From assembly GCF_963921235.1 (NCBI RefSeq), contig NC_086108.1, positions 48,238,001 through 48,302,000 on the forward strand: a DNA stretch of 64,000 nucleotides, written 5' to 3'. Origin of the DNA: Mobula hypostoma (taxonomy: Eukaryota). The translations under genes were made by a program, and so were the position numbers. Under the pieces are notes generated by a model. The model saw nothing but the letters and a program-made list of their open reading frames with translations, did no database searches and was not told the DNA's origin. Below, piece by piece: positions 1 to 64,000 of this stretch; the first letter of the stretch is position 1; every line of letters begins with the position of its first letter.

Positions 1-2
1 GC

Positions 3-38
3 AGTCGACGTTTCAGGCCGAGACCCTTCGTCAGGACT
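3..38 (-). ncRNA. Minimal type-I hammerhead ribozyme motif (intact core) in PLE 3' UTR
   Basis: Minus strand reads AGTC-CTGACGA-AGG GTCTCGG CCT-GAAA-CG-TC-GACT: stem I AGTC/GACT, CUGANGA and GAAA boxes, stem II AGG/CCT, minimal palindromic stem III (ACGT), UC cleavage site. Confidence 0.8.
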
Positions 39-331
39 AACTGAAGGAAGAGTGAGTAAGGGATTTGAAAGCTGGAGGGGGAGGGGGAGATGCAAAATGA
101 TAGGAGAAGACAGGAGGGGGAGGGATAGAGCCGAGAGCTGGACAGGTGATAGGCAAAAGGGGATACGAGAGGATCATGGGACAGGAGGCCTAGGGAGAAA
201 GGCGGGGGGGGGGTGACCCAGAGGATGGGCAAGAGGTATATTCAGAGGGACAGAGGGAGAAAAAGGAGAGTGAGAGAAAGAATGTGTGCATAAAAATGAG
301 TAACAGCTGGGGTACGAGGGGGAGGTGGGGC

Positions 332-3076
332 CTAGCGGAAGTTAGAAAAGTCAATGTTCATGCCATCAGGTTGGAGGCTACCCAGACGGAATATAAGGTG
401 TTGTTCCTCCAACCTGAGTGTGGCTTCATCTTTACAGTAGAGGAGGCCGTGGATAGACATGTCAGAATGGGAATGGGATGTGGAATTAAAATGTGTGGCC
501 ACTGGGAGATCCTGCTTTCTCTGGCGGACAGAGCGTAGATGTTCAGCAAAGCGGTCTCCCAGTCTGCGTCGGGTCTCACCAATATATAAAAGGCCACATC
601 GGGAGCACCAGACGCAGTAAATCACCCCAGTCGACTCACAGGTGAAGTGATGCCTCACCTGGAAGGACTGTTTGGGGCCCTGAATGGTGGTAAGGGAGGA
701 AGTGTAAGGGCATGTGTAGCACTTGTTCCGCTTACACGGATAAGTGCCAGGAGGGAGATCAGTGGGGAGGGATGGGGGGGACGAATGGACAAGGGAGTTG
801 TGTAGGGAGCGATCCCTGCGGAATGCAGAGAGAAGGGGGGAGGGAAAGATGTGCTTAGTGGTGGGATCCCGTTGGAGGTGGCGGAAGTTACGGAGAATAA
901 TATGTTGGACCCGGAGGCTGGTGGGGTGGTAGGTGAGGACCAGGGGAACCCTATTCCTAGTGGGGTGGTGGGAGGATGGAGTGAGAGCAGATGTACGTGA
1001 AATGGAGGAGATGCGTTTAAGAGCAGAGTTGATAGTGGAGGAAGGGAAGCCCCTTTCTTTAAAAAATGAAGACATCTCCCTCATCCTAGAATGAAAAGCC
1101 TCATCCTGAGAGCAGATGCGGCGGAGACGGAGGAATTGCGAGAAGGGGATGGCGTTTTTGCAAGAGACAGGGTGAGAAGAGGAATAGTCCAGATAGCTGT
1201 GAGAGTCAGTAGGCTTATAGTAGATATCAGTGGATAAGCTGTCTCCAGAGACAGAGACAGAAAGATCTAGAAAGGGGAGGGAGGTGTCGGAAATAGACCA
1301 GGTAAACTTGAGGGCAGGGTGAAAGTTGGAGGCAAAGTTAATAAAGTCAACGAGTTCTGCATGCGTGCAGGAAGCAGCGCCAATGCAGTCGTCGATATAG
1401 CGAAGGAAAAGTGGGGGACAGATACCAGAATAGGCACGGAACATAGATTGTTCCACAAACCCAACAAAAAGGCAGGCATAGCTAGGACCCATTCGGGTGC
1501 CCATAGCTACACCTTTAGTTTGGAGGAAATGGGAGGAGCAAAAGGAGAAATTATTAAGAGTAAGGACTAATTCCGCTAGACGGAGCAGAGTGGTGGTAGA
1601 GGGGAACTGATTAGGTCTGGAATCCAAAAAGAAGCGTAGAGCTTTGAGACCTTCCTGATGGGGGATAGAAGTATATAAGGACTGGACGTCCATGGTGAAA
1701 ATAAAGCGGTGGGGGCCAGGGAACTTAAAATCATCGAAAAGTTTAAGAGCGTGAGAAGTGTCACGAACATAGGTCGGAAGGGATTGAACAAGGGGTGATA
1801 AAACAGTGTCGAGGTATGCAGAAACGAGTTCGGTGGGGCAGGAGCAAGCTGAGACAATAGGTCGGCCAGGACAGGCAGGTTTGTGGATCTTGGGTAGGAG
1901 GTAGAAACGGGAAGTGCGGGGTGTGGGAACTATAAGGTTGGTAGCAGTGGATGGGAGATCCCCTGAGCGGATAAAGTCGTTGATAGTGTGGGAGACAATG
2001 GCCTGGTGCTCCTTGGTGGGGTCACGATCGAGGGGTAAATAAGAGGAGGTATCCGCGAGTTGTCGCTGTGCCTCGGCAAGGTAGAGGTCAGTACGCCAGA
2101 CTACAACAGCACCCCCTTTATCAGCGGGTTTAATAATAAGGTTAGGATTAGTGCGGAAGGAGTGGAGAGCAGAGCGTTCCGAAGGAGTGAGGTTGGAATG
2201 GGGACAAGGTGCGGTGAAGTCGAGACGGTTGATGTCCCGTCGGCAGCTGGCAATAAAGAGATCCAGAGCAGGCAGAAGACCAGAGCGGAGTGTCCATGAA
2301 GAAGAGGAGGGTTGAAGACGGGAGAAGGGGTCATCGGTGGGGGTGGAAGAGTCCTTGCCGAAGAAGTAGGCTCGGAGACGGAGACGGCGGAAGAAAAGTT
2401 CCGCATCGTGGCGAACACGGAACTCGCTGAGGTGTGGGCGAAGGGGGACAAACGTGAGGCCCTTACTGAGGACAGAGCGTTCTGCCTCCGACAGTTGAAG
2501 GTCGGAGGGGATGGTAAAGACCCGGCACGGATGAGAGCTGGGATCAGAGGGGGGAGGGGGGAGGCTGGGGGTGTCAATGGAGAGGGGAGGGTTGGGGTGA
2601 GAGGAAGATGGAGCCTCTGAGGGCCCAGGAGTTGACGGTGGGATCTGAGGAAGACGGGGTTGCAGAGTGGTGGTGGGGGAAGGGGAGACGGGAGTCACAA
2701 CAGCAGCACATAAAGACCCGGCCTGGAGTTCAAGGCTGGAGTCGCAGTTGGTGGTTGCGTAATCACTTCGAATGTGTCCATGGTCGTTGCTGGAGTCCAG
2801 GTTTTGAATATGTCCTGAGGTGTTGGAGCCGCCGAGATCAATGGTAGGTGCCGCAATTGAAAGTTCATGCCTGCTAGCGTCGGGGCCGGCAGGCTCTGGA
2901 GTCCGTAGATGTAAGATCTTGCGATCTTTGCCTAACATGACAAAGTCAAAAAAACGGCGATTGCAGGCGTGGATCCGACGGAGGATGAAATACTGGGTAG
3001 GACCATTACAGAAGGCGAAGAAAGTGTCCCGAAGGTGTGGAAGGGTCTGGGATAGGGACACCAAGTACCTCCTCAT
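332..3076 (-). CDS. PLE polyprotein: reverse transcriptase + Cys-rich linker + GIY-YIG endonuclease
   Basis: Motifs KPADKGG, YLLPKIHK, GRPIVS, DVQSLYTSIP, QTKGVAMGT, RYIDD, FLD, CKRNKCYTC, VIYC..CSRC..YIGET..R..EH. The frame stays open upstream to 3223 (LRRQLTPVGFRIRF...), so the true N-terminus is truncated at the junction. Confidence 0.95.
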   Translation of the reverse strand: MRRYLVSLSQTLPHLRDTFFAFCNGPTQYFILRRIHACNRRFFDFVMLGKDRKILHLRTPEPAGPDASRHELSIAAPTIDLGGSNTSGHIQNLDSSNDHGHIRSDYATTNCDSSLELQAGSLCAAVVTPVSPSPTTTLQPRLPQIPPSTPGPSEAPSSSHPNPPLSIDTPSLPPPPSDPSSHPCRVFTIPSDLQLSEAERSVLSKGLTFVPLRPHLSEFRVRHDAELFFRRLRLRAYFFGKDSSTPTDDPFSRLQPSSSSWTLRSGLLPALDLFIASCRRDINRLDFTAPCPHSNLTPSERSALHSFRTNPNLIIKPADKGGAVVVWRTDLYLAEAQRQLADTSSYLPLDRDPTKEHQAIVSHTINDFIRSGDLPSTATNLIVPTPRTSRFYLLPKIHKPACPGRPIVSACSCPTELVSAYLDTVLSPLVQSLPTYVRDTSHALKLFDDFKFPGPHRFIFTMDVQSLYTSIPHQEGLKALRFFLDSRPNQFPSTTTLLRLAELVLTLNNFSFCSSHFLQTKGVAMGTRMGPSYACLFVGFVEQSMFRAYSGICPPLFLRYIDDCIGAASCTHAELVDFINFASNFHPALKFTWSISDTSLPFLDLSVSVSGDSLSTDIYYKPTDSHSYLDYSSSHPVSCKNAIPFSQFLRLRRICSQDEAFHSRMREMSSFFKERGFPSSTINSALKRISSISRTSALTPSSHHPTRNRVPLVLTYHPTSLRVQHIILRNFRHLQRDPTTKHIFPSPLLSAFRRDRSLHNSLVHSSPPSLPTDLPPGTYPCKRNKCYTCPYTSSLTTIQGPKQSFQVRHHFTCESTGVIYCVWCSRCGLLYIGETRRRLGDRFAEHLRSVRQRKQDLPVATHFNSTSHSHSDMSIHGLLYCKDEATLRLEEQHLIFRLGSLQPDGMNIDFSNFR

Positions 3077-3233
3077 GGCGGAGAGCGTCGCCTTCAGAGC
3101 TTGACGGGAGAAGCGGCGAGAGGCAGAGTCAATAAAATGTGAGTACCTGGGATCCTCAGAAGGTCCAAATTGAGAGGCTTGGAAACGAATCCTAAAGCCA
3201 ACTGGAGTAAGTTGGCGACGGAGGCGCCTACCA

Positions 3234-5726
3234 TTGATCTCGGCGGCTCCAACACCTCAGGACATATTCAACGACCATGGACACATTCGAAGTGATTACG
3301 CAACCACCAACTGCGACTCCAGCCTTGAACTCCAGGCCGGGTCTTTATGTGCTGCTGTTGTGACTCCCGTCTCCCCTTCCCCCACCACCACTCTGCAACC
3401 CCGTCTTCCTCAGATCCCACCGTCAACTCCTGGGCCCTCAGAGGCTCCATCTTCCTCTCACCCCAACCCTCCCCTCTCCATTGACACCCCCAGCCTCCCC
3501 CCTCCCCCCTCTGATCCCAGCTCTCATCCGTGCCGGGTCTTTACCATCCCCTCCGACCTTCAACTGTCGGAGGCAGAACGCTCTGTCCTCAGTAAGGGCC
3601 TCACGTTTGTCCCCCTTCGCCCACACCTCAGCGAGTTCCGTGTTCGCCACGATGCGGAACTTTTCTTCCGCCGTCTCCGTCTCCGAGCCTACTTCTTCGG
3701 CAAGGACTCTTCCACCCCCACCGATGACCCCTTCTCCCGTCTTCAACCCTCCTCTTCTTCATGGACACTCCGCTCTGGTCTTCTGCCTGCTCTGGATCTC
3801 TTTATTGCCAGCTGCCGACGGGACATCAACCGTCTCGACTTCACCGCACCTTGTCCCCATTCCAACCTCACTCCTTCGGAACGCTCTGCTCTCCACTCCT
3901 TCCGCACTAATCCTAACCTTATTATTAAACCCGCTGATAAAGGGGGTGCTGTTGTAGTCTGGCGTACTGACCTCTACCTTGCCGAGGCACAGCGACAACT
4001 CGCGGATACCTCCTCTTATTTACCCCTCGATCGTGACCCCACCAAGGAGCACCAGGCCATTGTCTCCCACACTATCAACGACTTTATCCGCTCAGGGGAT
4101 CTCCCATCCACTGCTACCAACCTTATAGTTCCCACACCCCGCACTTCCCGTTTCTACCTCCTACCCAAGATCCACAAACCTGCCTGTCCTGGCCGACCTA
4201 TTGTCTCAGCTTGCTCCTGCCCCACCGAACTCGTTTCTGCATACCTCGACACTGTTTTATCACCCCTTGTTCAATCCCTTCCGACCTATGTTCGTGACAC
4301 TTCTCACGCTTTTAAACTTTTCAATGATTTTAAGTTCCCTGGCCCCCACTGCTTTATTTTCACCATGGATGTCCAGTCCTTATATACTTCCATCCCCCAT
4401 CAGGAAGGTCTCAAAGCTCTACGCTTCCTTTTGGATTCCAGACCTAATCAGTTCCCCTCTACCACCACTCTGCTCCGTCTAGCGGAATTAGTCCTTACTC
4501 TTAATAATTTCTCCTTTTGCTCCTCCCATTTCTTCCAAACTAAAGGTGTAGCCATGGGCACCCGAATGGGTCCTAGCTATGCCTGCCTTTTTGTTGGGTT
4601 TGTGGAACAATCTATGTTCCGTGCCTATTCTGGTATCTGTCCCCCACTTTTCCTTCGCTATATCGACGACTGCATTGGCGCTGCTTCCTGCATGCATGCA
4701 GAACTCGTTGACTTTATTAACTTTGCCTCCAACTTTCACCCTGCCCTCAAGTTTACCTGGTCTATTTCCGACACCTCCCTCCCCTTTCTAGATCTTTCTG
4801 TCTCTGTCTCTGGAGACAGCTTATCCACTGATATCTACTATAAGCCTACTGACTCTCACAGCTATCTGGACTATTCCTCTTCTCACCCTGTCCCTTGCAA
4901 AAACGCCATCCCCTTCTCGCAATTCCTCCGTCTCCGCCGCATCTGCTCTCAGGATGAGGCTTTTCATTCTAGGACGAGGGAGATGTCTTCATTTTTTAAA
5001 GAAAGGGGCTTCCCTTCCTCCACTATCAACTCTGCTCTTAAACGCATCTCCTCCATTTCACGTACATCTGCTCTCACTCCATCCTCCCACCACCCCACTA
5101 GGAATAGGGTTCCCCTGGTCCTCACCTACCACCCCACCAGCCTCCGGGTCCAACATATTATTCTCCGTAACTTCCGCCACCTCCAACGGGATCCCACCAC
5201 TAAGCACATCTTTCCCTCCCCCCTTCTCTCTGCATTCCGCAGGGATCGCTCCCTACACAACTCCCTTGTCCATTCGTCCCCCCCATCCCTCCCCACTGAT
5301 CTCCCTCCTGGCACTTATCCGTGTAAGCGGAACAAGTGCTACACATGCCCTTACACTTCCTCCCTTACCACCATTCAGGGCCCCAAACAGTCCTTCCAGG
5401 TGAGGCATCACTTCACCTGTGAGTCGACTGGGGTGATATACTGCGTCCGGTGCTCCCGATGTGGCCTTTTATATATTGGTGAGACCCGACGCAGACTGGG
5501 AGACCGCTTTGCTGAACATCTACGCTCTGTCCGCCAGAGAAAGCAGGATCTCCCAGTGGCCACACATTTTAATTCCACATCCCATTCCCATTCTGACATG
5601 TCTATCCATGGCCTCCTCTACTGTAAAGATGAAGCCACACTCAGGTTGGAGGAACAACACCTTATATTCCGTCTTGGTAGCCTCCAACCTGATGGCATGA
5701 ACATTGACTTCTCTAACTTCCGCTAG
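3234..5726 (+). CDS. PLE polyprotein (RT + GIY-YIG), N-terminally truncated second copy
   Basis: Same motifs as 332..3076, with 9 amino-acid differences, all in the C-terminal part. The first ~11 residues are out of frame because of the 17-bp deletion, and the TTG start is probably not real. Confidence 0.9.
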   Translation: MISAAPTPQDIFNDHGHIRSDYATTNCDSSLELQAGSLCAAVVTPVSPSPTTTLQPRLPQIPPSTPGPSEAPSSSHPNPPLSIDTPSLPPPPSDPSSHPCRVFTIPSDLQLSEAERSVLSKGLTFVPLRPHLSEFRVRHDAELFFRRLRLRAYFFGKDSSTPTDDPFSRLQPSSSSWTLRSGLLPALDLFIASCRRDINRLDFTAPCPHSNLTPSERSALHSFRTNPNLIIKPADKGGAVVVWRTDLYLAEAQRQLADTSSYLPLDRDPTKEHQAIVSHTINDFIRSGDLPSTATNLIVPTPRTSRFYLLPKIHKPACPGRPIVSACSCPTELVSAYLDTVLSPLVQSLPTYVRDTSHAFKLFNDFKFPGPHCFIFTMDVQSLYTSIPHQEGLKALRFLLDSRPNQFPSTTTLLRLAELVLTLNNFSFCSSHFFQTKGVAMGTRMGPSYACLFVGFVEQSMFRAYSGICPPLFLRYIDDCIGAASCMHAELVDFINFASNFHPALKFTWSISDTSLPFLDLSVSVSGDSLSTDIYYKPTDSHSYLDYSSSHPVPCKNAIPFSQFLRLRRICSQDEAFHSRTREMSSFFKERGFPSSTINSALKRISSISRTSALTPSSHHPTRNRVPLVLTYHPTSLRVQHIILRNFRHLQRDPTTKHIFPSPLLSAFRRDRSLHNSLVHSSPPSLPTDLPPGTYPCKRNKCYTCPYTSSLTTIQGPKQSFQVRHHFTCESTGVIYCVRCSRCGLLYIGETRRRLGDRFAEHLRSVRQRKQDLPVATHFNSTSHSHSDMSIHGLLYCKDEATLRLEEQHLIFRLGSLQPDGMNIDFSNFR

Positions 5727-6020
5727 GCCCCACCTCCCCCTCGTACCCCAGCTGTTACTCATTTTTATGCACACATTCTTTCTCTCACTCTCCTTTTTCT
5801 CCCTCTGTCCCTCTGAATATACCTCTTGCCCATCCTCTGGGTCACCCTCCCCCCCGTCTTTCTCCCTAGGCCTCCTGTCCCATGATCCTCTCGTATCCCC
5901 TTTTGCCTATCACCTGTCCAGCTCTCGGCTCTATCCCTCCCCCTCCTGTCTTCTCCTATCATTTTGCATCTCCCCCTCCCCCTCCAGCTTTCAAATCCCT
6001 TACTCACTCTTCCTTCAGTT

Positions 6021-6056
6021 AGTCCTGACAAAGGGTCTCGGCCTGAAACGTCGACT
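6021..6056 (+). ncRNA. Hammerhead ribozyme motif, right-arm copy with G8>A core mutation
   Basis: AGTC-CTGACAA-AGGGTCTCGGCCT-GAAA-CGTC-GACT; differs from the left copy only at 6030 (CpG transition). Confidence 0.7.
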
Positions 6057-7100
6057 GCACCTCTTCCTACAGATGCTGCTTGGCCTGCTGCGTTCACCAG
6101 CAACTTTGATGTATGTTGCTTGATCCTCATGTCTAAACCTCTTTGTTCAATAATAAAACAGGACCCCTAAGTTCCTGGCAATCTGAGGAATCAGCAGTTT
6201 TGTTTTGAATTTTTTTTTATTAGCATTCCTCCATTTAGATATTTGCCTAGAAGAAACCCATCCTCCATGGCAGGAAATCCCCATTCACTCTCGGATTAGC
6301 TTTATGACATTTACATGTGGCACAGAGCAGATATTCCAATTTCCTCTGCCAGTGGCCAAGAGCAGAACATATCTGAGGCTTTGAGCAACGGAAATCTTTC
6401 CCCTGCTTTTTAATACTTCTGCCAAGAGAATAGACTAGATCGTAGTTACATTCTGATCCATAATCAAGGATTATGATGAGATGATCACAATAAAGGTAAA
6501 GGCTACTGTTCGATATGCATCAGCTGTCCGAACAAATTTGGTATGAATGTTATCTAGATCACTCAATTACATTTTTGAAGGGGATTTTACTGTTTCATTC
6601 AGATGCAAAATAGACAGAATATCCTCTTTTTTTTCCAGCATTGATGTTATGTAAAAATTGGGCTGAAACTACTTTTGCTGGTAGTTTTGTAAAGAAGTGT
6701 CAGCATGCAACTCTTTTGCGATCTGCACTCTGTAGGCGATACCATGGTGTAGCGTGGATGTCTGAGACCAGCTGAAGGTGGGCATCATTGCATACGCACC
6801 CCGCTCTGCCACTGGACTGAACACTGAATATCTACACCAGTCGTGTTTCACTCTGGGGTTAAGTCAGTTTTGCTATTCCCTTAAAATGTTGGGGATGTGA
6901 AAGGGTTAATGCCAAGTGTTCGTTATCTAATTTACTTAATAATGCCACTTTCAATGAATTAATATCACTTAAATGTATTTATAAAAAATTTATTACTGAC
7001 TTTAAAAAAAACCTTTAAGCTTATTTTAATTCTTTCAAGCTGTTTTTAAATGTCTTAGAACATCAGTGACATTTAAAAACTATTCAATGGCTTTTCAGAA

Positions 7101-7742
7101 GTTCAAAGTAAATTTATTATCAAAGTACATGTATGTCACTATATATAACCCTGAGATTCATTTTCTTGCGGGCATACTCAGTAAGTCCGTAATGGAATAA
7201 TAACCATAATGGAATCAATGAAAGACCATTTGTCTTTTGTTCAACCAGTGTGAAAAAGACAACAAACTGCAAGTACAAATAGAAAGAAATAATAAATAAA
7301 TAAACAATAAATATTGAGAACATGAGATGAAGAGTCCTTGAAAATAAGTGCATAGGTTGTGGGAACATTTCAGTGATGGAGCAAGTGAAGTTATCCCCTT
7401 TGGTTCAAGAACCTGATGGTTGAGTGATAATAATTGTTCCTGAATCTGCTGGTGTGAGTCCGGAGGCTCCTGTACCTTCTTCCTGATGGTGTGAGTCCGG
7501 AGGCTCCTGTACCTTCTTCCTGATGGCATCAGTGAAAAGAGAGCGTGTCCTGCGTGGTGGGAGTTCTTGATGATAGATGCTGCTTTCCTGCACATCTATC
7601 AATGTTTCATATAGGTATGCTCAGGGGTGGGGAGAGCTTTACCTGTGATTGACTGAGCCGTATCCGCTACGTTTTGTAGGATTTTCTGTTCAAAGGCATT
7701 GGTGTTTCCATACCAGGTTGTGATGCAGCCAGTCAATATATT
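7101..7742 (-). mobile_element. Rex1/Babar-type LINE, 3' fragment
   Basis: ORF 7215..7595 reads CRKAASIIKNSHHAGHALFSLMPSGRRYRSLRTHT, a typical Rex C-terminus. 3' UTR is similar to 39700-40010. Confidence 0.8.
7450..7526. repeat. 37-bp perfect tandem duplication
   Basis: tggtgtgagtccggaggctcctgtaccttcttcctga occurs twice (7450-7486, 7487-7523), followed by tgg. Confidence 0.95.
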
Positions 7743-7847
7743 CTTGTGATATAGAAGGAGGCCTTTCTACCCATCCAAACAATGTTAGCTCAGAGTGAAC
7801 TCTCAAGGACGGTATTTTCCCCACAGGGTTAGCTGGAACCTCTTCCT

Positions 7848-8346
7848 TCCAGAGAAGGTTCACAAGAATGACTCCGGGGAAAAAAGGGGTTAACATATGA
7901 GGCGCATTTGATAGCTCTAGGCCTGTACTTTCTGGAGTTTATAGTTATGATGGGAGATCTCATTGAAACTTATCAAATATTGAATGGCCTGAATAGATTG
8001 GATCTGGGAAGGGTGTTTTCAATAAGAGTGAGTCTATGACTAAATGGCAAAGCCTCAGACGAGAGGGACATCCATTTAGAACAGAGATGGGGAGGAATTT
8101 CTTTAGCCAGAGGGTAGTGAATCTGTGGAATACATTACCACAGACTGCTGTGGAGGATAAATCACTGAGTATATTTAAAGCAGAGGTTGATAGGTTGTTG
8201 ATTAGCCAGGGCATCAAAGGTTACGGAGAGAAGGAGGAAGAATGGGATTGAGAGGGATAATAAATCAGCCATGATTGAATGGTAGAGCAGACTCGATGGT
8301 CTGAATGGCCTAATTCTGCTCCTATGTCTTACAGTCTCATGGTCTC
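7848..8346 (+). mobile_element. CR1-type LINE, 3' fragment
   Basis: GHPFRTEMGRNFFSQRVVNLWNTLP motif and the CR1 tail ...aatggcctaattctgctcctatgtctt. Confidence 0.85.
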
Positions 8347-8756
8347 ATTTGCCCACCTCTTACATTGTATTCTCCTACCACTCATCTACACTATGGATAA
8401 TTGACAGTAACCAATTAACCTATCAGCACTTCTTTGGGGGCGGGGGGGAAAGCTATCATAGCTGAGCCTGATTACACTCTATGTTTCTGAAGTTGCTTGG
8501 ATCCGCGAGGCTGTAAAAGATTTTTACAGCTGCAGGAAGTTAGTGCAAGACACAGGCCAGATCAGGCATAAACCAGCCTATAATATGGAAGTGGAAATTC
8601 TAATTAAGCAGTTCCAATAGGAAATGGTTATTGCTGTATATTAATTACATCGATTAAAGAAGGTACAACATATACCATCATCTTCCCACTTTAAAAGAAA
8701 CTGAATGAGTAAAAATACGCTGAAACCTACAAAGGGAAGTTTGGGAGTGGCTGTGT

Positions 8757-9655
8757 ACATACATCTATTGATGCTTCTGGACACACCTTCAGTGATGTTC
8801 CTGTTTCGGGTCTTTCAACATCATACAACCTCCTCCAGGTGACCCAGCCGGGGCTGATCAGACCCCATCTTGTGTCCAGATGGCTAGCTACTTATGACTC
8901 CATGGCTCCACTCTTTTGAGCCACAGCCATCTTGAGGCCCTCTCTGCCGCATCGGTGGTACTGCGGATGGCTCTCCTCTTCCTCTCTCCCTCGATGCCCA
9001 AAATGCTGAAGGCTCTAACTAAAGAACGGGCTACGAATCCCCTACAACCAACCTCCACTGGGAGATACCTCGCTCTCCATCCAGCCTGCTGACAGTTGCT
9101 GACCAGTCCTGTGTACTTGGAGAGCTTCCTTTCAAAGGCCTCCTCCAAGCGATCTTCCCATGGGACTGTCAGCTCCAGCAGCACCATTTGCTTAGTAGAC
9201 TCAGACACTAGGACAATGTCTGTTCACAGGGTGGTGGCTGCGATATGGTTGGGGAACTTCAGCTGCCCTTTGAGGTCCACCAACAGCTGCCAGTCCCTTG
9301 CAGAGGTCAGAATGCCTGCAGATGTTCTTTTGGCGGGTATTGACTGCTCCCCAGCTCTGACAAAGGCAATGGTCTGCTTGGAGGGTCGGGACTGCTTCGC
9401 CCACTCAACTCCTGCGCTGACGGCTTCAGCGATGGTCTTCAGGACCTGATCATGCCTCCACCTGTACCGTCCCTCACCAAGCGCCCTTGCACAGCCGCTG
9501 AGGATGTGCTGCAGGGTTCCTCGCTTGGAGCACAGTGGGCACGCAGGTGACTCTGCCTTGCCCCATGTATACAGGTTTGATGGGCTTGGAAGCACATTGT
9601 ACACTGCTTGGATGAGAAATTGGATGCGGTGTGGTTCGGCTTTCGGAAATCAGCG
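8757..9655 (-). mobile_element. Hero/R2-superfamily (RLE endonuclease) non-LTR retrotransposon, 3' fragment
   Basis: CPLCSKRGTLQHILSGC zinc knuckle, RHDQVL, LELTVPWE...ERKLSKY, PVEVGCRGF; frameshifted. Confidence 0.85.
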
Positions 9656-9789
9656 CAATTATATTCACAGCTGGTTAACAGGATTTGAAGGATAAAGCAG
9701 GACTCTGCTAGACGTATCTCAGAGACACCTGTGTTCATCAGTGGCCCCTAAAGAGGAAACATGAAGTTTTTAAAAATTACTTATTGTGG

Positions 9790-9990
9790 TACAGAACACA
9801 GTCATGCCGAGTTGTGCTGCCCTCCATCCCCTGCTTTAACCCTAGCCTAATCACGGGACAATATACAATGACCAATTAACCTACTAACCAATACGTCTTT
9901 GGACTGTGGGAGGAAACTGGAGCACCCGGAGGAAACCGACGCGATCTTGAGGATTATATACAAATTCCTTCCAGGCAGCTGCAGGAACCA
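9790..9990 (-). mobile_element. V-SINE (HE1-like) fragment
   Basis: ggactgtgggaggaaactggagcacccggaggaaacc is the reverse complement of the V-domain core. The 5' head is degenerate. Confidence 0.65.
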
Positions 9991-10116
9991 GGAGTAGGTG
10001 AAGCTGAGCCAGATGTACATAGTGAAGTAAAGGGATAAGGAAAACATGGGAAAAAGCTGTCAATGTAATTCTTCCAAGTGTAAGTTATTCCCAAAATTGT
10101 AAACTGCTTATCTACT

Positions 10117-10213
10117 TCAACACATTCTAAATGCTGGAGAAACTCAGCAGGTCAGGCAGTATACATGGAAACAAACAGTCGAGGTTTCAGGCTGCGAATC
10201 TTCCTCAGGACTG
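10117..10213 (-). mobile_element. Degenerate PLE 3'-end remnant with decayed hammerhead
   Basis: aatgctggagaaactcagcaggtcaggcag...cagtcgaggtttcaggc...tcaggactg aligns to 1-40 and 36530-36625. Confidence 0.75.
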
Positions 10214-10367
10214 CTTATCGACTTCTGTGCATCATCATTATTTTCTGGTGGCAATTCACTTCCCACCACAGAACTGCAACTCTGATATCTTACTGTGGAG
10301 AAGCGTAAATCTGTGAGCGAATCAGTTGGTTCTATGTCAATGCCACAAGTTTTCTGCCCTCCTCTAG

Positions 10368-10512
10368 GTGACGTCAGATGGTTACGTGACCGTACGTAGA
10401 GATGGAAGTCTTCATATTGAAAGGATTCGCCTACGAGATGGTGGAAAATACACATGCCTTGCCAGTAACGTTGCTGGAACAAGCAACAGAACTACTACTG
10501 TGAATATATTTG
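10368..10512 (+). CDS. HMCN1: Hemicentin-1 exon (Ig domain C-half), phase 0>1
   Basis: ctag|GTG...TTTG|gtgagt; VTSDGYVTVRRDGSLHIERIRLRDGGKYTCLASNVAGTSNRTTTVNIF; 145 bp. Confidence 0.92.
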
Positions 10513-11085
10513 GTGAGTGTGATTCGACTGCTGTCCCAAGAGACCACGTGATTGGAGTAGAAGGAGCACTGCAAGTTGATGAGTTGTGAAATATTTGAGA
10601 TAATGTTGATCCCTATTTCTGCCTTTTTATTTGGAGCCATTGAAATTATGTTACATTTTACCTTTGTTATTTAACGATTGTGAAAAAACATAATGGTAAA
10701 TGAATTGTAAGTGATTTCCACATGACATGTTAACTTTACCAGATGTGTCACCAGGGGCAACCAGGTGTACAATAACAGATTATGTACAAGAACATTTTTT
10801 TTGGGTAGGTTTCCTGTCCCCTTCCAATGAATGTCATTTCCTTTTTATGTTTTTGTCTAGAGGGACAATAAAAAAGATATGGCTGAATGCTTTTACTCCT
10901 GACTGTTAGTTTTATTCACAGGAGTATTGGAAAAGGAGGAATTATTTCACCCTTCCGTCTCTCCACCTGCCTTACCAATCAGTAAAGTCAAGGGCAACAT
11001 GTATCTTGATTTACTAGCCTCGGCTCCATTCCCATGACATCACCAGTAGTTCAAGAGTGGAACTTTTGTTCTCAGTTTTGAAGTT

Positions 11086-11910
11086 AGACCACAAGACATG
11101 GGAAAACAATTAGGCCAATTATTTTCCCTCTCAATCCCTTTCTTCTGCCTTCAACCTTTAACCTTTGACACCCTTACTCATCAAGAACCTGTGAACTTGT
11201 GTTGTAAGTATACCCTATGGCATGGCATCTGTGGCAATGAATTCCAGAGAGTCGCCTGCCTCTAGCTACAGAAATTCCTTCTCACCCTTGTGATTGTATT
11301 CAGAGCCTCTGCTCTCTTGTTCTAGACTTGTCCACTATTTGAAACATCCTCTGCACATCCACTCTATCCAGGCCTTTCAATATTCCGTAGATTTCAAGAG
11401 ATCCAAACTCCAGTGATTACAATCCCAGGGACACCACATGCTCCTCATATGTTAAACTTTTCATTTCCTGAATCATTCTTGTGAACCTCGTCTGGACCAT
11501 CTCCAATTCCAGCACCCTTTCTTAGATAAGGGGCTGAAAACTGCTCACAGTACTGTAAGTGCCATCTGACCAGTGCCTTATAAAGCCTTAACATTCTGTC
11601 CTTGTTTTTGTAATCTAGTCCTCTCAAAGTGAATGCTAACATTGCATTTGCCTTCTTCACCACCAACTCAACTTGCAAGTTACCCTTTAGCGAATCCTGC
11701 ATGAGGACTTCCAAGTCCCTTTGTACATCTGATTTCTGAATTTTTTCCCCATTTAGAAAATAGTTTACCCCTTTAGTCCTTCTACCAAAGTGCATGACCA
11801 TACACTTCCCTACACTATATTCCATCTACCAGATCTTTGCTCTGCCTATCTTTGTATCATTTGCAAACTTGGCACAAAGCCATCAGTTCTGTTATCCAGA
11901 TCATCAACAT
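11086..11910 (-). mobile_element. CR1-type LINE, 3' fragment
   Basis: ORF 11445..11825 (KCMVMHFG...LYKALVR..LQYC); CR1 tail near 11086. Confidence 0.85.
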
Positions 11911-11911
11911 A

Positions 11912-12982
11912 TCGAGTAGAAAAAAAGGGGGCCTTTTCTGGTTTGCTGCTGGTGACTAAAATTGTTCCACAAGTGTCAGTGTTGGGACCACTTCTTTTCG
12001 TGTTAGATGTCAATGATTTAGATGACCGAATTGATGGTTTTGTGGCCAAATTTGCAGATGATATGAAGATAGGTGGAGGGGCAGCTAGTGTTGAGGAAAC
12101 AGGGAGTCTGCAAAAAGACTTAGACAGGTTAGGAGATGGGCAAAGAAGTGGCAGTTGAAATATTATGTAGGGAAATGTAATGTCATGCACTTTGGTAGAC
12201 GGAATAAAGGCATAGACTATTTTCTAAACAGGCAGAAAATTCAGAAATCAGAGGTGCAAAGGGACTTGGGTGTCCTCATGTAGGATTCCCCAAAGGTTAA
12301 CTTGCAGGTTGAGTTGGTTGAAAGGAAGCCAAATGTAACGTTAGCATTCATTTTGAGAAGATTAGAATATAAAAGCAAAGATGTAATGCTGACACTTTAT
12401 AAAGCATTGGTCAGACTGCACTTGGAGTATGTGAGCAGTTTTAGGCTCCTTATCTAAGAAAAGATATGTTTGCATTGGAGAGGGTCCAGAGAAGGTTCAC
12501 AAAAATGCTTCCAGGAATGAAAGGGTTAACACATGAGGAGCATTTGATGGCTCTGGGCCTGTACTCCCTGCAGTTTTGAAGAATGAGGGGAGATCACATT
12601 GAAACCTATTGAATATTGAAAGGCCTAGATAGAGTGGATGCAGAGAGGATGTTTCCAAAAGTGGGGGAGTCTAGAACCAGAGGGCACAGTCTCAGAATAG
12701 AGGTATGTCCATTTAGAACAGAGATGAGGCTGAATTTCTTTTGCCAGAAGGTGGTGAATCTGTAGAATTGATTGCCACAGACAGCTGTGGAAGTCAAGTC
12801 ATTGAGTATATTTAAAGCAGAAGTTGATAGGCTCCTGGTTAGTCATGGCGTCGAAGGTTATGGGGAGAAAGCAGGAGAATGGGGTTGAGAGGGATAATAA
12901 ATTAGCCATGATGGAATGGCAGAGCAGACTGGATGAGCTAAATAGCCTAATTCTGCTCCTATGTCTTATAGTCTTGTGGTTT
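11912..12982 (+). mobile_element. CR1-type LINE, 3' fragment
   Basis: VPQVSVLGPLLF...KFADD RT motifs; CR1 tail at 12945-12980. Confidence 0.88.
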
Positions 12983-13074
12983 GTAATGTAAAACAGTAAG
13001 TTGATCCCAGTGGATGCATAGGTGAGTATTTGAGAGGAATATGGGTGATAAATGGGCACTTGATGGTTCGTATA

Positions 13075-14050
13075 GATTTATTGGGCAGAAGGGCCTATTT
13101 CTCTTATTGATTCCTGGTGTTCCAACATTTTTTTCCATTACACGTGTTAGGGTGACTGGCCAATAATTTCCTATTTTCTTGAACAATGATGTTGCATTTG
13201 CAATTTACCAGTCTCCTTGGTCATCTCTGGAAGCCATGGGGCTACCCCTCACATTTCCCTCAAACCTACCCCCTCTCACCTTCAGTGCATGCCCACTGGT
13301 ATTAGACATTTCTACCCTAGAAAAAAGATGCTCCCTGTATATTCTATCTACGCCTATCATAATCTTGTAAGCCCCTATCAAATCTCTCCTCAGCCTCCGC
13401 TACTGCAAAGAAAACAACCCAAGTTTATCCAGCCTCTCATGATAGCATGTGCCCTCTAAACCAGGCAGCATCCCGGTAAACCTCTTCTGCACCCTCTCCA
13501 AAGCCTCAACATCCTTCCTATAGTGGGGTGACCAGAACTGTACACAGTACTCCAGTTGTGGCCTAACTAGGGTTTTATAAAGTTGCAACATAACCTCCTG
13601 ACTTTTGAACTCAATGCCTTGACTAATAAAAACAAGCATTCCATCCTTCTTAACCACCTTATTGACTTGTGTAGCGACTTTCATGAAGCTGTGAACTTGG
13701 ATCCCAAGACCTCTCTGCTCAGCAAGACTGCTAAGGTCTTTCAATTATCTTGGTTGAACTCCACCTGCCATTTCTCAGCCTATATCTGCAACTGATCTAT
13801 ATTTTCGCTGTATTCTTTGCCAGTCTTCTACATTATCTACAACTCCACCAATCTTAGTATCATCTGCAAACTTACTAACCCACTACATTTTCAGCCAAGT
13901 CATTATATACATCACAAGCAGCTGGGGTCCCAGCACAGATCCCTGCAGAACATCACTAATTATAGACTGCCAACTCAAATAAATCCCTTCAATCACCACC
14001 CGCTGTCTTCTATGTTCAAGCAAGTTCTGAATCCAAACAGCCAATTTGCT
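13075..14050 (-). mobile_element. CR1-type LINE fragment (degenerate)
   Basis: ORF 13400..13744 contains LYKTLVRPQLEYCVQFWSP. Confidence 0.8.
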
Positions 14051-14139
14051 GCAGTAGCGCTACTAGGACTTGATGTTTCAATCCCTATGGTAAGTCGGCA
14101 CTCCCAATGTTGGCAGTGGGCTTGGAGTGGTGACAAGGA

Positions 14140-14665
14140 GGGAGGGTAGGTATGTCATTGGGGTCTTCAGGTGGGCACCCTCCTTTTTTGACATTTCATT
14201 GATAAGCCCACGACGTTTCCAGAGGGCTCAACGGTGCTACCTGGCGTCCCAGATACACCCCCCTCAGTTCCATACCCTCCTGTCTTCACCTTGCAGCCCA
14301 GTTGTAGTTTTTCCTTTTAATCCAAATCCAATTGCTGCTTTTTTCTGCTGCGTTTGACAAGGACTTGATTGCTTGTTGGAGGGAGTGACCCCTCACCCCC
14401 ATCTTCTTCAATAGGCTGGTCGTAGATGTAGCAATAAATCCCCTGCATCCCACTTCTACAGGGAAAATCTTGGTCTTCCAGGTATTTTGGGCAGCTTCAA
14501 TTGCCAGTTCAGAGTACTTGGTCTTTTTCCTCTCAAACTTCTTCGACACCATATGCCAGCTTGGCTGTTGTGGACCACAGGACCATGTCTGGCCGGAGTG
14601 TTGTAGCCGCAATGTTTGGGGGAAACACAAGCTTTTTTCCCCCAAGTCCATGTCCATTTTCCAAT
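14140..14665 (-). mobile_element. Second Hero-like RLE retrotransposon 3' fragment (different subfamily)
   Basis: FPPNIAATTLRPDMVLWS and ERKKTKY...FPVEVGCRGF in adjacent frames. Confidence 0.8.
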
Positions 14666-14667
14666 CC

Positions 14668-15202
14668 TATGTTCCCTCTTAACCTATGTTCCCTCTTAAG
14701 TGCGCACGTGAACACCTCTTTTGCCGCTAGCGCACAAAGGAATTTAAACTGAGCACAAAAGGTTGTCACCCTATACTTCGGAGGCATGTGAAGTATATTT
14801 CGTGATCGTACACAATCACACTTCCTTTTCCGGTTTCTGATGCAAACAGTGTTGACAACATGGAATTTGTGATGATTTGTCTGCAGATTTTAGAACTGGC
14901 TTATTTATACTGTTTTTATTGAAGAAATTATTGATTCATTAAGTTGAATTCCAAAGAAACAAAGGGCCTGAAGTGCAAAAGAACTGTTAGTTTATTTAAA
15001 GCAGAATGGCTTAATGAAATAGTAGAAACTTCTACACTGAAAGCTCACGAGGTCAAAATATATAGCTATGAGAAATATTGATGTACAATACAGGTCTTGG
15101 CACAATGCAAAAGTTGCTGGGGAATTTACAAATGGGAAGAAGTGGAGTGATATTTGGAAACTTGACTTCTTAAAGTGTCATTTAGCAAGCAAATCACATA
15201 TG
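14668..15202 (+). mobile_element. Probable hAT-type DNA transposon 5' fragment
   Basis: Starts with a duplicated ctatgttccctcttaa, a possible TIR-like end. Remnant AKVAGEFTNGKKWSDIWKLDFLKCHLASKSH resembles TTF-type zinc fingers of hAT transposases. Confidence 0.5.
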
Positions 15203-15400
15203 GCCAGTGATGAGCCTCCCATGAGGGCCTTTGTCAAACACCTCACTTAAATCCATGTAGACAACCTCCACTGCTCTACCTTCGTCAACCTCTCTCATCA
15301 CCTTGTCAAAGAGCTCAGTCAAGTTGGTAAGGCACGACCTGCCCCACACAAAGTCATGCCGGCTCTCCCTAATTAGGCCATGAGTTTCCAAATGCTGATA
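15203..15400 (-). mobile_element. CR1 RT fragment
   Basis: GRSCLTNL...VYMDLSEVFDK.PH. Confidence 0.8.
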
Positions 15401-16601
15401 TCTTTGACAAGCAACCTGCCATTTCCTGTTGGGACAAGTTGAAACCTTCCAACACTGAATTCAATAATTTCAGGTTACTCACTTCCTTTATTTGTATCAG
15501 ATAGGTAGCTAATAGATAGAGAGAGAGGTAGATGCATGCATGTACGCATACGTAGTTGGATTGAAGTAGAGATAAATGAACAGACAATAGATAGATGTTC
15601 TACTGTACGCTATCCATCTGCAATATTAATTCAGTTTTCCCTCTCTGAAGTGTTTTCTCTTCTACTGAATCTTTGTTTCCTTTTCTGTATTTTTTTCCAG
15701 ATTTCCAACTTCTGTAGTTTCTCTACAATTTTCTTTTTGTCTTATGGGTTTGCCTTGAATTGTTTTCTAAAGAGATTATTACAAGTTCCTTCACCTCTAA
15801 CCCCTTTAGACTCCATATGTTTAATATTTATTTTGAAGATCAATCCAAAATGATAATTTAAAATCACAGCTATTTCTCTATTTCCAATTATTAATTCCTC
15901 AGTTTCCAATGTTGAATTTACCTACTATCTTTTTTCCTTATAAACCTGTCAAAGTCTTACTGTGTGCTTTTATGTTACTTTATAGATTACTCTTGCACTC
16001 TGTTTCCTCCTTCATCTTTATCATTTAGTTATCCTTGGCTGGCACAGCAAATTAAAGGAATGTATTTAAGAAAGTTTTTAGCTAATCGAAGACAAATTCA
16101 TCAAAGTCTTACCATTGCATTATGCTTTCTAATCCAAAAAAAAGACTTTAAAATTCTATTTTGAAATGAAGGTTATGTTACACTTCATAGATATTCTGTT
16201 AACTGAGTTCAGTGGTGATTAAAATATTGATAACAATAACATTGAAACACTTGTCCATTGAATGTTATGATGACTTTGACAGATAAAAATGAGCAACTCT
16301 TAATAACTTCAGTAGGTCCACACAGAGTTCTCAACAGGAAACTGGCAGACCAGCTTGTGTCCTCTCCAGTTAATGACTTCCCCAGACTGAATGATATGCT
16401 TGTACTGCAGAGTTAATCTGGGAGAAAGATAAATCTATGTACTAGTTCCTCTGTTTTTAGAAAAAACTAGCACTTGCTTTATATGCACAGCACAAAAATG
16501 AACATAAAATGTTCTAAATAAAAAGTTCTTTTAACATTGACTTTTTAAAGCCAACTTCATCAGTACTCAAAATTAACTTAGTCTAGCCCCCCCCACAAAC
16601 A

Positions 16602-16604
<3 letters not shown>

Positions 16605-16632
<28 letters not shown>
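16605..16632. repeat. (AC)14 microsatellite
   Basis: Read directly from the sequence. Confidence 0.95.
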
Positions 16633-16689
16633 TTATGAAACTTTTCTGCTAAAGCTTACTGTTTTGTTGCTTGGAACATTTAAGTCTTA

Positions 16690-18205
16690 AGAGTCTGGAT
16701 GCATTGGTCATGATCTTTAAAAAATCACTTGATTCTGGCATTGTCCTGGAGGGCTGGAAGATTGTAAGTGTCACTCCACTCCTTAAGAAGGGAAGAAGGC
16801 AAAAGGAAGGAAATTATAGGCCAGTTAACCCAACCTCAGTGGCTGGGAAAGTTTTGGAGTCTATTATTAAGGATGAAGTTTCAAGGCACTTGGAGACTAA
16901 TGATAAAATAAGGCAAAGTCAGCATAGCTTCTGTAAAAGGAATTCTTGCCTGACGAATTTGTTGGAGTTCTTTGAGGAAGTAACAAACAGGGTGGACAAA
17001 GGAGAGGCAGTGGATGTCATTTACTTTGATTTTCAGAAGGCGTTTGATAAGGTGCCACACATGAGGCTGCTTAACAAGATCAAATCCTATGGCATTACAG
17101 GAAAGATATTGGCATGGATAGCAGAATGGCTGACAGGCAGGAGGCAGTGAGTGGCCTTTTCTGGTTGGCTGTCAGTGACTTGTGGTGTTCCTCAGGGGTC
17201 AGTATTGGGACCACTACTTTTCATATTGCTTGTCAGTGATTTAGATAATGGAATTGATGGCTTTGTGGCAAAGTTTGCAGATGATACAAAGATAGGTGGA
17301 GGGGTAGGTAGTGCTGAGGAAGCAAGGTGATTGTGGCAGTACGTAGGCAAATTGGAAGAATGGACAAAAAAGTGGCAGATGGAATACAGTGTTGAGAAAT
17401 GTATGATAATGTATTTAGGTAAAAGGAACAATAGTGCAGACTATTATCTAAATGGGGAGACATCAGAGGTGCAAAGGAATTTAGGAGTTCTCATGCAAGA
17501 CTCCCAGAAGGTTAATTTACAGGTTGAGTCTGTGGTAAGGAAGCCAAATGCAATGTTGGCATTTATTTAATAGGGAATAGAATATAAAAGCAAGGGGGTA
17601 ATGCTGAGCCTTTATAATACACTAGTCAGGCCGTGCTTAGGGTATTGTCAATGGTTTTGGGCCCTGTATCTCAGATAGGATGTGTTGTCATTGGAGAGTG
17701 TCCAGAGAAAGTTCACAAGGATGATTCTGGGAATGAAGGGCTTAACATAAGAGCTCAATGAAGGGTTTAACATTGGCAGCTTTGGGCCTGTACTCACTAG
17801 AATTTAGAAGTATATGGGGGGATCTCATTGAAGCCTACCAAATGTTGAAAGGACTAGATAGGGTGGATATGAAGAGGATGTTTCCTATGGTGGGGGTATC
17901 CAGAACTAGAGGGTACAGCCTCAAAATTGAGGGGCAACCCTTTAGAACAGTGCTAAAGAGGAATTTTTTTTAGCCAGAGAGTAGTAAATCTGTGGAATGC
18001 TCTGCCACAGACTGCAGTGAAAGCCAAGTCTGTGTGTATATTTAAGGTGGAAGTTGATCGTTTCATGATTGGTTAGGGCATCAAAGGATATGGCGAGAAG
18101 GCAGGTATATGGGGTTGAGTGGGATTTGGGATCAGCCATGATAAAATGGCAGAGTAGACTCGATGGGCTGAATGGCCTAATTCTGCTCCTGTCTTATGGT
18201 TTTAA
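16690..18205 (+). mobile_element. CR1-type LINE, 5'-truncated with stops and frameshifts
   Basis: NYRPV, SCLTNL, DFQKAFDKVPH, PQGSVLGP, FADD; CR1 tail near 18200. Confidence 0.9.
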
Positions 18206-19186
18206 ATCTCTCTTCAAACTTTGTATAATCACATGTACTTGGAATAAACACAACATGGAATGAGCAGTGAAAAATTCTCCCTTTTGTGCACTATCAGTAA
18301 TGATTTGGACTACTTTCATCAACACTTTAAGAATTCCCTCTTTTCCTTTTTAAATCTGTGAACGGCGACTTAGTCTGGAAAATATTTCTTACTCCCATAC
18401 ACTGGTACGGGTTCCAAAATGCAATTGATAACATCTCATTGAAAGGCTATTTCCAGTTCACCTCCATCATTCACACCATTTGTATAATTATAGAAATCAA
18501 ATTAGGGGAAAAAAAGCAAATGAGAAAATAGCAGGACTAGACCACCTTATCTACAAAATGCCCAAAACAGGGCTAAACCTGAAAAGCTGTTAACTAAGTG
18601 TCATGCACAGGACAAACCACTGCAGGTCTTTCCATCACTTCTGTCATCTTCAGGTGTCATACTTAAAAATGTTGCAAGTTCAAAGATAATAAATGACAAT
18701 GTTGAGTTTGTGTCAAGTATATACTTGAAATTAATAAATGAAGTCCAGCAGAAATGTTAAACTTTGTAAGTTTTAAGTATCATAAACACTTTAGCAGCAG
18801 AATATTCTATTTCCCAAATGTGATAAAATGTTCCATTTATAATTTGATAGTGGCTTAGAAATTGGACTGCCTTTTACCCCATTTACAAGCATAAAGCATA
18901 TGGCTGTGACAGCCACCATTCATTCCTCAAAGCATTAATTGCCAGTCATACTGGTTCAGATCCAACGCATATACTTAAAAATTTGCTGTTGCCCCATTGT
19001 ACAAGGATATAATGCACATTTCAAGCCACTTTTCAAACTTGGACTGTAGTTAGTTTCTTTAGGTCCTCAAGAGTCAAACTGCTTGCAGCTGCCATCAAAT
19101 AGATGTGTTTTATGTTGTATAGGTCCTGCTGCATTGCTTGGGGAACAGTGTTAGGGCAGGACATCATGTTAGCACATTGTTAGTAT

Positions 19187-19977
19187 ACAAGGTCTCTTCT
19201 TTGTATGTTAGGTTTAAAATGGCTTCTTTGTTATGTTAAATGCTGGGAAACTCTCTAGCTAGACATTTGCTTGGGTTAATACAGATAGCAGGTGCTATTA
19301 GCCAATGGGTATTCATGTTATTATTTCTTGGGGTGATAATGCTGTCTCATATGACTGGGAACGGAGGTTTTTGGGGGGAGTCGGAGGAGAGACGGGGAGG
19401 ACGGTGGACGTGTGGGGTTTTTTGGTGGGGAGTCAGAGGAGAGACAAGGAGGACGACGGACGTGCGAAAAGGCTCCAGTCGATCATTCGGGGTGGTCCTG
19501 AGAGCCGATGGGGTCCGGGTGGTCCCGAGCTGCGAGCCGACAGTGTCCGGGCGGCCCCAAGCCATGAGCCGACGGGGTCTGGGCGGTCCCGAGCCGCGAG
19601 CCGACGGGGTCCGGGCGGTCCCGAGCCCAGAATCGACAGGGTCCGGGTGGTCCCGAGCTGCGAGTCGACAGGGTCCGGGTGGTCGCCAAGAATTTCTGAG
19701 CTCCAACTTGTGCACAAAGAACTTGGACTTTGATAAGTCTGGTGCTTTTTTTCCTCCATTACTTCCTTTTCTGTATCAAACTTATATTAATTTCATAGAC
19801 GTAGTAATATCTATAAAGTGTACCTGGTAAAAGGTACTGTGGGTGTTGGCTGATGATTGATGTTTGGGATTGATTCGGGTGGCTGTGGTACAGCAACCGA
19901 CCAAGCGGGAAGCATCCAGGCAGGCGCCGGGCGGGATTTCCCCTAGACACATACGAGCCAATATAGTGGAGCGTATA
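19187..19977. mobile_element. Probable solo LTR with internal minisatellite
   Basis: ~790-bp compositionally distinct block (CCAAT-like motifs, G-rich centre, CpG-rich repeat) bounded by (a)gtat(a). Canonical TG..CA ends are not clearly present. Confidence 0.4.
19502..19684. repeat. 32-bp GC/CpG-rich minisatellite, ~5.7 copies
   Basis: Unit ~gagccgacggggtccgggcggtcccgagccgc starting at 19502, 19534, 19566, 19598, 19630 and 19662. Confidence 0.92.
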
Positions 19978-20634
19978 GTATAGTATAGCTAACAGCCACT
20001 TGTGAAAAAGAGATGACACCAGTGAGGTCGAGGAACCTGCCCTCTCAAACACCTGCAGTGGTGTCTAAGGTCTCCAGTAATGATGACTAATTTTTCTTAT
20101 ATTATTTTGACTCTAAGCTTAAAGCTTTGAAACCCGTTTGCCATTATGCCTCTCTTTTCTCCTTTAAAATGATCCTTAAAACTTACCTCTTTGACCAGGT
20201 TTCTGGTCACTGCCCTAATATCTTTTCAAGTATCTCTTTAAAAGTTGTTCAAGATGTATTATAAAACTTCTAAAAAATGAAAATAAATTAATTATTGAAT
20301 ACGTTTTTTTTAAATAGCAAGTGAGGTGCAAAACTTAAGCAGAAAGCTTGAACTTACGACCTTGGTGATGGTGATAAAGAGTTGTTAAGATATTGGTGAA
20401 GGAGCTTGAAGCCTGGAATGAGTGGTGTCTTTAAGGGGAGGGGCAGTCCAGTGTACCAATATCTGGGCCCCAGCATATTTCTGAACTGATCATTCAATTT
20501 TTAGAGTCGGAAATTGAAGACCTGTTGAATATAGAAGGGTGGACAGGCACCAGTTCCCAGTGGACCATCGTCCAAATAGATCTGGATCCTGTCCTATATA
20601 TCTGGTCATTAATGGATTGCTTCATCTCTTTCAG

Positions 20635-20747
20635 TTGTGCCCACCATCCAACATGGACCTCAGATATTCAGTACCATTGAGGGAGTCCCAATTCGGCTAC
20701 CCTGCAAAGCACATGGTATTCCCAAGCCTTCCATTAGCTGGTCAAAG
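20635..20747 (+). CDS. HMCN1: Hemicentin-1 exon (Ig N-half), phase 1>0; coding frame not in ORF track
   Basis: ttcag|TTGTG...TCAAAG|gtatgt; (V)VPTIQHGPQIFSTIEGVPIRLPCKAHGIPKPSISWSK; 113 bp. Confidence 0.92.
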
Positions 20748-21439
20748 GTATGTGCCCTAATTTGCAAGCAGGCTGCCAAAATCTCCTGCCTTTAGAATTG
20801 CCAGGAAACTCATTCTGAAATATTTGCCCCAGATGATTTGTTCTGAAATTGATTAGTGTTCCAATGTCATAAGTACGCATTCCTCTGTTGTTCTGCTAAT
20901 AATATAATCACACACTACTAAATTCAAGCTGAAATATCATCATGTACATGTTTCACAATTTAAATTATAATGGAATAGAGTAGATTCCCATTGAAATACA
21001 TTTGAGGAATTCACATATTATGCAGCATTTCTCCTCTACGTGCACAACAGGCCATTTTGAGATATTCCTAAAACATTTATTTGAAACACAAATTAGCTGA
21101 TAGCTGATGTCTGGGAAATACATTAGAGTTGCCTGTGTTCCTTTGATGCTGCAAAAGACTCTCATTGTATGAAACAGAATTTATTTCCAGCATTGGTAAA
21201 TTCAAGTCACATTTGAACTGCATCAGTCACATAAAAGCTGAGCTGTCCAATGTAGAGTTCGCATGCATCAATATATCATGGCGTTGGAATGTAAAAAATG
21301 AAATAGTGTGTTATTCATTAGACCACTTCTACGTCATAAGGCTCAAAACATTATATGATTGATAATGATCCTGACAGCAGATGATTTCTGCAGATAACTC
21401 ACCTTGTTGAGATTTTGATTTGAATATTTAGCTTTAAGA

Positions 21440-22620
21440 GCAGTACTGTCCAGGAGCAGCATATTTCTGTTCGAATGAAGGGAAAACCTGGTAATATCAG
21501 GGACTCTTGGCTGATCCGAGATGTCACAAATCTGGTCGAGGAAAAGGAAGAAGTCTACATTGGGTTTAAGGGGTCAAGGGTGAATGAATCTCTAGATAAA
21601 TATAAAAAAAGATTTAAAAATTATCCCAAAAGGAAAATCAGGAGAGCAAAAAGAGGGTATGAGATGGATCTGGCAGGTAAGGTTAAGGAAAATTTGGAGG
21701 TTTTCTGGATGTATTAAGCATAAAAAGGTGGCTATGGAGAGAGCAGGTCCCCTTGGAGATCAGCATGACTACCTATGTCTCAGGCCACAGAAGATGATCA
21801 GATTTTCAGTGAAAACTGTATTTCTAAGTGTCTACTGAGGAGCAAATCACAGTTGCTCAAGTGATGAGGGGGGGAAAAAGTGATGTTTTAGGGGAAATTC
21901 ATATTGCCAGAGAGGAGGTATTTGCAGCCTTATAATGCCTTAAGTGGATAAATCCCCAGGGCCTCACCGTGCATCCTTGGACTTCATGGGAAATGGGAGA
22001 AGAAATTGCAGAGGCCAGGGGTATCAGCATGACCTCTAAGGGGCAGGTCATAACCCTGATTGAATTATTTGAGGAAATGATAAAACAAATCGACAAAGGC
22101 AGAGCAATGGATGAGGTGGATATAGATTTTAATAAGCTTTTTGGTAAGGTTCCCCAGAGTAGCCTCATTCAGAAAGTCTACCATGAGTATGGTATCCAGA
22201 GACACTTAGCTGCTTGCCCCAAGGTGGAAATAGATGGCACAAGGGATGTAATTTTAAGGTGATTGCAGGATAATATAGTGGGGAAGTCAGAGTTAAGTTT
22301 CTTACACAGAGGATGGTAGGTGCATTAAACACGCTACCAGGGGTGGCGGTAGAGGCACGATTGGTTTAACTTTAAGAAATGCATCGCTCACACTTTTCTA
22401 TATTAAAATCCTTCGGCCTTTCTTCGTCCGCTTCCCTAACTGATCGAGGTCCCCCTGTAATCTGCGATAACCTTCTTCCCTTTCAGGACATTTAAAAAGA
22501 CTCTTAGATAGCGACATGGATGAAGGAAAAATGGAGGGTTATGTGGAAGGGAAGGGTTAGGATGATCTAAGGTTGAAAAATCAGCACAACATTGTGGGTT
22601 GAAAAGCCTGTACTGTGCTG
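21440..22620 (+). mobile_element. Old, internally deleted CR1 fragments
   Basis: IRRAKRGYE..LAGKVKEN; DFNKLFGKVP; CR1-like tail near 22600. Confidence 0.7.
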
Positions 22621-22639
22621 TATTGTTCTTTGCAGAGGT

Positions 22640-24018
22640 AAGGTTCCCAAAGATTGGAAGATGGCTAATGTTCCATTGTTTAAGAAGGGTAGCAAGGACA
22701 AGAAAGGAAACACAAGGCTGGTCACCTTGACATCAGTAGTGGGGAAGTAACTGGAGGAATTCCTGAGGGACAGGATTTCCCAGCATCTGGATAGACGGAG
22801 TCTGATCAGGATTCAGCATAGTTTTGTGAGTTTTTTTGAAGCAGTAAACAAAAGGATAGGTGAGGGTTAGGGCAGTGGATGTTGTCAGTTTGAACTTCAG
22901 CAAGGTATTTGACAAGGTACCTCACGGTAGGCTGGTTTGGAAGTTTAGGTCCACAGAATCCAGGTTAGCTGATTAGATGGATTGAAAATTGGCTCATTGG
23001 TAGAAAGCAGAGGGTTACGGTTGAAGGTTCTTTCTCTGAACGGAGACCAGTGATTAGTGGTGTGCCACAGGTGTAGGTAATCCTGTCATTCATTATTTAT
23101 ATAAATGACATGGATGCAAGTACACAAAGTTGGATCACTAAGTTTGCAGATGTCACAAAATCAGAAGGTGTTGTTGAAAGTGATGAAGGTTATCATAGAT
23201 TCTTGGGAGATCTCGATCAGTTAAGGAAGTGGACGAGGAATGGCAAATAGATTTCAATACAGATAAGTGTGAGGTGATGCAATTATGGAAAGTTAAACCA
23301 ATGTAGGACTTATACTATGAATGGTATGGCACTAGGGAGTTTATGGAATAGAGGAACCCAGGAGTACAAGTGCATAATCTATTGAAATCACAGGTAGGAA
23401 AGGTAATGAAAAAGGCTTTTAGCATGCTGGCCTTCACCAAGACACAGAGTATAGGAGCTGGGCAATTATGTTGCAGTTGGTAAGGTCATACTTGGAATAC
23501 TATGTACAGTTTTGATCACCCTGTTATAGGAAGGATGTGGTTAAACTGGAAATAGTGCAGAAAAGATTTATGAGAATGTTGCTAGGCCTAGGGGGCCTGA
23601 GCCAGAGGGAGAGGATGACCAGGCTAGGACTTTATTCCTTCGAATGTAGGAGAATGACGTGCAACCTTATAGAAATGTTTACAATTATGAGATGAGAGGC
23701 ATATGTAATGAGGATTGTAGCAGTCTTTTCCCCAGGGTTTGAATTCCTAAACTAGCCACATAGATTTAAAAGGGACCTGAGGGGCAATGTTTTAAAGCAA
23801 AGGGTGGTGAGTGTGTTGAACAAGCTGCCAGAAGAAGTGGTTGAGGCAGGTAGAATAGTGTCATTGAAGAAGCACGTAGATCGGTACATGGAGGGTCAGG
23901 GCTTGGAGGGGGATGAGCTGAATGCATGTAATTGGGAGTAACTGAGTGGGCACTGTAGGCAGTGTGGATTCTTTGGAACAAAGGGCCTGTATCCATGTTG
24001 TATTGTTCTATGTCTCTA
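22640..24018 (+). mobile_element. Old CR1 RT/3' fragment
   Basis: Degenerate DWKMANV, FSKVFDKVPH, GVPQ, KFAD motifs; tail tgtattgttctatg. Confidence 0.75.
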
Positions 24019-24733
24019 GGGAATTAAAACTCATTAAATATGTTCGTAACTAGATGCAAAATTGTGAATAGTTGAACAATAATTGTTCACAAATGTGAAA
24101 TAATCAGATTTCCAAAATTTGGCAATGGATCTGTTGACCAGAGGCAAAGGGTGTTACATTAAAAGTCACCATGATTGGTGGAATGCACTGTAAGAAAGTG
24201 CTGTGCATGAGTGGTCTGTAAACCATCACTTTGAGGCTTTCACACATAACCACACACTGTGCAAGCTTCTGGAGGTTTCTATCGCCCAGAAAATCAAGTA
24301 CCAGAGTAGGTCTTGTTAATTACAAAAATGAAGAGGATTCGTGAAAGAGACAAGTTAACTGCAGCTTCAACATTTATAATGGTTGTCATTTAGGTTGGAA
24401 TATTATGATAATTGTGCAGGTACAGTACATTGTCCCCAAAGCAAGTATATATAATGATTGTGGTCTTTCATAACTCAGTGTTCACAATACTGGAGTAGTT
24501 TTCAATTTCAAGGCATATGATAAATTGCAGGAAAGGAAATTACAAAGAAGATGGAAGAAATGACAAATCTTTTGGCTTTTTGGACAGAATATTGAGATGT
24601 TCAGATTTTGTAGTACATGATTCCTTCCAGCATTGCCCCCGCGCTCCCCCCCCCCCGCCCCCAGCCAGGGCTGTCTTTCTCAGAGAGGTGGATTGGCAAG
24701 TAAAAGGCCAGTTCCTCTCCAGTAAACCTTTAG

Positions 24734-27700
24734 AACGATAGAACCATAGAACACTACGGCACAGAAACAGGCCATTCGGACCTTCTAGTCTGTGCAGAAA
24801 CTTTATTCCGCTAGTCCCATTGACCTGCACCCAGTCCATAACCCCCAGACCTCTCCCATCCATGTATCTATCCAATTTAATCTTAAAACTTAAGAGTGAG
24901 ACCGCATTTACCATATCAGATGGAGCTCATTCCACACTCGCTCCACTCTGAGTGAAGAAGTTCCCCCTAATGTTCCCCTTAAACCTTTCCCCCTTTCACC
25001 CTAAAGCCATGTCCTCTTGTATTTATCTCTCCTAATCTAAGTGGAAAGAGCCTACTCGCATTTACTCTGTCTATGCCCCTCATAATTTTGTAAACCTCTA
25101 TCAAATCCCCCCTCATTCTTCTACGCTCCAAGGAATAAAGTCCTAACCTGCTCAATCTTTCCCTGTAACTCAACTCCTGAAGACCCGGCAACATCCTAGT
25201 AAATCTTATCTGCACTCTTTCAATTTTACTGATATCCTTCCTATAGTTAGGTGACCAGAGCTGCACACAGTACTCCAAATTTGGCCTCACCAATGTTTTA
25301 TACAACCTCCCCATAACATCCCAACTCCTATACTCAATACTTTGATTTATGAATGCCAGGATGCCAAAAGCCTTCTTTACAACCCTGTCTACCTGTGACG
25401 CCACTTTCAGGGAATTATGCACCTGAACTCCCAGATCCCTTTGTTCCTCCGCACTCCTCAGGGCCCTACCATTTACTGTGTATGTCCTACCTTAATTTGT
25501 CCTTCCAAAATGCAACACCTCACATGTCTGCATTAAATTCCATCTGCCATTTTCTGGCCCATTTTTCCAATTGGTCCAGATCCCTCTGCAAGCTTTGAAA
25601 GCTTTCCTCACTGTCCACAACGCCTCCAATCTTAGTGTCATCAGCAAACTTGCTGATCCAATTTACCACATTGTCATCTAGATCATTGATATAGACAACA
25701 AACAACAATGGTCCCAGCACAGATCCCTGAGGCACACCACTAGTCACAGGGCTCCAGTCTGAGATGCAATCATCCACTACCACTCTCTGTCTTCTCCCAC
25801 ACAGCCAATTTCGAATCCGGTTTACAACCTCTCCATGGATACCTAGTGTCTGAACCTTATGAACTAACCTCCCATGTGGAACCTTGTCAAAGGCCTTACT
25901 AAAGTCCATGTAGACAACATCCACAGCCTTTCCTTCGTCTACTTTCTTGGTAACCTCCTCGAAAAACTCTACAAGATTCGTTAAACATGATCTACCATGC
26001 ACAAATCCATGTTGACTATCCCTAATCAGCCCTTGGCTGTCCAAATACTTGTATATCTGATCACTCAGAACACCTTCCAATAATTTACCTACTACTGATG
26101 TCAGGCTCACTGGCCTGTAATTACCTGGTTTACTTTTGGAGCCTTTTTTAAACAACGGAACATCATGAGCTACCCTCCAATCCTCCGGCACTGCACCCGT
26201 GGCTAAGGACATTTTAAATATTTCTGCCAGGGCCCCTGCAATTTCTACACTAATCTCTCTCAATGTCCGAGGAAATATCATGTCAGGCCCAGGGGATTTA
26301 TCTACCTTTATTCGCTGTAAGGTAGCAAGCACCACCTCCTCTTTAATCTCTGTGTTCCATGACACTACTGCTTGTTTCCCTTCCTTCCATATACGCTATG
26401 CCAGTTTCCTGAGTAAATACTGATGCAAAAAAAACTGTTTAAGATCTCCCCCATCTCGTGAGGCTCCACACATAGACAACCACTCTGATCTTCTAGGGGA
26501 CCAATTTTTTCCCATATTATCCTTTTACTTTTAATATACTTGTAGAAACCCTTCGGGTTTACCTTCACATTATCTACCAAAGCAACCTCATGTCTTCTTT
26601 TTGTCTTCCTGATTTCCTTCTTTAGTATTTTCTTACATTTTCTATACTCTTCAAGTACCTCATTTGTTCTTTGTTGCCTATACCTGCTATACACCTCTCT
26701 CTTTTTCTTAACCAGATCGCCAATATCCCTTGTAAACCAAGGTTCCCTATGCCTGTTAACTTTGCCTTTAATCCTGGCAGGAACATGCAAACTCTGCACT
26801 CTCAAAATTTCGCCTTTGAAGGCTTTCCACTTAATGAACACACCCTTGCCAGAAAACAACTTATCCCAATCCACTCTTCCTAGATCCTTTCTCATTTCCA
26901 CAAAGTTGGCCCTTCTCCAATTTAGAACCTCAACTTAAGGACCAGACCTGTCCTTATCCATAGTTAACTTGAAACTAATGACATTATGGTCACTGGACCC
27001 AAAATATTCGCCTCCACATACTTCTGTTACCTGACCTGTCTGGTTCCCTAATAGGAGATCAAGTATTGCATCCTCTCTCATAGATACCTCTATGTATTGA
27101 TTTAGAAAACTTTCCTGAACACATTTGACAAACTCCAAGCCATCTAGCCCTTTCATAGTGTGGGAGTCCCAGTCAATATGTGGAAAGTTAAAATCCCCTA
27201 CCATTACAACTTTCTGTTTCTTACATCAGTCTGCTATCTCTCTACAGATTTGCTCCTCCAATTCTCTCTGACTATTGGGCGGTCTATAGTACAACCTTAT
27301 TAGTGTGGTCACACTTTTCCACCCATATGGCCTCTGTAGACAAGCCCTCCAGGCTGTCCTATCTATACACAGCTGTGATATTTTCCCTGACTAGTAATGC
27401 CACTCCTCCCCCTTTTATCCCTCCCCCTCTATCACGTCTGAAACAATGGAACCCCGGAACATTAAGCTGCTAGTCCTGCCCCTCCTGCAACCAAGTCTCA
27501 CTAATAGCAATAATATCGTAATCCCACGTGCCAATCCACGCTGTAAACTCATCTGCCTTACCTACAATACTCCTTGTATTGAAATAGATGCACCTGAGAA
27601 CATCTCTATCACGTACAAACCTTTGATTTCTGTCTATGTATGCAGTCCTTGCATGACCTTTGTCCTCCTCCACTTCACTATCTGCTCTAACACTATGGTT

Positions 27701-28990
27701 CCCCTCCCCCTGCAAATCTAGTTTAAACCGCGCACGCCCCCCCCCCGGGAGCATCACTAGCAAACCTACGCGCAAGGATGTTAGTCCCCCTCCAGTTCAG
27801 GTGCAAACCATCCCGTCGGAACAGGTCCCACCTTCCCTGGAACAAAGCCCAATTGTCTAGAAACATGAAGCATTCCCTCCTGCACCATCTCCATAGCCAC
27901 GTACTTAGCTGCATTATCTTCCTATTTCTAGCCTCACTAGCACGTGGCATGGGTAGCAATCCTGAGATTGCAACCCTGGAGGTCCTGTCCTTCAACTTTG
28001 CACCTAACTCCCTAAACTCTCTTTGCAGGACCTCTTCCTCCTTCGTATCCACGTCATTGGTCTCTATATGGACCACAACATCTGGCTGCTCACCCTCCCT
28101 CCTGAGAACCGAGAACTTGATCTGAGATGTCGTGGACCCTGGCATCAGAGAGGCCACAGACCATCCGGGATTCTCGATCTCTCTCACATAACCTCTTATC
28201 TGACCCCCTAACTATCGAATCCCCTATCACTACTGCTCTCCTCTTTTCCCTCCTTCCCTTCTGAGCTGAGGGTCCAGTCTCGGTGCCAGAGACGCGACCA
28301 CTACAACTTGTCCCTGGTAGGTCGTCCCCACCAACAGTATCCAAAATGGTATACTTATTGTTGATGGGAACAGCCACAGGGGTGCTCTGCTCTTTCTGTC
28401 TATTCCCCTTCCCTCTCCTGACAGTCAACCAGCTACCTCCTCCTGACTTTTAGGGGTGACTGTCTCCCTGTAACTCCTGTCTATTTCTGCCTCTGCCTCA
28501 CGAATGATCCGAAGTTCATCCAGCTCCAGCTCCCTAACTTGGTTTGTCAGGAGCTGAAGCTGGATGCACCTTTCACAGGTGTAATCATCAGGGAAAATTG
28601 TGCTCGCCCTAACTTCCCACATATTGCAAACGGAGCACTCGACTGCTCTAACTGCTGCCTCCATTTCCTACTCCTCTTAATTAGGTTAATTAAAGGAACT
28701 TACCCAGCCTTACCTCACTGGGAGCAGGCTCAGCATCTGTTCGCCGAAGCCTCTCGAGCCAAAGCCGCAAAGCTCCACTCCTGCCCTGAACCACTCACAC
28801 ACTGGCCGCTCCTCTTCAGTTATCTCTCCTTTTATTTGTCCCTGCCAATTATCTTAAGTACTCACTCCCCCTAATCAACACTCTGTTTAGCCTTTCAGTT
28901 GCCCTCCACACTCCTTTTAAAGCACACTCACCTCAGCTCCTCAGCTGCTTCCCAGCACTCAGCACTCTCCCGAGCCCTTTGCTCCTTGTC
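24734..28990 (-). mobile_element. Near full-length CR1 LINE (ORF1 zinc finger + SGNH esterase; ORF2 APE + RT), frameshifted
   Basis: ORF1 pieces: CSVC..CERC (28425..28664), VIGDS (28090..28428), DGLHLN (27723..28187). ORF2 pieces: ISETW, GDFN, SDH, NYRPVSL, PQGSVLGP, FADD. 8-bp tail repeats (tagaacca-like) at 24734-24755. Confidence 0.93.
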
Positions 28991-29464
28991 CTGCTGCGAT
29001 GGTCCCGCGATCACACTTTGATAACTGATGAGGCCCCACCTATAGTCTGTGAAAATGCTTATGCAGCTAAAGTGTGAACAAAATGTATTAGATACAGATC
29101 TCTATAAGTATGACAAAATATACAATGAATTTTATGATTTTTGACAAAATCCTTAAGTTTCAGAATTATCTTAGATATCTCTATTCTGAATTTGTACGAT
29201 GCTTTATACCAACTTGGCTCAAGCCTCTAGCAATAATTTGAGAAGGTGATAACAAGAATACCTCTGAAATTGTAGAAATTTTGATAAATATTTTGCAAAG
29301 TGGTGTGAGATCATTGTTTAATACTGGTCCTTTGACAATCGCACTGCAGGGTTGACCGTGATGAGTGTGATATCAAATGATAATCCTGTGTTGCCCATGT
29401 TCATCAAAGTCCATAAAAGCAAAAGGATTCATTTTGTGCAAATAATTTGTACCTTCTCTTACAG

Positions 29465-29624
29465 AACGATGAACTCATTATCCAGCGTTTGGGGAATTTC
29501 AGCGTGGAATCAGATGGCAGTTTATTAATTCTTTCTCCAAGTGGTGCAGAGACTGGGGAATTTGTGTGCACAGCCACAAATGCTGCAGGCTACACCACAC
29601 GCAAAGTTCAGCTGACTGTTTATG
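29465..29624 (+). CDS. HMCN1: Hemicentin-1 exon, phase 0>1
   Basis: ttacag|AAC...TATG|gtatga; NDELIIQRLGNFSVESDGSLLILSPSGAETGEFVCTATNAAGYTTRKVQLTVY; 160 bp. Confidence 0.92.
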
Positions 29625-29841
29625 GTATGAGTACATTTTTAATCTTTTCATACGATAAAAAATATTAGAAATTGCAGGCACTAGCTTGTAGAATGTGTTA
29701 ACTGTTGATGGTAGTGCAGCTCTTTTATACTGACCCGGTAATCATATTTTTAATACTTCTCCAATAATGTTTAATCCCCTCCCCTGATCTTATAAAATAT
29801 AACAATTTCTGGTTGTTATATTTAACAAATGAGGCTATGTA

Positions 29842-31458
29842 CAGTGCCTTTAAAAAGTATTCACCCCCTTGAAAGCTTTCATGTTTAATTGTTTTACAAC
29901 ATTGAATCACAGTGGATTTAATTTGGCGCTTTTGACACTGATAAACAGAAAAGACTCTTTCATGTCAAAGTGAAAACAAATTTCTACAAATTGGTCTAAG
30001 TTTATTACAAGTATTAAACACAAAATAATTGATTGCATAATTACTCACCCCCTTCAAGTCAGTATTTAGTAGACGCACCTTTGGCAGCAATTACAGCCTA
30101 GAGTCTGTGTGGATAGGTCTCTATCAGCTTTGCACATCTGGGCACTGCAATTTTTCCCCATTCTTCTTTGCAAAGCTGCTCAAGCTGTGTAAGCATGGGG
30201 TTGTGAGTGAACAGCCTTTTCAAGTCTTGCCACGAATTCTCAATTGGATTGAGGCCTGGACTCTGACTTAGCCACTCCAGGACATTAATTTTGTTGTTTT
30301 TAAGTTAATCCTGTGTAGCTGTGTCTTTATGCTTGGAGTCATTATCTTGCTGGAAAACATATCTTCTCCCAAGTTGTAGTTCTCTTGCAGACACCATCAG
30401 ATTTTCCTTGAGGATTTCCTTGTATTTTGCTGCATTCATTTTACCCTCCACAAGTCTTCCAGGGCCTGCTGCAGTGAAGCAGCCCCACAGCATGATGCAG
30501 CCACCACCATGCTTCGTGGTAAGGATGGTGTGTTTTTGATGATGTGCGGTGTTTGGCTTATGCCAAACATAGTGTTCAGTCTGATGGCCAATTTTGGTTT
30601 AATCAGACCATAGATCCTTCTTCCAGCTGACTTCAGAGTCTCCCACATGTGTTCTGGCAAACTCTAGCCAAGATTTCATGTGAGTTTTTTTTCAACAGTG
30701 GCTTTCTCTTTGCCACTCTCCCATAAAACTGTGACTTGTGTAGCAGCCGGGCAACAGTTGTATGCGCAGTCTGTCCCATCTCAGCCACTGAAGCTTGTAA
30801 CTGCTCCAGAGCTGTCACAGGTCTCTTGGTGGCCTCCCTCACTAGTCCCCCTCTTACAGGTCACTCAGTGTTTGAGGATGGACTACTCTAGGCAGACTTA
30901 CAGCTGTGCCATATTGTTTCCATTTCTTGATGATTGACTTCACTGTACTCCAAGGGATATTCAGTGACTTGGAGATTTTCTTGTATCTATCTCCTGACTA
31001 ATGTTTCTCAAGAACCTTCTCACGGAGTTGCTTGGAGTGTTCTTTGTCTTCATGGTGTAGATTTTCCCAGGATACTAACTCACCACCAGTTGGACCTGCC
31101 AGATACAGGTGTATTTTCACTACAATCATTTGAAACACCTTGACTGCACACTGGTCTCCACAAACAGATCTCCATTTAACTAATTATGTGACTTCTATAA
31201 CCAATTGGCTGTACCAGTGATGATTTGGTATGTCATGTTAAAGGACGTGAATACTGATGTAATCAATTATTTTGTGTTTTATATTTGTAATTAATTTCGA
31301 TCACTCTGTAGAGATCTGTTTTTACTTTGACACAAAAGAGTCTCTTTCTGTTGATTAGTGTCAAAAAAGCCATATTAGATCCACTGTGATTCAATGTTGT
31401 ACAACAATAAAATATGAAAATTTCCAAGGGGCGGAGTGAATACTTTTTATAGACACTA
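29842..31458 (-). mobile_element. Tc1/mariner transposon with ~210-bp IR/DR-type TIRs; degenerate transposase
   Basis: TA|cagtgcctttaaaaagtattcacccc ... gtgaatactttttatagacact. Transposase remnants MLWGCF, FQQDND.KH, RVAKRKPLL. Confidence 0.9.
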
Positions 31459-31529
31459 TTATTGTGCATTTACTTTTTGTTTCTCTGGATCACTGAATCA
31501 TAAGAATACAAGAAAATAGGATTCAGAAG

Positions 31530-31660
31530 ATAAAAGAGATTCTACAGATGCTCAAAATCATGAACAATGCACACAAAATACTGAAGGAACTCAGCAGATC
31601 TTGCAGCATCTGTGGCGAGAGACAAACATCATTGTTTCAGGCTGAGACCTTTCATCTGTA
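31530..31660 (-). mobile_element. Degenerate PLE 3'-end remnant
   Basis: attctacagatgct...cacacaaaatactgaaggaactcagcag...gtttcaggctgagacctttcatc aligns to 36494-36625. Confidence 0.7.
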
Positions 31661-32006
31661 CCAGTATGGGATCCAGATTAGGCCTTCAGGCCCCTCAAAC
31701 CTGCCCCAATATTCAGAGTGATCATGCTGATCTATGCTCGTTTCAGCTCCTCTTCTCTTTCAGTTCCCAATAACCCTCAGTTCCCAATCTTTCAAATATT
31801 TCTCTGTCTCCACCTTGTATATCTAATGGCTTTTCTTCCTCCAAGCTCATGGGCAAACAATTTCAGAGAATTATCCCGCTCCACATTTCTCCAGACACTG
31901 ACTGACATGCAAGTCTGATGATTGTTTTCCTTCACCGTCCAACCTTGTACACTGTGAGAGGTGGCAGATTGCAAGACGTATCGGTGCCTTCTCTATCCTG
32001 CATGTA

Positions 32007-32492
32007 CACTCAGTGGCTACTTCATTAGGTACACCTGTACACCTGCTCATTAATGTAAATATTTAATCAGCCAAAGTGGCAGCAAATCAATACCTAAAAG
32101 CATGCAGACGTAGTCAAGAGGTTTAGTTGTTTATCAGAGCAAACATCAAAATGGGGAATACAACTGAGCCAAGTGGCCTTGACCGTGGAATGATTGTTAA
32201 TGCCAGAGGTGGTAGTTCGAGGATCTCAGAACTTGCTGATCTCCTGGGATTTTCACGTACAACATTTTCTAGAGTTTACAGAGAATAGTGCTAAAAACAG
32301 ACATCCAGCAAGCGGCAGTTCTTTGGGCTAAAATGCCTTGATAATGAGAGAGGTCAGAGGAGAATGGCCAAACTGGTTCAAGCTGACAGGAAGGCGACAG
32401 TAGTTCAAATAAGTACATGTTACAACAGTGGTGTGCAGAAGAGCATCTCTGAACTTTATTAGAGGCAGGAGATAACTAATGGCTACTGAGTG
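32007..32492. mobile_element. Non-autonomous Tc1-derived element
   Basis: TA|cactcagtggc ... gctactgagtg inverted termini; internal sequence resembles a Tc1 transposase N-terminus. Confidence 0.7.
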
Positions 32493-32809
32493 CAGATGTC
32501 CCTGCTTTTGAAAAATTACAAAACAAAGAGCTATTTGAGCTATTCCTATTTGTTATTGCACTGTATTTTCAATATTTCTGAAAAATTCATGTTTTTTAAT
32601 AACCCATGGTGACCATTGCAAGTTTTAATTCAGAATTATTTCCAATAATACATGATTTTCAAAGGAAATCTGATATTCTAAAATGACAATTTTAGTGATA
32701 AAATAGCAGTGTTAGTAACATACCAACAAAACTAAGAGGGATTTGCAGCTAAGTAAAGAATATAAAATTTCTTGGCTCCACACTTTGTTGATTGTGAGCA
32801 TAGTCTTAA

Positions 32810-33330
32810 ATTACAGAACAATATTGATCAATTGGTAATTTTGCTGGAGCAATGGCAGATGTACTTCAATCCTGATAAGTGCTAGATGGTGTATTTTTGG
32901 AAGTCTTGTAAGGATAGAGCATATACAGTGAATGGTAGGGTCTTAAGGAATATTTAGGATCAGAAGGACTTTGGTATTCAAGTCCGTAGTTCTGTGAAGG
33001 CTGCAATGCAGGCAGTGAAGATGACATAACAGACATCCCACCCTGCAAAAACTCGTTTCAGGGAGGTAGCACCATCAATTTGCGGGAGACTCTCTTGCAC
33101 TCTCGCTTGCTTTCTCTCTCGCTCGCACTCTCTCAAAAACATTGATTTCCGTGATATTGTATATAATTTGCGGGCATCAGGGAGCCACTATTCATATGCG
33201 GGAGGCTCCCGGAACTTCTGGGAGAGGTGGGATGTCTGACATAAAGGAAGTGGGCTGCCTTTGGCCTGGCCACAGAATTAGAAGAACATGGATATCATGG
33301 TACAACTTTATAAAACTCAGTTTAGGCACA
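32810..33330 (+). mobile_element. Old CR1 fragment interrupted by a MITE
   Basis: aatggcagatgtacttcaatcctgataagtg (WQM.FNPDKC) ... gtacaactttataaaac. Confidence 0.6.
33030..33238. mobile_element. 209-bp MITE with 13-bp TIR and 6-bp TSD
   Basis: acataa|cagacatcccacc ... ggtgggatgtctg|acataa. Confidence 0.85.
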
Positions 33331-34149
33331 GGTAATCACAAAGCCAGACTAACTCTGATTGATCAAGTCACAAGAAGAATCAGCAATACTCACAGAGGGA
33401 ACCAGTCAATGCTAAATACTATCCTAATGTGGCTCACATGAGATGCACGAGAAATGCTGAAATATTAAAGATAATGTATTAGAATGAACACAGAAATTAT
33501 ATTACAGGTCTAATTAACAGGCAGCTTTTTCCAATTCCTTATCCTCTTGTTTGGTTAGAGTTCCATAGTAAATGGATTAGTTGCTCCTTATGAGCTGCTA
33601 ATTTCCTATTATTTCAATGAAGTATCTTCTTAGAGAAATATGTACTTCATCCAGTGTGCTTCCCTCTGCTACAGTTTTTTTTAACTTTCCCAAATAAAGA
33701 GTGCCGGATTTCCGTTTGGTACCTTGCCACAGCAATCTAACAAGAAAGTGGAACTCAGTGACAAGAGTTCAAGGAATAAAACCGCCCTGTTATTCCATTG
33801 CATAAGGCAGTACTGCTGCAGACAGCCATGCATAACATTGCAAGAAAATAAAACTTCAAACAATTTACTGCAATTTCTTTTCCTGTGACCAAACTTTCCC
33901 ATTCAATGGCAGAGATGGTTTCAACTGTCGGTTTTCGTACACCTTAATGACAGTCCATACACTTTACCTATTGGTCCAACCACAATAATTAGCATGTTCT
34001 TAGAGTTCGTGAATCTAGCATGCATGGGCCTATAGCTGATCGTCATTTTGGATAAAAACAGAAAAAGAATTCATACTCTGATGCAAGTGGTAATTAGATG
34101 GGATCAAAAACAGGAATCCTTCAACTCCATCATCCTAGATGAGTGAGTA

Positions 34150-34450
34150 AAAAAGTTAAAGTCTGTCCCGAGCCTTTGTGGCCCATCAGGCCAGTGCTTA
34201 TGCCGGTTTCTGTGGTGTGAAGCGACTGAGAGTATGAGACTACACCCCCCCTCCCGGATAGGATGTCAATCTATCGTGAGGTTAACCCCCAGCATTTTGC
34301 CAGTACCCATTTTCAGCTGGGTGGACTGGAGCAGTGTGTGGTTAAATGCCTTGCTCAAAGACACAACACGCTGCCTTGGCCGAGACTCGAACACACGACC
34401 TTCAGATCGTGAGCACAACGCCCTAACCACTTGGCCACGCGCCACACCAG
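34150..34450 (-). mobile_element. tRNA-derived SINE, full length
   Basis: Minus strand: tggccaagtgg (A box) ... gttcgagtc (B box), gcagcgtgttgtgtc..gagcaaggca core. 10-bp TSD tgagtgagta at 34140-34149 and 34451-34460. Confidence 0.85.
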
Positions 34451-34823
34451 TGAGTGAGTATAATATCTTGCTAAATTAAAAACCTGGGGGACATCACCAG
34501 TGCCTCTCCATTGCTTTCACACACAATGTATCTGAGCACTTCTGAAAAGAGTTGACTCGATCGCATTGAAGGCTAAGAGGTATCCAGTATCTCTCAACAT
34601 ACCTCTTCCCAAGTCACGTAATATCAGTTTATATTCTTATTCAATAATCAAAACATGTAAAACATAAAATGCATTTTACTAATAAGCCTATTTTGACCAA
34701 GTATAGCAGTGAGACTTGGTTGTTTTGTTTACAAATGAATGGAATGCTTGACCATTTTAATTCAGAATAACTTCCTACTGCATGTAAGATGGCTTGTAGA
34801 ACTTACTCAAATTTAAATTCCAG

Positions 34824-34995
34824 TTAAACCGAGAATCGTTACTCAGTCAAGAGGAGGATCTGAGAGAAGAAGTCCAAAAGAGTTATCAGTGATCGAAGGA
34901 GAAGATATCACATTGCCTTGTGAAGTCCATAGCTTCCCACCTCCCATTATCCACTGGGCCAAAAATATGCAACTTATCTCTCCTTTTTCACCAAG
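34824..34995 (+). CDS. HMCN1: Hemicentin-1 exon, phase 1>2; not in ORF track
   Basis: ccag|TTAAA...CCAAG|gtaatt; (V)KPRIVTQSRGGSERRSPKELSVIEGEDITLPCEVHSFPPPIIHWAKNMQLISPFSP(R); 172 bp. Confidence 0.92.
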
Positions 34996-36089
34996 GTAAT
35001 TTGAGATTAAACAGAGGTCTGAATTATGGGATTTCTTATATTTTACTATGAAGTGTGCTATGTACAGCTGTGGATAGTGAGCAAGAATATGAGGCAAATA
35101 AACATAGCTGTCATATTTTCGTTTGAGTAATAGTCATTATTATTGACATCACTGATTTTTTAATCTTTAAATTCTTTACAGATTAGGAAATGACCAGTAA
35201 ATCTTTTCATTGTTTTCCCTTGCTTTTCATAGTATTGCAACCGCACTGCTGACTGGGATGAGTATTTTGAACTTCTGTGTGTACTTCCCCTCAGTGCATG
35301 CCCACATGGTCCTTAAGTTGAATAGCTTTGATATGCGTTAATGAAAACCACAACACAGAAGAGCCGATCGACAATATGAATTATTAATGTTCAAAGAACT
35401 TTTCAAATTGTAAGGAAGTACTGTGGAGCTCATCTTAATCAGTTTACAAGATGATACATTTTCAAATTAATGATCACAGGCTTTGCTTGATATACTCATT
35501 TATTTATTTTTGAATATCCAACATTTCCCAGTGTTCAATTGTTTGCACATTCTTTTGTTTCTCTGATTTCTTCTTGACCAAATTTGTAAGATTTCTCCAT
35601 TCTATAAGTTGATTTCATAATGGGTAGCAAATCCTTCGGCCCAATTCCTTGTTGTGATTAGAGTACATACAAGTGTTTCATCCCTCCTTTCCCCTTGTTT
35701 GGCTGTCTTTCTTGTCTTTCAGTTTTCAACCATTAAGTAGGCAGATGATAGAAACGTTGACCTGTCTGTTTTTCATGCATACAGTGACATGTAAGGCATT
35801 TCCAACATTTTCTGGTTTACTGTTTGCATGATTTAAAAAACAACAAAAGATCTGCTGTTTAGATGCATTAGCTGCTTTCAAATCAAGAAACAAAAGAGAA
35901 ATCTGGACAAGCTCCAAATCATGGAATCTTTCCATTTGGTCAGTACAGAAAAAACATCAGAGCAGTTGTTACAATTCTATGTTGTTCAACTTATGTTGGT
36001 TTAGTCACTGTCTATATTGTTATCTTAACATATTTCTGTATACTTAAGATGTTGATGATTTTTTAATGGGAATATACTTTGTATTCCAG

Positions 36090-36217
36090 ACACACCCAAC
36101 TTTCCACTGGATCAATGAAGATTATTGAAACCAGACTGTCTGATTCTGGAACATACCAGTGTGTTGCTACAAACATTGCTGGGAATGTTACACAATACAT
36201 TAGGTTAAGTGTGCATG
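36090..36217 (+). CDS. HMCN1: Hemicentin-1 exon, phase 2>1
   Basis: ttccag|ACAC...CATG|gtatgt; HTQLSTGSMKIIETRLSDSGTYQCVATNIAGNVTQYIRLSVH; 128 bp. Confidence 0.93.
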
Positions 36218-36493
36218 GTATGTTTCCATTGCAGTGCAAATCAATAATGACATCAGTTCTTTCTTCAGATGTCAAAAACTCAAACTCTAGGGACTAGCTT
36301 CTCAGAGAACTGCTAATCACTGTTTAAACAATACCAGCTCAACAAGCTTTAATGTTTACTAATTGCTCACAAAGGAGTCCCATAAAACTATGCATCTTGC
36401 AGAAAATTTGAGGTTCAATCAGCACTGAAAATTCACACGCATGCACACTTACGCACAAACACACATAAACAAACACAACTGGTAGAAATTCAA

Positions 36494-37028
36494 ACAAGAG
36501 AAAATCTGTCGATGCTGGACATCCGAGAAACACACACAAAATGCTGGAGGAACTCAGCAGGCCAGGCAGCATCTATGGAAAAGAGTACAGTTGACGTTTT
36601 GGGCAGAGACCTTTCATCAGGACTGGAAAAAAAAGAGATTAAGAAGGTGGAGCGATGGGAGGAAGAAAGACAAGGTGACGGGTAAAACAGGAGGGTGGGG
36701 TGGAGAGGGGGTGCAGGGAATTTGATTGGTGAAAGAGATACAGGGCTGAAAAAGGGAATCTGATAGGAGAGCCCTGTATCTCTATCTCCAGCCCTGTTTC
36801 TCTTTCATCAATCAACCTTCCAGCTCCTTACTTCATCCCTTCCCCACCCACTTCCTGGTTTCACCTGTCACCTTGTCTTTCTTCCTCTCCTCCCCCCATC
36901 TTCTTACTTCGACTCCTCGTTTTTTTTCTCCAGACTTGCCGAAGGGTCTCGGCCCGAAACGTCGACTGTACTCTTTTCCATAGATGCTGCCCGGCCTGCT
37001 GAGTTCCTCCAGCATTTTGTGTGTGTTG
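36494..37028. mobile_element. Palindromic non-autonomous PLE insertion (two inverted 3' UTRs) with 13-bp TSD
   Basis: TSD ggtagaaattcaa at 36481-36493 and 37029-37041. Arms are homologous to the PLE 3' UTR at 5900-6120. Decayed hammerheads at 36589-36624 (-) and 36932-36967 (+). Confidence 0.88.
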
Positions 37029-37249
37029 GGTAGAAATTCAAGACTTGATCATGCATTTAGTTTCAAAATCAATTCATTCAAAAATTTCCTTGCCCATTTT
37101 TTATGCTTTCTTACAGAGTGTACTGAGGTTTGCACTCTCATTTCTATAATGAAATAATTTTTTTATAGCATCCTGAAACAAATCTTTGAATTTAATTACA
37201 AACATCTATTTCAACTGCATCTACAATCACTTGTAGAAATTACTCAAAC

Positions 37250-37980
37250 CTATTTTAAATTGCAGTTAAGACAGGGTGAAGGAGTAGGGTGTAAATATAA
37301 TGTGATAGTTTGAGGATTGGTTAATGAATAGAGAAAAGAGATAAGGAATAAAGAGATGAGACCATGGCTTTATGTGGATCCATTTGTCCACAATGTACAT
37401 TAATAATTTGAATGAGGGGATTATGTGATATGTTTAAATTTGCTGATAATACAAAGTTAGATGGCAGTGTGGGCTATAAGAGGATACAGAGAGATTTCAT
37501 GAAAATGTAGGCAAAGACATAGCTGTTGGAATATAATGTGGAAGAATGCAAGGCATCAATTTTTATGCTAAAATTCCAAATAATTGAGTGTTTTTTTAAA
37601 GTTGTGGAAGACTCAAAGGTGTTGGTGTTCAGGGGGATGTTGGGTGGCCAAGTATACTTGTGAAGGTTAGCAAGTAGATATAGTAAGCAGTTTGAAAGAC
37701 AAACACTATGTTGGACTCCATTGCCAGAGGACTTGAGTAGAAATATTTTGCTTCAATTGTGTTGTAACCCTAGTGAAACTAAATTTATGTTATTGTACTT
37801 AGTCTGGTCTCTTCATTTGCTTGGCATTACAAAGAGAGATGGATGGATTTTTAGATGTTACTGGAATTGAGGAAATTGGCGATAGAGCAGAAAAGTTGTA
37901 GTGCGGTTAAAGGTCAGCCCTGATCTTACTGAATAGTCATGCAAGCCTGAGAGGCTGAGTGGCCTGTTTCTTTTAATCTT
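37250..37980 (+). mobile_element. Highly degenerate CR1 fragment
   Basis: aaatttgctgataatacaaag (KFAD.TK) and a CR1-like tail. Confidence 0.55.
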
Positions 37981-38079
37981 AAGCTTCTCAAATTGGAAGA
38001 GGATCAAATAATCAACAAAGTAGGAACACTGGCATTCATTAAAAATGCAATTAGTATTTATTATACTGATTTGAGTGTT

Positions 38080-40010
38080 CAATTGGATCCACTCCGATTT
38101 GCCTACCAGCACAACTGGTCCAGGGCAGATGCCATCTCATTGGCTCTGGACAGCAATGATGCATACATCAGGATGCTCTTTATCGGCTACAGCTTGGCAT
38201 TTAATGCCACCATCCCCTCAAAGCTAATCAGTAAGCTTGAAGACCTTAGCCTCAATACCTCCTTGGGTAATTGGATCTTCAACTTCTTCACTTGCAGATC
38301 CCAGTCAGTTCAATGGTTCAATTTAATATCTCAGAATGTATTCAATATACTACCTGAAATTCTTACTCTTCACAGACATCCACGAAACAGAAGAAACCCT
38401 AAACAATGAATGACAGAAAACATCAGAACTCCAAAGCCCCACAACCCCTCCCGTGCACAGGCAGCAGCAAAAGCATCCAACCTCCCCTCTCACTCGAGAG
38501 AGAGAGATCGCTGGGGTGCAGGGGCCTTCCACCAGCAGCACACACCGCCTGCCATCCCAGTGTTTCAATCTCCCATGATGCTTCTGTCAGCAAGATCAAC
38601 AAGGAATCGGTTGTCGAAGGTGCACATCTTCCAGGCTGCACCTGGAGATTTCAAAACAGCAGGCCACACTGCACGTCCGAGAACAAGAACCCACCACCCA
38701 TGGAGAACCGTAGTTTGAGCTGCAGCTGTAGGTTATGGACTCTGATAGGACCCCAGCCACCTTGAAAAGAAAAGAGAGATGAGAAAAAAAAGAAGAAACT
38801 GTTTCATAGATGAACTTGATGAAGTCACTTGGGTCTACAAAAACATCTTTTGGATTGGTAGCAATGTCTCCTCTAAAATCTTCATCAGCATAAGTGCACC
38901 ACAAGTTTGTTTGCTTAGCCCTCTACTCAGTTTATACTTATAACTGTGAAGCTAAGCACAATTCCAATGCAGTATTTAAGTTTACTGTCTATACCATTGT
39001 CATTGGCCGAATCAGGAGCAGTGATGAATTAACCTATAGGAGGGAGATTGAAAATCTGGCTGAGTGGCGCCACAACAACAACCTCTTGCTCGATGTCAGC
39101 GAGACTAAGGAGATGATTATTGACCAGGAGGAGGAATCAGGAGGTCCACGAACCAGTCCTCATAGGGGGCCAGGTGTGGTGGTTAGAGGAGGAGAGTATC
39201 AGCAACTTTAAATTCCTTGGTGTTATCATTTCAGAGAATCTGTCCTGGGCCCAGCACGTAATTGCAATTATGAAGAAAGCACAGCAGCACCTCCACTTCC
39301 TTAGAAGTTTGTGAAGATTCGGCATGACATCTAAAACCTTGACCAATTTCTATAGATATGTCGTGGACAGTATATTGACTGGCTGCATCACCACCTGGTA
39401 TGGAAACCCCTGCCATGCACAGGCAGCAGCAAAAGCATCCTGAATGCCCTTGAATGTAAAATCCCACAAAAAGTATTGGATACAGCCCAGTCTATCACGG
39501 GTAAACCCTCCCTACTATTGAGCACACCTACATGGAGCGCTATCGCAGGAAAACAGCATCCATTATCAAGGACCCCCACCACCCAGACAATGCTCTCTTC
39601 TCACTGCTACCATAAGGAAGAAGGTGCAGAAGCCTCAGAATCTACATCACCAGGTTCAGGAACAGTTACTACCCCTCAGCCATCAAGCTCTTGAACAAAA
39701 GGAGATAACTTTACTCAATTTCACTCACCCCATCATTGAGATTTCCCCCCAATATATTGTCCCAGTTTCAAGGACTCTTTCATCTCATGTGCTCAATATT
39801 TATTGCTTATTAATTTATTATTATTATTATTTCTTTCTTTTTCTTTAGTACTTGCAGTGTTTGTTGTCTTGTACACATGGTTGTTTGTCCTTTTGGGTGC
39901 AGCCTTTCATTCATTCTGTTATGCTTCTTGGACTTGCTGCGTATGCCCACAAGAAAATGAATCTCAGGGTTTTATATGGAGACATATATCTGGACTTTGA
40001 ACTTGGAACT
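38080..40010 (+). mobile_element. Rex1/Babar-type LINE, 5'-truncated and interrupted
   Basis: LDPLRFAY...DAIS...RMLFIGYSLAFN; FKFLGV.IS.NLSW; 3' UTR ending actttgaactt. Confidence 0.85.
38312..38851 (-). mobile_element. Nested 3' fragment of another LINE (Rex-like tail) inside the Rex element
   Basis: The host RT sequence breaks at cagtcagttc| and resumes at ggattgg. The insert begins with tail repeats gttcaatggttcaat. Confidence 0.65.
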
Positions 40011-42559
40011 TAAAAATTGCAACTGCATTGTTGAAGGTTGTTGGTGACTTCATCTTGAATATTTGCCGAAGTACTAAAATGGAATTCCAAAAGCATAGAT
40101 CCCAACTGTGCAGAGAGGAGATATTTAACCATTATGCAGATGATAACCTCATGAAAGATTTGCTTAATTAGTCCCAAGCCCCTACTCTTATCCCTATAGT
40201 CTAATATATATTTTTGTCAGGTTACAGCTGAGTAGAGTGGCTGGTCCGTTTGTCATGCTTGCACTACCTACCCCCACAGGCAGCTATTGCACTTTGCCTC
40301 AGTAGATCACTTCACACTCAGCCATGAAATAATTAAATCACTTTAACTGTTTGTTTGCCGTGGGACAGCCTCAGAGGACAGTGCTCGCAATCGGGTCCCT
40401 GGCGCAGCAGAGCACAACGTCAGTTCTCTGTACCACCAGACGTGTATCTACTGGTAAATAGGACATGCTGTCATGACTCTTTCAGTGCTGATTCCACTAG
40501 CACTCTTACTCTTGGGAACATAAACTGAATGCTAAATTAGGTGCTGGTGTAGTGGCAGAGTCCTTAGCCCAACTGTTAATGTAAGGAATTCCAGAACGAG
40601 GCAGAGCAGATGGAGAAGAATTTTTTAAATGCTGTCTAACCATCATGAAATTTCCTGAGGTAGCTAAACTTTTTTTTACCTCAGAAATCAAGTAAGCTGA
40701 AGTACCCACATCCATTGGCTATGATTTGGCTTCTTGACACTGCTGAGGATAATGTGTCTCTGAGATAATGAGCAAATGATATAATTACCAATGAGTGGGA
40801 AATCTGATGGAAAATTGTCCACTGACTTCTGCATATCCCTCTAGCATTCAGTTCAGTAGTGCATCTCCAGGGGTGAAGGAACAAGATTGCTATCTACTCC
40901 TTTCAATGGAGCATGTCTAATGTTAAGTCTGTAGAGCGAAAAGTAGTTATTGGAATAAATCTAACTGATCCTCTTGATTCTGATTTTGAATCATGCCTTC
41001 TAGTTACAGTCACAAAAGCATACAGTGGTTTATGGGGTCGTGTTTAAGTGTATGTGAATGCACTGCCCATACATACAGTGTCCTCGTCTGAAACTGCTGT
41101 ATGATGTGAGAAAGTGGGCTGACCCAGGGAAAGGGGAGGATGTGCCAGACATCTGTCCCTAAAAACACATTGAATTTTCCTTTGCAAGCACCACTTATGC
41201 ATTTTTTGTTCTAAAACTCTTCCATATGTTTAGTTTTCTGTCCAACCTCAGCTTGCATTCCACTCTCAACGTTACTTTCAGTGGTGATTTTGAAGTAGGA
41301 GTTATCGGGGAATTTTTATTTGTTCTGATAGAAAACTAGCAAATGAAATAAACATTAAAAGTACACTAATAATCTAAATTTTCATTTCAACTGCAATTGT
41401 TTTTGACTAAACTGGTACTCACATGTGTTGATTATTCTCAGTTGCCCAGAAAGTCAGGGTCTAGGTTGCTTCCTTAAGCCATGAAATGACGTATTAAACT
41501 GAAAGAGCACTTGGAAAAAATAACCATAGATTGATAGGTTAAGGATGGCAGAGTCCCTTTCCAAAGCTTCACAGACAAGTTTTTTTTTAAATTTCAAGAA
41601 ACTGAATGCATAATTGCAAATGACCAAATAAGATTAGAACTCACACTCTCTGAATTGGAAGTCCAGGCATCTGTGCTCTTAGGTATGGAAATTAAACCTT
41701 ACTATGCTACGGCACATCAGCACTGGTATGTTGTTTATGGCAAATTGATCATTTTAAAACATTATCTTGACTCAATATGGTCATTTAAATCTTTATGGGA
41801 ATTTAGATTTTTCTTGGAATTCCTTCAAACGCCTATTTGTAAATTTGCCAGATTAATGTGGAAAGTGTATTCAGCGCCAGTGGGTCAAATTTGAAGAAAT
41901 GAATCGTTATTCATTTGGGTAATGCAGCGGTGAATAATATGCAACAACACAGCTAAGCTAAATGCAATTTTGTCAGAACTCACTCAAGGATTAGTTGCCA
42001 TTTTTAGCAGGTCCCACAAATTTTACATTTAGCACCAACTTCCAAGAAGTAAATATTTCCCTTTCTAGACAACTGGAAGCTGATAACCAATGGTGTGAAT
42101 GTAGTTTTCCTGCAATACGTTGGCTACCTTCGTTACGAAAAAAAAGTGGCTCTGGGTACTATGAGGAATAACGGTAGACAAACATGTGAAGGCCAATTGT
42201 TATAAATACTTATTGGATTTGATAAACCCAAAGACACAATATTTGAAAAGTTTAACTTCTCACTAACAACACAGATTGGCAGTGGAATTAGCATGATTTT
42301 TAAATTAAAATTAGTTAATATGAAGCGTTCACAGTAGCAACGTGCATTTATAGCGCCAGGAAAATGCCATTTGGTCCAACAGAAAGGAGACTTTCAGAAA
42401 AGATTAACATCCATGCACCCTCTGAATGCCCCCTTCCCTAGTTACATTCCACATCATTAAGTGGAATAATTTCTTCTGATTTCTTTTCATTATAATCTAA
42501 ATCTAGACCTAACCCTGTAATTTTATTTTTATTTTTCCTGTGACAAGACTGTTGAAACC

Positions 42560-42614
42560 ACAGACCCTTTGGTTAATGGTAAGGCTCCATGGCATAAAAA
42601 GGTTGGGGAGCCCT
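42560..42614. mobile_element. hAT/Charlie-type MITE end fragment
   Basis: ...ccatggcataaaaaggttggggagccctg resembles a CAGGG..CCCCAACC TIR; partner end not found. Confidence 0.4.
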
Positions 42615-42925
42615 GCTCCAATGCAACGGCACTAAAATTGCTAAGTACAGAAATGAACCTAGATTAATACATCTACTGGCTGCTTCCTGAATCACCCTTT
42701 CCTGAGATTTTCACCTTTTGTCCAATGGTGACCAAAATTAGTCTCTGAAAAATTAGTGGTTATACCCATGGGGAGAACGATCCTGGTCAAAGGAAGGGTT
42801 AAGGGATTTAGGCTTCTGAAACTAAATGGTTGACAAGAACAGCGTGCTACCTAAATTTGTAGCATGCCAGATAAGTGACTCACAATTAACTGGAGACATC
42901 ATAAAATACCAATAAATACCAAAAT

Positions 42926-43231
42926 TGTGTTGGCACGTGGCCAAGTGGTTAAGGCGTCGGTCTAGTGATCTGAAGGTCGCTAGTTTGAGCCACAGCTGAA
43001 GCAGCGTGTTGTGTCCTCGAGCAAGGCACTTAACCACACATTGCTCTGCGACGACACCGGTGCCAAGCTGTATCAGCCCTAGTGCCCTTCCCTTGGACAA
43101 CATCGGTGGCGTGGAGAGGGGAGACTTGCAGCATGGGCAATTGCCGGTCTTCCATACAACTTTGCCCAGGCCTGCGCCCTGGAAACCTTCCAAGGTGCAA
43201 ATCCATAGTCTCACAAGACTAACGGATGCCT
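42926..43231 (+). mobile_element. tRNA-derived SINE, full length
   Basis: tggccaagtggtt A box, gtttgagcc B box, same core as 34150-34450. 14-bp TSD ataaataccaaaat at 42912-42925 and 43232-43245. Confidence 0.88.
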
Positions 43232-44646
43232 ATAAATACCAAAATAATGATATAACCAACATCTCACTTTCCTTGAAAAGAAATATAATATTCTACAACA
43301 GAGTCTTAATGTCTGTTTTCAAATATTTACCATCCTTTTGTAGGAAGGTTGCTATTTATATTGTTAACAGAAATAACAGTTGTTGCACTCTGAAATGCAT
43401 TATTGGAACATTACGTTTGGGAGCAAGGGTATTCATGGGATATTTTCAAGTGATAAAATTGTGTTGAGGTAATGAAGGTAGATCACTTTTAGAGGAGTCA
43501 GCATGTTGTATTTACAAGAAAGATCCTGAGACTGCTATATTTGTTTGATATCATATTTTAGTGTTTATTGACATTTTATGACGCTAAACTTAAAAAACTA
43601 CCTAAATGTTTGATTCCTTAGATGTTCTATAGATCATAGTCCAGACTTTGCAGTTAGCAATAAAGGAATAGTGTTCACAGTTGACTGTGCTGAAAGATAA
43701 TAATTTTGTGGTTTTATCAGTAGTTTGAGAAAACGAGAGGCTTTCAACCTATCAGGTATAAGATTCTCCCTCGGTACATGAAGACAGGCTGTGCTTTTTT
43801 GTGTAGTACTGTGGACAATCATTTGCCTCCAGTTTTGTTTGTGAGTGCCAAGCGCTTTTTTGAGAAATTCCCATCACATGGAAGATTATTCAGTGGTATA
43901 GCAAGTGACAGAGGTTTGCAAACTGGGTGACTGATGATACTGATCTATGCTGACAGTGGCATCGCTAGACTGGGCCACATGATATAATCAAAGCCATATG
44001 TTAATCCTTATTAACTTTGGGAATGATATTCATTAGGATACAGGAAAACATTCATTAGCTTCTAACACATGGATTCTCTCATCCTTGTGGTCTCTGCACC
44101 AGTCTGTTGCTGCTGGCACCTGTTGCACAGAACCTTCTCCCACAGAACAGACGAACCTCTGTATGGTTGCCTTACAATGTGTCTGGGTGATGTGCCAAGT
44201 TTGAACAGCTGGTGGTGTGCAGATGTTGCAAGTTGTTGGTGTCAGATTTGGAATGGTAGTAAATATGAGGTTCAGTTGAATTCATGAATATGAAGCCAAA
44301 GACCTGTCTGATAGATGCTGTTGTGAGATGAGTGATGGCTTGTATAGAGCAATGTGTAATTCTGGTAGTGCAGCTGTAGAAGGGATTTGATAATGGTTTC
44401 ACTGATCTTGACTACAGTTGTCAAGTTATTAAACTTCTTTGCAACACTGCATCATTGTCCTCTGGGATTAACACCTGGAGCTGAACTTATTCGTGACCTC
44501 TCTGCCCACAGCAACTTTGTCTCTCTGTCTGGAGAATTTACTGGTCCCTAAAATTAGAGAACTTCTTTCCTTCTCTTCATCTCGCCTTAATGTGTCCAGA
44601 AATGTATCAGAAAGTTAATTTGTTCATACTCTTCCATGACTTAAAC

Positions 44647-47642
44647 CAGTGGTCCCCAACCTCTGGGCCGCGGACCAATACCGGTCCGCGAAGCATGCAG
44701 GGGTGCAGCAGTAGCGGGGACGCACCCAGGCGGCAGTCGGCAATCGCCTCTGATCTGGGCCGACATTTACGTGCTGGGCACCACCTAATTAATTAGCTTG
44801 TTTATTTCGGCTTTTTTCTTAAAGATGTAGAACATAGAACATAGAATAGTACAGCGCAGTACAGGCCCTTCGGCCCACAATGTTGCGCTGATCCTCAAAC
44901 CCTGCCTCTCATATAAGCCCCCACCTTAAATTCCTCCATATACCTGTCTAGTAGTCTCTTAAACTTCACTAGTGTATCTGCCTCCACCACTGACTCAGGC
45001 AGTGCATTCTACGCACCAACCACTCTCTGACTAAAAAAACCCTCCTCTAATATCCCCCTTGAACTTCCCACCCCTTACCTTAAAGCCATGTCCTCTTGTA
45101 TTGAGCAGTGGTGCCCTGGGGAAGAGGCGCTGGCTATCCACTCTATCTATTCCTCTTATTATCTTGTACACCTCTATCATGTCTCCTCTCATCCTCCTTC
45201 TCTCCAAAGAGTAAAGCCCTAGCTCCCTTAATCTCTGATCATAATGCATACTCTCTAAACCAGGCAGCATCCTGGTAAATCTCCTCTGTACCCTTTCCAG
45301 TGCTTCCACATCCTTCCTATAGTGAGGTGACCAGAACTGGACACAGTACTCCAAGTGTGGCCTAACCAGAGTTTTATAGAGCTGCATCATTACATCGCGA
45401 CTCTTAAACTCTATCCCTCGACCTATGAAAGCTAACACCCCATAAGCTTTCTTAACTACCCTATCCTCCTGTGAGGCAACTTTCAGGGCTCTGTGGACAT
45501 GTACCCCGAGATCCCTCTGCTCCTCCACACTACCAAGTATCCTGCCATTTACTTTGTACTCTGCCTTGGAGTTTGTCCTTCCAAAGTGTACCACCTCACA
45601 CTTCTCTGGGTTGAACTCCATCTGCCACTTCTCAGCCCACTTCTGCATCCTATCAATGTCTCTCTGCAATCTTTGACAATCCTCTACACTATCTACAACA
45701 CCACCAACTTTTGTGTCGTCTGCAAACTTGCCAACCCACCCTTCTACCCCGACATCCAGGTCGTTAATAAAAATCACAAAAAGTAGAGGTCCCAGAACAG
45801 ATCCTTGTGGGACACCACTAGTCACAATCCTCCAATCTGAATGTACTCCCTTCACCACCACCCTCTGCCTTCTGCAGGCAAGCCAATTCTGAATCCACCT
45901 GGCCAAACTTCCCTGGATCCCATGCCTTCTAACTTTCTGAATAAGCCTACCGTGTGGAACCTTGTCAAATGCCTTACTAAAATCCATATAGATCACATCC
46001 ACTGCACTAACCTCATCTGTATGCCTGGTCACCTCCTCAAAGAACTCTATCAGGCTTGTTAGACACGATCTGCCCTTCACAAAGCCATGCTGACTGTCCC
46101 TGATCAGACCATGATTCTCTAAATGCGTATAGATCCTATCTCTAAGAATCTTTTCCAACAGCTTTCCCACCACAAATGTAAGACTCACTGGTCTATAATT
46201 ACCTGGACTATCCCTACTACCTTTTTTGAACAAGGGGACAACATTCGCCTCCCTCCAATCCTCCGGTACCATTCCCGTGGACAACGAGGACATAAAGATC
46301 CTAGCCAGAGGCTCAGCAATCTCTTCTCTCGCCTCGTGGAGCAGCCTGGGGAATATTCCGTCAGACCCTGGGGACTTATTTTAACAACTCCAACACCTCC
46401 TCTCCTTTAATATCAACATGCTCCAGAACATCAACCTCACTCATATTGTCCTCACCATCATCAAGTTCCCTCTCATTAGTGAATACCGAAGAGAAGTATT
46501 CATTGAGGACCTCGCTCACTTCCACAGACTCCAGGCACATCTTCCCACCTTTATCTCTAATCGGTCCTACCTCCACTCCTGTCATCCTTTTTTTCTTCAC
46601 ATAATTGAAGAATGCCTTGGGGTTTTCCTTTACCCTACTTGCGAAGGCCTTCTCATGCCCCCTTCTTGCTCTTCTCAGCCCCTTCTTAAGCTCCTTTCTT
46701 GCTTCCCTATATTCCTCAATAGACCCATCTGATCCTTGCTTCCTAAACCTCATGTATGCTGCCTTCTTCCACCTGACTAGATTTTCCACCTCACTTGTCA
46801 CCCATGGTTCCTTCACCCTACCATTCTTTATCTTCCTCACCGGGACAAATTTATCCCTTACATCCCGCAAGAGATCTCTAAACATTGACCACATGTCCAT
46901 AGTACATTTCCCTGCAAAAACTTCATCCCAATTCACACCCGCAAGTTCTAGCCTTATAGCCTCATAATTTGCCTTTTCCCAATTAAAAATTTTCCTGTCC
47001 TCTCTGATTCTATCCTTTTCCATAATGCTAAAGGCCAGGGAGCGGTGGTCACTGTCCCCCAGATGCTCACCCGCTGAGAGATCTGTGACCTGACCCGGTT
47101 CATTACCTAGTACTAGATCTAGTATGGTATTCCCCCTAGTCGGCCAGTCCACATATTGTGACAGGAATCCATCCTGGACACACTTAACAAACTCTGCCCC
47201 ATCTAAACCCTTGGAACTAATCAGGTGCCAATCAATATTAGTGAAGTTAAAGTCACCTATGATAACAACCCTGTTATTTTTGCACCTTTCCAAAATCTGT
47301 CTCCCAATCTGCTCCTCTGTATCTCTGCTGCTACCAGGGGGCCTATAGAATACCCCCAATAGAGTAACTGCTCCCTTCCTGTTCCTGACTTCCACCCATA
47401 CTGACTCAAAAGAGGATCCTGCTACATTACCCACCCTTTCTGTAGTTGTAATAGTATCCCTGACCAGTAATGCCACCCCTCCTCCCCTTTTTCCGCCCTC
47501 TCTATCCCTTCTAAAGCACTGAAATCCAGGAATATTGAGAATCCATTCCTGCCCATGTGCTGAGTGCATCCAGGCTACCGCTGTGCCCCTGCATGCTTTG
47601 CTGCCTGGTATCAGTCCGCGACCTGGAGGTTGGGGACCACTG
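44647..47642. mobile_element. hAT-type MITE (~270 bp of own sequence) containing a nested CR1
   Basis: 8-bp TSD acttaaac at 44639-44646 and 47643-47650. 17-bp perfect TIR cagtggtccccaacctc, extending ~85 bp imperfectly. Confidence 0.9.
44829..47554 (-). mobile_element. Young CR1 LINE, 5'-truncated within the APE domain; most of ORF2 retained
   Basis: ORFs 46376..47569 (APE: YRPP, GDFN, SDH) and 45031..46293 (RT). Tail (agaacat)n. atgt duplicated at 44825-44828 and 47555-47558. Confidence 0.93.
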
Positions 47643-49393
47643 ACTTAAACTACCAGTCGTTGGCAATGAGCTGCTCTGTCTTGTGAGGTGTAAGGAAAAC
47701 ATCAGTCACTGCCATCTACTCTCAAATGATTTAGACTATGGTTATGAAATCAGGCAATAAAATGTGTCATTATCTCTCTCTTGACATTGAATATGGATGG
47801 TGTTTTATGAGAATCATAGTATGGTTACAGCACAGAACATTATTCTGCATGTTGTCCCATCTTCCTACAAGTAAAATCACTAATTCCACCCCTGACTCTT
47901 TATCACCAACGTTGCAATATTTTTCGTCATCATAAATCTATCCATCTCTCTTGGAAAGGCCACAATGGGACCTGACCCCTCCACGTTCACAGGCAGTACT
48001 TTCCAGATTCTGCACGGAAGTTTCTGTTCATGTTATGCTTCCCCTTTTATTTAATACCTGTGACAGCTTGTCCACAATTCCTCCATCAGAGGGTGCAGCC
48101 TCCACCATCCATCCAGATCCTTTATCAGGTTTACTCTGTCTCTTTAATCTGCCTTTGTAACCATCGTCCCTCATCCCAGAAGGTATTCTTGTAAAACTTC
48201 GAAAGTTCTTACATTATTACTCTGATATGATAACCAGTAATGAGCATGTTACTTTAGATGAGGCCAAAGGAAAGGAAAACAAACATGAATGTTACCTGCA
48301 ACACCTTTTAACTATAGCCGCACAGTTACATTTGCAAGGCCAGAGAGTTTGCTGATAGTAAATGTCATTTGATACTAAACAATACCTGTATACAGCAAAC
48401 TTAAAGCTTTTATCATGTTTTTATTGAGCAAAAATTCAAAAATGATGCTACTATATTGATTAAGAGTGTCTAAGCTATCAATGAGGGCTGCTAATCGAAG
48501 AACCTGTGAAAGGACGAAGTATCTCAGACACTAATATCCAGCTTAATTGAATTTTTGCACATGTTGGAAGTGATATCTGGTTAACCCTGCAATAACTGGG
48601 TGCTTGTTGCCTTGCATTACCCCTTCTGCAAAATCCAAATATCTTCATTTGTCCAGGACCACTTACTGTATTATATACAAACCATGGTCAAAAACTCTGA
48701 GAAAACAGGTTTTCAGAGGATTCTGTTCACACGGCCAGCGCGAGTCCTAAAATAAAGTGAGGATGCCCAAAGGAGATGCTGCCAGGTTAGCAGAGAAACA
48801 TACTGAAACATTATTCGGTGATGAGGGCCACAGGCATCATGTTAGTTTGTGCAAAGCCAATAATGGAGAATATTTTCATATAGGGAAGGTGGGTTTGTGG
48901 TGGATGGAGAGGATCAATGGGAAGGATGTGGTGGTGGAATAGCTCCCAATAAGAAACAAGCTGTCACATCCTGAGAGGTAATTTTAGTCATAACCTTGAT
49001 GTTAATGCAGTCTTCCACAATAAGACAGCAAGCACTATTAAAGAGAATGTAACTGAGAAGATTGAAGTGCTGGCTTAGTATAATCTGTATTTCTCTGCAT
49101 ATTTAAAGTTTTGAGCAACAGTTTAGACTCAACTCTCTTCTGCTTGCTTTTAATTTGAATGAAGTAGGTAAAATTGTGCAACAGAGTAGTGTTAATGGAT
49201 ACCACTGTTGGGGAAAATTGAATAATATTTTATATCACAAGTTTCTAACTAAATCCAACAAAGTCAGAGAGTACAATCTCTATTTTGTCCGAAGTGGTTA
49301 CTACTAGATATGGTATCATGCTGAAAGACAGAGATTCTATCTTAAAAAATGTGTTCTTGTGTTCTAAAAATTATGTTATTTGTTGTTCTTTAG

Positions 49394-49666
49394 TTCCTCC
49401 AAGAATTCGGTCTGGACCCCGCATTATAAAAGTCCAAGCAGGTCAAAGGATTGATATCCCCTGCAATGCACAGGGCGTGCCAACTCCCAGCGTAAGCTGG
49501 TATAAAGAAAAGAGTAACATTTCATTCAATAAAGAACAGTACAGTGTGGACACAGAAGGAACGTTGACTATTAAGAAGGTCCAACTCAATGATGATGGAG
49601 TTTATACATGTGTTGCCAAGAATGTGGCTGGACAACATGAAGTAAATACAACTGTACAGGTTCATG
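49394..49666 (+). CDS. HMCN1: Hemicentin-1 exon (complete Ig domain), phase 1>1
   Basis: ttag|TTCCT...CATG|gtaggt; (V)PPRIRSGPRIIKVQAGQRIDIPCNAQG...DDGVYTCVAKNVAG...VQVH; 273 bp. Confidence 0.94.
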
Positions 49667-51534
49667 GTAGGTACCGATGAAAAATAAAGACATTTTTGGC
49701 AAAGTAGTGAAAATATGAAGAGCAAAATGTCCTACCATTGACTGAGTTGAATACTGATCACAAAGGTGTGGAGAACCTTTTGTATAAAATGTTGGTATTC
49801 ACTGGCTCTGCAGGCTTAACTAGCATACACTTTAAAAAGGAAAAATTAATGGTATTAGTCAGAGGTCTTAAAAATTAAGCAATGCCAACATACAACAAAT
49901 AGACCACGTATTTTATTAACTGCAATAATGATATTTTTATAGGAAGCATGGGGACCTGAAAAATTTATCACATAGTACAAAACTTTATGAGTTATGTGAG
50001 CAAAGTTTTTTTTATTAAATCCATCTGACTTATGGAAGTTTGATCGGGGTTTATGCTTGCAGGCCACAAGGCACGTGCGTTCACATTCAATGTCATATAA
50101 AGCTCAATTAACATGACTTGGATATAATCTACATATTTGAAGCCTGAACATTGGAAGTATATTTTAACCAGAGTGTTTAGGTTATTTCTTTGGTAATGTT
50201 GTTGGAAGTCAAGAACGTGTAGATCTCTCCCTAAACTTACTTCCTGAGTGATTGTTGACATCACTACCCCAACTATAGACTAAATGGTTAAGGTTTCTCA
50301 AATATCTCATTCAAATATCTTGCTCCCTCACCGTCCAATGTGGGCTCTATCCCCTCATTTCCTCAGGATTCCCAACCCACAGTTATTATTGTGGACTTCA
50401 CCACCAGTCAACTTCTTGGCCCTCCTAGTTCCTGGTCATCTCTCCAGCAAAGATTCATACCACCCTGGAATGCTCAGCACATTGCCTACCCACTCCCCCA
50501 ATCTTCTTCTCCCTCTTGCAGTCTTATATCCTTTGCTGTGAGGTTGTCTCCATTCTCCCAGCCTTTCCCACCTCTCAAAATTCATCCTCAAATCTTCCTC
50601 TACTTTCCAAAATGCCAAGAGGTCAAAAAAGATTTGCGAATGTTTCTGTATTCGGACCTGCAGCTTCCTCAATGCAAAAGCTTACAGTATTGATGAACTT
50701 TTGCACTGAATTTTCACCGCTCAGGAGAGGCTATTTATGTAGGCCACCTATGTTTTATCATGATCTAATATATGCTTGTATACAAGCATGTGAAAATGCA
50801 TTTTGTTTGCACCATTTTTCAATTTCATCTTCTGCTCCACATTTGGCAATGTCTTGGTCACTAAGTAGATTTTCTTCATTCACTGGATTATTTGGGGATT
50901 GCATTGTCCTGTATATGATTAAATAAATCAGGATAAAACCAATCAAGGTTATGTCCACTGATAGAGATAGTAGAGGATAAGGAGGAGAAGATGATGGTCT
51001 GATGAATTAAATAGGCATAGATTTGGCTGATGAAGCATTGTTAGGAATTATAAAAAGGAAAAAGGGGGCAGAGGCAAGCATATGCTTTTACTTTTGAAGA
51101 GGAGAGTTGGTATGTAAGGAAGCATATATCAGAAGACATGTAACTATTTAGAGTGAAGGGATGGAGCTGCTAACCCCGTTAGTGCTTTTTCAGCATGTGA
51201 ATGATTCAAGGTAGGAGAACCTGATTCAGAACTCAGTGTTCCAATAAGCTGGGGAATTACATTGAATTGAATTGACGTTATTTCTTACATCCTTCACATA
51301 CATGAGTAAAAATCTTTTAATTACATCCCCATCTAAATGTGCAATGTGAAATCATATTAATCTGATGGCCTGGTGGAAGAAGCTGTCCCAGAGCCTGTTA
51401 GTCCTGGCTTTTCTTGGATCATGTACCAGGCTAGACTTGGCACGTGATCTACAACCACAGGGCATTTAGGATAAATTGTGGGGATGTCAAGAAGAAAAGT
51501 AAGGAAAGATAAGTTCCTTTACTAAAAATAACCT

Positions 51535-51770
51535 GCTCATCATGGAGAGATACAGCATAGAGACAGGTCCTTTTGCCTTCGGGTCCACACTGAACATCAA
51601 TCACCTATTTTTCACTGCTCCTACATTAATCCCATTTTTATTTTCACCACATTCTCCTCTACTACTCTCCCCACCCCAGATTTTATCACTCACCTACACA
51701 CAAGGGGCAAATACAATGGCCAATCAATCTACCAACCCTCATGACTTGGGGATCTTTTGTTGGATGTTTT
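51535..51770 (-). mobile_element. Degenerate V-SINE-like fragment
   Basis: caaggggcaaatacaatggccaatcaatctaccaacc resembles 9855-9895. Confidence 0.5.
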
Positions 51771-52482
51771 TAATTGTTTAAAAGTTCTTTTTTTATTTTT
51801 ATTTCCAAATTGCAATTCTTCCCATGCAAACTGCAAGGCAATATACAGTTGTTTACTTCAACATTGAAGGCATTTTAAAAGGTGTGAAAGCTAACATATG
51901 TTTCAGTGATAAAAGCTGCCAAAAGCTTCTCTTTTGCACTGCTGCTATCCTGGGCCTTGCAGTGGACCGCACCACACTTTGGCTCTGAAATCTTTATCAC
52001 AGAATCAGGTGGGTTCAGTGGATTGAACCAACAGCAGATACCAGTAAAACCCCAGCCAATACCAGCATGGAGGCCAGAAAAGGAAATCTGAAACTAAATG
52101 GTTTAGTGGAATAGAGTCAATGGAGCAAGTGATGGAACTCATGGATAAGCTAAAGACAGTGTCTGAGGAATGAGCCAGGTTCAGGTCAGAATAGTGATGT
52201 TGGCTGTACATTAGATATCCAGGAGTTCTTTGCATAATGTAGGAAACGAAGTGGGCAAAAGGTAGCTGAAGGGGAGGGATATTTCAGAAAATGATTGAGC
52301 TGAAGGCTGGATTATCTTTGGATTCCTGGTTGTCCTAAATGTAATAGGTGATTTTTGCAAGAAGATTGAAAATCCAAGCGAAGATTGACTAAACCAGTTG
52401 TGAGTCTTCCAAGCTCATATTTTAGTCTTTTGTTCATGGTGAATTGAATAAATTGTAGGTATTATTTCCATTTTGTTTATAG

Positions 52483-52578
52483 AACCTCCTACTGTTGAAG
52501 ACCCAGGACCTCCATTTAATACTCCTTTCCAAGAGAGAATGGCAAACCAGCGTATTGCATTTCCATGTCCAGCCAAGG
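52483..52578 (+). CDS. HMCN1: Hemicentin-1 exon, phase 1>1
   Basis: atag|AACCT...AAGG|gtatgt; (E)PPTVEDPGPPFNTPFQERMANQRIAFPCPAK; 96 bp. Confidence 0.93.
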
Positions 52579-54087
52579 GTATGTCTATGAAATGCATTAA
52601 TACTGCATTTCGATATCCATTGAATATTGTCAATTGTATTCTCAGTAAAGATGCTTTGTGTTTTAGGTGGTATTATTGCATTACTTTCCAGTGCCCAGAT
52701 TAACACTGCAGGTAGGGAAAATCATGGAATGTCCTGGGGTGCAGAACCTAAAGCTTTCTGTTATATAGGATAACATGGGTTATAGGAACATGCAGGTAAT
52801 ATTCAGCATATGCTATTGAGGATAGATTTGTTGTGAAGTTTCTATGTGCTGTTTTAGTTCATTGTATGCTCTTACAAATATAAGAACTGCAAATGAAATA
52901 TCAGTGGACTCTGAAGTGAGGTGATAGCCTGTCCTTGGGAACACAGCTTTGGGAAGGGTTTATCGTTGATCTTCCACTCTACATGTGAATTTATAGCACT
53001 TTGTCATATCATGATTCACGTGATCTTCTGGGAGATGCTGCACACTGTATCAGGTTGTGCTGTGAGAACTGGCATGATCTCAAATCCACATCATTTTGGT
53101 TAATGTATATGCTGTACTTTATACGTTACCTTTCTCTTGCATGCACACAGCTTTGCTTAATTCCTTGGGATATTGTGAACTCTTTATTTGTCACAGTTTC
53201 ATAGAGTTTGGTATGTAACATAATTCTGGGATAAGAGATAGCTAGGCAGCTTTTTAAAAATAATACTGATTGATTAAAATGTTTTATTATCAAGTTTTGG
53301 TTTGATCCACTGGGAGAATGTCATGGATTGTGTGTGGAGTAGAGTTTGTGAGCTCGAGTCGAAGTTTCTTTCAGACACAATCATCACCCATAATCTTAGT
53401 TCATCCATAATGGTGAGTAGGGGTTAGTAATCCAAACAGTAAGCCAGAGTTTTCAATAGTATGCAACCCGTGGTTCCTAAGTATACCCTGACTATTTGAA
53501 TCAATGCAAAGAGACCAATAGCTGCAGCTTATATGTAACAGATGTTATTGTGTGTTTGCTGTAAAACCATTGATTTCAGTGGGAGTGCCACATAAACTTG
53601 TGTTTTCTGTGTAAAGAAAACCAAATATCTTTTAGAAAGGCCAATTCGCAGAATTAAGGTTCATGGAATAAAGGAACCAGTGATAGCCTGAAAATCAATA
53701 ATTGGCTTAAGGGCAGAAAGCAGGAAATTAATATTCTTTCTTTTCTTTTTAAATCTTTTTATTAAATAAGTTTACAAAAAGGTAAGCCATATAGACACTA
53801 ATACACTGTTAGAATATAATAAAATTACAGAAGATATTAATACAAAAAAAATACTACAAACAATGTAATTTAAACATAACATACCAAGGTAACATAATAG
53901 TATACTAATTTTATATATATATCAATAGAGAAAAGGAAACCCCCCCCCAAAAAAAACCCACCGTGCAACTAACTAAAAGCAAAGCAAAGCAATGGGCTAA
54001 CTTGAAACCAAACAGAGTTAAACTTAAAATCACGTCCTCAATCCCGACCTCCATTAAAAACAGTAAAAAAAACAAGAAGGGTATATA

Positions 54088-57000
54088 TTACATTAAATGA
54101 AAATATTGAATAAAAGATCTCCAAGTCTGTTCAAATTTAAATGAGGAGTCATAAAGATTGCTTCTAATTTTCTCCAGATTCAAGCATAATATCGTCTGAG
54201 AAAACCAAAAAAAGGTAGTTGGAGCATTAAGCTCTTTCCAATGTTGTAAGATACATCTTTTCGCCATTAAAGTAAGAAATGCAATCATTCTACGGGCTGA
54301 AGGGGAGAGATTACTGGAAATTTTAGGTAGTCCAAAGATAGCAGTAATAGGGTGAGGAGAGATATCTATATTCAATACCTTGGAGATAATATTAAAAATG
54401 TCTCTCCAAAAAGTTTCCAAAGTAGGGCAAGACCAAAACATATGAGTTAAAGAGGCTATCTGCCCCGGACATCTATCACAAAAAGGATTAATATGAGAAT
54501 AAAAGCGCGCTAACTTATCTTTGGACATATGTGCTCTATGAACAACTTTAAATTGAATTAGGGAATGTTTAACACAGATAGAGGAAGTATTGACTAATTG
54601 TAAAATCTGCCCCCAGTCATCCACGGAAATGGTAAACCCCAATCCCTGTTCCCAATCTACCCTAATCTTATCAAATGGAGCTTTCCTAAGTTTCATAATA
54701 ATATTATAAATCATAGCCGATGCACCTTTCTGACATGGATTAAGGTTGATTATAGTATCTAAAATGTATGTAGGAGGAAGCATTGGAAAGGAAGAAAGTA
54801 TAGTACTTAGGAAATTTCTAACTTGTAGATATCTAAAAAAATGTATTCTTGATAAGTTATATTTATTAGATAATTGTTCAAAAGACATAAGGGAACCATC
54901 TAAAAATAAATCCAAAAACCGTGAAATACCCTTAGTCTTCCAAATTTGAAAAGCACGATCCATAAAAGAGGGAGGAAAAAATATGTTACCTAAAATAGGA
55001 ATCGCTAACCCAAATTGATTAAGATCAAAAAATTTTCTGAATTGAAACCAAATACGCAAGGTATATTTAACTATCGGGTTAGACACCTGTTTAAGGCGTT
55101 TCCAATCAAAAGGAAGAGAGGAACCTAAAATAGAGCCAAGTGTAAAACCCTGAACAGATTGTAATTCCAATGCTACCCATTTAGGAATGGATAGTATATC
55201 CTGGTCCAATAACCAGAATTTCATATGTCGAATATTAATTGCCCAATAATAAAATCTAAAGTTAGGTAATGCTAAGCCTCCATCTCTCTTAGCTTTCTGT
55301 AAATGTGTTTTACCCAGTTTCGGGTTTTTATTCTGCCAAATAAATGAAGAAATTTTAGAGTCGACTTTGTCAAAAAAAGATTTTGGAACAAAGATTGGTA
55401 ATGCCTGAAATATATATAAAAATTTTGGCAAAAAAAACATCTTAACTGCATTAATACGACCAATCAAAGTTAAATATAAAGGAAACCATTTAGATGAAAG
55501 TTGAGTAATATGGTCTATTAATGGTAAAAAGTTAGTCTTAAATAAATCTTTGTATTTACAAGTAATTTTAATCCCAAGATATGAAAAATAATTATTAATA
55601 AATTTAAATGGAAATTTATAATATAAGGGAAGTTGTTTATTAATCGGAAAGAGTTCACTCTTACTAAGATTTAATTTATAACCTGAAAAAAGACCAAATT
55701 GTGCTAATAACTCTAAAACAGCCGGGATGGATTTTTGAGGATTAGAAATATATAAAAGTAAATCATCAGCATAGAGTGATAATTTATGGGACTTTAAGCC
55801 CCGAGTTTCCCAGTAATATTTGGAGATTCTCGAATGGCAATTGCAAGAGGTTCTAATGCAATATCAAATAATAAGGGACTAAGAGGACAACTTTGTCGAG
55901 TACCTCGAAAAAGAGGGAAAAAAGGTGAACTTAAAGAGTTAGTACGAACCGAGCCCACAGGAGAATAATATAAGAGTTTAATCCAGGATATAAATTCCGA
56001 GCTAGAATTAAACATTTCAAGCACCTTAAATAAATAAGGCCATTCTACTCTATCAAAAGCTTTCTCGGCATCTAAAGAGATAACACACTCAGGAACATTT
56101 TGTGAGGGAGTATAAACGATATTTAACAGTGGACGAATATTATAAAAAGAGTAACGACCTTTAATAAAACCCGTTTGGTCTTCCGAAATAATAGAGGGAA
56201 GTACTTTTTCTAATCTATTTGCTAATAACTTAGAAAAAACTTTAGAATCAACATTTAATAAAGATATTGGTCTATAAGATGCACATTGAGCAGGATCTTT
56301 ATCCTTCTTTAATATTAAAGAGATTGACGCTCTATTAAAAGATTCAGGAAGTTTACCAAGTTTCAATGAAGCCTCAAAAACCCTACAGAGCCAAGGGATT
56401 AATGAACGAGCAAAACATTTATAAAATTCTACGGTAAGCCCATCAGGGCCAGGAGCTTTCCCCAAATTCATAGAGAAAATAACATTCTTAATCTCATCCA
56501 TGGTAATGGAAGTATCTAACATAGAAGCCATATCCTGTGAAATCTCAGGGAAGTCTAAATTATCTAAAAAATCATTCATATATTTAGAATCTCGAGGAGA
56601 CTCTGCTTGATATAAGGAAGAGTAAAAATCACAGAAGGTTTGATTAATCCCCACATGATCAAGTATCAGTCGATCATTTTGGTTATAAATCTGATTAATT
56701 TGAGATTTAGCATAATTAGACTTCAATTGATTAGCCAACAGTTTGACAATTTTGTCACTGTGTACATAAAATTCACTTCTTGTTTTCTTTAATTGGTTTA
56801 CAATCGAGGACGAGAGTAATAAACTGTGTTCCATTTGGAGTTCAGTTCTTTGTTTATATAACTCCTCAGAAGGAGCTATAACATATTTCTTATCAATTTC
56901 CTTAATCTTGTCCACAATTACCAACTCCTCCTGCTTCTGCTTCTTCCTCAAAGCAGCAGAATACGAGATAATCTGACCACGAATATAAGCTTTAAAAGTG

Positions 57001-57863
57001 TCCCAAAGAGTGTTAACAGAAATATCCTCTGTATGGTTAATTGTAAAAAAAAGATCAATCTGTTCATTCATAAAGTTAACAAAGTCCGAGTCCTGAAGCA
57101 ACAACAAATTAAAACGCCATTGTCTATTATTTTGTATGTTGGCCAGAATTTTAATAGAAAGCTTAAGTGGAGCATGATCCGAAATGGTTATAGAATCATA
57201 ATCACATTTAATCACTGAGGAAATAAGACGAGAATCAATAAAGAAATAATCAATTCTTGAATAGGAATGATGAACATATGAAAAAAAAGAAAAATCTTTT
57301 TCCTGAGGATGCAAAAAACGCCAAATGTCCGTCGACCCAGAATCAGAAAGGAATGAATTAATCAAAGTTGCAGATTTATTAGGTAAGGTCCGTAAAGGAG
57401 CCGAATGGTCCAAAGCTGGAGACAAACAGGTATTAAGATCTCCGCCCCAGATCAATGAAAACTCATTCAAATTCGGAAACTGATTAAATAATGATTTATA
57501 AAATTCCGGACAGTCCATATTAGGAGCATAAACATTAACCAAAACTACTTTTTTATTAAATAGTAAACCACTAACCAATAGAAATCTACCATTCGGATCA
57601 GAAATAATATCATGTTGTATAAAAGTAACTGAGGAGTCTATAAAAATAGAGATGCCTCGAATCTTAGCATTGGAGTTCGAATGAAACTGTTGACCCTTCC
57701 AGAATTTAAAAAAACGTAGTCTGTCCCCCCTCCGCACATGGGTCTCTTGTAAGAATAAAATTTGTGCTTTAAGTCTCCGGAACACTTTAAAAACTTTTTT
57801 CCTTTTAATAGGATGATTAAGACCATTAGTATTCCAGGAGACAAAATTAATAATAGACTCCAT
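54088..57863 (-). pseudogene. L1 ORF2p (APE + RT + CCHC) with a single 1-bp frameshift at ~55808
   Basis: SWNTNGLN, LQETH, GDLN, RIDY, SDH, YRPISLLN, DAEKAFD, CPLSP. After the frameshift, HKLSLYADD... reads open into ORF 54088..55467 (CDRC...HMFWSC). Confidence 0.9.
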
Positions 57864-58577
57864 AAACCCTAAAGTCAACCCACAACAAGGAGGATTGACG
57901 ATAGGCTCGACCCACGAACCCGGAGAGGGAACAGAACATACAAGAGATACCGGGAAGAAGAACACAACCAATACTTCAATAATGTATATAGCCCAAGAAG
58001 AAAGAAACTAAAACGTGAAGCCCCTCCCACCACCCCCCAGCCCATAACCTCAAGGCTAAATCTAACGCAGACCAGCCCGAAAGAAGCAAGCACTAAAACT
58101 ACCCCCATGACTTCCGGTATACGCTCCCTAAAAAAAAAGTGTAAATATAAAAAAGATCAGCTGATTATAAAACAGTAAAAGAATAAAAAAAAAGTTAACT
58201 CAATTAAAATAAACACATAACAGAATAAAAGCCAGAAAATATATAAAAAAACCACAATAAACCCCAGACCCATGAATAAACAGAACAACAAAAAAAATAA
58301 GATTATTAACATAAACTAATTATAAAAACCTACGAAACAAAATAGATTTTAAAAAAAACTACAAAATTTAAGGCCACAAAGGAAATACATAAAATGACAA
58401 TAAGGAAGTAACCACCCAGAATCCCCTGGGAAAAAGAAAGAAATAACGCAGTTAAAAAAAAGTTTAGCAACCATATTAAGTAATCAAAAATAAACTTTTC
58501 TGCCCAAATAAGGCAAAAAAAATTAAGACCGACAAATTCACAGCCTCCAATCAACGGAGATAGTTAAAAAATTACAA

Positions 58578-59441
58578 TTAAGATGTTGAAGGTGAAAATT
58601 GATCCAGATAACTCTGGGCATCCGATGGAGAGTCAAAAAAACGGAGGGCTCCATCCAACGTACAAATCCTTAGACGTGCAGGGTAAAGAAGCGCTGGTCT
58701 TAAATCCATCTTGTAGAGTTCCGACATCACAGATCTGTAACGAACCCGTTGATCCCGGATTGGTTTACTGAAATCTTCCACGAATCGGAACTTAAGATCC
58801 AAAAAATCAATGAAACCTTTAGATCGAACGAATCGAAACAGTTTCTCCTTGTCTTGAAAGTAATGAAACCGTAAAATGACATGTCGAGGTTTATCTGACC
58901 TAAGCGAGTATGATGGAACTCTGTGAACGCGATCCAATAGCGGTGGTTGGTCAGGAAATACAGTAGGAAATGCATCTTTTAAAAGTTGAGAAAAATACTT
59001 CATAGGGTTATCAGATTCAACAGCTTCATGCACCCCGATCATTCGTAGATTCTGCCGTCGCATTCTAGATTCTAAGTCAGAGTTTTTAAAGGTCAAAAAG
59101 TCAAGTTTCTTCTTCATTACATTAATTGTTTCTTCGATTTTCCCCATCTTAAGCTCACTTTGTTGCGTGGATATTTGAAGATCAGATATAGCCGACTGAT
59201 GTTCCGTAATAGATGTTTGTATCTTATTGATTGAATCGGCAATTTTCTGGAAATTAATTGAAATTTCCGCACGAATCAGCTCCGTAACAGAGGTTGAAAT
59301 TTCCCTTTGAATTAACTCCGATATAGCTTTCAAAGTCACCGGTGGTTCAGTCGGAGGGAAATCAATACCTTTCGGTTTAACCGGAGGTTTGCCATCCTTC
59401 CCGTTTTTCCCATTCTTAGACATAGCAGACCTTAAACGCAT
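58578..59441 (-). CDS. L1 ORF1p (coiled coil + RRM + CTD), intact
   Basis: DLESRMRRQNLRMIG, RVHR, PRHV, LLYPARLRI motifs; 287 aa. Confidence 0.9.
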   Translation of the reverse strand: MRLRSAMSKNGKNGKDGKPPVKPKGIDFPPTEPPVTLKAISELIQREISTSVTELIRAEISINFQKIADSINKIQTSITEHQSAISDLQISTQQSELKMGKIEETINVMKKKLDFLTFKNSDLESRMRRQNLRMIGVHEAVESDNPMKYFSQLLKDAFPTVFPDQPPLLDRVHRVPSYSLRSDKPRHVILRFHYFQDKEKLFRFVRSKGFIDFLDLKFRFVEDFSKPIRDQRVRYRSVMSELYKMDLRPALLYPARLRICTLDGALRFFDSPSDAQSYLDQFSPSTS

Positions 59442-59610
59442 CCAGTTATCGAAGAGCCCAATTTATTTCAAAGTATTGTAAAAGTTGATGCCTTAATGGT
59501 TAATTAAAATATAGCTGATCATAAGAAAAAAAACTCAGAGGTAATGGAGCGAGTCAAGAACGCGACTTCACTCCATGAGCGCTACTGGAAGTCCTCCGGA
59601 AATTAATATT

Positions 59611-60400
59611 AATAGTTGTTTGCAGACAAGAGGAAAGTAACCATCTCCAAGTATCAGGGCTAAGACCACTGTTTTTTATGATTAAATTAACATGAGGATG
59701 CTGGATAAAGTTCCAAAATTTTAGTAGAAGCTACCAGAGGATATGGACGGGCAAGTGGCAGAATAAATTTAAAAAGAACTGTGAAGTGGTGCATTTCTGG
59801 CAGAAGGAAAGGGAAAAGACGATGTAGGCTAAATGTTAACCCATTCTAAAGGATGTGCACACATTGCCTTTAACTTTGAAAATGCTGTCACGTAAGAAAG
59901 CTGTTAATAAAGCATATGGAATCCTGAGCTTTATACAGAGACGTGAATATGATGTGAAACCTTTATAACGTGCTGGTTAAACCAAATTGAGAGTACTGCA
60001 TCCAATTCTAGATGTCATGTTTCAGAATGGATCTGAAAATCCTGAAGAGATTTCAGAAGAGGTTCATTTGTATGGTTCATGGGATGAGGGATTCCAGCTG
60101 CAAAAGTGGAGGAACGGAAACTTCAGGGGAGATTTGATCAAGTATACAATTGTGACTGATTTAAAATGGGTAAAAAGAGAGAAGTTGTCAACATTACCAC
60201 TGGCTTGAGAGTCGACACAGGCAGATACAAAATAATTTGCATATGGGAAATATGAAAAATTTCCTTTGTTTTGCATGCACAGAGTGAATTCAATGCCTGT
60301 GAGGGCAACTGGAACAAATTTAATTGAGAATTTTAGAAGGGACTTGAATATGTACTTGTGGAAAATGAAGTTGTAGAGTTGGGGGTGGGGGTGGGGAAGA
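59611..60400 (+). mobile_element. Very old CR1 fragment, continuing 53590-53735 and split by the L1
   Basis: aattggcttaagggcagaaagcagg|L1|...tgtgaagtggtgcatttc...ggagatttgat. Confidence 0.55.
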
Positions 60401-60649
60401 GCATGAAATACAACTGAAATGGATGCCTTACAATAAGCTAACTGCCTCAGGTGAAGAATTAACAACCAGAACTAATATGAAGGCATCTCCATAAACAAAG
60501 AGTAGAGAGAAACACTCTAGCAGATAACTTTAAACTCAAATCTCAATTATTAATCAAAGAATTTAGTGGAATTAAAAGATTGTCATACTTCATTATACCT
60601 ATTTCGAAGGAGACAGATACCCTACTGCTTATAATGAATCTGCATTGTG

Positions 60650-60707
60650 ATGGTCCATAAAGCTCTGCTATCAACATTACAGTGGGTAGCAGAGCTTTAT
60701 ACACCAT
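60650..60707. other. Inverted repeat / hairpin
   Basis: atggt-cc-ataaagctctgctatc...ggtagcagagctttat-ac-accat; 14-bp perfect core. Confidence 0.8.
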
Positions 60708-61720
60708 AGTGGTAGAAACATGGTTGTCATTTGTTACTGATTTATTTCCTGAGCTCGCTGTCTCACTTACTACATCGGGTATGGCAACAGTTGTCCTGAA
60801 CAGTGCCAGTCTTGCAGTGACTGCTAATCAGCTTTTGTGTGAACCTAGCCACTAATCTTAGCCTGCCCAACTTCTGCCTTCATTCTCTTGTCTGGAGGAA
60901 TCCAACTGGAAATCTGGAGGAGTGACTAGGTACCCAGTGGATATATCCTGATTGAAGCTTTTATACAGTCAGTGAATGGTATTGGTCAAGTTGTAATAAG
61001 ATTAAAAATGCATTTGGTGGTGCTTAAATCCAAACAAGATCCAATCCAATATGATTTTAAATATATTGTACAGCCACTGAATTAATCTTAGCAAGGATTT
61101 AACCTTTTCAATAATAGGGCATTCAGTCTCTTTAAGGGATGATCTTACCAAGAAAATGCAGTAAAATGGGGACAATACAGTAATATGTAATTTTTCTAAA
61201 CTCTTTCTGTCACTGCTTAAAATGAAAACCTTTCTTTCAAAAAACTTTCAGTTCTATTCTCATTGTTCATTGTATCCACCTACCAAGAAATGATCTTTAT
61301 CATTGAGAAATATTGCAGAAGTACACTGATCACAAATGCACATATTTAATAATGTCATGTCATCTGTTACATATCTGGAGCCAACAAGGAAGGTAAACTT
61401 GATCAGTCCTATTAAAATATTGTCAAATATCAGAAAAAAAGACAATTAAAGTTAAAAGATGAGTTCTAGTCACCAAAATGTATTTGAAAATGCTGTACAT
61501 TTTTAAGGAAAGCATTTCTATGGGTTCTTTATTGGAGACACCACCATCTAAATAGTACTTCTCTCTTGTGGTAGCTTTATATAATGTCCCATAACAATTA
61601 CACAGTCCAAATGAAATCAGTTAAATCAAAGATAACTGCTGAGTTTTCTTGAACATGTAACTAGACTGTACTACTTAAAGAGACTCTTTTATCATGTAAT
61701 TTGTAATTCTGTGTTACTAG

Positions 61721-61912
61721 GTATCCCGAAGCCTGTGATCAAGTGGCTACGTAATGGAAGAGAGTTAACTGGAAGTGAACCTGGTGTGTCCATTTTGGAT
61801 GATGGAACTTTGCTCATTGATACAGTTTCACTGCATGATGATGGAGAGTATGTCTGTGTGGCAGTCAATGAGGCTGGATCAACAGAAAGGAAATACCAGC
61901 TCAAGGTCCATG
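61721..61912 (+). CDS. HMCN1: Hemicentin-1 exon, phase 1>1
   Basis: ctag|GTATC...CATG|gtaggt; (G)IPKPVIKWLRNGRELTGSEPGVSILDDGTLL...YVCVAVNEAGSTERKYQLKVH; 192 bp. Confidence 0.94.
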
Positions 61913-62802
61913 GTAGGTAACGAAATGTTCATGCTCTCCAATCTAAAGACCAAAGTACTCCTTGTGTAGATAAAGAAAAGATACTTCATAATTCCCTTAA
62001 ATGCTTGACTGGAACCGATTTTAGTTGTACCTTTTTCCTGTCCACCGTGCCCTTTCTAACCCTTTTAAAGAGATTTTTAAACTTCAGTGTGTCTTTGGCT
62101 CAGTGAGTCAGAGGGCTTGAAATCTAATCCCTCCAAAACATTTGAGCACACACTCTTGGTTGATGCTTGAGTAAAATGCTAATGGATTGTGTTTCTGTTT
62201 GTGGTGCTGTCTTTTGAAGGAGCATTAAACTGAATTGCACATTGTTTGCTCCAATGGGTGAGAAAGAATAAATATTCTCCCAGTCCTACCAAGGGATTGG
62301 TCATATTTAACCCTTCACCAGTGTTCATTGATATCACCATTGTTATTAGGACCCTTCTGTAGGTAAACCAAGTGCCCTTTTTGCCTATTTTCTAACGTTA
62401 CTTCATTTCAGAAATGTTTATTAGCTTGTGAACCACTATCGTATCGAGATGATATATATGGCAAGTATTTCTCTACTTGTTCAGTTCACTTCTTACTCTT
62501 GGTTCCCATTGAGCATTTTGGAGATGGAGCACAAGCAGAAAACAAGACTGGAAATTGTACAGCTTCTTATAGAGGTATTTCTGTCAATTTTGTGCAAGGT
62601 CCCCAGCACCCCCATCCCAGTACAAGTAATAAATATTAATTTTATATAGTATAAGCTGCCCCAAATAAATCTTCACTCTATCCTGCAGTTCTATGGAAAT
62701 TCACACATTTTTTGGTTACAAATTATCCTTTGTTCATTCAATTAAGATGATAATTTTGTTTGCTTTCTCCTTGGAGAAATAACTTTAATTGTCTTTTTCT
62801 AG

Positions 62803-62933
62803 TCCCTCCTGATATCAGGGATAATGAAAAGCCAGCTAACCTGTCAGTGGTCATAAACCAGCCAATCAGCCTCTTCTGTGATGTGTCAGGACACCCTACT
62901 CCCATCATATCCTGGTACAAAGATGGACTGCCT
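62803..62933 (+). CDS. HMCN1: Hemicentin-1 exon, phase 1>0
   Basis: ctag|TCCCT...CTGCCT|gtatgt; (V)PPDIRDNEKPANLSVVINQPISLFCDVSGHPTPIISWYKDGLP; 131 bp. Confidence 0.92.
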
Positions 62934-63510
62934 GTATGTGGTAATTTGTCAAATTATGCAAATAACTTTGTTGATGATCCTTCAGAGATCTAGATTCCTG
63001 TATTAAAATCAGGAATATGGAATAACTGGCACACAGTCTTTTCAGATGCAGCCTGGTTTTGGAAATGAATGCTGTCTTTACTGGCAGATTCAAAGAAAGA
63101 ATTGAATCAGCTGAAATATCTTTGTCCATGATTGATATTCATGGACAGTAATAAATGTACAAGGTAAAGTTCTCAGGAAGAAGGCCTCAGTAACATTTGT
63201 GGATGCAGGTGGATTAAAGCAGAGATGTAAAGGGCTTGTACCAAGGTCATCCAAAACCAGACATGAGAGAATTGTTTTATTTTTATCAACATGAATAAAT
63301 AGATGCAGAGTTGGTACTGGGATATCTATAGGTCCTAGAGGTATTAGAAATATATTAATGCTGCTATGGGTGAATACCCACCCACAAATAGATCAGAAGT
63401 ACAAGATGTCAGAAACATATCTCGGAAAACCTGATATTATCTCGTGTACATATAATGAGAGCTGAAGACTAAATGTTCATGGTAAAATATGTTTGCAATA
63501 TGCCCTCAAG

Positions 63511-63658
63511 GTTAGAGAAAGTAATGCCATACAGATAATGAGTGGAGGAAAGATCCTGAGAATGCACAAGACTGTGGCTGGTGACACAGGGAGGTACACG
63601 TGTCGAACAATCAACATTGCCGGAACTGCAGAGAAGAGCTTCAACTTGGAAGTGTTGG
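63511..63658 (+). CDS. HMCN1: Hemicentin-1 exon, phase 0>1; coding frame not in ORF track
   Basis: caag|GTT...TTGG|gtgagt; VRESNAIQIMSGGKILRMHKTVAGDTGRYTCRTINIAGTAEKSFNLEVL; 148 bp. Confidence 0.9.
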
Positions 63659-64000
63659 GTGAGTAGACATAGATTTGAAGCAGGGCTGAATATCAGAGAC
63701 TTTCAAAAATATTACACATCATACAGTAATTTAGAAATGAAATACACCAGCTACAGGAAACTTGAAATAAAAGCAGAGAGTGCTTAGAACCTCAGGTAGC
63801 TGCCTGAAATATTCTCCCTGTTTATCACTCAATTGATGCAGCTTGATCTACTGAGCAAATCCACTATTGTCTGTTCTTTTTATTGTGTATCTCATTGTTT
63901 GCATACCTCAATATACCACGGACACTGTTTCCCAGTCTAGCATCACCCTGCAGAATACTGATTCAATCTAATGCTCTTGGTCATCCATTCCAAATACTTG

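What the first reader, a model, noticed from the sequence alone, without database searches (positions are those of the whole stretch)
1..6123. ~6-kb head-to-head palindrome of two coding-intact Penelope-like elements: candidate two-ended (double TPRT) insertion
Seen: 1..2852 is the reverse complement of 3223..6058. The ~370-bp spacer is simply extra 5' sequence of the left copy. Both 3' ends face outward, both copies are 5'-truncated, and both keep uninterrupted RT and GIY-YIG domains. Known: PLEs often carry inverted terminal segments. Inference: this is one event in which both strands of a staggered target cut primed reverse transcription at element 3' ends and the two cDNAs were joined. Arms of almost full ORF length are an extreme case, and the structure differs from L1 twin priming, where the 3' end occurs only once.
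Basis: partly seen in the sequence, partly recalled or inferred. Interest (0 to 1): 0.85.

Follow-up and report, generated by a model that had tools for sequence, protein, structure and literature searches.

The report
Head-to-head Penelope-like element insertion
Two truncated copies of a Penelope-like jumping gene lie head to head and went in as a single insertion, which is the usual way this class of element inserts, so it is a very clean example and not a new kind of structure.

Summary
Window 1-2852 is the reverse complement of 3223-6058 (98.7% identity). The 370-bp spacer is extra 5' sequence of the left copy.

The left copy runs 93 bp beyond position 1, and ATCCTCATGTCTAA (13-14 bp) flanks the whole 6,215-bp pair. 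Contigs of a related organism carry the empty site with that sequence once. So this is one insertion, not an assembly artefact and not two hits.

The architecture is common in this genome:
- 10 of 20 sampled 3' ends sit in such pairs.
- 13 of 14 pairs have a 10-16 bp TSD.
- 13 of 14 pairs carry the ~30-nt "tail" on one arm only.

Partner arms share rare variants. In 7 of 13 TSD-flanked pairs each arm holds sequence the other lacks. This argues against fold-back copying and for priming at both target strands.

The layout is a published Penelope-like element (PLE) hallmark (PMC8557442, PMC3846280), and a PLE protein extends both strands in vitro (PMC11167929). This scan had already noted a PLE fold-back insertion elsewhere in this genome. 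Both arms lack the ORF start.

Verdict: a new member of a known kind, of moderate interest.

The parts
1..3225 (-). Left arm, the 'tail' arm: a 5'-truncated PLE copy covering family-unit positions 198-3515(+1). It continues 93 bp left of the window, to L035 609.
332..3256 (-). Open frame of the left arm (974 aa stop-to-stop) holding RT and C-terminal GIY-YIG. The native ATG and about 78 N-terminal codons are missing, and the last 11 codons read into the right arm.
2853..3222 (-). The 'spacer': 5' sequence (unit 198-570) present only in the left arm.
3223..3225 (.). Head-to-head junction. These 3 nt can be read as the end of either arm (microhomology).
   Evidence: L001 1409-4725 minus strand and 4723-4771 plus strand overlap by 3 nt
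3223..6123 (+). Right arm, the arm without a tail: a 5'-truncated PLE copy covering unit 571-3487/3488, with a 17-nt deletion after window 3271.
3174..5726 (+). Open frame of the right arm (850 aa stop-to-stop) with RT and GIY-YIG. About 203 N-terminal codons are missing.
6123..6136 (+). Right copy of the target-site duplication ATCCTCATGTCTAA. The first A is ambiguous with the element end. The left copy lies outside the window at L035 595-608.
   Evidence: present once in the empty site of organism B
6025..6055 (+). Minimal-hammerhead-like core (CUGANGA..GAAA followed by the palindrome GUCGAC) in the right arm. It carries a G-to-A change at unit 3395, so it reads CTGACAA. The left arm (window 4-34, minus strand) keeps the G.
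   Evidence: no Rfam match

Best explanation
This is one retrotransposition event of a young, very abundant endonuclease-containing Penelope-like element (unit 3,515 bp; RT plus C-terminal GIY-YIG). The element's endonuclease made staggered nicks 13-14 bp apart. The 3'-OH of each target strand then primed reverse transcription near the 3' end of element RNA. One started just beyond the ~30-nt 'tail' (left arm). The other started just before it (right arm). Each cDNA stopped short of the RNA 5' end, at unit 198 and unit 571. Their 3' ends were joined head to head over 3 nt of microhomology, and each strand was completed on the other cDNA. Filling the stagger gave the duplication that flanks the pair.

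Shown: a single insertion (TSD plus empty site), the same source lineage for both arms, and the recurrence of the pattern. Inferred: priming at both strands, the order of steps and the joining. After insertion the arms each gained private substitutions. The inner 1 kb was probably homogenised by arm-to-arm gene conversion.
For: Single event:
- The 13-14 bp duplication lies exactly at both outer ends, with no internal copy.
- In organism B, contigs from three runs of one sample join L035 594 directly to 6824. That is the flanks with the sequence once, at roughly 1.5% flank divergence.
- In the source sample, contigs bridge each flank into an outward-facing element 3' end, by 18 and 26 nt.

Same source for both arms:
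- Each arm is the other's closest relative: 99.30% arm to arm, against best 99.09% and 98.91% among 14 other copies.
- Four variants are shared by both arms and absent from all 17-19 other copies.
- 16 of the 20 differences are private to one arm.

Family pattern:
- 10 of 20 sampled 3'-end loci are head-to-head pairs.
- 12 of 13 pairs, plus L004/L034, have a 10-16 bp TSD around the whole pair.
- Exactly one arm has the tail in 12 of 13 pairs, plus L004/L034. The chance under independent ends is 0.0017.
- Junctions show a 1-3 nt overlap or a short filler.
- Partner arms share non-majority variants at 0.80% of sites, against 0.22% for random pairs. Fisher's combined test on partner ranks gives p = 7e-5 and 1e-5.
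- In 7 of 13 TSD-flanked pairs the arm without a tail reaches further 5' than the tail arm, so neither arm can be a copy of the other.

Literature:
Against: - No read or experiment shows priming on both strands at this locus.
- Here the tail arm is longer at both ends, so this locus taken alone also fits a fold-back copy.
[quoted passage not shown] The strict one-tail-per-pair rule is therefore not explained by the published data and needs an extra assumption.
- The arms differ at 20 sites, all outside the inner 1,042 columns (p = 1e-4). This needs gene conversion, or a more complex origin, to explain.
- Only Logan contigs could be laid, not long reads, so the central junction has no independent read support.
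- The 20-locus sample is the top-scoring part of a limited first look (178 candidates). It is not a random census.
Confidence: 0.7

Rival explanations
1. Fold-back (self-priming) of a single cDNA. One strand primes reverse transcription, the cDNA's 3' end snaps back on itself at a short complementarity, and it copies itself outward. This is the self-priming idea raised for PLE inverted repeats in PMC3846280.
For: At this locus the left arm contains everything the right arm has, at both the 5' and the 3' end. The junction has 3 nt of microhomology. Both arms share private variants. PMC3846280 (passages seen) argues for self-priming from palindromes at inverted junctions.
Against: In 7 of 13 TSD-flanked pairs of the same family the arm without a tail extends further 5' while the tail arm extends further 3'. 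Neither arm can then be templated by the other. A fold-back copy should run to the start of the first cDNA or into the flank, giving an inverted flank duplication. Instead it stops about 30 nt short and a direct TSD is present.
Confidence: 0.15
2. Two independent insertions: a second copy landed exactly at the 5' end of an earlier truncated copy.
For: The family has thousands of copies (8,591 first-look candidates), so chance adjacency happens. One pair, L031, has no TSD and may be such a case.
Against: One duplication flanks the whole pair and no second duplication lies inside it. The empty site in organism B lacks both arms precisely. The arms are each other's closest relatives, with 4 exclusive shared variants.
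Confidence: 0.02
3. Assembly fold-back artefact: a chimeric or palindromic read error.
For: Palindromes are a known long-read artefact. The centre of the structure has no independent read support here (laid contigs only).
Against: The structure lies 48 Mb inside a 118-Mb contig. Both flanks are contiguous in organism B, and the TSD lies exactly at the boundaries. Source-sample contigs enter an outward-facing 3' end from each flank. The arms differ at 20 sites and by a 17-nt deletion. The same architecture with TSDs recurs at 13 other loci.
Confidence: 0.02
4. A later rearrangement (inverted duplication or recombination) of a single insertion, or a copy of a palindrome formed elsewhere.
For: The inner 1,042 columns of the arms are identical, which shows that the arms have interacted after insertion.
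Against: An inverted duplication would not recreate a direct TSD at the new outer end. The junction sequence (window 3143-3302) matched in full only at this locus: the other 39 scored hits, of 1,974 candidates, stop at query position 91.
Confidence: 0.03

Closest known systems
EN+ Penelope-like element insertions with an adjoining inverted 5'-truncated copy, one TSD around the whole unit and a one-sided 30-40 bp tail. Described in Craig et al. 2021 (PMC8557442, which cites Evgen'ev and Arkhipova 2005 and Arkhipova 2006) and, for Pen2a_Av of Adineta vaga, in PMC3846280.
   Same: Head-to-head arrangement; both 3' ends facing outward; a single TSD flanking the unit (9-10 bp in A. vaga, 13-14 bp here); the tail on one end only; frequent 5' truncation; partial tandems forming pseudo-LTRs in sister copies; an ORF that starts in the pseudo-LTR.
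   Different: In the published typical case the inverted part is a short pseudo-LTR next to a full-length copy. Here both arms are long (3.3 and 2.9 kb), both are 5'-truncated, and there is no direct pseudo-LTR. No canonical hammerhead is detected by Rfam; only a minimal core motif is present.
PAc (Poseidon of Anolis carolinensis) in vitro integration, PMC11167929
   Same: The protein cleaves and extends both target strands. RT starts at two adjacent internal sites whose interval is the tail. Here the arm ends fall at two sites about 28-33 nt apart: unit 3476-3488, and unit 3515 plus 0-13.
   Different: In vitro, no difference in start site between the strands was seen. Here the two sites are used one each in 13 of 14 pairs. 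The element here has a CX4CxxC linker motif, which PMC8557442 ascribes to Neptune/Nematis and not to Penelope/Poseidon, so it is probably from another PLE clade. Nothing was tested biochemically here.
L1 twin priming
   Same: The second target strand also primes reverse transcription. The result is an inverted junction with microhomology and one TSD around the whole insertion.
   Different: In twin priming the second primer anneals internally on the same RNA. The two segments are then non-overlapping parts of one copy, and the 3' end occurs once. Here both arms start at the 3' region and overlap by about 2.9 kb.

Membership tests
EN+ Penelope-like elements (C-terminal GIY-YIG) | A single ORF with a reverse transcriptase followed by a C-terminal GIY-YIG endonuclease | tested here: met
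   Both arms hit RVT_1 (E 5e-5 and 3e-5) and then GIY-YIG (E 1e-3 and 8e-4) in that order, though below Pfam's curated cut-offs. The ESM Atlas nearest named clusters (score 0.98) are animal proteins carrying RVT_1, GIY-YIG, HTH_animal and DUF8422.
EN+ Penelope-like elements (C-terminal GIY-YIG) | The PLE-specific DKG motif N-terminal to the RT core (named in PMC8557442) | tested here: met
   'KPADKGGAVVVW' is present in both translated arms. The motif name comes from passages of PMC8557442. This was found by inspection, not by alignment to reference PLEs.
EN+ Penelope-like elements (C-terminal GIY-YIG) | Zn-finger motifs of the EN region: CCHH, plus the CX2-5CxxC linker in Neptune/Nematis | tested here: inconclusive
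   'CKRNKCYTC' (CX4CxxC) lies just upstream of the GIY-YIG region in both arms. This points to a Neptune/Nematis-type linker as described in PMC8557442. Cys and His residues that could form CCHH are present but were not aligned to references.
EN+ Penelope-like elements (C-terminal GIY-YIG) | Partial tandems forming pseudo-LTRs | tested here: met
   In 7 of the 9 other full-length-hit loci (L002, L004, L006-L010) a 5'-truncated copy ending at unit 3515 abuts unit position 1 of the next copy. The window's own pair has no direct pseudo-LTR.
EN+ Penelope-like elements (C-terminal GIY-YIG) | An optional 30-40 bp tail at only one end of the insertion | tested here: met
   The left arm ends at unit 3515(+1) and the right arm at 3487/3488. 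One tail per pair is seen in 12 of 13 pairs, plus L004/L034.
EN+ Penelope-like elements (C-terminal GIY-YIG) | A hammerhead ribozyme motif in the pseudo-LTR | tested here: inconclusive
   Rfam found no hammerhead at E<=1 in window 1-8000 or at E<=5 in L002. A CUGANGA-N13-GAAA core followed by GUCGAC occurs at the same unit position in both element 3' regions of L002 (3 matches in the locus against 0.63 expected by chance). Activity was not tested.
L1-type twin priming | The inverted and direct segments are non-overlapping parts of one RNA, and the 3' end is present once | tested here: not met
   Both arms contain the 3' region and overlap over unit 571-3487.
Two-ended TPRT as shown for PAc in vitro | Both target strands are nicked and extended, and RT starts at two adjacent internal sites | not testable with these tools
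   The sequence is consistent with it: staggered-nick TSD, two classes of arm ends about 30 nt apart, and tail arms that run 12-13 nt into the next unit in L012 and L028, so the template extended beyond the start site. Strand extension itself cannot be observed from sequence.

The most novel reading that the evidence does not exclude
The near-strict rule of one tail-bearing end and one tail-less end per pair, together with arms that share private variants, may mean that both cDNAs of a pair are copied from the same RNA molecule by one coordinated (possibly dimeric) RNP. One target strand would be placed at the upstream RT start site and the other at the downstream site, with the second synthesis displacing the first. 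Inverted pairs would then be the direct in vivo footprint of a symmetric, two-ended integration mechanism peculiar to PLEs. This genome, together with its sister organism that carries empty sites, would be a natural data set for working that mechanism out.
Probability: 0.3. Interest if true: 0.6.

Novelty: new member of a known kind. Interest (0 to 1): 0.35.

Why it matters
How Penelope-like elements integrate is still described as undefined (PMC8557442), and only one in vitro study exists (PMC11167929). This locus does not reveal a new structure. It is an unusually clean case: long arms, an exact TSD and an empty site in a related organism. The family around it is young (about 1-2% divergence) and very abundant. 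It gives countable regularities that discriminate between models: one tail per pair, TSDs of 10-16 bp, 1-3 nt junction microhomology, arms from one source, and either arm able to be the longer. Practically, 6-kb near-perfect palindromes of this kind are hazards for assembly and repeat annotation, and they are potential sources of hairpin RNA.

Tried and rejected
- Rfam scans of window 1-8000 and of a full-length copy with its pseudo-LTR (L002) found no hammerhead. Only a pattern search found a minimal core.
- An RNA fold of the 3' 136 nt of the unit showed no unusual stability (z = -0.38). I therefore make no claim for a stem-loop at the RT start sites.
- A PDB sequence search gave nothing useful (one hit at E = 0.26).
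- I tested whether arm differences generally avoid the palindrome centre. They do not: 72 inner-half against 85 outer-half differences over 12 pairs. The identical inner 1 kb at this locus is therefore local and not a rule.
- I looked for TSDs at 10 solo copies. Only 5 showed a 5-13 nt match (L020, L029, L005, L003, L016); the rest showed none within the range searched. I saw no inverted fragments at their 5' junctions, but this was by eye only.
- Laying Logan contigs cannot show spanning reads, and parts without listed contigs say nothing. The many 'joints' in the source run between the two arms come from other family copies and were not used.
- Two paper searches found no paper in the held library that explicitly proposes two-ended TPRT as the origin of PLE inverted pairs, beyond the in vitro statement in PMC11167929. 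Arkhipova 2006 and Evgen'ev and Arkhipova 2005 were not available to read. The supplements of PMC11167929 (Figs S1-S2) were not opened.
The sample is therefore 20 loci plus 4 picked pairs.
Full report
OBSERVATION. The inverted repeat is real. The repeat finder gives three collinear inverted segments covering 1-2852 and 3223-6058 at 98-99% complementarity. BLAST joins them into one alignment of 2853 columns at 98.70% identity, with 19 mismatches and 2 gap openings. The 370 bp between the arms (2853-3222) is contiguous 5' sequence of the left copy. Under the standard code each arm is open from its truncation point to the stop: 974 aa on the minus strand (332..3256) and 850 aa on the plus strand (3174..5726). 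Each arm hits RVT_1 and then GIY-YIG, weakly and below Pfam's curated cut-offs. The nearest named ESM Atlas clusters are animal RT/GIY-YIG proteins. The translation shows the DKG motif and a CX4CxxC linker motif, both of which PMC8557442 lists for PLEs.

THE FAMILY. The window is G000:C50:48238001-48302000 in a 3.48-Gb assembly. The left arm found 8,591 first-look candidates, and the 40 that were scored are 98-99% identical.
- From nine other full-length-hit loci the repeating unit is 3,515 bp. In 7 of the 9, a 5'-truncated copy ending at unit 3515 abuts position 1 of the next copy. This is the pseudo-LTR arrangement.
- In natural context the ORF is 1,042 aa and starts at an ATG at the very end of the upstream pseudo-LTR (L002 1263..4391).
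- The window's arms cover unit 198-3515 (left) and unit 571-3487/3488 (right). Both therefore lack the native start and about 78 and 203 codons respectively. 'Coding-intact' is true only for RT and EN.

THE PREDICTED DUPLICATION AND THE EMPTY SITE. The window does not start at a contig end, so I read the left flank (L001, L035).
- The left arm continues 93 bp beyond position 1. It ends with about 28 nt that the right arm lacks, and it is preceded by ATCCTCATGTCTAA.
- The same 13-14 nt follow the right arm at window 6123/6124-6136. The insert between the two copies is 6,215 bp.
- Laying Logan contigs of public runs on L035 gave the empty site. In three runs of one sample of a related 'organism B', a single contig aligns to L035 1-594 and continues without a break at 6824. 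That is the two flanks with the sequence once. The flanks differ by 8 letters in 594 and by 9-11 letters in 367-674.
- In the source sample, contigs run from each flank into an outward-facing element end, by 18 and 26 nt. No long reads could be laid, so the centre of the palindrome has no independent read support.
- The junction sequence (window 3143-3302) matched in full only at this locus among the 40 scored hits of 1,974 candidates.
- Two independent insertions, an assembly fold-back and a later inverted duplication are therefore all very unlikely.

HOW COMMON IT IS. I searched with the 364-nt 3' end (178 first-look candidates, 40 scored). I fetched the 20 loci holding the 21 best non-self hits.
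- 10 of the 20 loci are head-to-head pairs (L012, L018, L019, L021-L024, L026, L028, L030).
- 8 are solo 5'-truncated copies, 5 with the tail and 3 without.
- 2 are tandem only.
- I added three pairs that searches had already shown as adjacent inverted hits (L031-L033), and also L004 with L034.
- A 10-16 bp direct duplication flanks the whole pair in 12 of 13 pairs, and in L004/L034 as well (14 nt). L031 is the exception.
- Long arms recur: C76 has arms of 3.3 and 2.8 kb, and C5 has a full-length copy next to a 2.5-kb arm. This locus is at the long end of the range but is not unique.

REGULARITIES THAT BEAR ON MECHANISM.
(a) One tail per pair. One arm ends at unit 3515 plus 0-13 nt. The other ends at unit 3476-3488, or about 3430 once. 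This holds in 12 of 13 pairs and in L004/L034. L031 is again the exception. With independent ends the chance is at most 0.0017.
(b) Junctions overlap by 1-3 nt or carry 3-35 nt of filler. Here the overlap is 3 nt.
(c) Partner arms are related.
- Pooled over 11 pairs, they share non-majority variants at 0.80% of sites, against 0.22% for 1,183 random pairs. They differ at 1.15% of sites, against 2.0%.
- Fisher's combined test on partner rank gives p = 7e-5 and 1e-5.
- For this locus the arms are 99.30% identical. The best of 14 other copies reaches 99.09% and 98.91%. Four variants are exclusive to the two arms, and 16 of the 20 differences are private to one arm.
(d) Among the 13 TSD-flanked pairs, the arm without a tail reaches further 5' in 7, the tail arm in 5 (including this locus), and 1 is ambiguous. 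In those 7, each arm has sequence that its partner lacks. One arm therefore cannot be a fold-back copy of the other, and both must have been templated independently.
(e) In L012 and L028 the tail arm runs 12-13 nt into the start of the next unit. The template RNA therefore extended past the start site, which is internal initiation on a read-through or tandem transcript.

MOST LIKELY MECHANISM. A single event in which both 3'-OH ends of a staggered cut primed reverse transcription near the element's 3' region. The two cDNAs were then joined at microhomology and the stagger was filled in.
- Shown: the single event, the common source of the arms, and the family-wide regularities.
- Inferred: priming at both strands, the order of steps and the joining.
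- The inference agrees with the only biochemical study. Purified PAc cleaves and extends both strands, and it initiates at two adjacent internal sites whose interval is the tail (PMC11167929, main text read; supplements not opened).
- That paper saw no strand difference in start site, so the one-tail rule is not explained by it. A speculative account is that both cDNAs use one RNA, with one start site each.

WHAT IS KNOWN. PMC8557442 (passages) states that PLE insertions are often partial tandems. [quoted passage not shown] PMC3846280 (passages) describes Pen2a_Av with an inverted pseudo-LTR, a 31-bp tail on one inverted end and a 9-bp TSD around the whole insert. It discusses self-priming as the origin of head-to-head repeats. 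The architecture is therefore a published hallmark, while the mechanism is still called undefined. Notes from this scan already recorded a small PLE fold-back insertion, and minimal hammerheads in PLE ends, elsewhere in this genome.

AFTER INSERTION. All 20 arm differences lie at unit 1676 or beyond. None lies in the inner 1,042 columns (p = 1e-4), and that inner stretch holds the four exclusive shared variants. This is best read as arm-to-arm gene conversion. Other pairs show no inner-outer trend (72 against 85 differences). The right arm has a 17-nt deletion flanked by CAA, 49 nt from the junction, and a G-to-A change in its minimal hammerhead-like core.

VERDICT. Two-ended priming is favoured but not proven. 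The structure is a new, very clean member of a known kind. Interest is moderate, mainly as material for settling how PLEs integrate.

Noticed in passing
window 1749-2789 and 3269-4310 (unit 634-1675 of both arms): The inner 1,042 aligned columns of the palindrome have no differences, yet they hold four variants found in no other sampled copy. All 20 differences lie further out (p = 1e-4). This looks like arm-to-arm gene conversion near the centre.
   Followed up: partly
window 3271/3272, against left arm about 2787-2803: A 17-nt deletion in the right arm only, flanked by a CAA repeat and 49 nt from the head-to-head junction. It puts the first 49 nt of that arm out of frame.
   Followed up: partly
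window 4-34 (minus strand) and 6025-6055 (plus strand): A minimal-hammerhead-like core (CUGANGA..GAAA plus the palindrome GUCGAC) about 65-95 nt upstream of the RT start sites. It is intact in the left arm and carries a G-to-A change in the right arm. Rfam does not detect it.
   Followed up: partly
L002 1263-4391: The full-length 1,042-aa ORF starts at an ATG that sits at the tail-less RT start site at the end of the upstream pseudo-LTR. A complete ORF therefore exists only in tandem copies.
   Followed up: yes
L012 1461-1473 and L028 1462-1473: Two tail arms extend 12-13 nt past the tail into the first bases of the next unit. The template RNA therefore read through a tandem junction, and reverse transcription began internally.
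   Followed up: partly
L031 (G000:C76:15847800-15854500): A long head-to-head pair (arms of 3.3 and 2.8 kb) with no detectable TSD, a partial tail on the second arm, and arms that are not each other's closest relatives. It is possibly two hits or a rearranged locus.
   Followed up: partly
L013-L017, L020, L027, L029, L003, L005: Solo 5'-truncated copies show weaker target duplications than pairs: 5 of 10 have a 5-13 nt match and the rest have none. Single-ended insertions may be resolved differently.
   Followed up: partly
window 36937-37028: A 95-bp fragment 83% identical to the 3' end of the element. It is an older relative of the same family and the only other match in the window.
   Followed up: no
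L002 669-826: A long hairpin in the flank of another copy scores as mir-7131 (39.5 bits, below the gathering score of 74). It is probably an unrelated inverted-repeat element.
   Followed up: no

Follow-up and report, generated by a model that had tools for sequence, protein, structure and literature searches.

A hammerhead motif pair in a head-to-head Penelope insertion of Mobula hypostoma, with a probably neutral G8>A change in the copy on the host sense strand

Minimal hammerhead ribozymes (min-HHRs) have been described from the Penelope elements (PLEs) of metazoans by Cervera and de la Pena (2014; PMC4209133). As characterized there, they are of type I, lack a loop 3, have a palindromic 15.2-16.2 helix, an extra residue that separates position 9 from position 10.1 and a helix I of 4 bp, and are found as thousands of dispersed single copies, with some pairs on opposite strands; they were reported in fish Xena, Poseidon and Neptune PLEs, and no cartilaginous fish is among the hosts named in the parts of that paper drawn on here. 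Monomers of these ribozymes were inactive and dimers weakly active (PMC4209133). In the Poseidon-clade element PAc of Anolis carolinensis (Frangieh et al., 2024; PMC11167929), the hammerhead likewise lies in the terminal repeat, and the sections of that report used here state that it cleaved only with the PLE protein, that G8C abolished cleavage and C3G/G8C partly restored it, that hammerhead mutants still inserted in vitro, and that no RNA-seq ends fell at the cut site. Neptune-type EN+ PLEs (Craig et al., 2021, PMC8557442; Arkhipova et al., 2013, PMC3846280) show head-to-head inversion, a one-sided tail, target-site duplications and, in longer copies, a partial-tandem pLTR; a CX2-5CxxC linker before GIY-YIG is given as a mark of Neptune and Nematis PLEs (PMC8557442). 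Non-LTR retrozymes (bioRxiv 10.64898/2026.07.22.740005) have PLE-derived type-I hammerheads as well, in non-coding tandem arrays, and the main account of that preprint has tandem retrozymes in the one chondrichthyan genome sampled. Our literature search on Penelope in chondrichthyans returned no title on the family described below (the supplements of the preprint may list it), and a search for intronic hammerheads by sense or antisense orientation returned only an unrelated title. The PLE minimal hammerhead is a known kind, of which this family is a further member.

We analyzed a 64,000-nt window of the Mobula hypostoma genome (contig NC_086108.1, positions 48,238,001 to 48,302,000), in which the original prediction had placed an intact hammerhead motif at 3-38 (reverse strand) and a version with G8>A at 6021-6056 (forward strand); both the coordinates and the sequence proved exact. 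Using the standard hammerhead numbering as in PMC4209133, the only difference between the two 36-nt motifs is at G8 (position 29 in the left copy and 6030 in the right copy), and the change at 6030 is a CpG>CpA transition. Stem I has 4 bp; the core CUGACGA is followed by one extra A; stem II is GGG/CCU (3 bp with a 6-nt loop), followed by GAAA; and stem III is a loop-less ACGU palindrome, with C17 at position 7 in the left copy and 6052 in the right one, where the predicted scissile bond is 6052/6053. The left copy agrees with the full core consensus (C3-U4-G5-A6-N7-G8-A9, G12-A13-A14-A15.1, U16.1-H17), and the right copy fails at G8. The stem II originally proposed, AGG/CCU, turned out to be an alternative register, while the hammerhead layout itself holds; helix II closes with a G-U pair here and is GGG/CCC in the other subfamily of copies. 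All of the min-HHR traits listed above, including the loop-less palindromic helix III and the extra base after A9, are present. The reading of the motif as a minimal type-I hammerhead of the PLE kind, dependent on a partner and with G8 in its core, is supported; helix II is the point of difference, having only 3 bp compared with 6-8 bp in the published examples (PMC4209133).

Exact matches to the intact 30-mer core number 46,838 in the 3.48-Gb genome, against none for its reversed control, so the motif is not a product of chance; the descriptor used in PMC4209133 gave about 4,000 copies in coelacanth and about 9,000 in Xenopus. Covariance models did not bear the assignment out: an Rfam scan of window 1-8000 at E<=10 returned no hammerhead model match and three weak unrelated matches, and thus the assignment rests on the core consensus together with the PLE literature. 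A descriptor search of 1.78 Mb of gene bodies for unrelated hammerheads with covarying stems found none, recovering the Penelope family and one likely chance match. The short helix II, together with the A6C variant discussed below, adds natural variants for ribozyme work.

The first 6,123 nt of the window form a head-to-head inverted pair of PLE arms sharing 98.7% identity over 2,853 columns. The left arm (1-3222, reverse strand) is 5'-truncated, with the upstream pLTR and some 198 nt of the 5' region missing; it extends for about 94 nt past the window start and has a tail of about 30 nt. The right arm (3223-6123, forward strand) is about 370 nt shorter at its 5' end, has a 17-nt deletion at 3272, and is tail-less. 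Beyond the hammerhead, both arms contain 66 nt more of terminal-repeat sequence (6057-6122 on the forward strand, reaching the tail-less end), and the tail is added on the left arm only. The motifs therefore do not occupy the outer ends of the arms, as had been supposed: the right one is set back 66 nt from its end and the left one about 96 nt; the left motif seems terminal because the window cuts the left arm at its first base.

An open frame in the left arm (332-3220, reverse strand; N-terminus missing) encodes a reverse transcriptase (RT), a linker and a GIY-YIG-type endonuclease, and the same frame is found in the right arm (3272-5726, forward strand); the Pfam matches to PF00078 (RT; E 3-5e-5) and PF01541 (GIY-YIG; E 8e-4) are below the curated cut-offs. 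The linker, CKRNKCYTC (CX4CxxC), precedes GIY-YIG in both arms. Among 8,000 candidates scored, 628 homologues of the element protein were found at E<=1e-50, and the nearest named one is an uncharacterized protein of Chiloscyllium punctatum (72% identical, with 78% of the query covered). The linker motif, and the fact that Neptune has been reported in fishes, point to a Neptune-type EN+ Penelope, in contrast to PAc, which belongs to the Poseidon clade (PMC11167929). The two elements share the C3-G8 core and have two end points one tail of about 30 nt apart, a tail that is explained in the anole by two reverse-transcription start sites; they differ in that the PAc ORF starts in stem II (PMC11167929), whereas here stops close the frame until about 100 nt past the motif. 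In five long elements of this family the main frame opens about 100 nt 3' of the hammerhead, and the first methionine common to all five is about 145 nt past it.

A single target-site duplication of 13-14 nt surrounds the whole pair (its right copy is at 6123-6136, and its left copy lies just past the tail of the left arm, upstream of the window), so the two arms are one insertion event. This layout agrees with that of Neptune-type EN+ PLEs (PMC8557442; PMC3846280), except that the insertion has no direct upstream pLTR and that target-site duplications reach 16 nt in this family, compared with 8-10 nt in the rotifer examples. It also differs from the retrozymes (10.64898/2026.07.22.740005), since it is a coding PLE remnant with its motifs on opposite strands. 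Among 20 loci identical to the 5' end of the left arm, 13 have a same-strand hammerhead 328 nt upstream, which places this upstream motif about 3.5 kb from the expected downstream motif in long elements, and two more have a truncated pLTR. The upstream copy is absent from the insertion studied here, so its two motifs are never on one RNA; and since they are on opposite strands, they cannot dimerize in cis.

Such inverted pairs are common in the family. In the six gene bodies sampled (see below), 50 of 96 young matches fall in 25 head-to-head inverted pairs, many of only tens to hundreds of bases; pairs were defined by a 7-kb rule, and a few may be mis-paired. A tail at one end only is seen in 23 of the 25 pairs and a target duplication of at least 8 nt in 16; the ends fall mainly at two points separated by about 25-30 nt, with one end of each kind in 23 of the 25 pairs. 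The window itself contains three older, decayed terminal-repeat copies, at 10132-10212 (reverse strand), 36526-36624 (reverse strand) and 36937-37028 (forward strand), the last two of which are head-to-head.

The host gene is identified as a hemicentin gene from its domain order, in which a vWA domain precedes a long array of Ig I-set domains, all on one strand. Exons about 127 kb upstream of the window match VWA_4 (PF25106; E 5e-22) with 53-57% identity to a hemicentin-1-like protein, and Ig exons extend from -48 kb to +254 kb, all on the forward strand, including half an Ig domain at 10389-10514 and an Ig I-set exon at 49393-49668 in the window; a homologue search with an Ig exon, limited to proteins of up to 2000 aa, returned no vertebrate hemicentin. 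These exons uphold the original host assignment at the hemicentin level. On either side, the closest exons detected are some 10.5 kb upstream of the window and at 10,389, so the insertion is intronic, and because all host exons are on the forward strand, the right, G8>A copy is the sense copy. This confirms the original placement of the mutated copy in sense and of the intact copy in antisense orientation to the host gene, both within an intron.

We consider it highly probable that the two motifs represent the terminal-repeat hammerhead of a single insertion, head-to-head and 5'-truncated, of an abundant Penelope-like element, that this hammerhead probably works only in a partial-tandem transcript of the element, and that G8>A is likely a neutral CpG deamination that followed the insertion. 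By analogy with published PLEs, two same-strand motifs in the transcript of a partial-tandem source element would pair through ACGU, probably aided by the PLE protein, and the paired motifs would cut after C17, by which the element RNA would be processed. Priming on both target strands, a mechanism suggested by the anole element (PMC11167929), would then yield the inverted pair and the target duplication. A lone copy in the host pre-mRNA, with no near partner and a predicted misfold, would be inert; selection would then be blind to its core, which would decay at the background rate.

Predicted folds are in line with an inert monomer. For monomers, the predicted structures are hairpins or rods in which the core is buried (z about -0.4 to +1.2), and the hammerhead dimer fold is predicted at -6.7 kcal/mol, compared with -28.3 kcal/mol for the best alternative dimer; with the hammerhead fold scoring so far below the alternatives, dimers too would need help. 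This predicted misfolding, the inactivity of min-HHR monomers (PMC4209133) and the need for protein in the anole (PMC11167929) all weaken the premise of host pre-mRNA being cut by a single sense copy. The same folds, being non-hammerhead, may be read in another way, namely that the motif is a hammerhead-like relic kept for a role other than cleavage, such as protein binding, folding near the reverse-transcription start, or a promoter. The low published activity (PMC4209133) and the dispensability of cleavage for insertion in vitro (PMC11167929) would fit such a role, as would a core change, A6>C, which 16 of 64 older copies carry and which a looser pattern matched exactly 442 times in the genome. 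However, A6C is known as a natural cleaving variant, which favors Mn2+ (PMC7151607), and the anole mutants, with cleavage lost in G8C and partly rescued in C3G/G8C, tie that core to cleavage (PMC11167929). Some flank differences are linked to A6>C, which suggests that the copies carrying it are a side-lineage.

Conservation of the motif depends on the depth of the comparison. Among young copies, the change rates are 1.9% in the non-CpG core, 1.3% in the loop and 2.6% downstream, so that at this depth the core is no better conserved than its flanks, an outcome that the original prediction had named as refuting. Such uniformity is expected of dead copies, and gives no support for function; since dead copies decay uniformly, we set this comparison aside as a refuting test and used the cross-lineage comparison instead, in which the motif does surpass its flanks. 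Between young and old copies, the commonest letter differs in 2 of the 36 motif columns and in 9 of the 30 adjacent flank columns; a block further downstream is also conserved (1 of 19 columns differs). Contigs of four other organisms lose similarity at the motif borders (at 6021 in three of four runs, and at 6057 in all four). Judged from these alignments, which were obtained with a query that itself contains the motif, the motif appears as a conserved island across lineages, above its flanks. The two motif columns that differ are N7 and the closing base of stem II, both of which a hammerhead tolerates, and this, too, argues against the relic; we regard that alternative as unlikely, with a small but appreciable chance of being right. 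No compensatory stem changes were seen among the gene-body copies.

The original prediction left it open whether G8>A in the sense copy arose by chance CpG decay or by selection, the latter on the grounds that an intact sense copy would cut the hemicentin transcript, so that its inactivation would be favored. That the mutated copy is the sense one and that the change falls on a catalytic base are as this would require, and tandem retrozymes are mildly under-represented in Xenopus introns, although about 43% are still intronic, according to the main account of the preprint (10.64898/2026.07.22.740005). If inactivation were selected in sense introns, an excess of G8>A would be predicted. The motif contains four CpGs, and thus eight variants with a single CpG-decay change, for which we counted exact 30-mer matches in the whole genome: 2,652 for G8>A, 4,320 for C7>U, 2,964 and 3,982 for the loop C>T and G>A, 3,222 for C15.2>U, 3,737 for G16.2>A, 2,764 for C17>U, and 3,252 for G1.1>A. 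G8>A is the rarest of the eight; relative to the intact core it reaches 5.7%, near the values for the other three TCG-context changes (5.9-6.9%). With no excess found, the idea of selection is not supported. The commonest CpG variant is C7>U, a tolerated change, and its surplus may reflect the sequence context or source lineages that carry C7>U.

We also compared sense and antisense copies in gene bodies. Five more gene bodies, with their strand taken from CUB-domain exons, were added to hemicentin, for a total of 1,781,600 nt in six genes; the labels CSMD, CUBN and TLL are tentative ones for the sampled CUB-domain genes. (On contig C64, at 52.71-52.97 Mb, there is a tandem array of near-identical CUB-domain exons, many of which score alike.) BLAST gave 222 matches in the six gene bodies, 117 sense and 105 antisense, and 78 of these were kept as young and core-spanning (tail identity of at least 0.79 and an alignment starting at position 14 or before, thresholds set after a first look), with 144 dropped. 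This young set shows no shortage of sense copies (36 vs. 42 antisense, p=0.57). Intact cores are found in 32 of 36 sense and 28 of 42 antisense young copies, and intact core and stems in 21/36 and 14/42; the three fully intact sense copies in the hemicentin gene itself are among the evidence that such copies are tolerated. G8>A occurs in one of the 36 young sense copies, which is the copy at 6021-6056 (95% interval, 0.07-14.5%), and in five of the 42 antisense copies; across all ages it is found in 8/76 sense and 10/80 antisense of the 156 core-spanning copies. Exact motifs number about 25 in the 1.78 Mb of gene bodies, compared with 24 expected from the genome-wide density. Elsewhere in the hemicentin gene, at about -115 kb, another pair mirrors the one at 1-6123: its G8>A change is on the antisense arm.

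Sense copies are thus neither fewer nor more often broken in these six gene bodies, contrary to what a purge of sense ribozymes would give; if anything they are more often intact. The small orientation sample excludes a strong purge and leaves room for weak selection. As intact copies occur on the sense strand of the same gene and of others, the broken sense copy is likely a case of ordinary decay, and selection for the protection of hemicentin pre-mRNA, largely refuted at the resolution tested, seems to us scarcely credible. Of the two options in the original prediction, chance CpG decay is the one favored. The apparent sense bias toward intact cores (uncorrected Fisher p=0.03 and 0.04) is not put forward as real, because it is gone once the copies are split by subfamily, in pairs, and across ages. 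By subfamily, intact cores are 29/30 sense vs. 23/26 antisense (p=0.33) and 2/5 vs. 5/16 (p=1.0); among 18 inverted pairs with both cores, four have the sense core intact and the antisense core broken and two the reverse (p=0.69); and for all ages the values are 41/76 and 37/80 (p=0.42). In the younger subfamily, sense copies have a mean of 0.60 changes and antisense copies 1.04.

With about 47,000 identical intact half-ribozymes, many of them sense-oriented in introns, the genome amounts to a natural experiment, and the slight excess of intact sense cores among young copies is compatible with a further reading. Wherever the element's protein and RNA are present, which would likely be in germ-line cells, PLE transcripts could associate in trans with intronic motifs, and host pre-mRNAs could be cleaved at thousands of positions. 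If true, this would be a transposon-switched RNA cleavage system tolerated by the host; we hold it to be very improbable.

The differences between the two arms bear on when G8>A arose. The arms differ by 19 substitutions, nine of which are CpG transitions, six of these in the right arm. For the 18 sites covered by other copies, 11 changes, G8>A among them, are private to the right arm and seven to the left. The inner 1,039 nt (3272-4310 vs. 1748-2786, with 55 CpGs) contain no substitutions, and the outer 1,748 nt contain 18 (p about 3e-4), so plain uniform decay is not sufficient for the whole pattern; the identical inner arms point to conversion at the palindrome center or to a template switch during insertion. 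The latter leaves a small chance that G8>A arrived with the template: the arms would then derive from two different source transcripts, of which one had an inactive ribozyme, and the inner kilobase would have been copied from one of the two. It would be in keeping with the anole PLE protein, which extends both target strands, and with the insertion of hammerhead mutants (PMC11167929). But most of the differences between the arms are missing from other copies or uncommon there, the allele set of the right arm is seen in none of the 28 long copies listed, and gene conversion at the palindrome center would also account for the identical core, which makes a template origin improbable in our view.

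With deamination after insertion as the preferred reading, the G8>A copy at 6021-6056 belongs to a set of about 2,650 copies that have this CpG change, and has little meaning for the locus itself. The result of wider reach is a negative one, that intact PLE hammerheads are tolerated in sense introns at the genome-average density, and this lends support to the view in the literature that a single copy is inert on its own, requiring a partner, the PLE protein, or both. The high copy number also makes this genome a well-powered system for an annotated sense-versus-antisense test.

Other elements in the window are presumably also retrotransposons. We take the region at 54088-59462 (reverse strand; ORFs at 58578-59462, 55794-58007 and 54088-55863) to be a near-complete L1-like LINE, with ORF1 and a broken ORF2, antisense to the host gene; those at 45031-47644, 24979-26934, 11445-12223 and 16653-17150 are presumably CR1/L2-like LINE fragments with long open frames; and those at 8888-9649 and 14286-14889 (both reverse strand) resemble, as we would classify them, a restriction-like-endonuclease non-LTR retrotransposon, having a zinc-knuckle and an ELTVPWE-type motif. 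Older inverted repeats at 7848-8263 and 11119-11496 (72-87% identity, about 3 kb apart) lie on either side of the host exon at 10389, and are likely two LINE fragments in opposite orientation.

Follow-up and report, generated by a model that had tools for sequence, protein, structure and literature searches.

The 535-bp element at positions 36494-37028 of the window (the whole stretch of 64,000 nucleotides that was analysed) consists of two PLE 3' ends lying head-to-head between 13-bp direct copies, and it is almost certainly a single inverted PLE insertion. It represents a dead insertion of an endonuclease-bearing PLE whose two arms are severely truncated; its inverted form is a known one, and the copy appears to have decayed neutrally since then. 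The difference of 35 nt between its two ends is the known PLE tail. An inverted short PLE insertion of this shape is already in print, and the element is an ordinary member of its class, not a new type of DNA transposon. The features of the insertion and of its relatives are collected in Table 1.

Table 1. Positions of the parts of the inverted PLE insertion, of related PLE copies and of the neighbouring host exon in the window.
Feature	Position	Strand	Basis or remark
Young long head-to-head PLE, related subfamily	1-6120		RT, Cys cluster and GIY-YIG; cut by the window edge
Solo tail-less PLE end, ~95 bp	10103-10225	-	16-nt duplication with 1 mismatch; 4 nt overlap the 5' (truncated) end of the element
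Solo tailed older PLE end	31516-31677	-	Possible 12-nt duplication with 2 mismatches, weak
Host exon, part of an Ig I-set domain	36090-36217	+	PF07679, E 1.6e-6; GT donor
Left TSD copy, 13 bp	36481-36493		Exact match to 37029-37041
Left arm, 5'-truncated PLE end, 278 nt with tail	36494-36771	-	Palindrome, PLE homology
PLE tail, 35 nt, left arm only	36494-36528	-	End comparison and family contig consensus
Decayed minimal type I hammerhead	36589-36624	-	G of the GAAA box altered; mismatches in stems I and II; first core box unchanged
Central junction	36770-36809	+	2-nt arm overlap (36770-36771) and 20-nt tandem repeat
Right arm, 5'-truncated PLE end without tail, 259 nt including the duplicate	36770-37028	+	Palindrome, PLE homology
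Decayed minimal type I hammerhead	36932-36967	+	Two changes in first core box, one in stem I
Right TSD copy, 13 bp	37029-37041		Exact match to 36481-36493

The TSD copies agree at 13 of 13 positions, neither side can be extended, and the 13-mer occurs twice in the window with both strands counted. The chance of a 13-bp match is 4e-8 per given site and about 4e-6 with a slack of 10x10 positions, while random pairs of 40-nt windows at the same spacing shared at least 13 letters in 1 of 3000 cases. An earlier note on this DNA, made from the letters only, had described a 535-bp palindrome within an exact 13-bp TSD, the left arm being about 35 nt longer at its outer end, and both the length and the 35-nt excess were confirmed. 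The same note regarded the structure as direct evidence of insertion as one unit. The TSD does support a single insertion, but direct evidence would need the empty allele, which was on no contig shown. Moreover, the TSD does not choose among the priming of two cDNAs, fold-back and the later collapse of a longer palindrome. The tabulation of the target consensus proposed in the earlier note gave no clear result from the three TSDs and one flank found in the window.

The homology of the arms to the PLE, on which the earlier reading depended, held in the alignment with the end of the young PLE (6020-6117), where 79 and 80 of 100 aligned columns agreed. After the ribozyme the arms carry a polypyrimidine-AG-ATG and a short open frame that runs into the tail, and they are therefore pLTR-type ends. 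Thus the arms, which had been called PLE 3' UTRs, are indeed PLE ends, but they comprise more than a 3' UTR. The pLTRs of rotifers and of the anole likewise include the ORF start (PMC3846280, PMC11167929). The short frame gave no match to the N-termini of homologs in the 11 of 120 proteins compared. The loose contig ends ahead of 36525 and, in reverse orientation, those after 37028 have the tail sequence as their consensus in each of the four sequencing runs used (agreement 0.42-0.56). The tail is the family's own sequence and is carried by other copies. Since it follows 37028 in every run, the point at which the right arm stops is a second, inner end in use elsewhere in the family. This stop point is that of the tail-less copies, the solo copy at 10117 included.

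The decayed hammerhead noticed earlier in each arm was found again, with core changes in both. The two motifs (36 nt each) were read by eye against the motif definition of PMC4209133, and no Rfam hammerhead was found in the window at E up to 1. Positions 36934 and 36936, which lie in the right hammerhead, differ from the majority of the family contigs; judged from their sequence, both ribozymes are probably dead. At 36580-36588 the arms share one subfamily variant, and many family contigs carry another. The substitution rates of the outer and inner parts of the arms did not differ (p 0.22; p 0.03 with indels). From the letters of the arms as such, an origin from a single template cannot be distinguished from an origin from two.

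Complementarity between the arms is 91% over the outer 106 nt and 77% over an inner stretch of 70 nt, and at the outer 60 nt 59 positions match. The 535-nt strand is predicted to fold into one hairpin of -349 kcal/mol (z -24). The longest stop-free stretch of the element is 103 codons, and there is no ORF. Of the eight weak Rfam matches in the window that lie at or near the element, six belong to unrelated families, five of them being miRNA precursors on its centre, and all are below the cut-offs. The size, the terminal inverted repeats, the missing ORF and the very high copy number of the arm end would also suit a DNA-transposon MITE that captured PLE sequence. MITEs are short and non-coding with inverted ends and a TSD (PMC8969392), like the present element; unlike them, it has unequal ends, retroelement homology, probably variable centres and no transposase link within the window. 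Since the outer end of the left arm is 35 nt longer, the two ends are offset and are not inverted copies of each other, which rules out MITE identity in the sense of terminal inverted repeats reaching both ends. The arms consist of PLE sequence up to their final base, these ends are also found on both sides of an RT-GIY-YIG ORF and as solo copies, no transposase partner with the same termini was found in the window, and the arms are unlike the Tc1-like inverted repeats at 29843 and 31457. A DNA transposon with captured PLE sequence is thus a most improbable origin. The earlier note had called the element a MITE look-alike made by retrotransposition, and the PLE homology to the last base, the one TSD and the unequal ends agree with it.

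The window holds further PLE copies. In the young PLE the arms are 98.7% alike and the centre (3223-3228) is a 6-nt palindromic overlap; its right arm is without 17 nt between short direct repeats (microhomology), 46 nt from the turn (within 3223-3290), and an intact hammerhead was read by eye at window 1-40. Its ORF matched RVT_1 (E 5e-5) and GIY-YIG (E 1.3e-3), both below the Pfam cut-offs, and of 8000 sequences scored, 633 were homologs with E 1e-20 or better. A Chiloscyllium protein with 72% came first among them, which makes a cartilaginous fish the most likely host. The Cys cluster of this ORF is at aa 841, between RT (620) and EN (891), and such a cluster stood between RT and EN in 99 of the 99 homologs having both motifs (among 120). 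A Cys-rich stretch in this place is a mark of Neptune-like PLEs (PMC3846280), and by this criterion the ORF sequence suggests that the PLE at 1-6120 is Neptune-like.

The older remnants reported at 10117 and 31530 were recovered with nhmmer (E 2.5e-26 and 4.9e-26, both having helped to build the profile) and independently with blastn (E 3e-15 and 7e-10). No usable second copy of the host repeat around 31530, against which its TSD could be tested, was found in the window. Of the two further sites named as possible, the one at about 63760-63890 received weak support (63794-63868, E 9e-4, 0 of 300 shuffles), and the one at 35740-35870 is doubtful, having no nhmmer match at E up to 10 and a score reached by 1 of 300 shuffles. 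As palindromes, neither of them convinces (10 and 109 of 500 shuffles). Solo copies, short two-armed copies and long two-armed copies are thus all produced by the family, and every insertion has a 5' junction of its own.

Some other repeats of the window were recorded as well. Two CR1-like LINE fragments lie head-to-head at 11119-12966, with 75% likeness across 762 nt; both come from the 3' part of the RT (aa 216-420 on the minus strand, 173-449 on the plus strand). The pair resembles the PLE geometry, though the fragments may also be old insertions that occurred separately. What seems to be the remnant of a true DNA transposon occupies 29843-31457, with inverted repeats of about 215 nt that are 82% alike and 1.18 kb apart, and whose ends we take to be Tc1/mariner-like. 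On the minus strand, a long element with three largely open frames extends over 54088-59462; it is presumably L1-like, the frames being assumed to correspond to an ORF1-like protein, an endonuclease and an RT. A GC-rich tandem array of five units with a 32-nt period is present at 19501-19682.

At the centre of the 535-bp element, the duplicate described in the earlier note is present at 36771 and 36791, but it is better read as a 20-nt tandem (36770-36789 and 36790-36809). Each unit agrees with the left-arm template at 18 of 20 positions. The tandem and the 2-nt overlap of the arms look like a repair scar. On balance, the 535-bp unit would have arisen from two cDNAs at its present size, an origin that we hold to be reasonably probable. 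In the course of events proposed here, the PLE protein would nick the two target strands 13 bp apart. On the top strand, the 3' end would serve as primer for a tailed cDNA begun at the distal RT start site; on the bottom strand, the 3' end would prime another one, begun at the proximal site, which lies 35 nt more internally. Both cDNAs would pass the uncut hammerhead and stop after about 245-280 nt, microhomology of 2-4 nt would join their free ends, a brief slip or snap-back would leave the 20-nt repeat, and fill-in would give the head-to-head palindrome within the 13-bp TSD. Extension of one strand only would give a solo end, such as that at 10117.

In vitro, both strands are cut and extended by the purified PLE protein of the anole, which was modelled as a dimer; its RT starts at two internal sites bounding the tail, and needs neither primer homology nor hammerhead cleavage (PMC11167929). 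The available text of that work does not show the joining of two cDNAs and does not reconstitute inverted products or TSDs, and the two-cDNA step is borrowed here from this in vitro system of another PLE clade. In favour of two cDNAs, the present centre and that of the young PLE differ, and both show microhomology. The solo of about 95 bp with a duplicated flank at 10117 also supports it, since such a copy means that extreme truncation happens at insertion. The subfamily variant common to both arms at 36580-36588 and the joints at other places described below point the same way. Against it, no contig shown has the empty allele, the substitution rates of the arms do not indicate two different templates, the anole ATT cut motif is at neither of the inferred nicks and lies inside the TSD instead, and several joint contigs have a multi-copy depth, as might result if certain centres had been copied whole.

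On the right side, a 2-nt match at the turn is followed by 14 nt identical to the left-arm template, as would be expected if a single tailed cDNA (the left arm) had snapped back and copied itself, the endonuclease then resolving the hairpin at the tail boundary so that the second arm is tail-less. The likeness of the arms, 98.7% in the young PLE and 59 of the outer 60 positions here, fits such a fold-back too, and the tail is ascribed 'most likely' to EN-mediated resolution in PMC8557442. However, two RT start sites account for the tail in PMC11167929, where extension of both strands was shown as well, and the tail-less solo at 10117 ends at the same point without a hairpin. The inner right arm is also nearer to many family contigs than the left one (depth in run X1 about 7,000 vs 119), a comparison that is neutral if the decay is private. 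We consider fold-back unlikely.

Palindromes of great length tend to be unstable, and a templated repeat is a sign of repair through microhomology. A long palindrome like that at 1-6120, which is present in the same window, could accordingly have been shortened when repair deleted its centre, with the 20-nt repeat as the scar. But very short TSD-flanked insertions exist without a palindrome (10117), and the junction of the young long element has microhomology as well, so such scars form at insertion; a collapse of this kind has little to recommend it.

Contigs from 4 of 24 public sequencing runs (X1, X5, X9 and X10 among them, X9 being possibly an RNA run) were aligned to 36000-37500. In run X1, 158,308 contigs match this region, and the summed depth is 5.2 million on the arm end vs 6.3 on the flank; this ratio gives no copy number. 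The PLE family of the arms is very large. The left junction was bridged with 0 differences in 530 nt in organism A and 4 in 551 nt in organism B, thus the insertion predates their split. At the right junction only 26-28 element letters were present in X1 and X5, below the threshold of 31, and only the left junction was counted as bridged. No contig shown from the four runs joins across an empty site, and the third species is without cover at 36357-36407 and 37071-37121. Scans for further copies of the motif gave none in the viral contigs and none in either of two metagenome contig scans; the one match in genome contigs belongs to a bacterial assembly and was taken as chance.

The earlier note had held that variable junctions would mean de novo formation at each insertion. 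Among the 15 joints shown (of 1535), 8 run elsewhere from the left arm to the right arm on one strand, as would be seen with shorter head-to-head copies that have their centres at different places. Of these 8, three have known fillers (3, 11 and 14 nt), and 5 have unknown letters between the arms; the joints rest on sides of 18-51 nt at 82% likeness. This count leaves out 7 left-to-right rows among the 12 shown in a table without joint type, as well as 5 'opposite strands' joints, which were taken as ordinary single copies matching both arms. These joints point to variable centres, but some of them are at multi-copy depth. Several joint contigs are well above the single-copy flank (657, 361 and 289 vs 44-63 in X5; 283 vs 5-7 in X10), that is, several to about 40 times the flank, and this depth may come from the copying of whole units, from duplication, or from means inflated by repeat words. 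The differing centres favour new formation at each insertion, with some propagation possible.

The multi-copy joints bear on a further explanation, in which a non-autonomous palindromic unit would be transcribed and then inserted again as a whole through the PLE machinery. Some of the joint contigs with other centres occur at multi-copy depth, one of them (36588 to 36997) in all 4 runs, and for the mobilization of a segment no more is needed in cis than the pLTRs on either side of it (PMC3846280). Against it, the centre of the 535-bp copy is absent among the 15 joints (of 1535) and 32 pieces shown, none of which resolves 36770-36809, and the centres seem to differ between copies. The depth in X1 drops from 113,045 to 5,778 across this centre, a weak argument as old sister copies could fall under 82%, and a hairpin of -349 kcal/mol would presumably be a poor RT template. 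For the 535-bp copy we find this explanation quite improbable. The joints concern re-transposition of units at the level of the family and nothing points to it for this copy; that short PLE palindromes of the family re-transpose as units, keeping their centre while gaining new TSDs, is itself a rather distant prospect. The preferred reading of the 535-bp copy remains two primed cDNAs.

Four particular joints deserve mention. Those from 36588 to 36997 (in all four runs) and from 36588 to 37008 have depths far above single copy and mark a candidate duplicated or propagating mini-palindrome. In three DNA-type runs, a joint from 37028 back to 36525 (16, 19 and 2 contigs) places the right-arm end before the beginning of the left arm on a single strand; this suggests copies lying tail-to-tail, or else that the family has inserted into ends of its own. 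The joint from 36587 to 36969 (6, 3 and 4 contigs) is at the 6-bp hammerhead palindrome, a few bases from the predicted cleavage site, and either microhomology or ribozyme cleavage could explain it.

The mechanism of the earlier note is not a new idea: PMC3846280 already contains whole PLE inserts with an inverted pLTR and a 31-bp tail within TSDs of 9-10 bp, as well as the empty allele of one pLTR-framed insert with an 8-bp TSD. An inverted 5'-truncated copy and a tail of 30-40 bp at one end are described as typical of PLEs in PMC8557442. The present element resembles the inverted-pLTR PLEs of the rotifer Adineta (Pen2a_Av and Pen2 scaffold 304; PMC3846280, PMC8557442 Fig. 2) in the inverted 5'-truncated arm, the overlap or microhomology at the junction, the 30-40 bp tail on one end only (35 nt here) and the one TSD round the unit. 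It differs from the Adineta inserts in that no ORF is left, both arms are shorter than 280 nt and the family is vastly more abundant, and its TSD is 13 bp vs 8-10 bp in the rotifer (PMC3846280). In Schistosoma mansoni, dual minimal hammerheads of PLEs are found on opposite strands 100-700 bp apart (PMC4209133), and the two here, also on opposite strands, are 307 bp apart; the TSD, tail and junction described here have no counterpart in the available text on those pairs. With the Poseidon element PAc of Anolis carolinensis it has in common the two ends one tail-length apart, the copying through the hammerhead and the want of primer-template homology at the proximal end, whereas the autonomous relative in the window is Neptune-like by its Cys cluster between RT and EN and PAc belongs to Penelope/Poseidon (PMC11167929). 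Non-LTR retrozymes are likewise non-coding, derived from PLE pLTRs and provided with a type I hammerhead, but they are head-to-tail tandems with intact ribozymes, and this identity was rejected for an element that is head-to-head and decayed and has a TSD (bioRxiv 10.64898/2026.07.22.740005). A search for a named chondrichthyan family or a PLE 'MITE' in mostly open literature without Repbase gave nothing relevant by title.

In the twin priming of L1, both target strands prime cDNA and an inverted, truncated insert inside a TSD is the product. The present element is similar in its inverted, truncated form inside a TSD, and so is the two-strand priming of the proposed mechanism. L1 inversions, however, join two different parts of one RNA and have one 3' end. 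Both arms here cover the same 3' end and start at it, and an inversion of the L1 type was rejected.

The element lies in an intron, 276 bp downstream of the Ig I-set exon (36090-36217) of a host gene that we take to be hemicentin-like. In the right arm, at 36971-36983, the polypyrimidine-AG followed by ATG is on the sense strand of the host gene and may be a cryptic splice acceptor. In the pre-mRNA of the host the 535-nt hairpin would be predicted to form a long double-stranded RNA.

The single 535-bp copy matters little. The class is another matter: the two ends, the TSD and the centre of such a short insertion with two arms all fit into 600 bp, and as the family is very large, a genome-wide table of its many copies could test PLE inversion in vivo. 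Whether inverted PLE insertions come from two primed cDNAs or from fold-back is left unsettled in the available parts of PMC8557442 and PMC11167929. Such copies can be mislabelled by MITE finders and by miRNA-hairpin models. If re-transposition of whole units were true, it would represent a non-autonomous class that combines the shape of a MITE with the chemistry of a retrotransposon.
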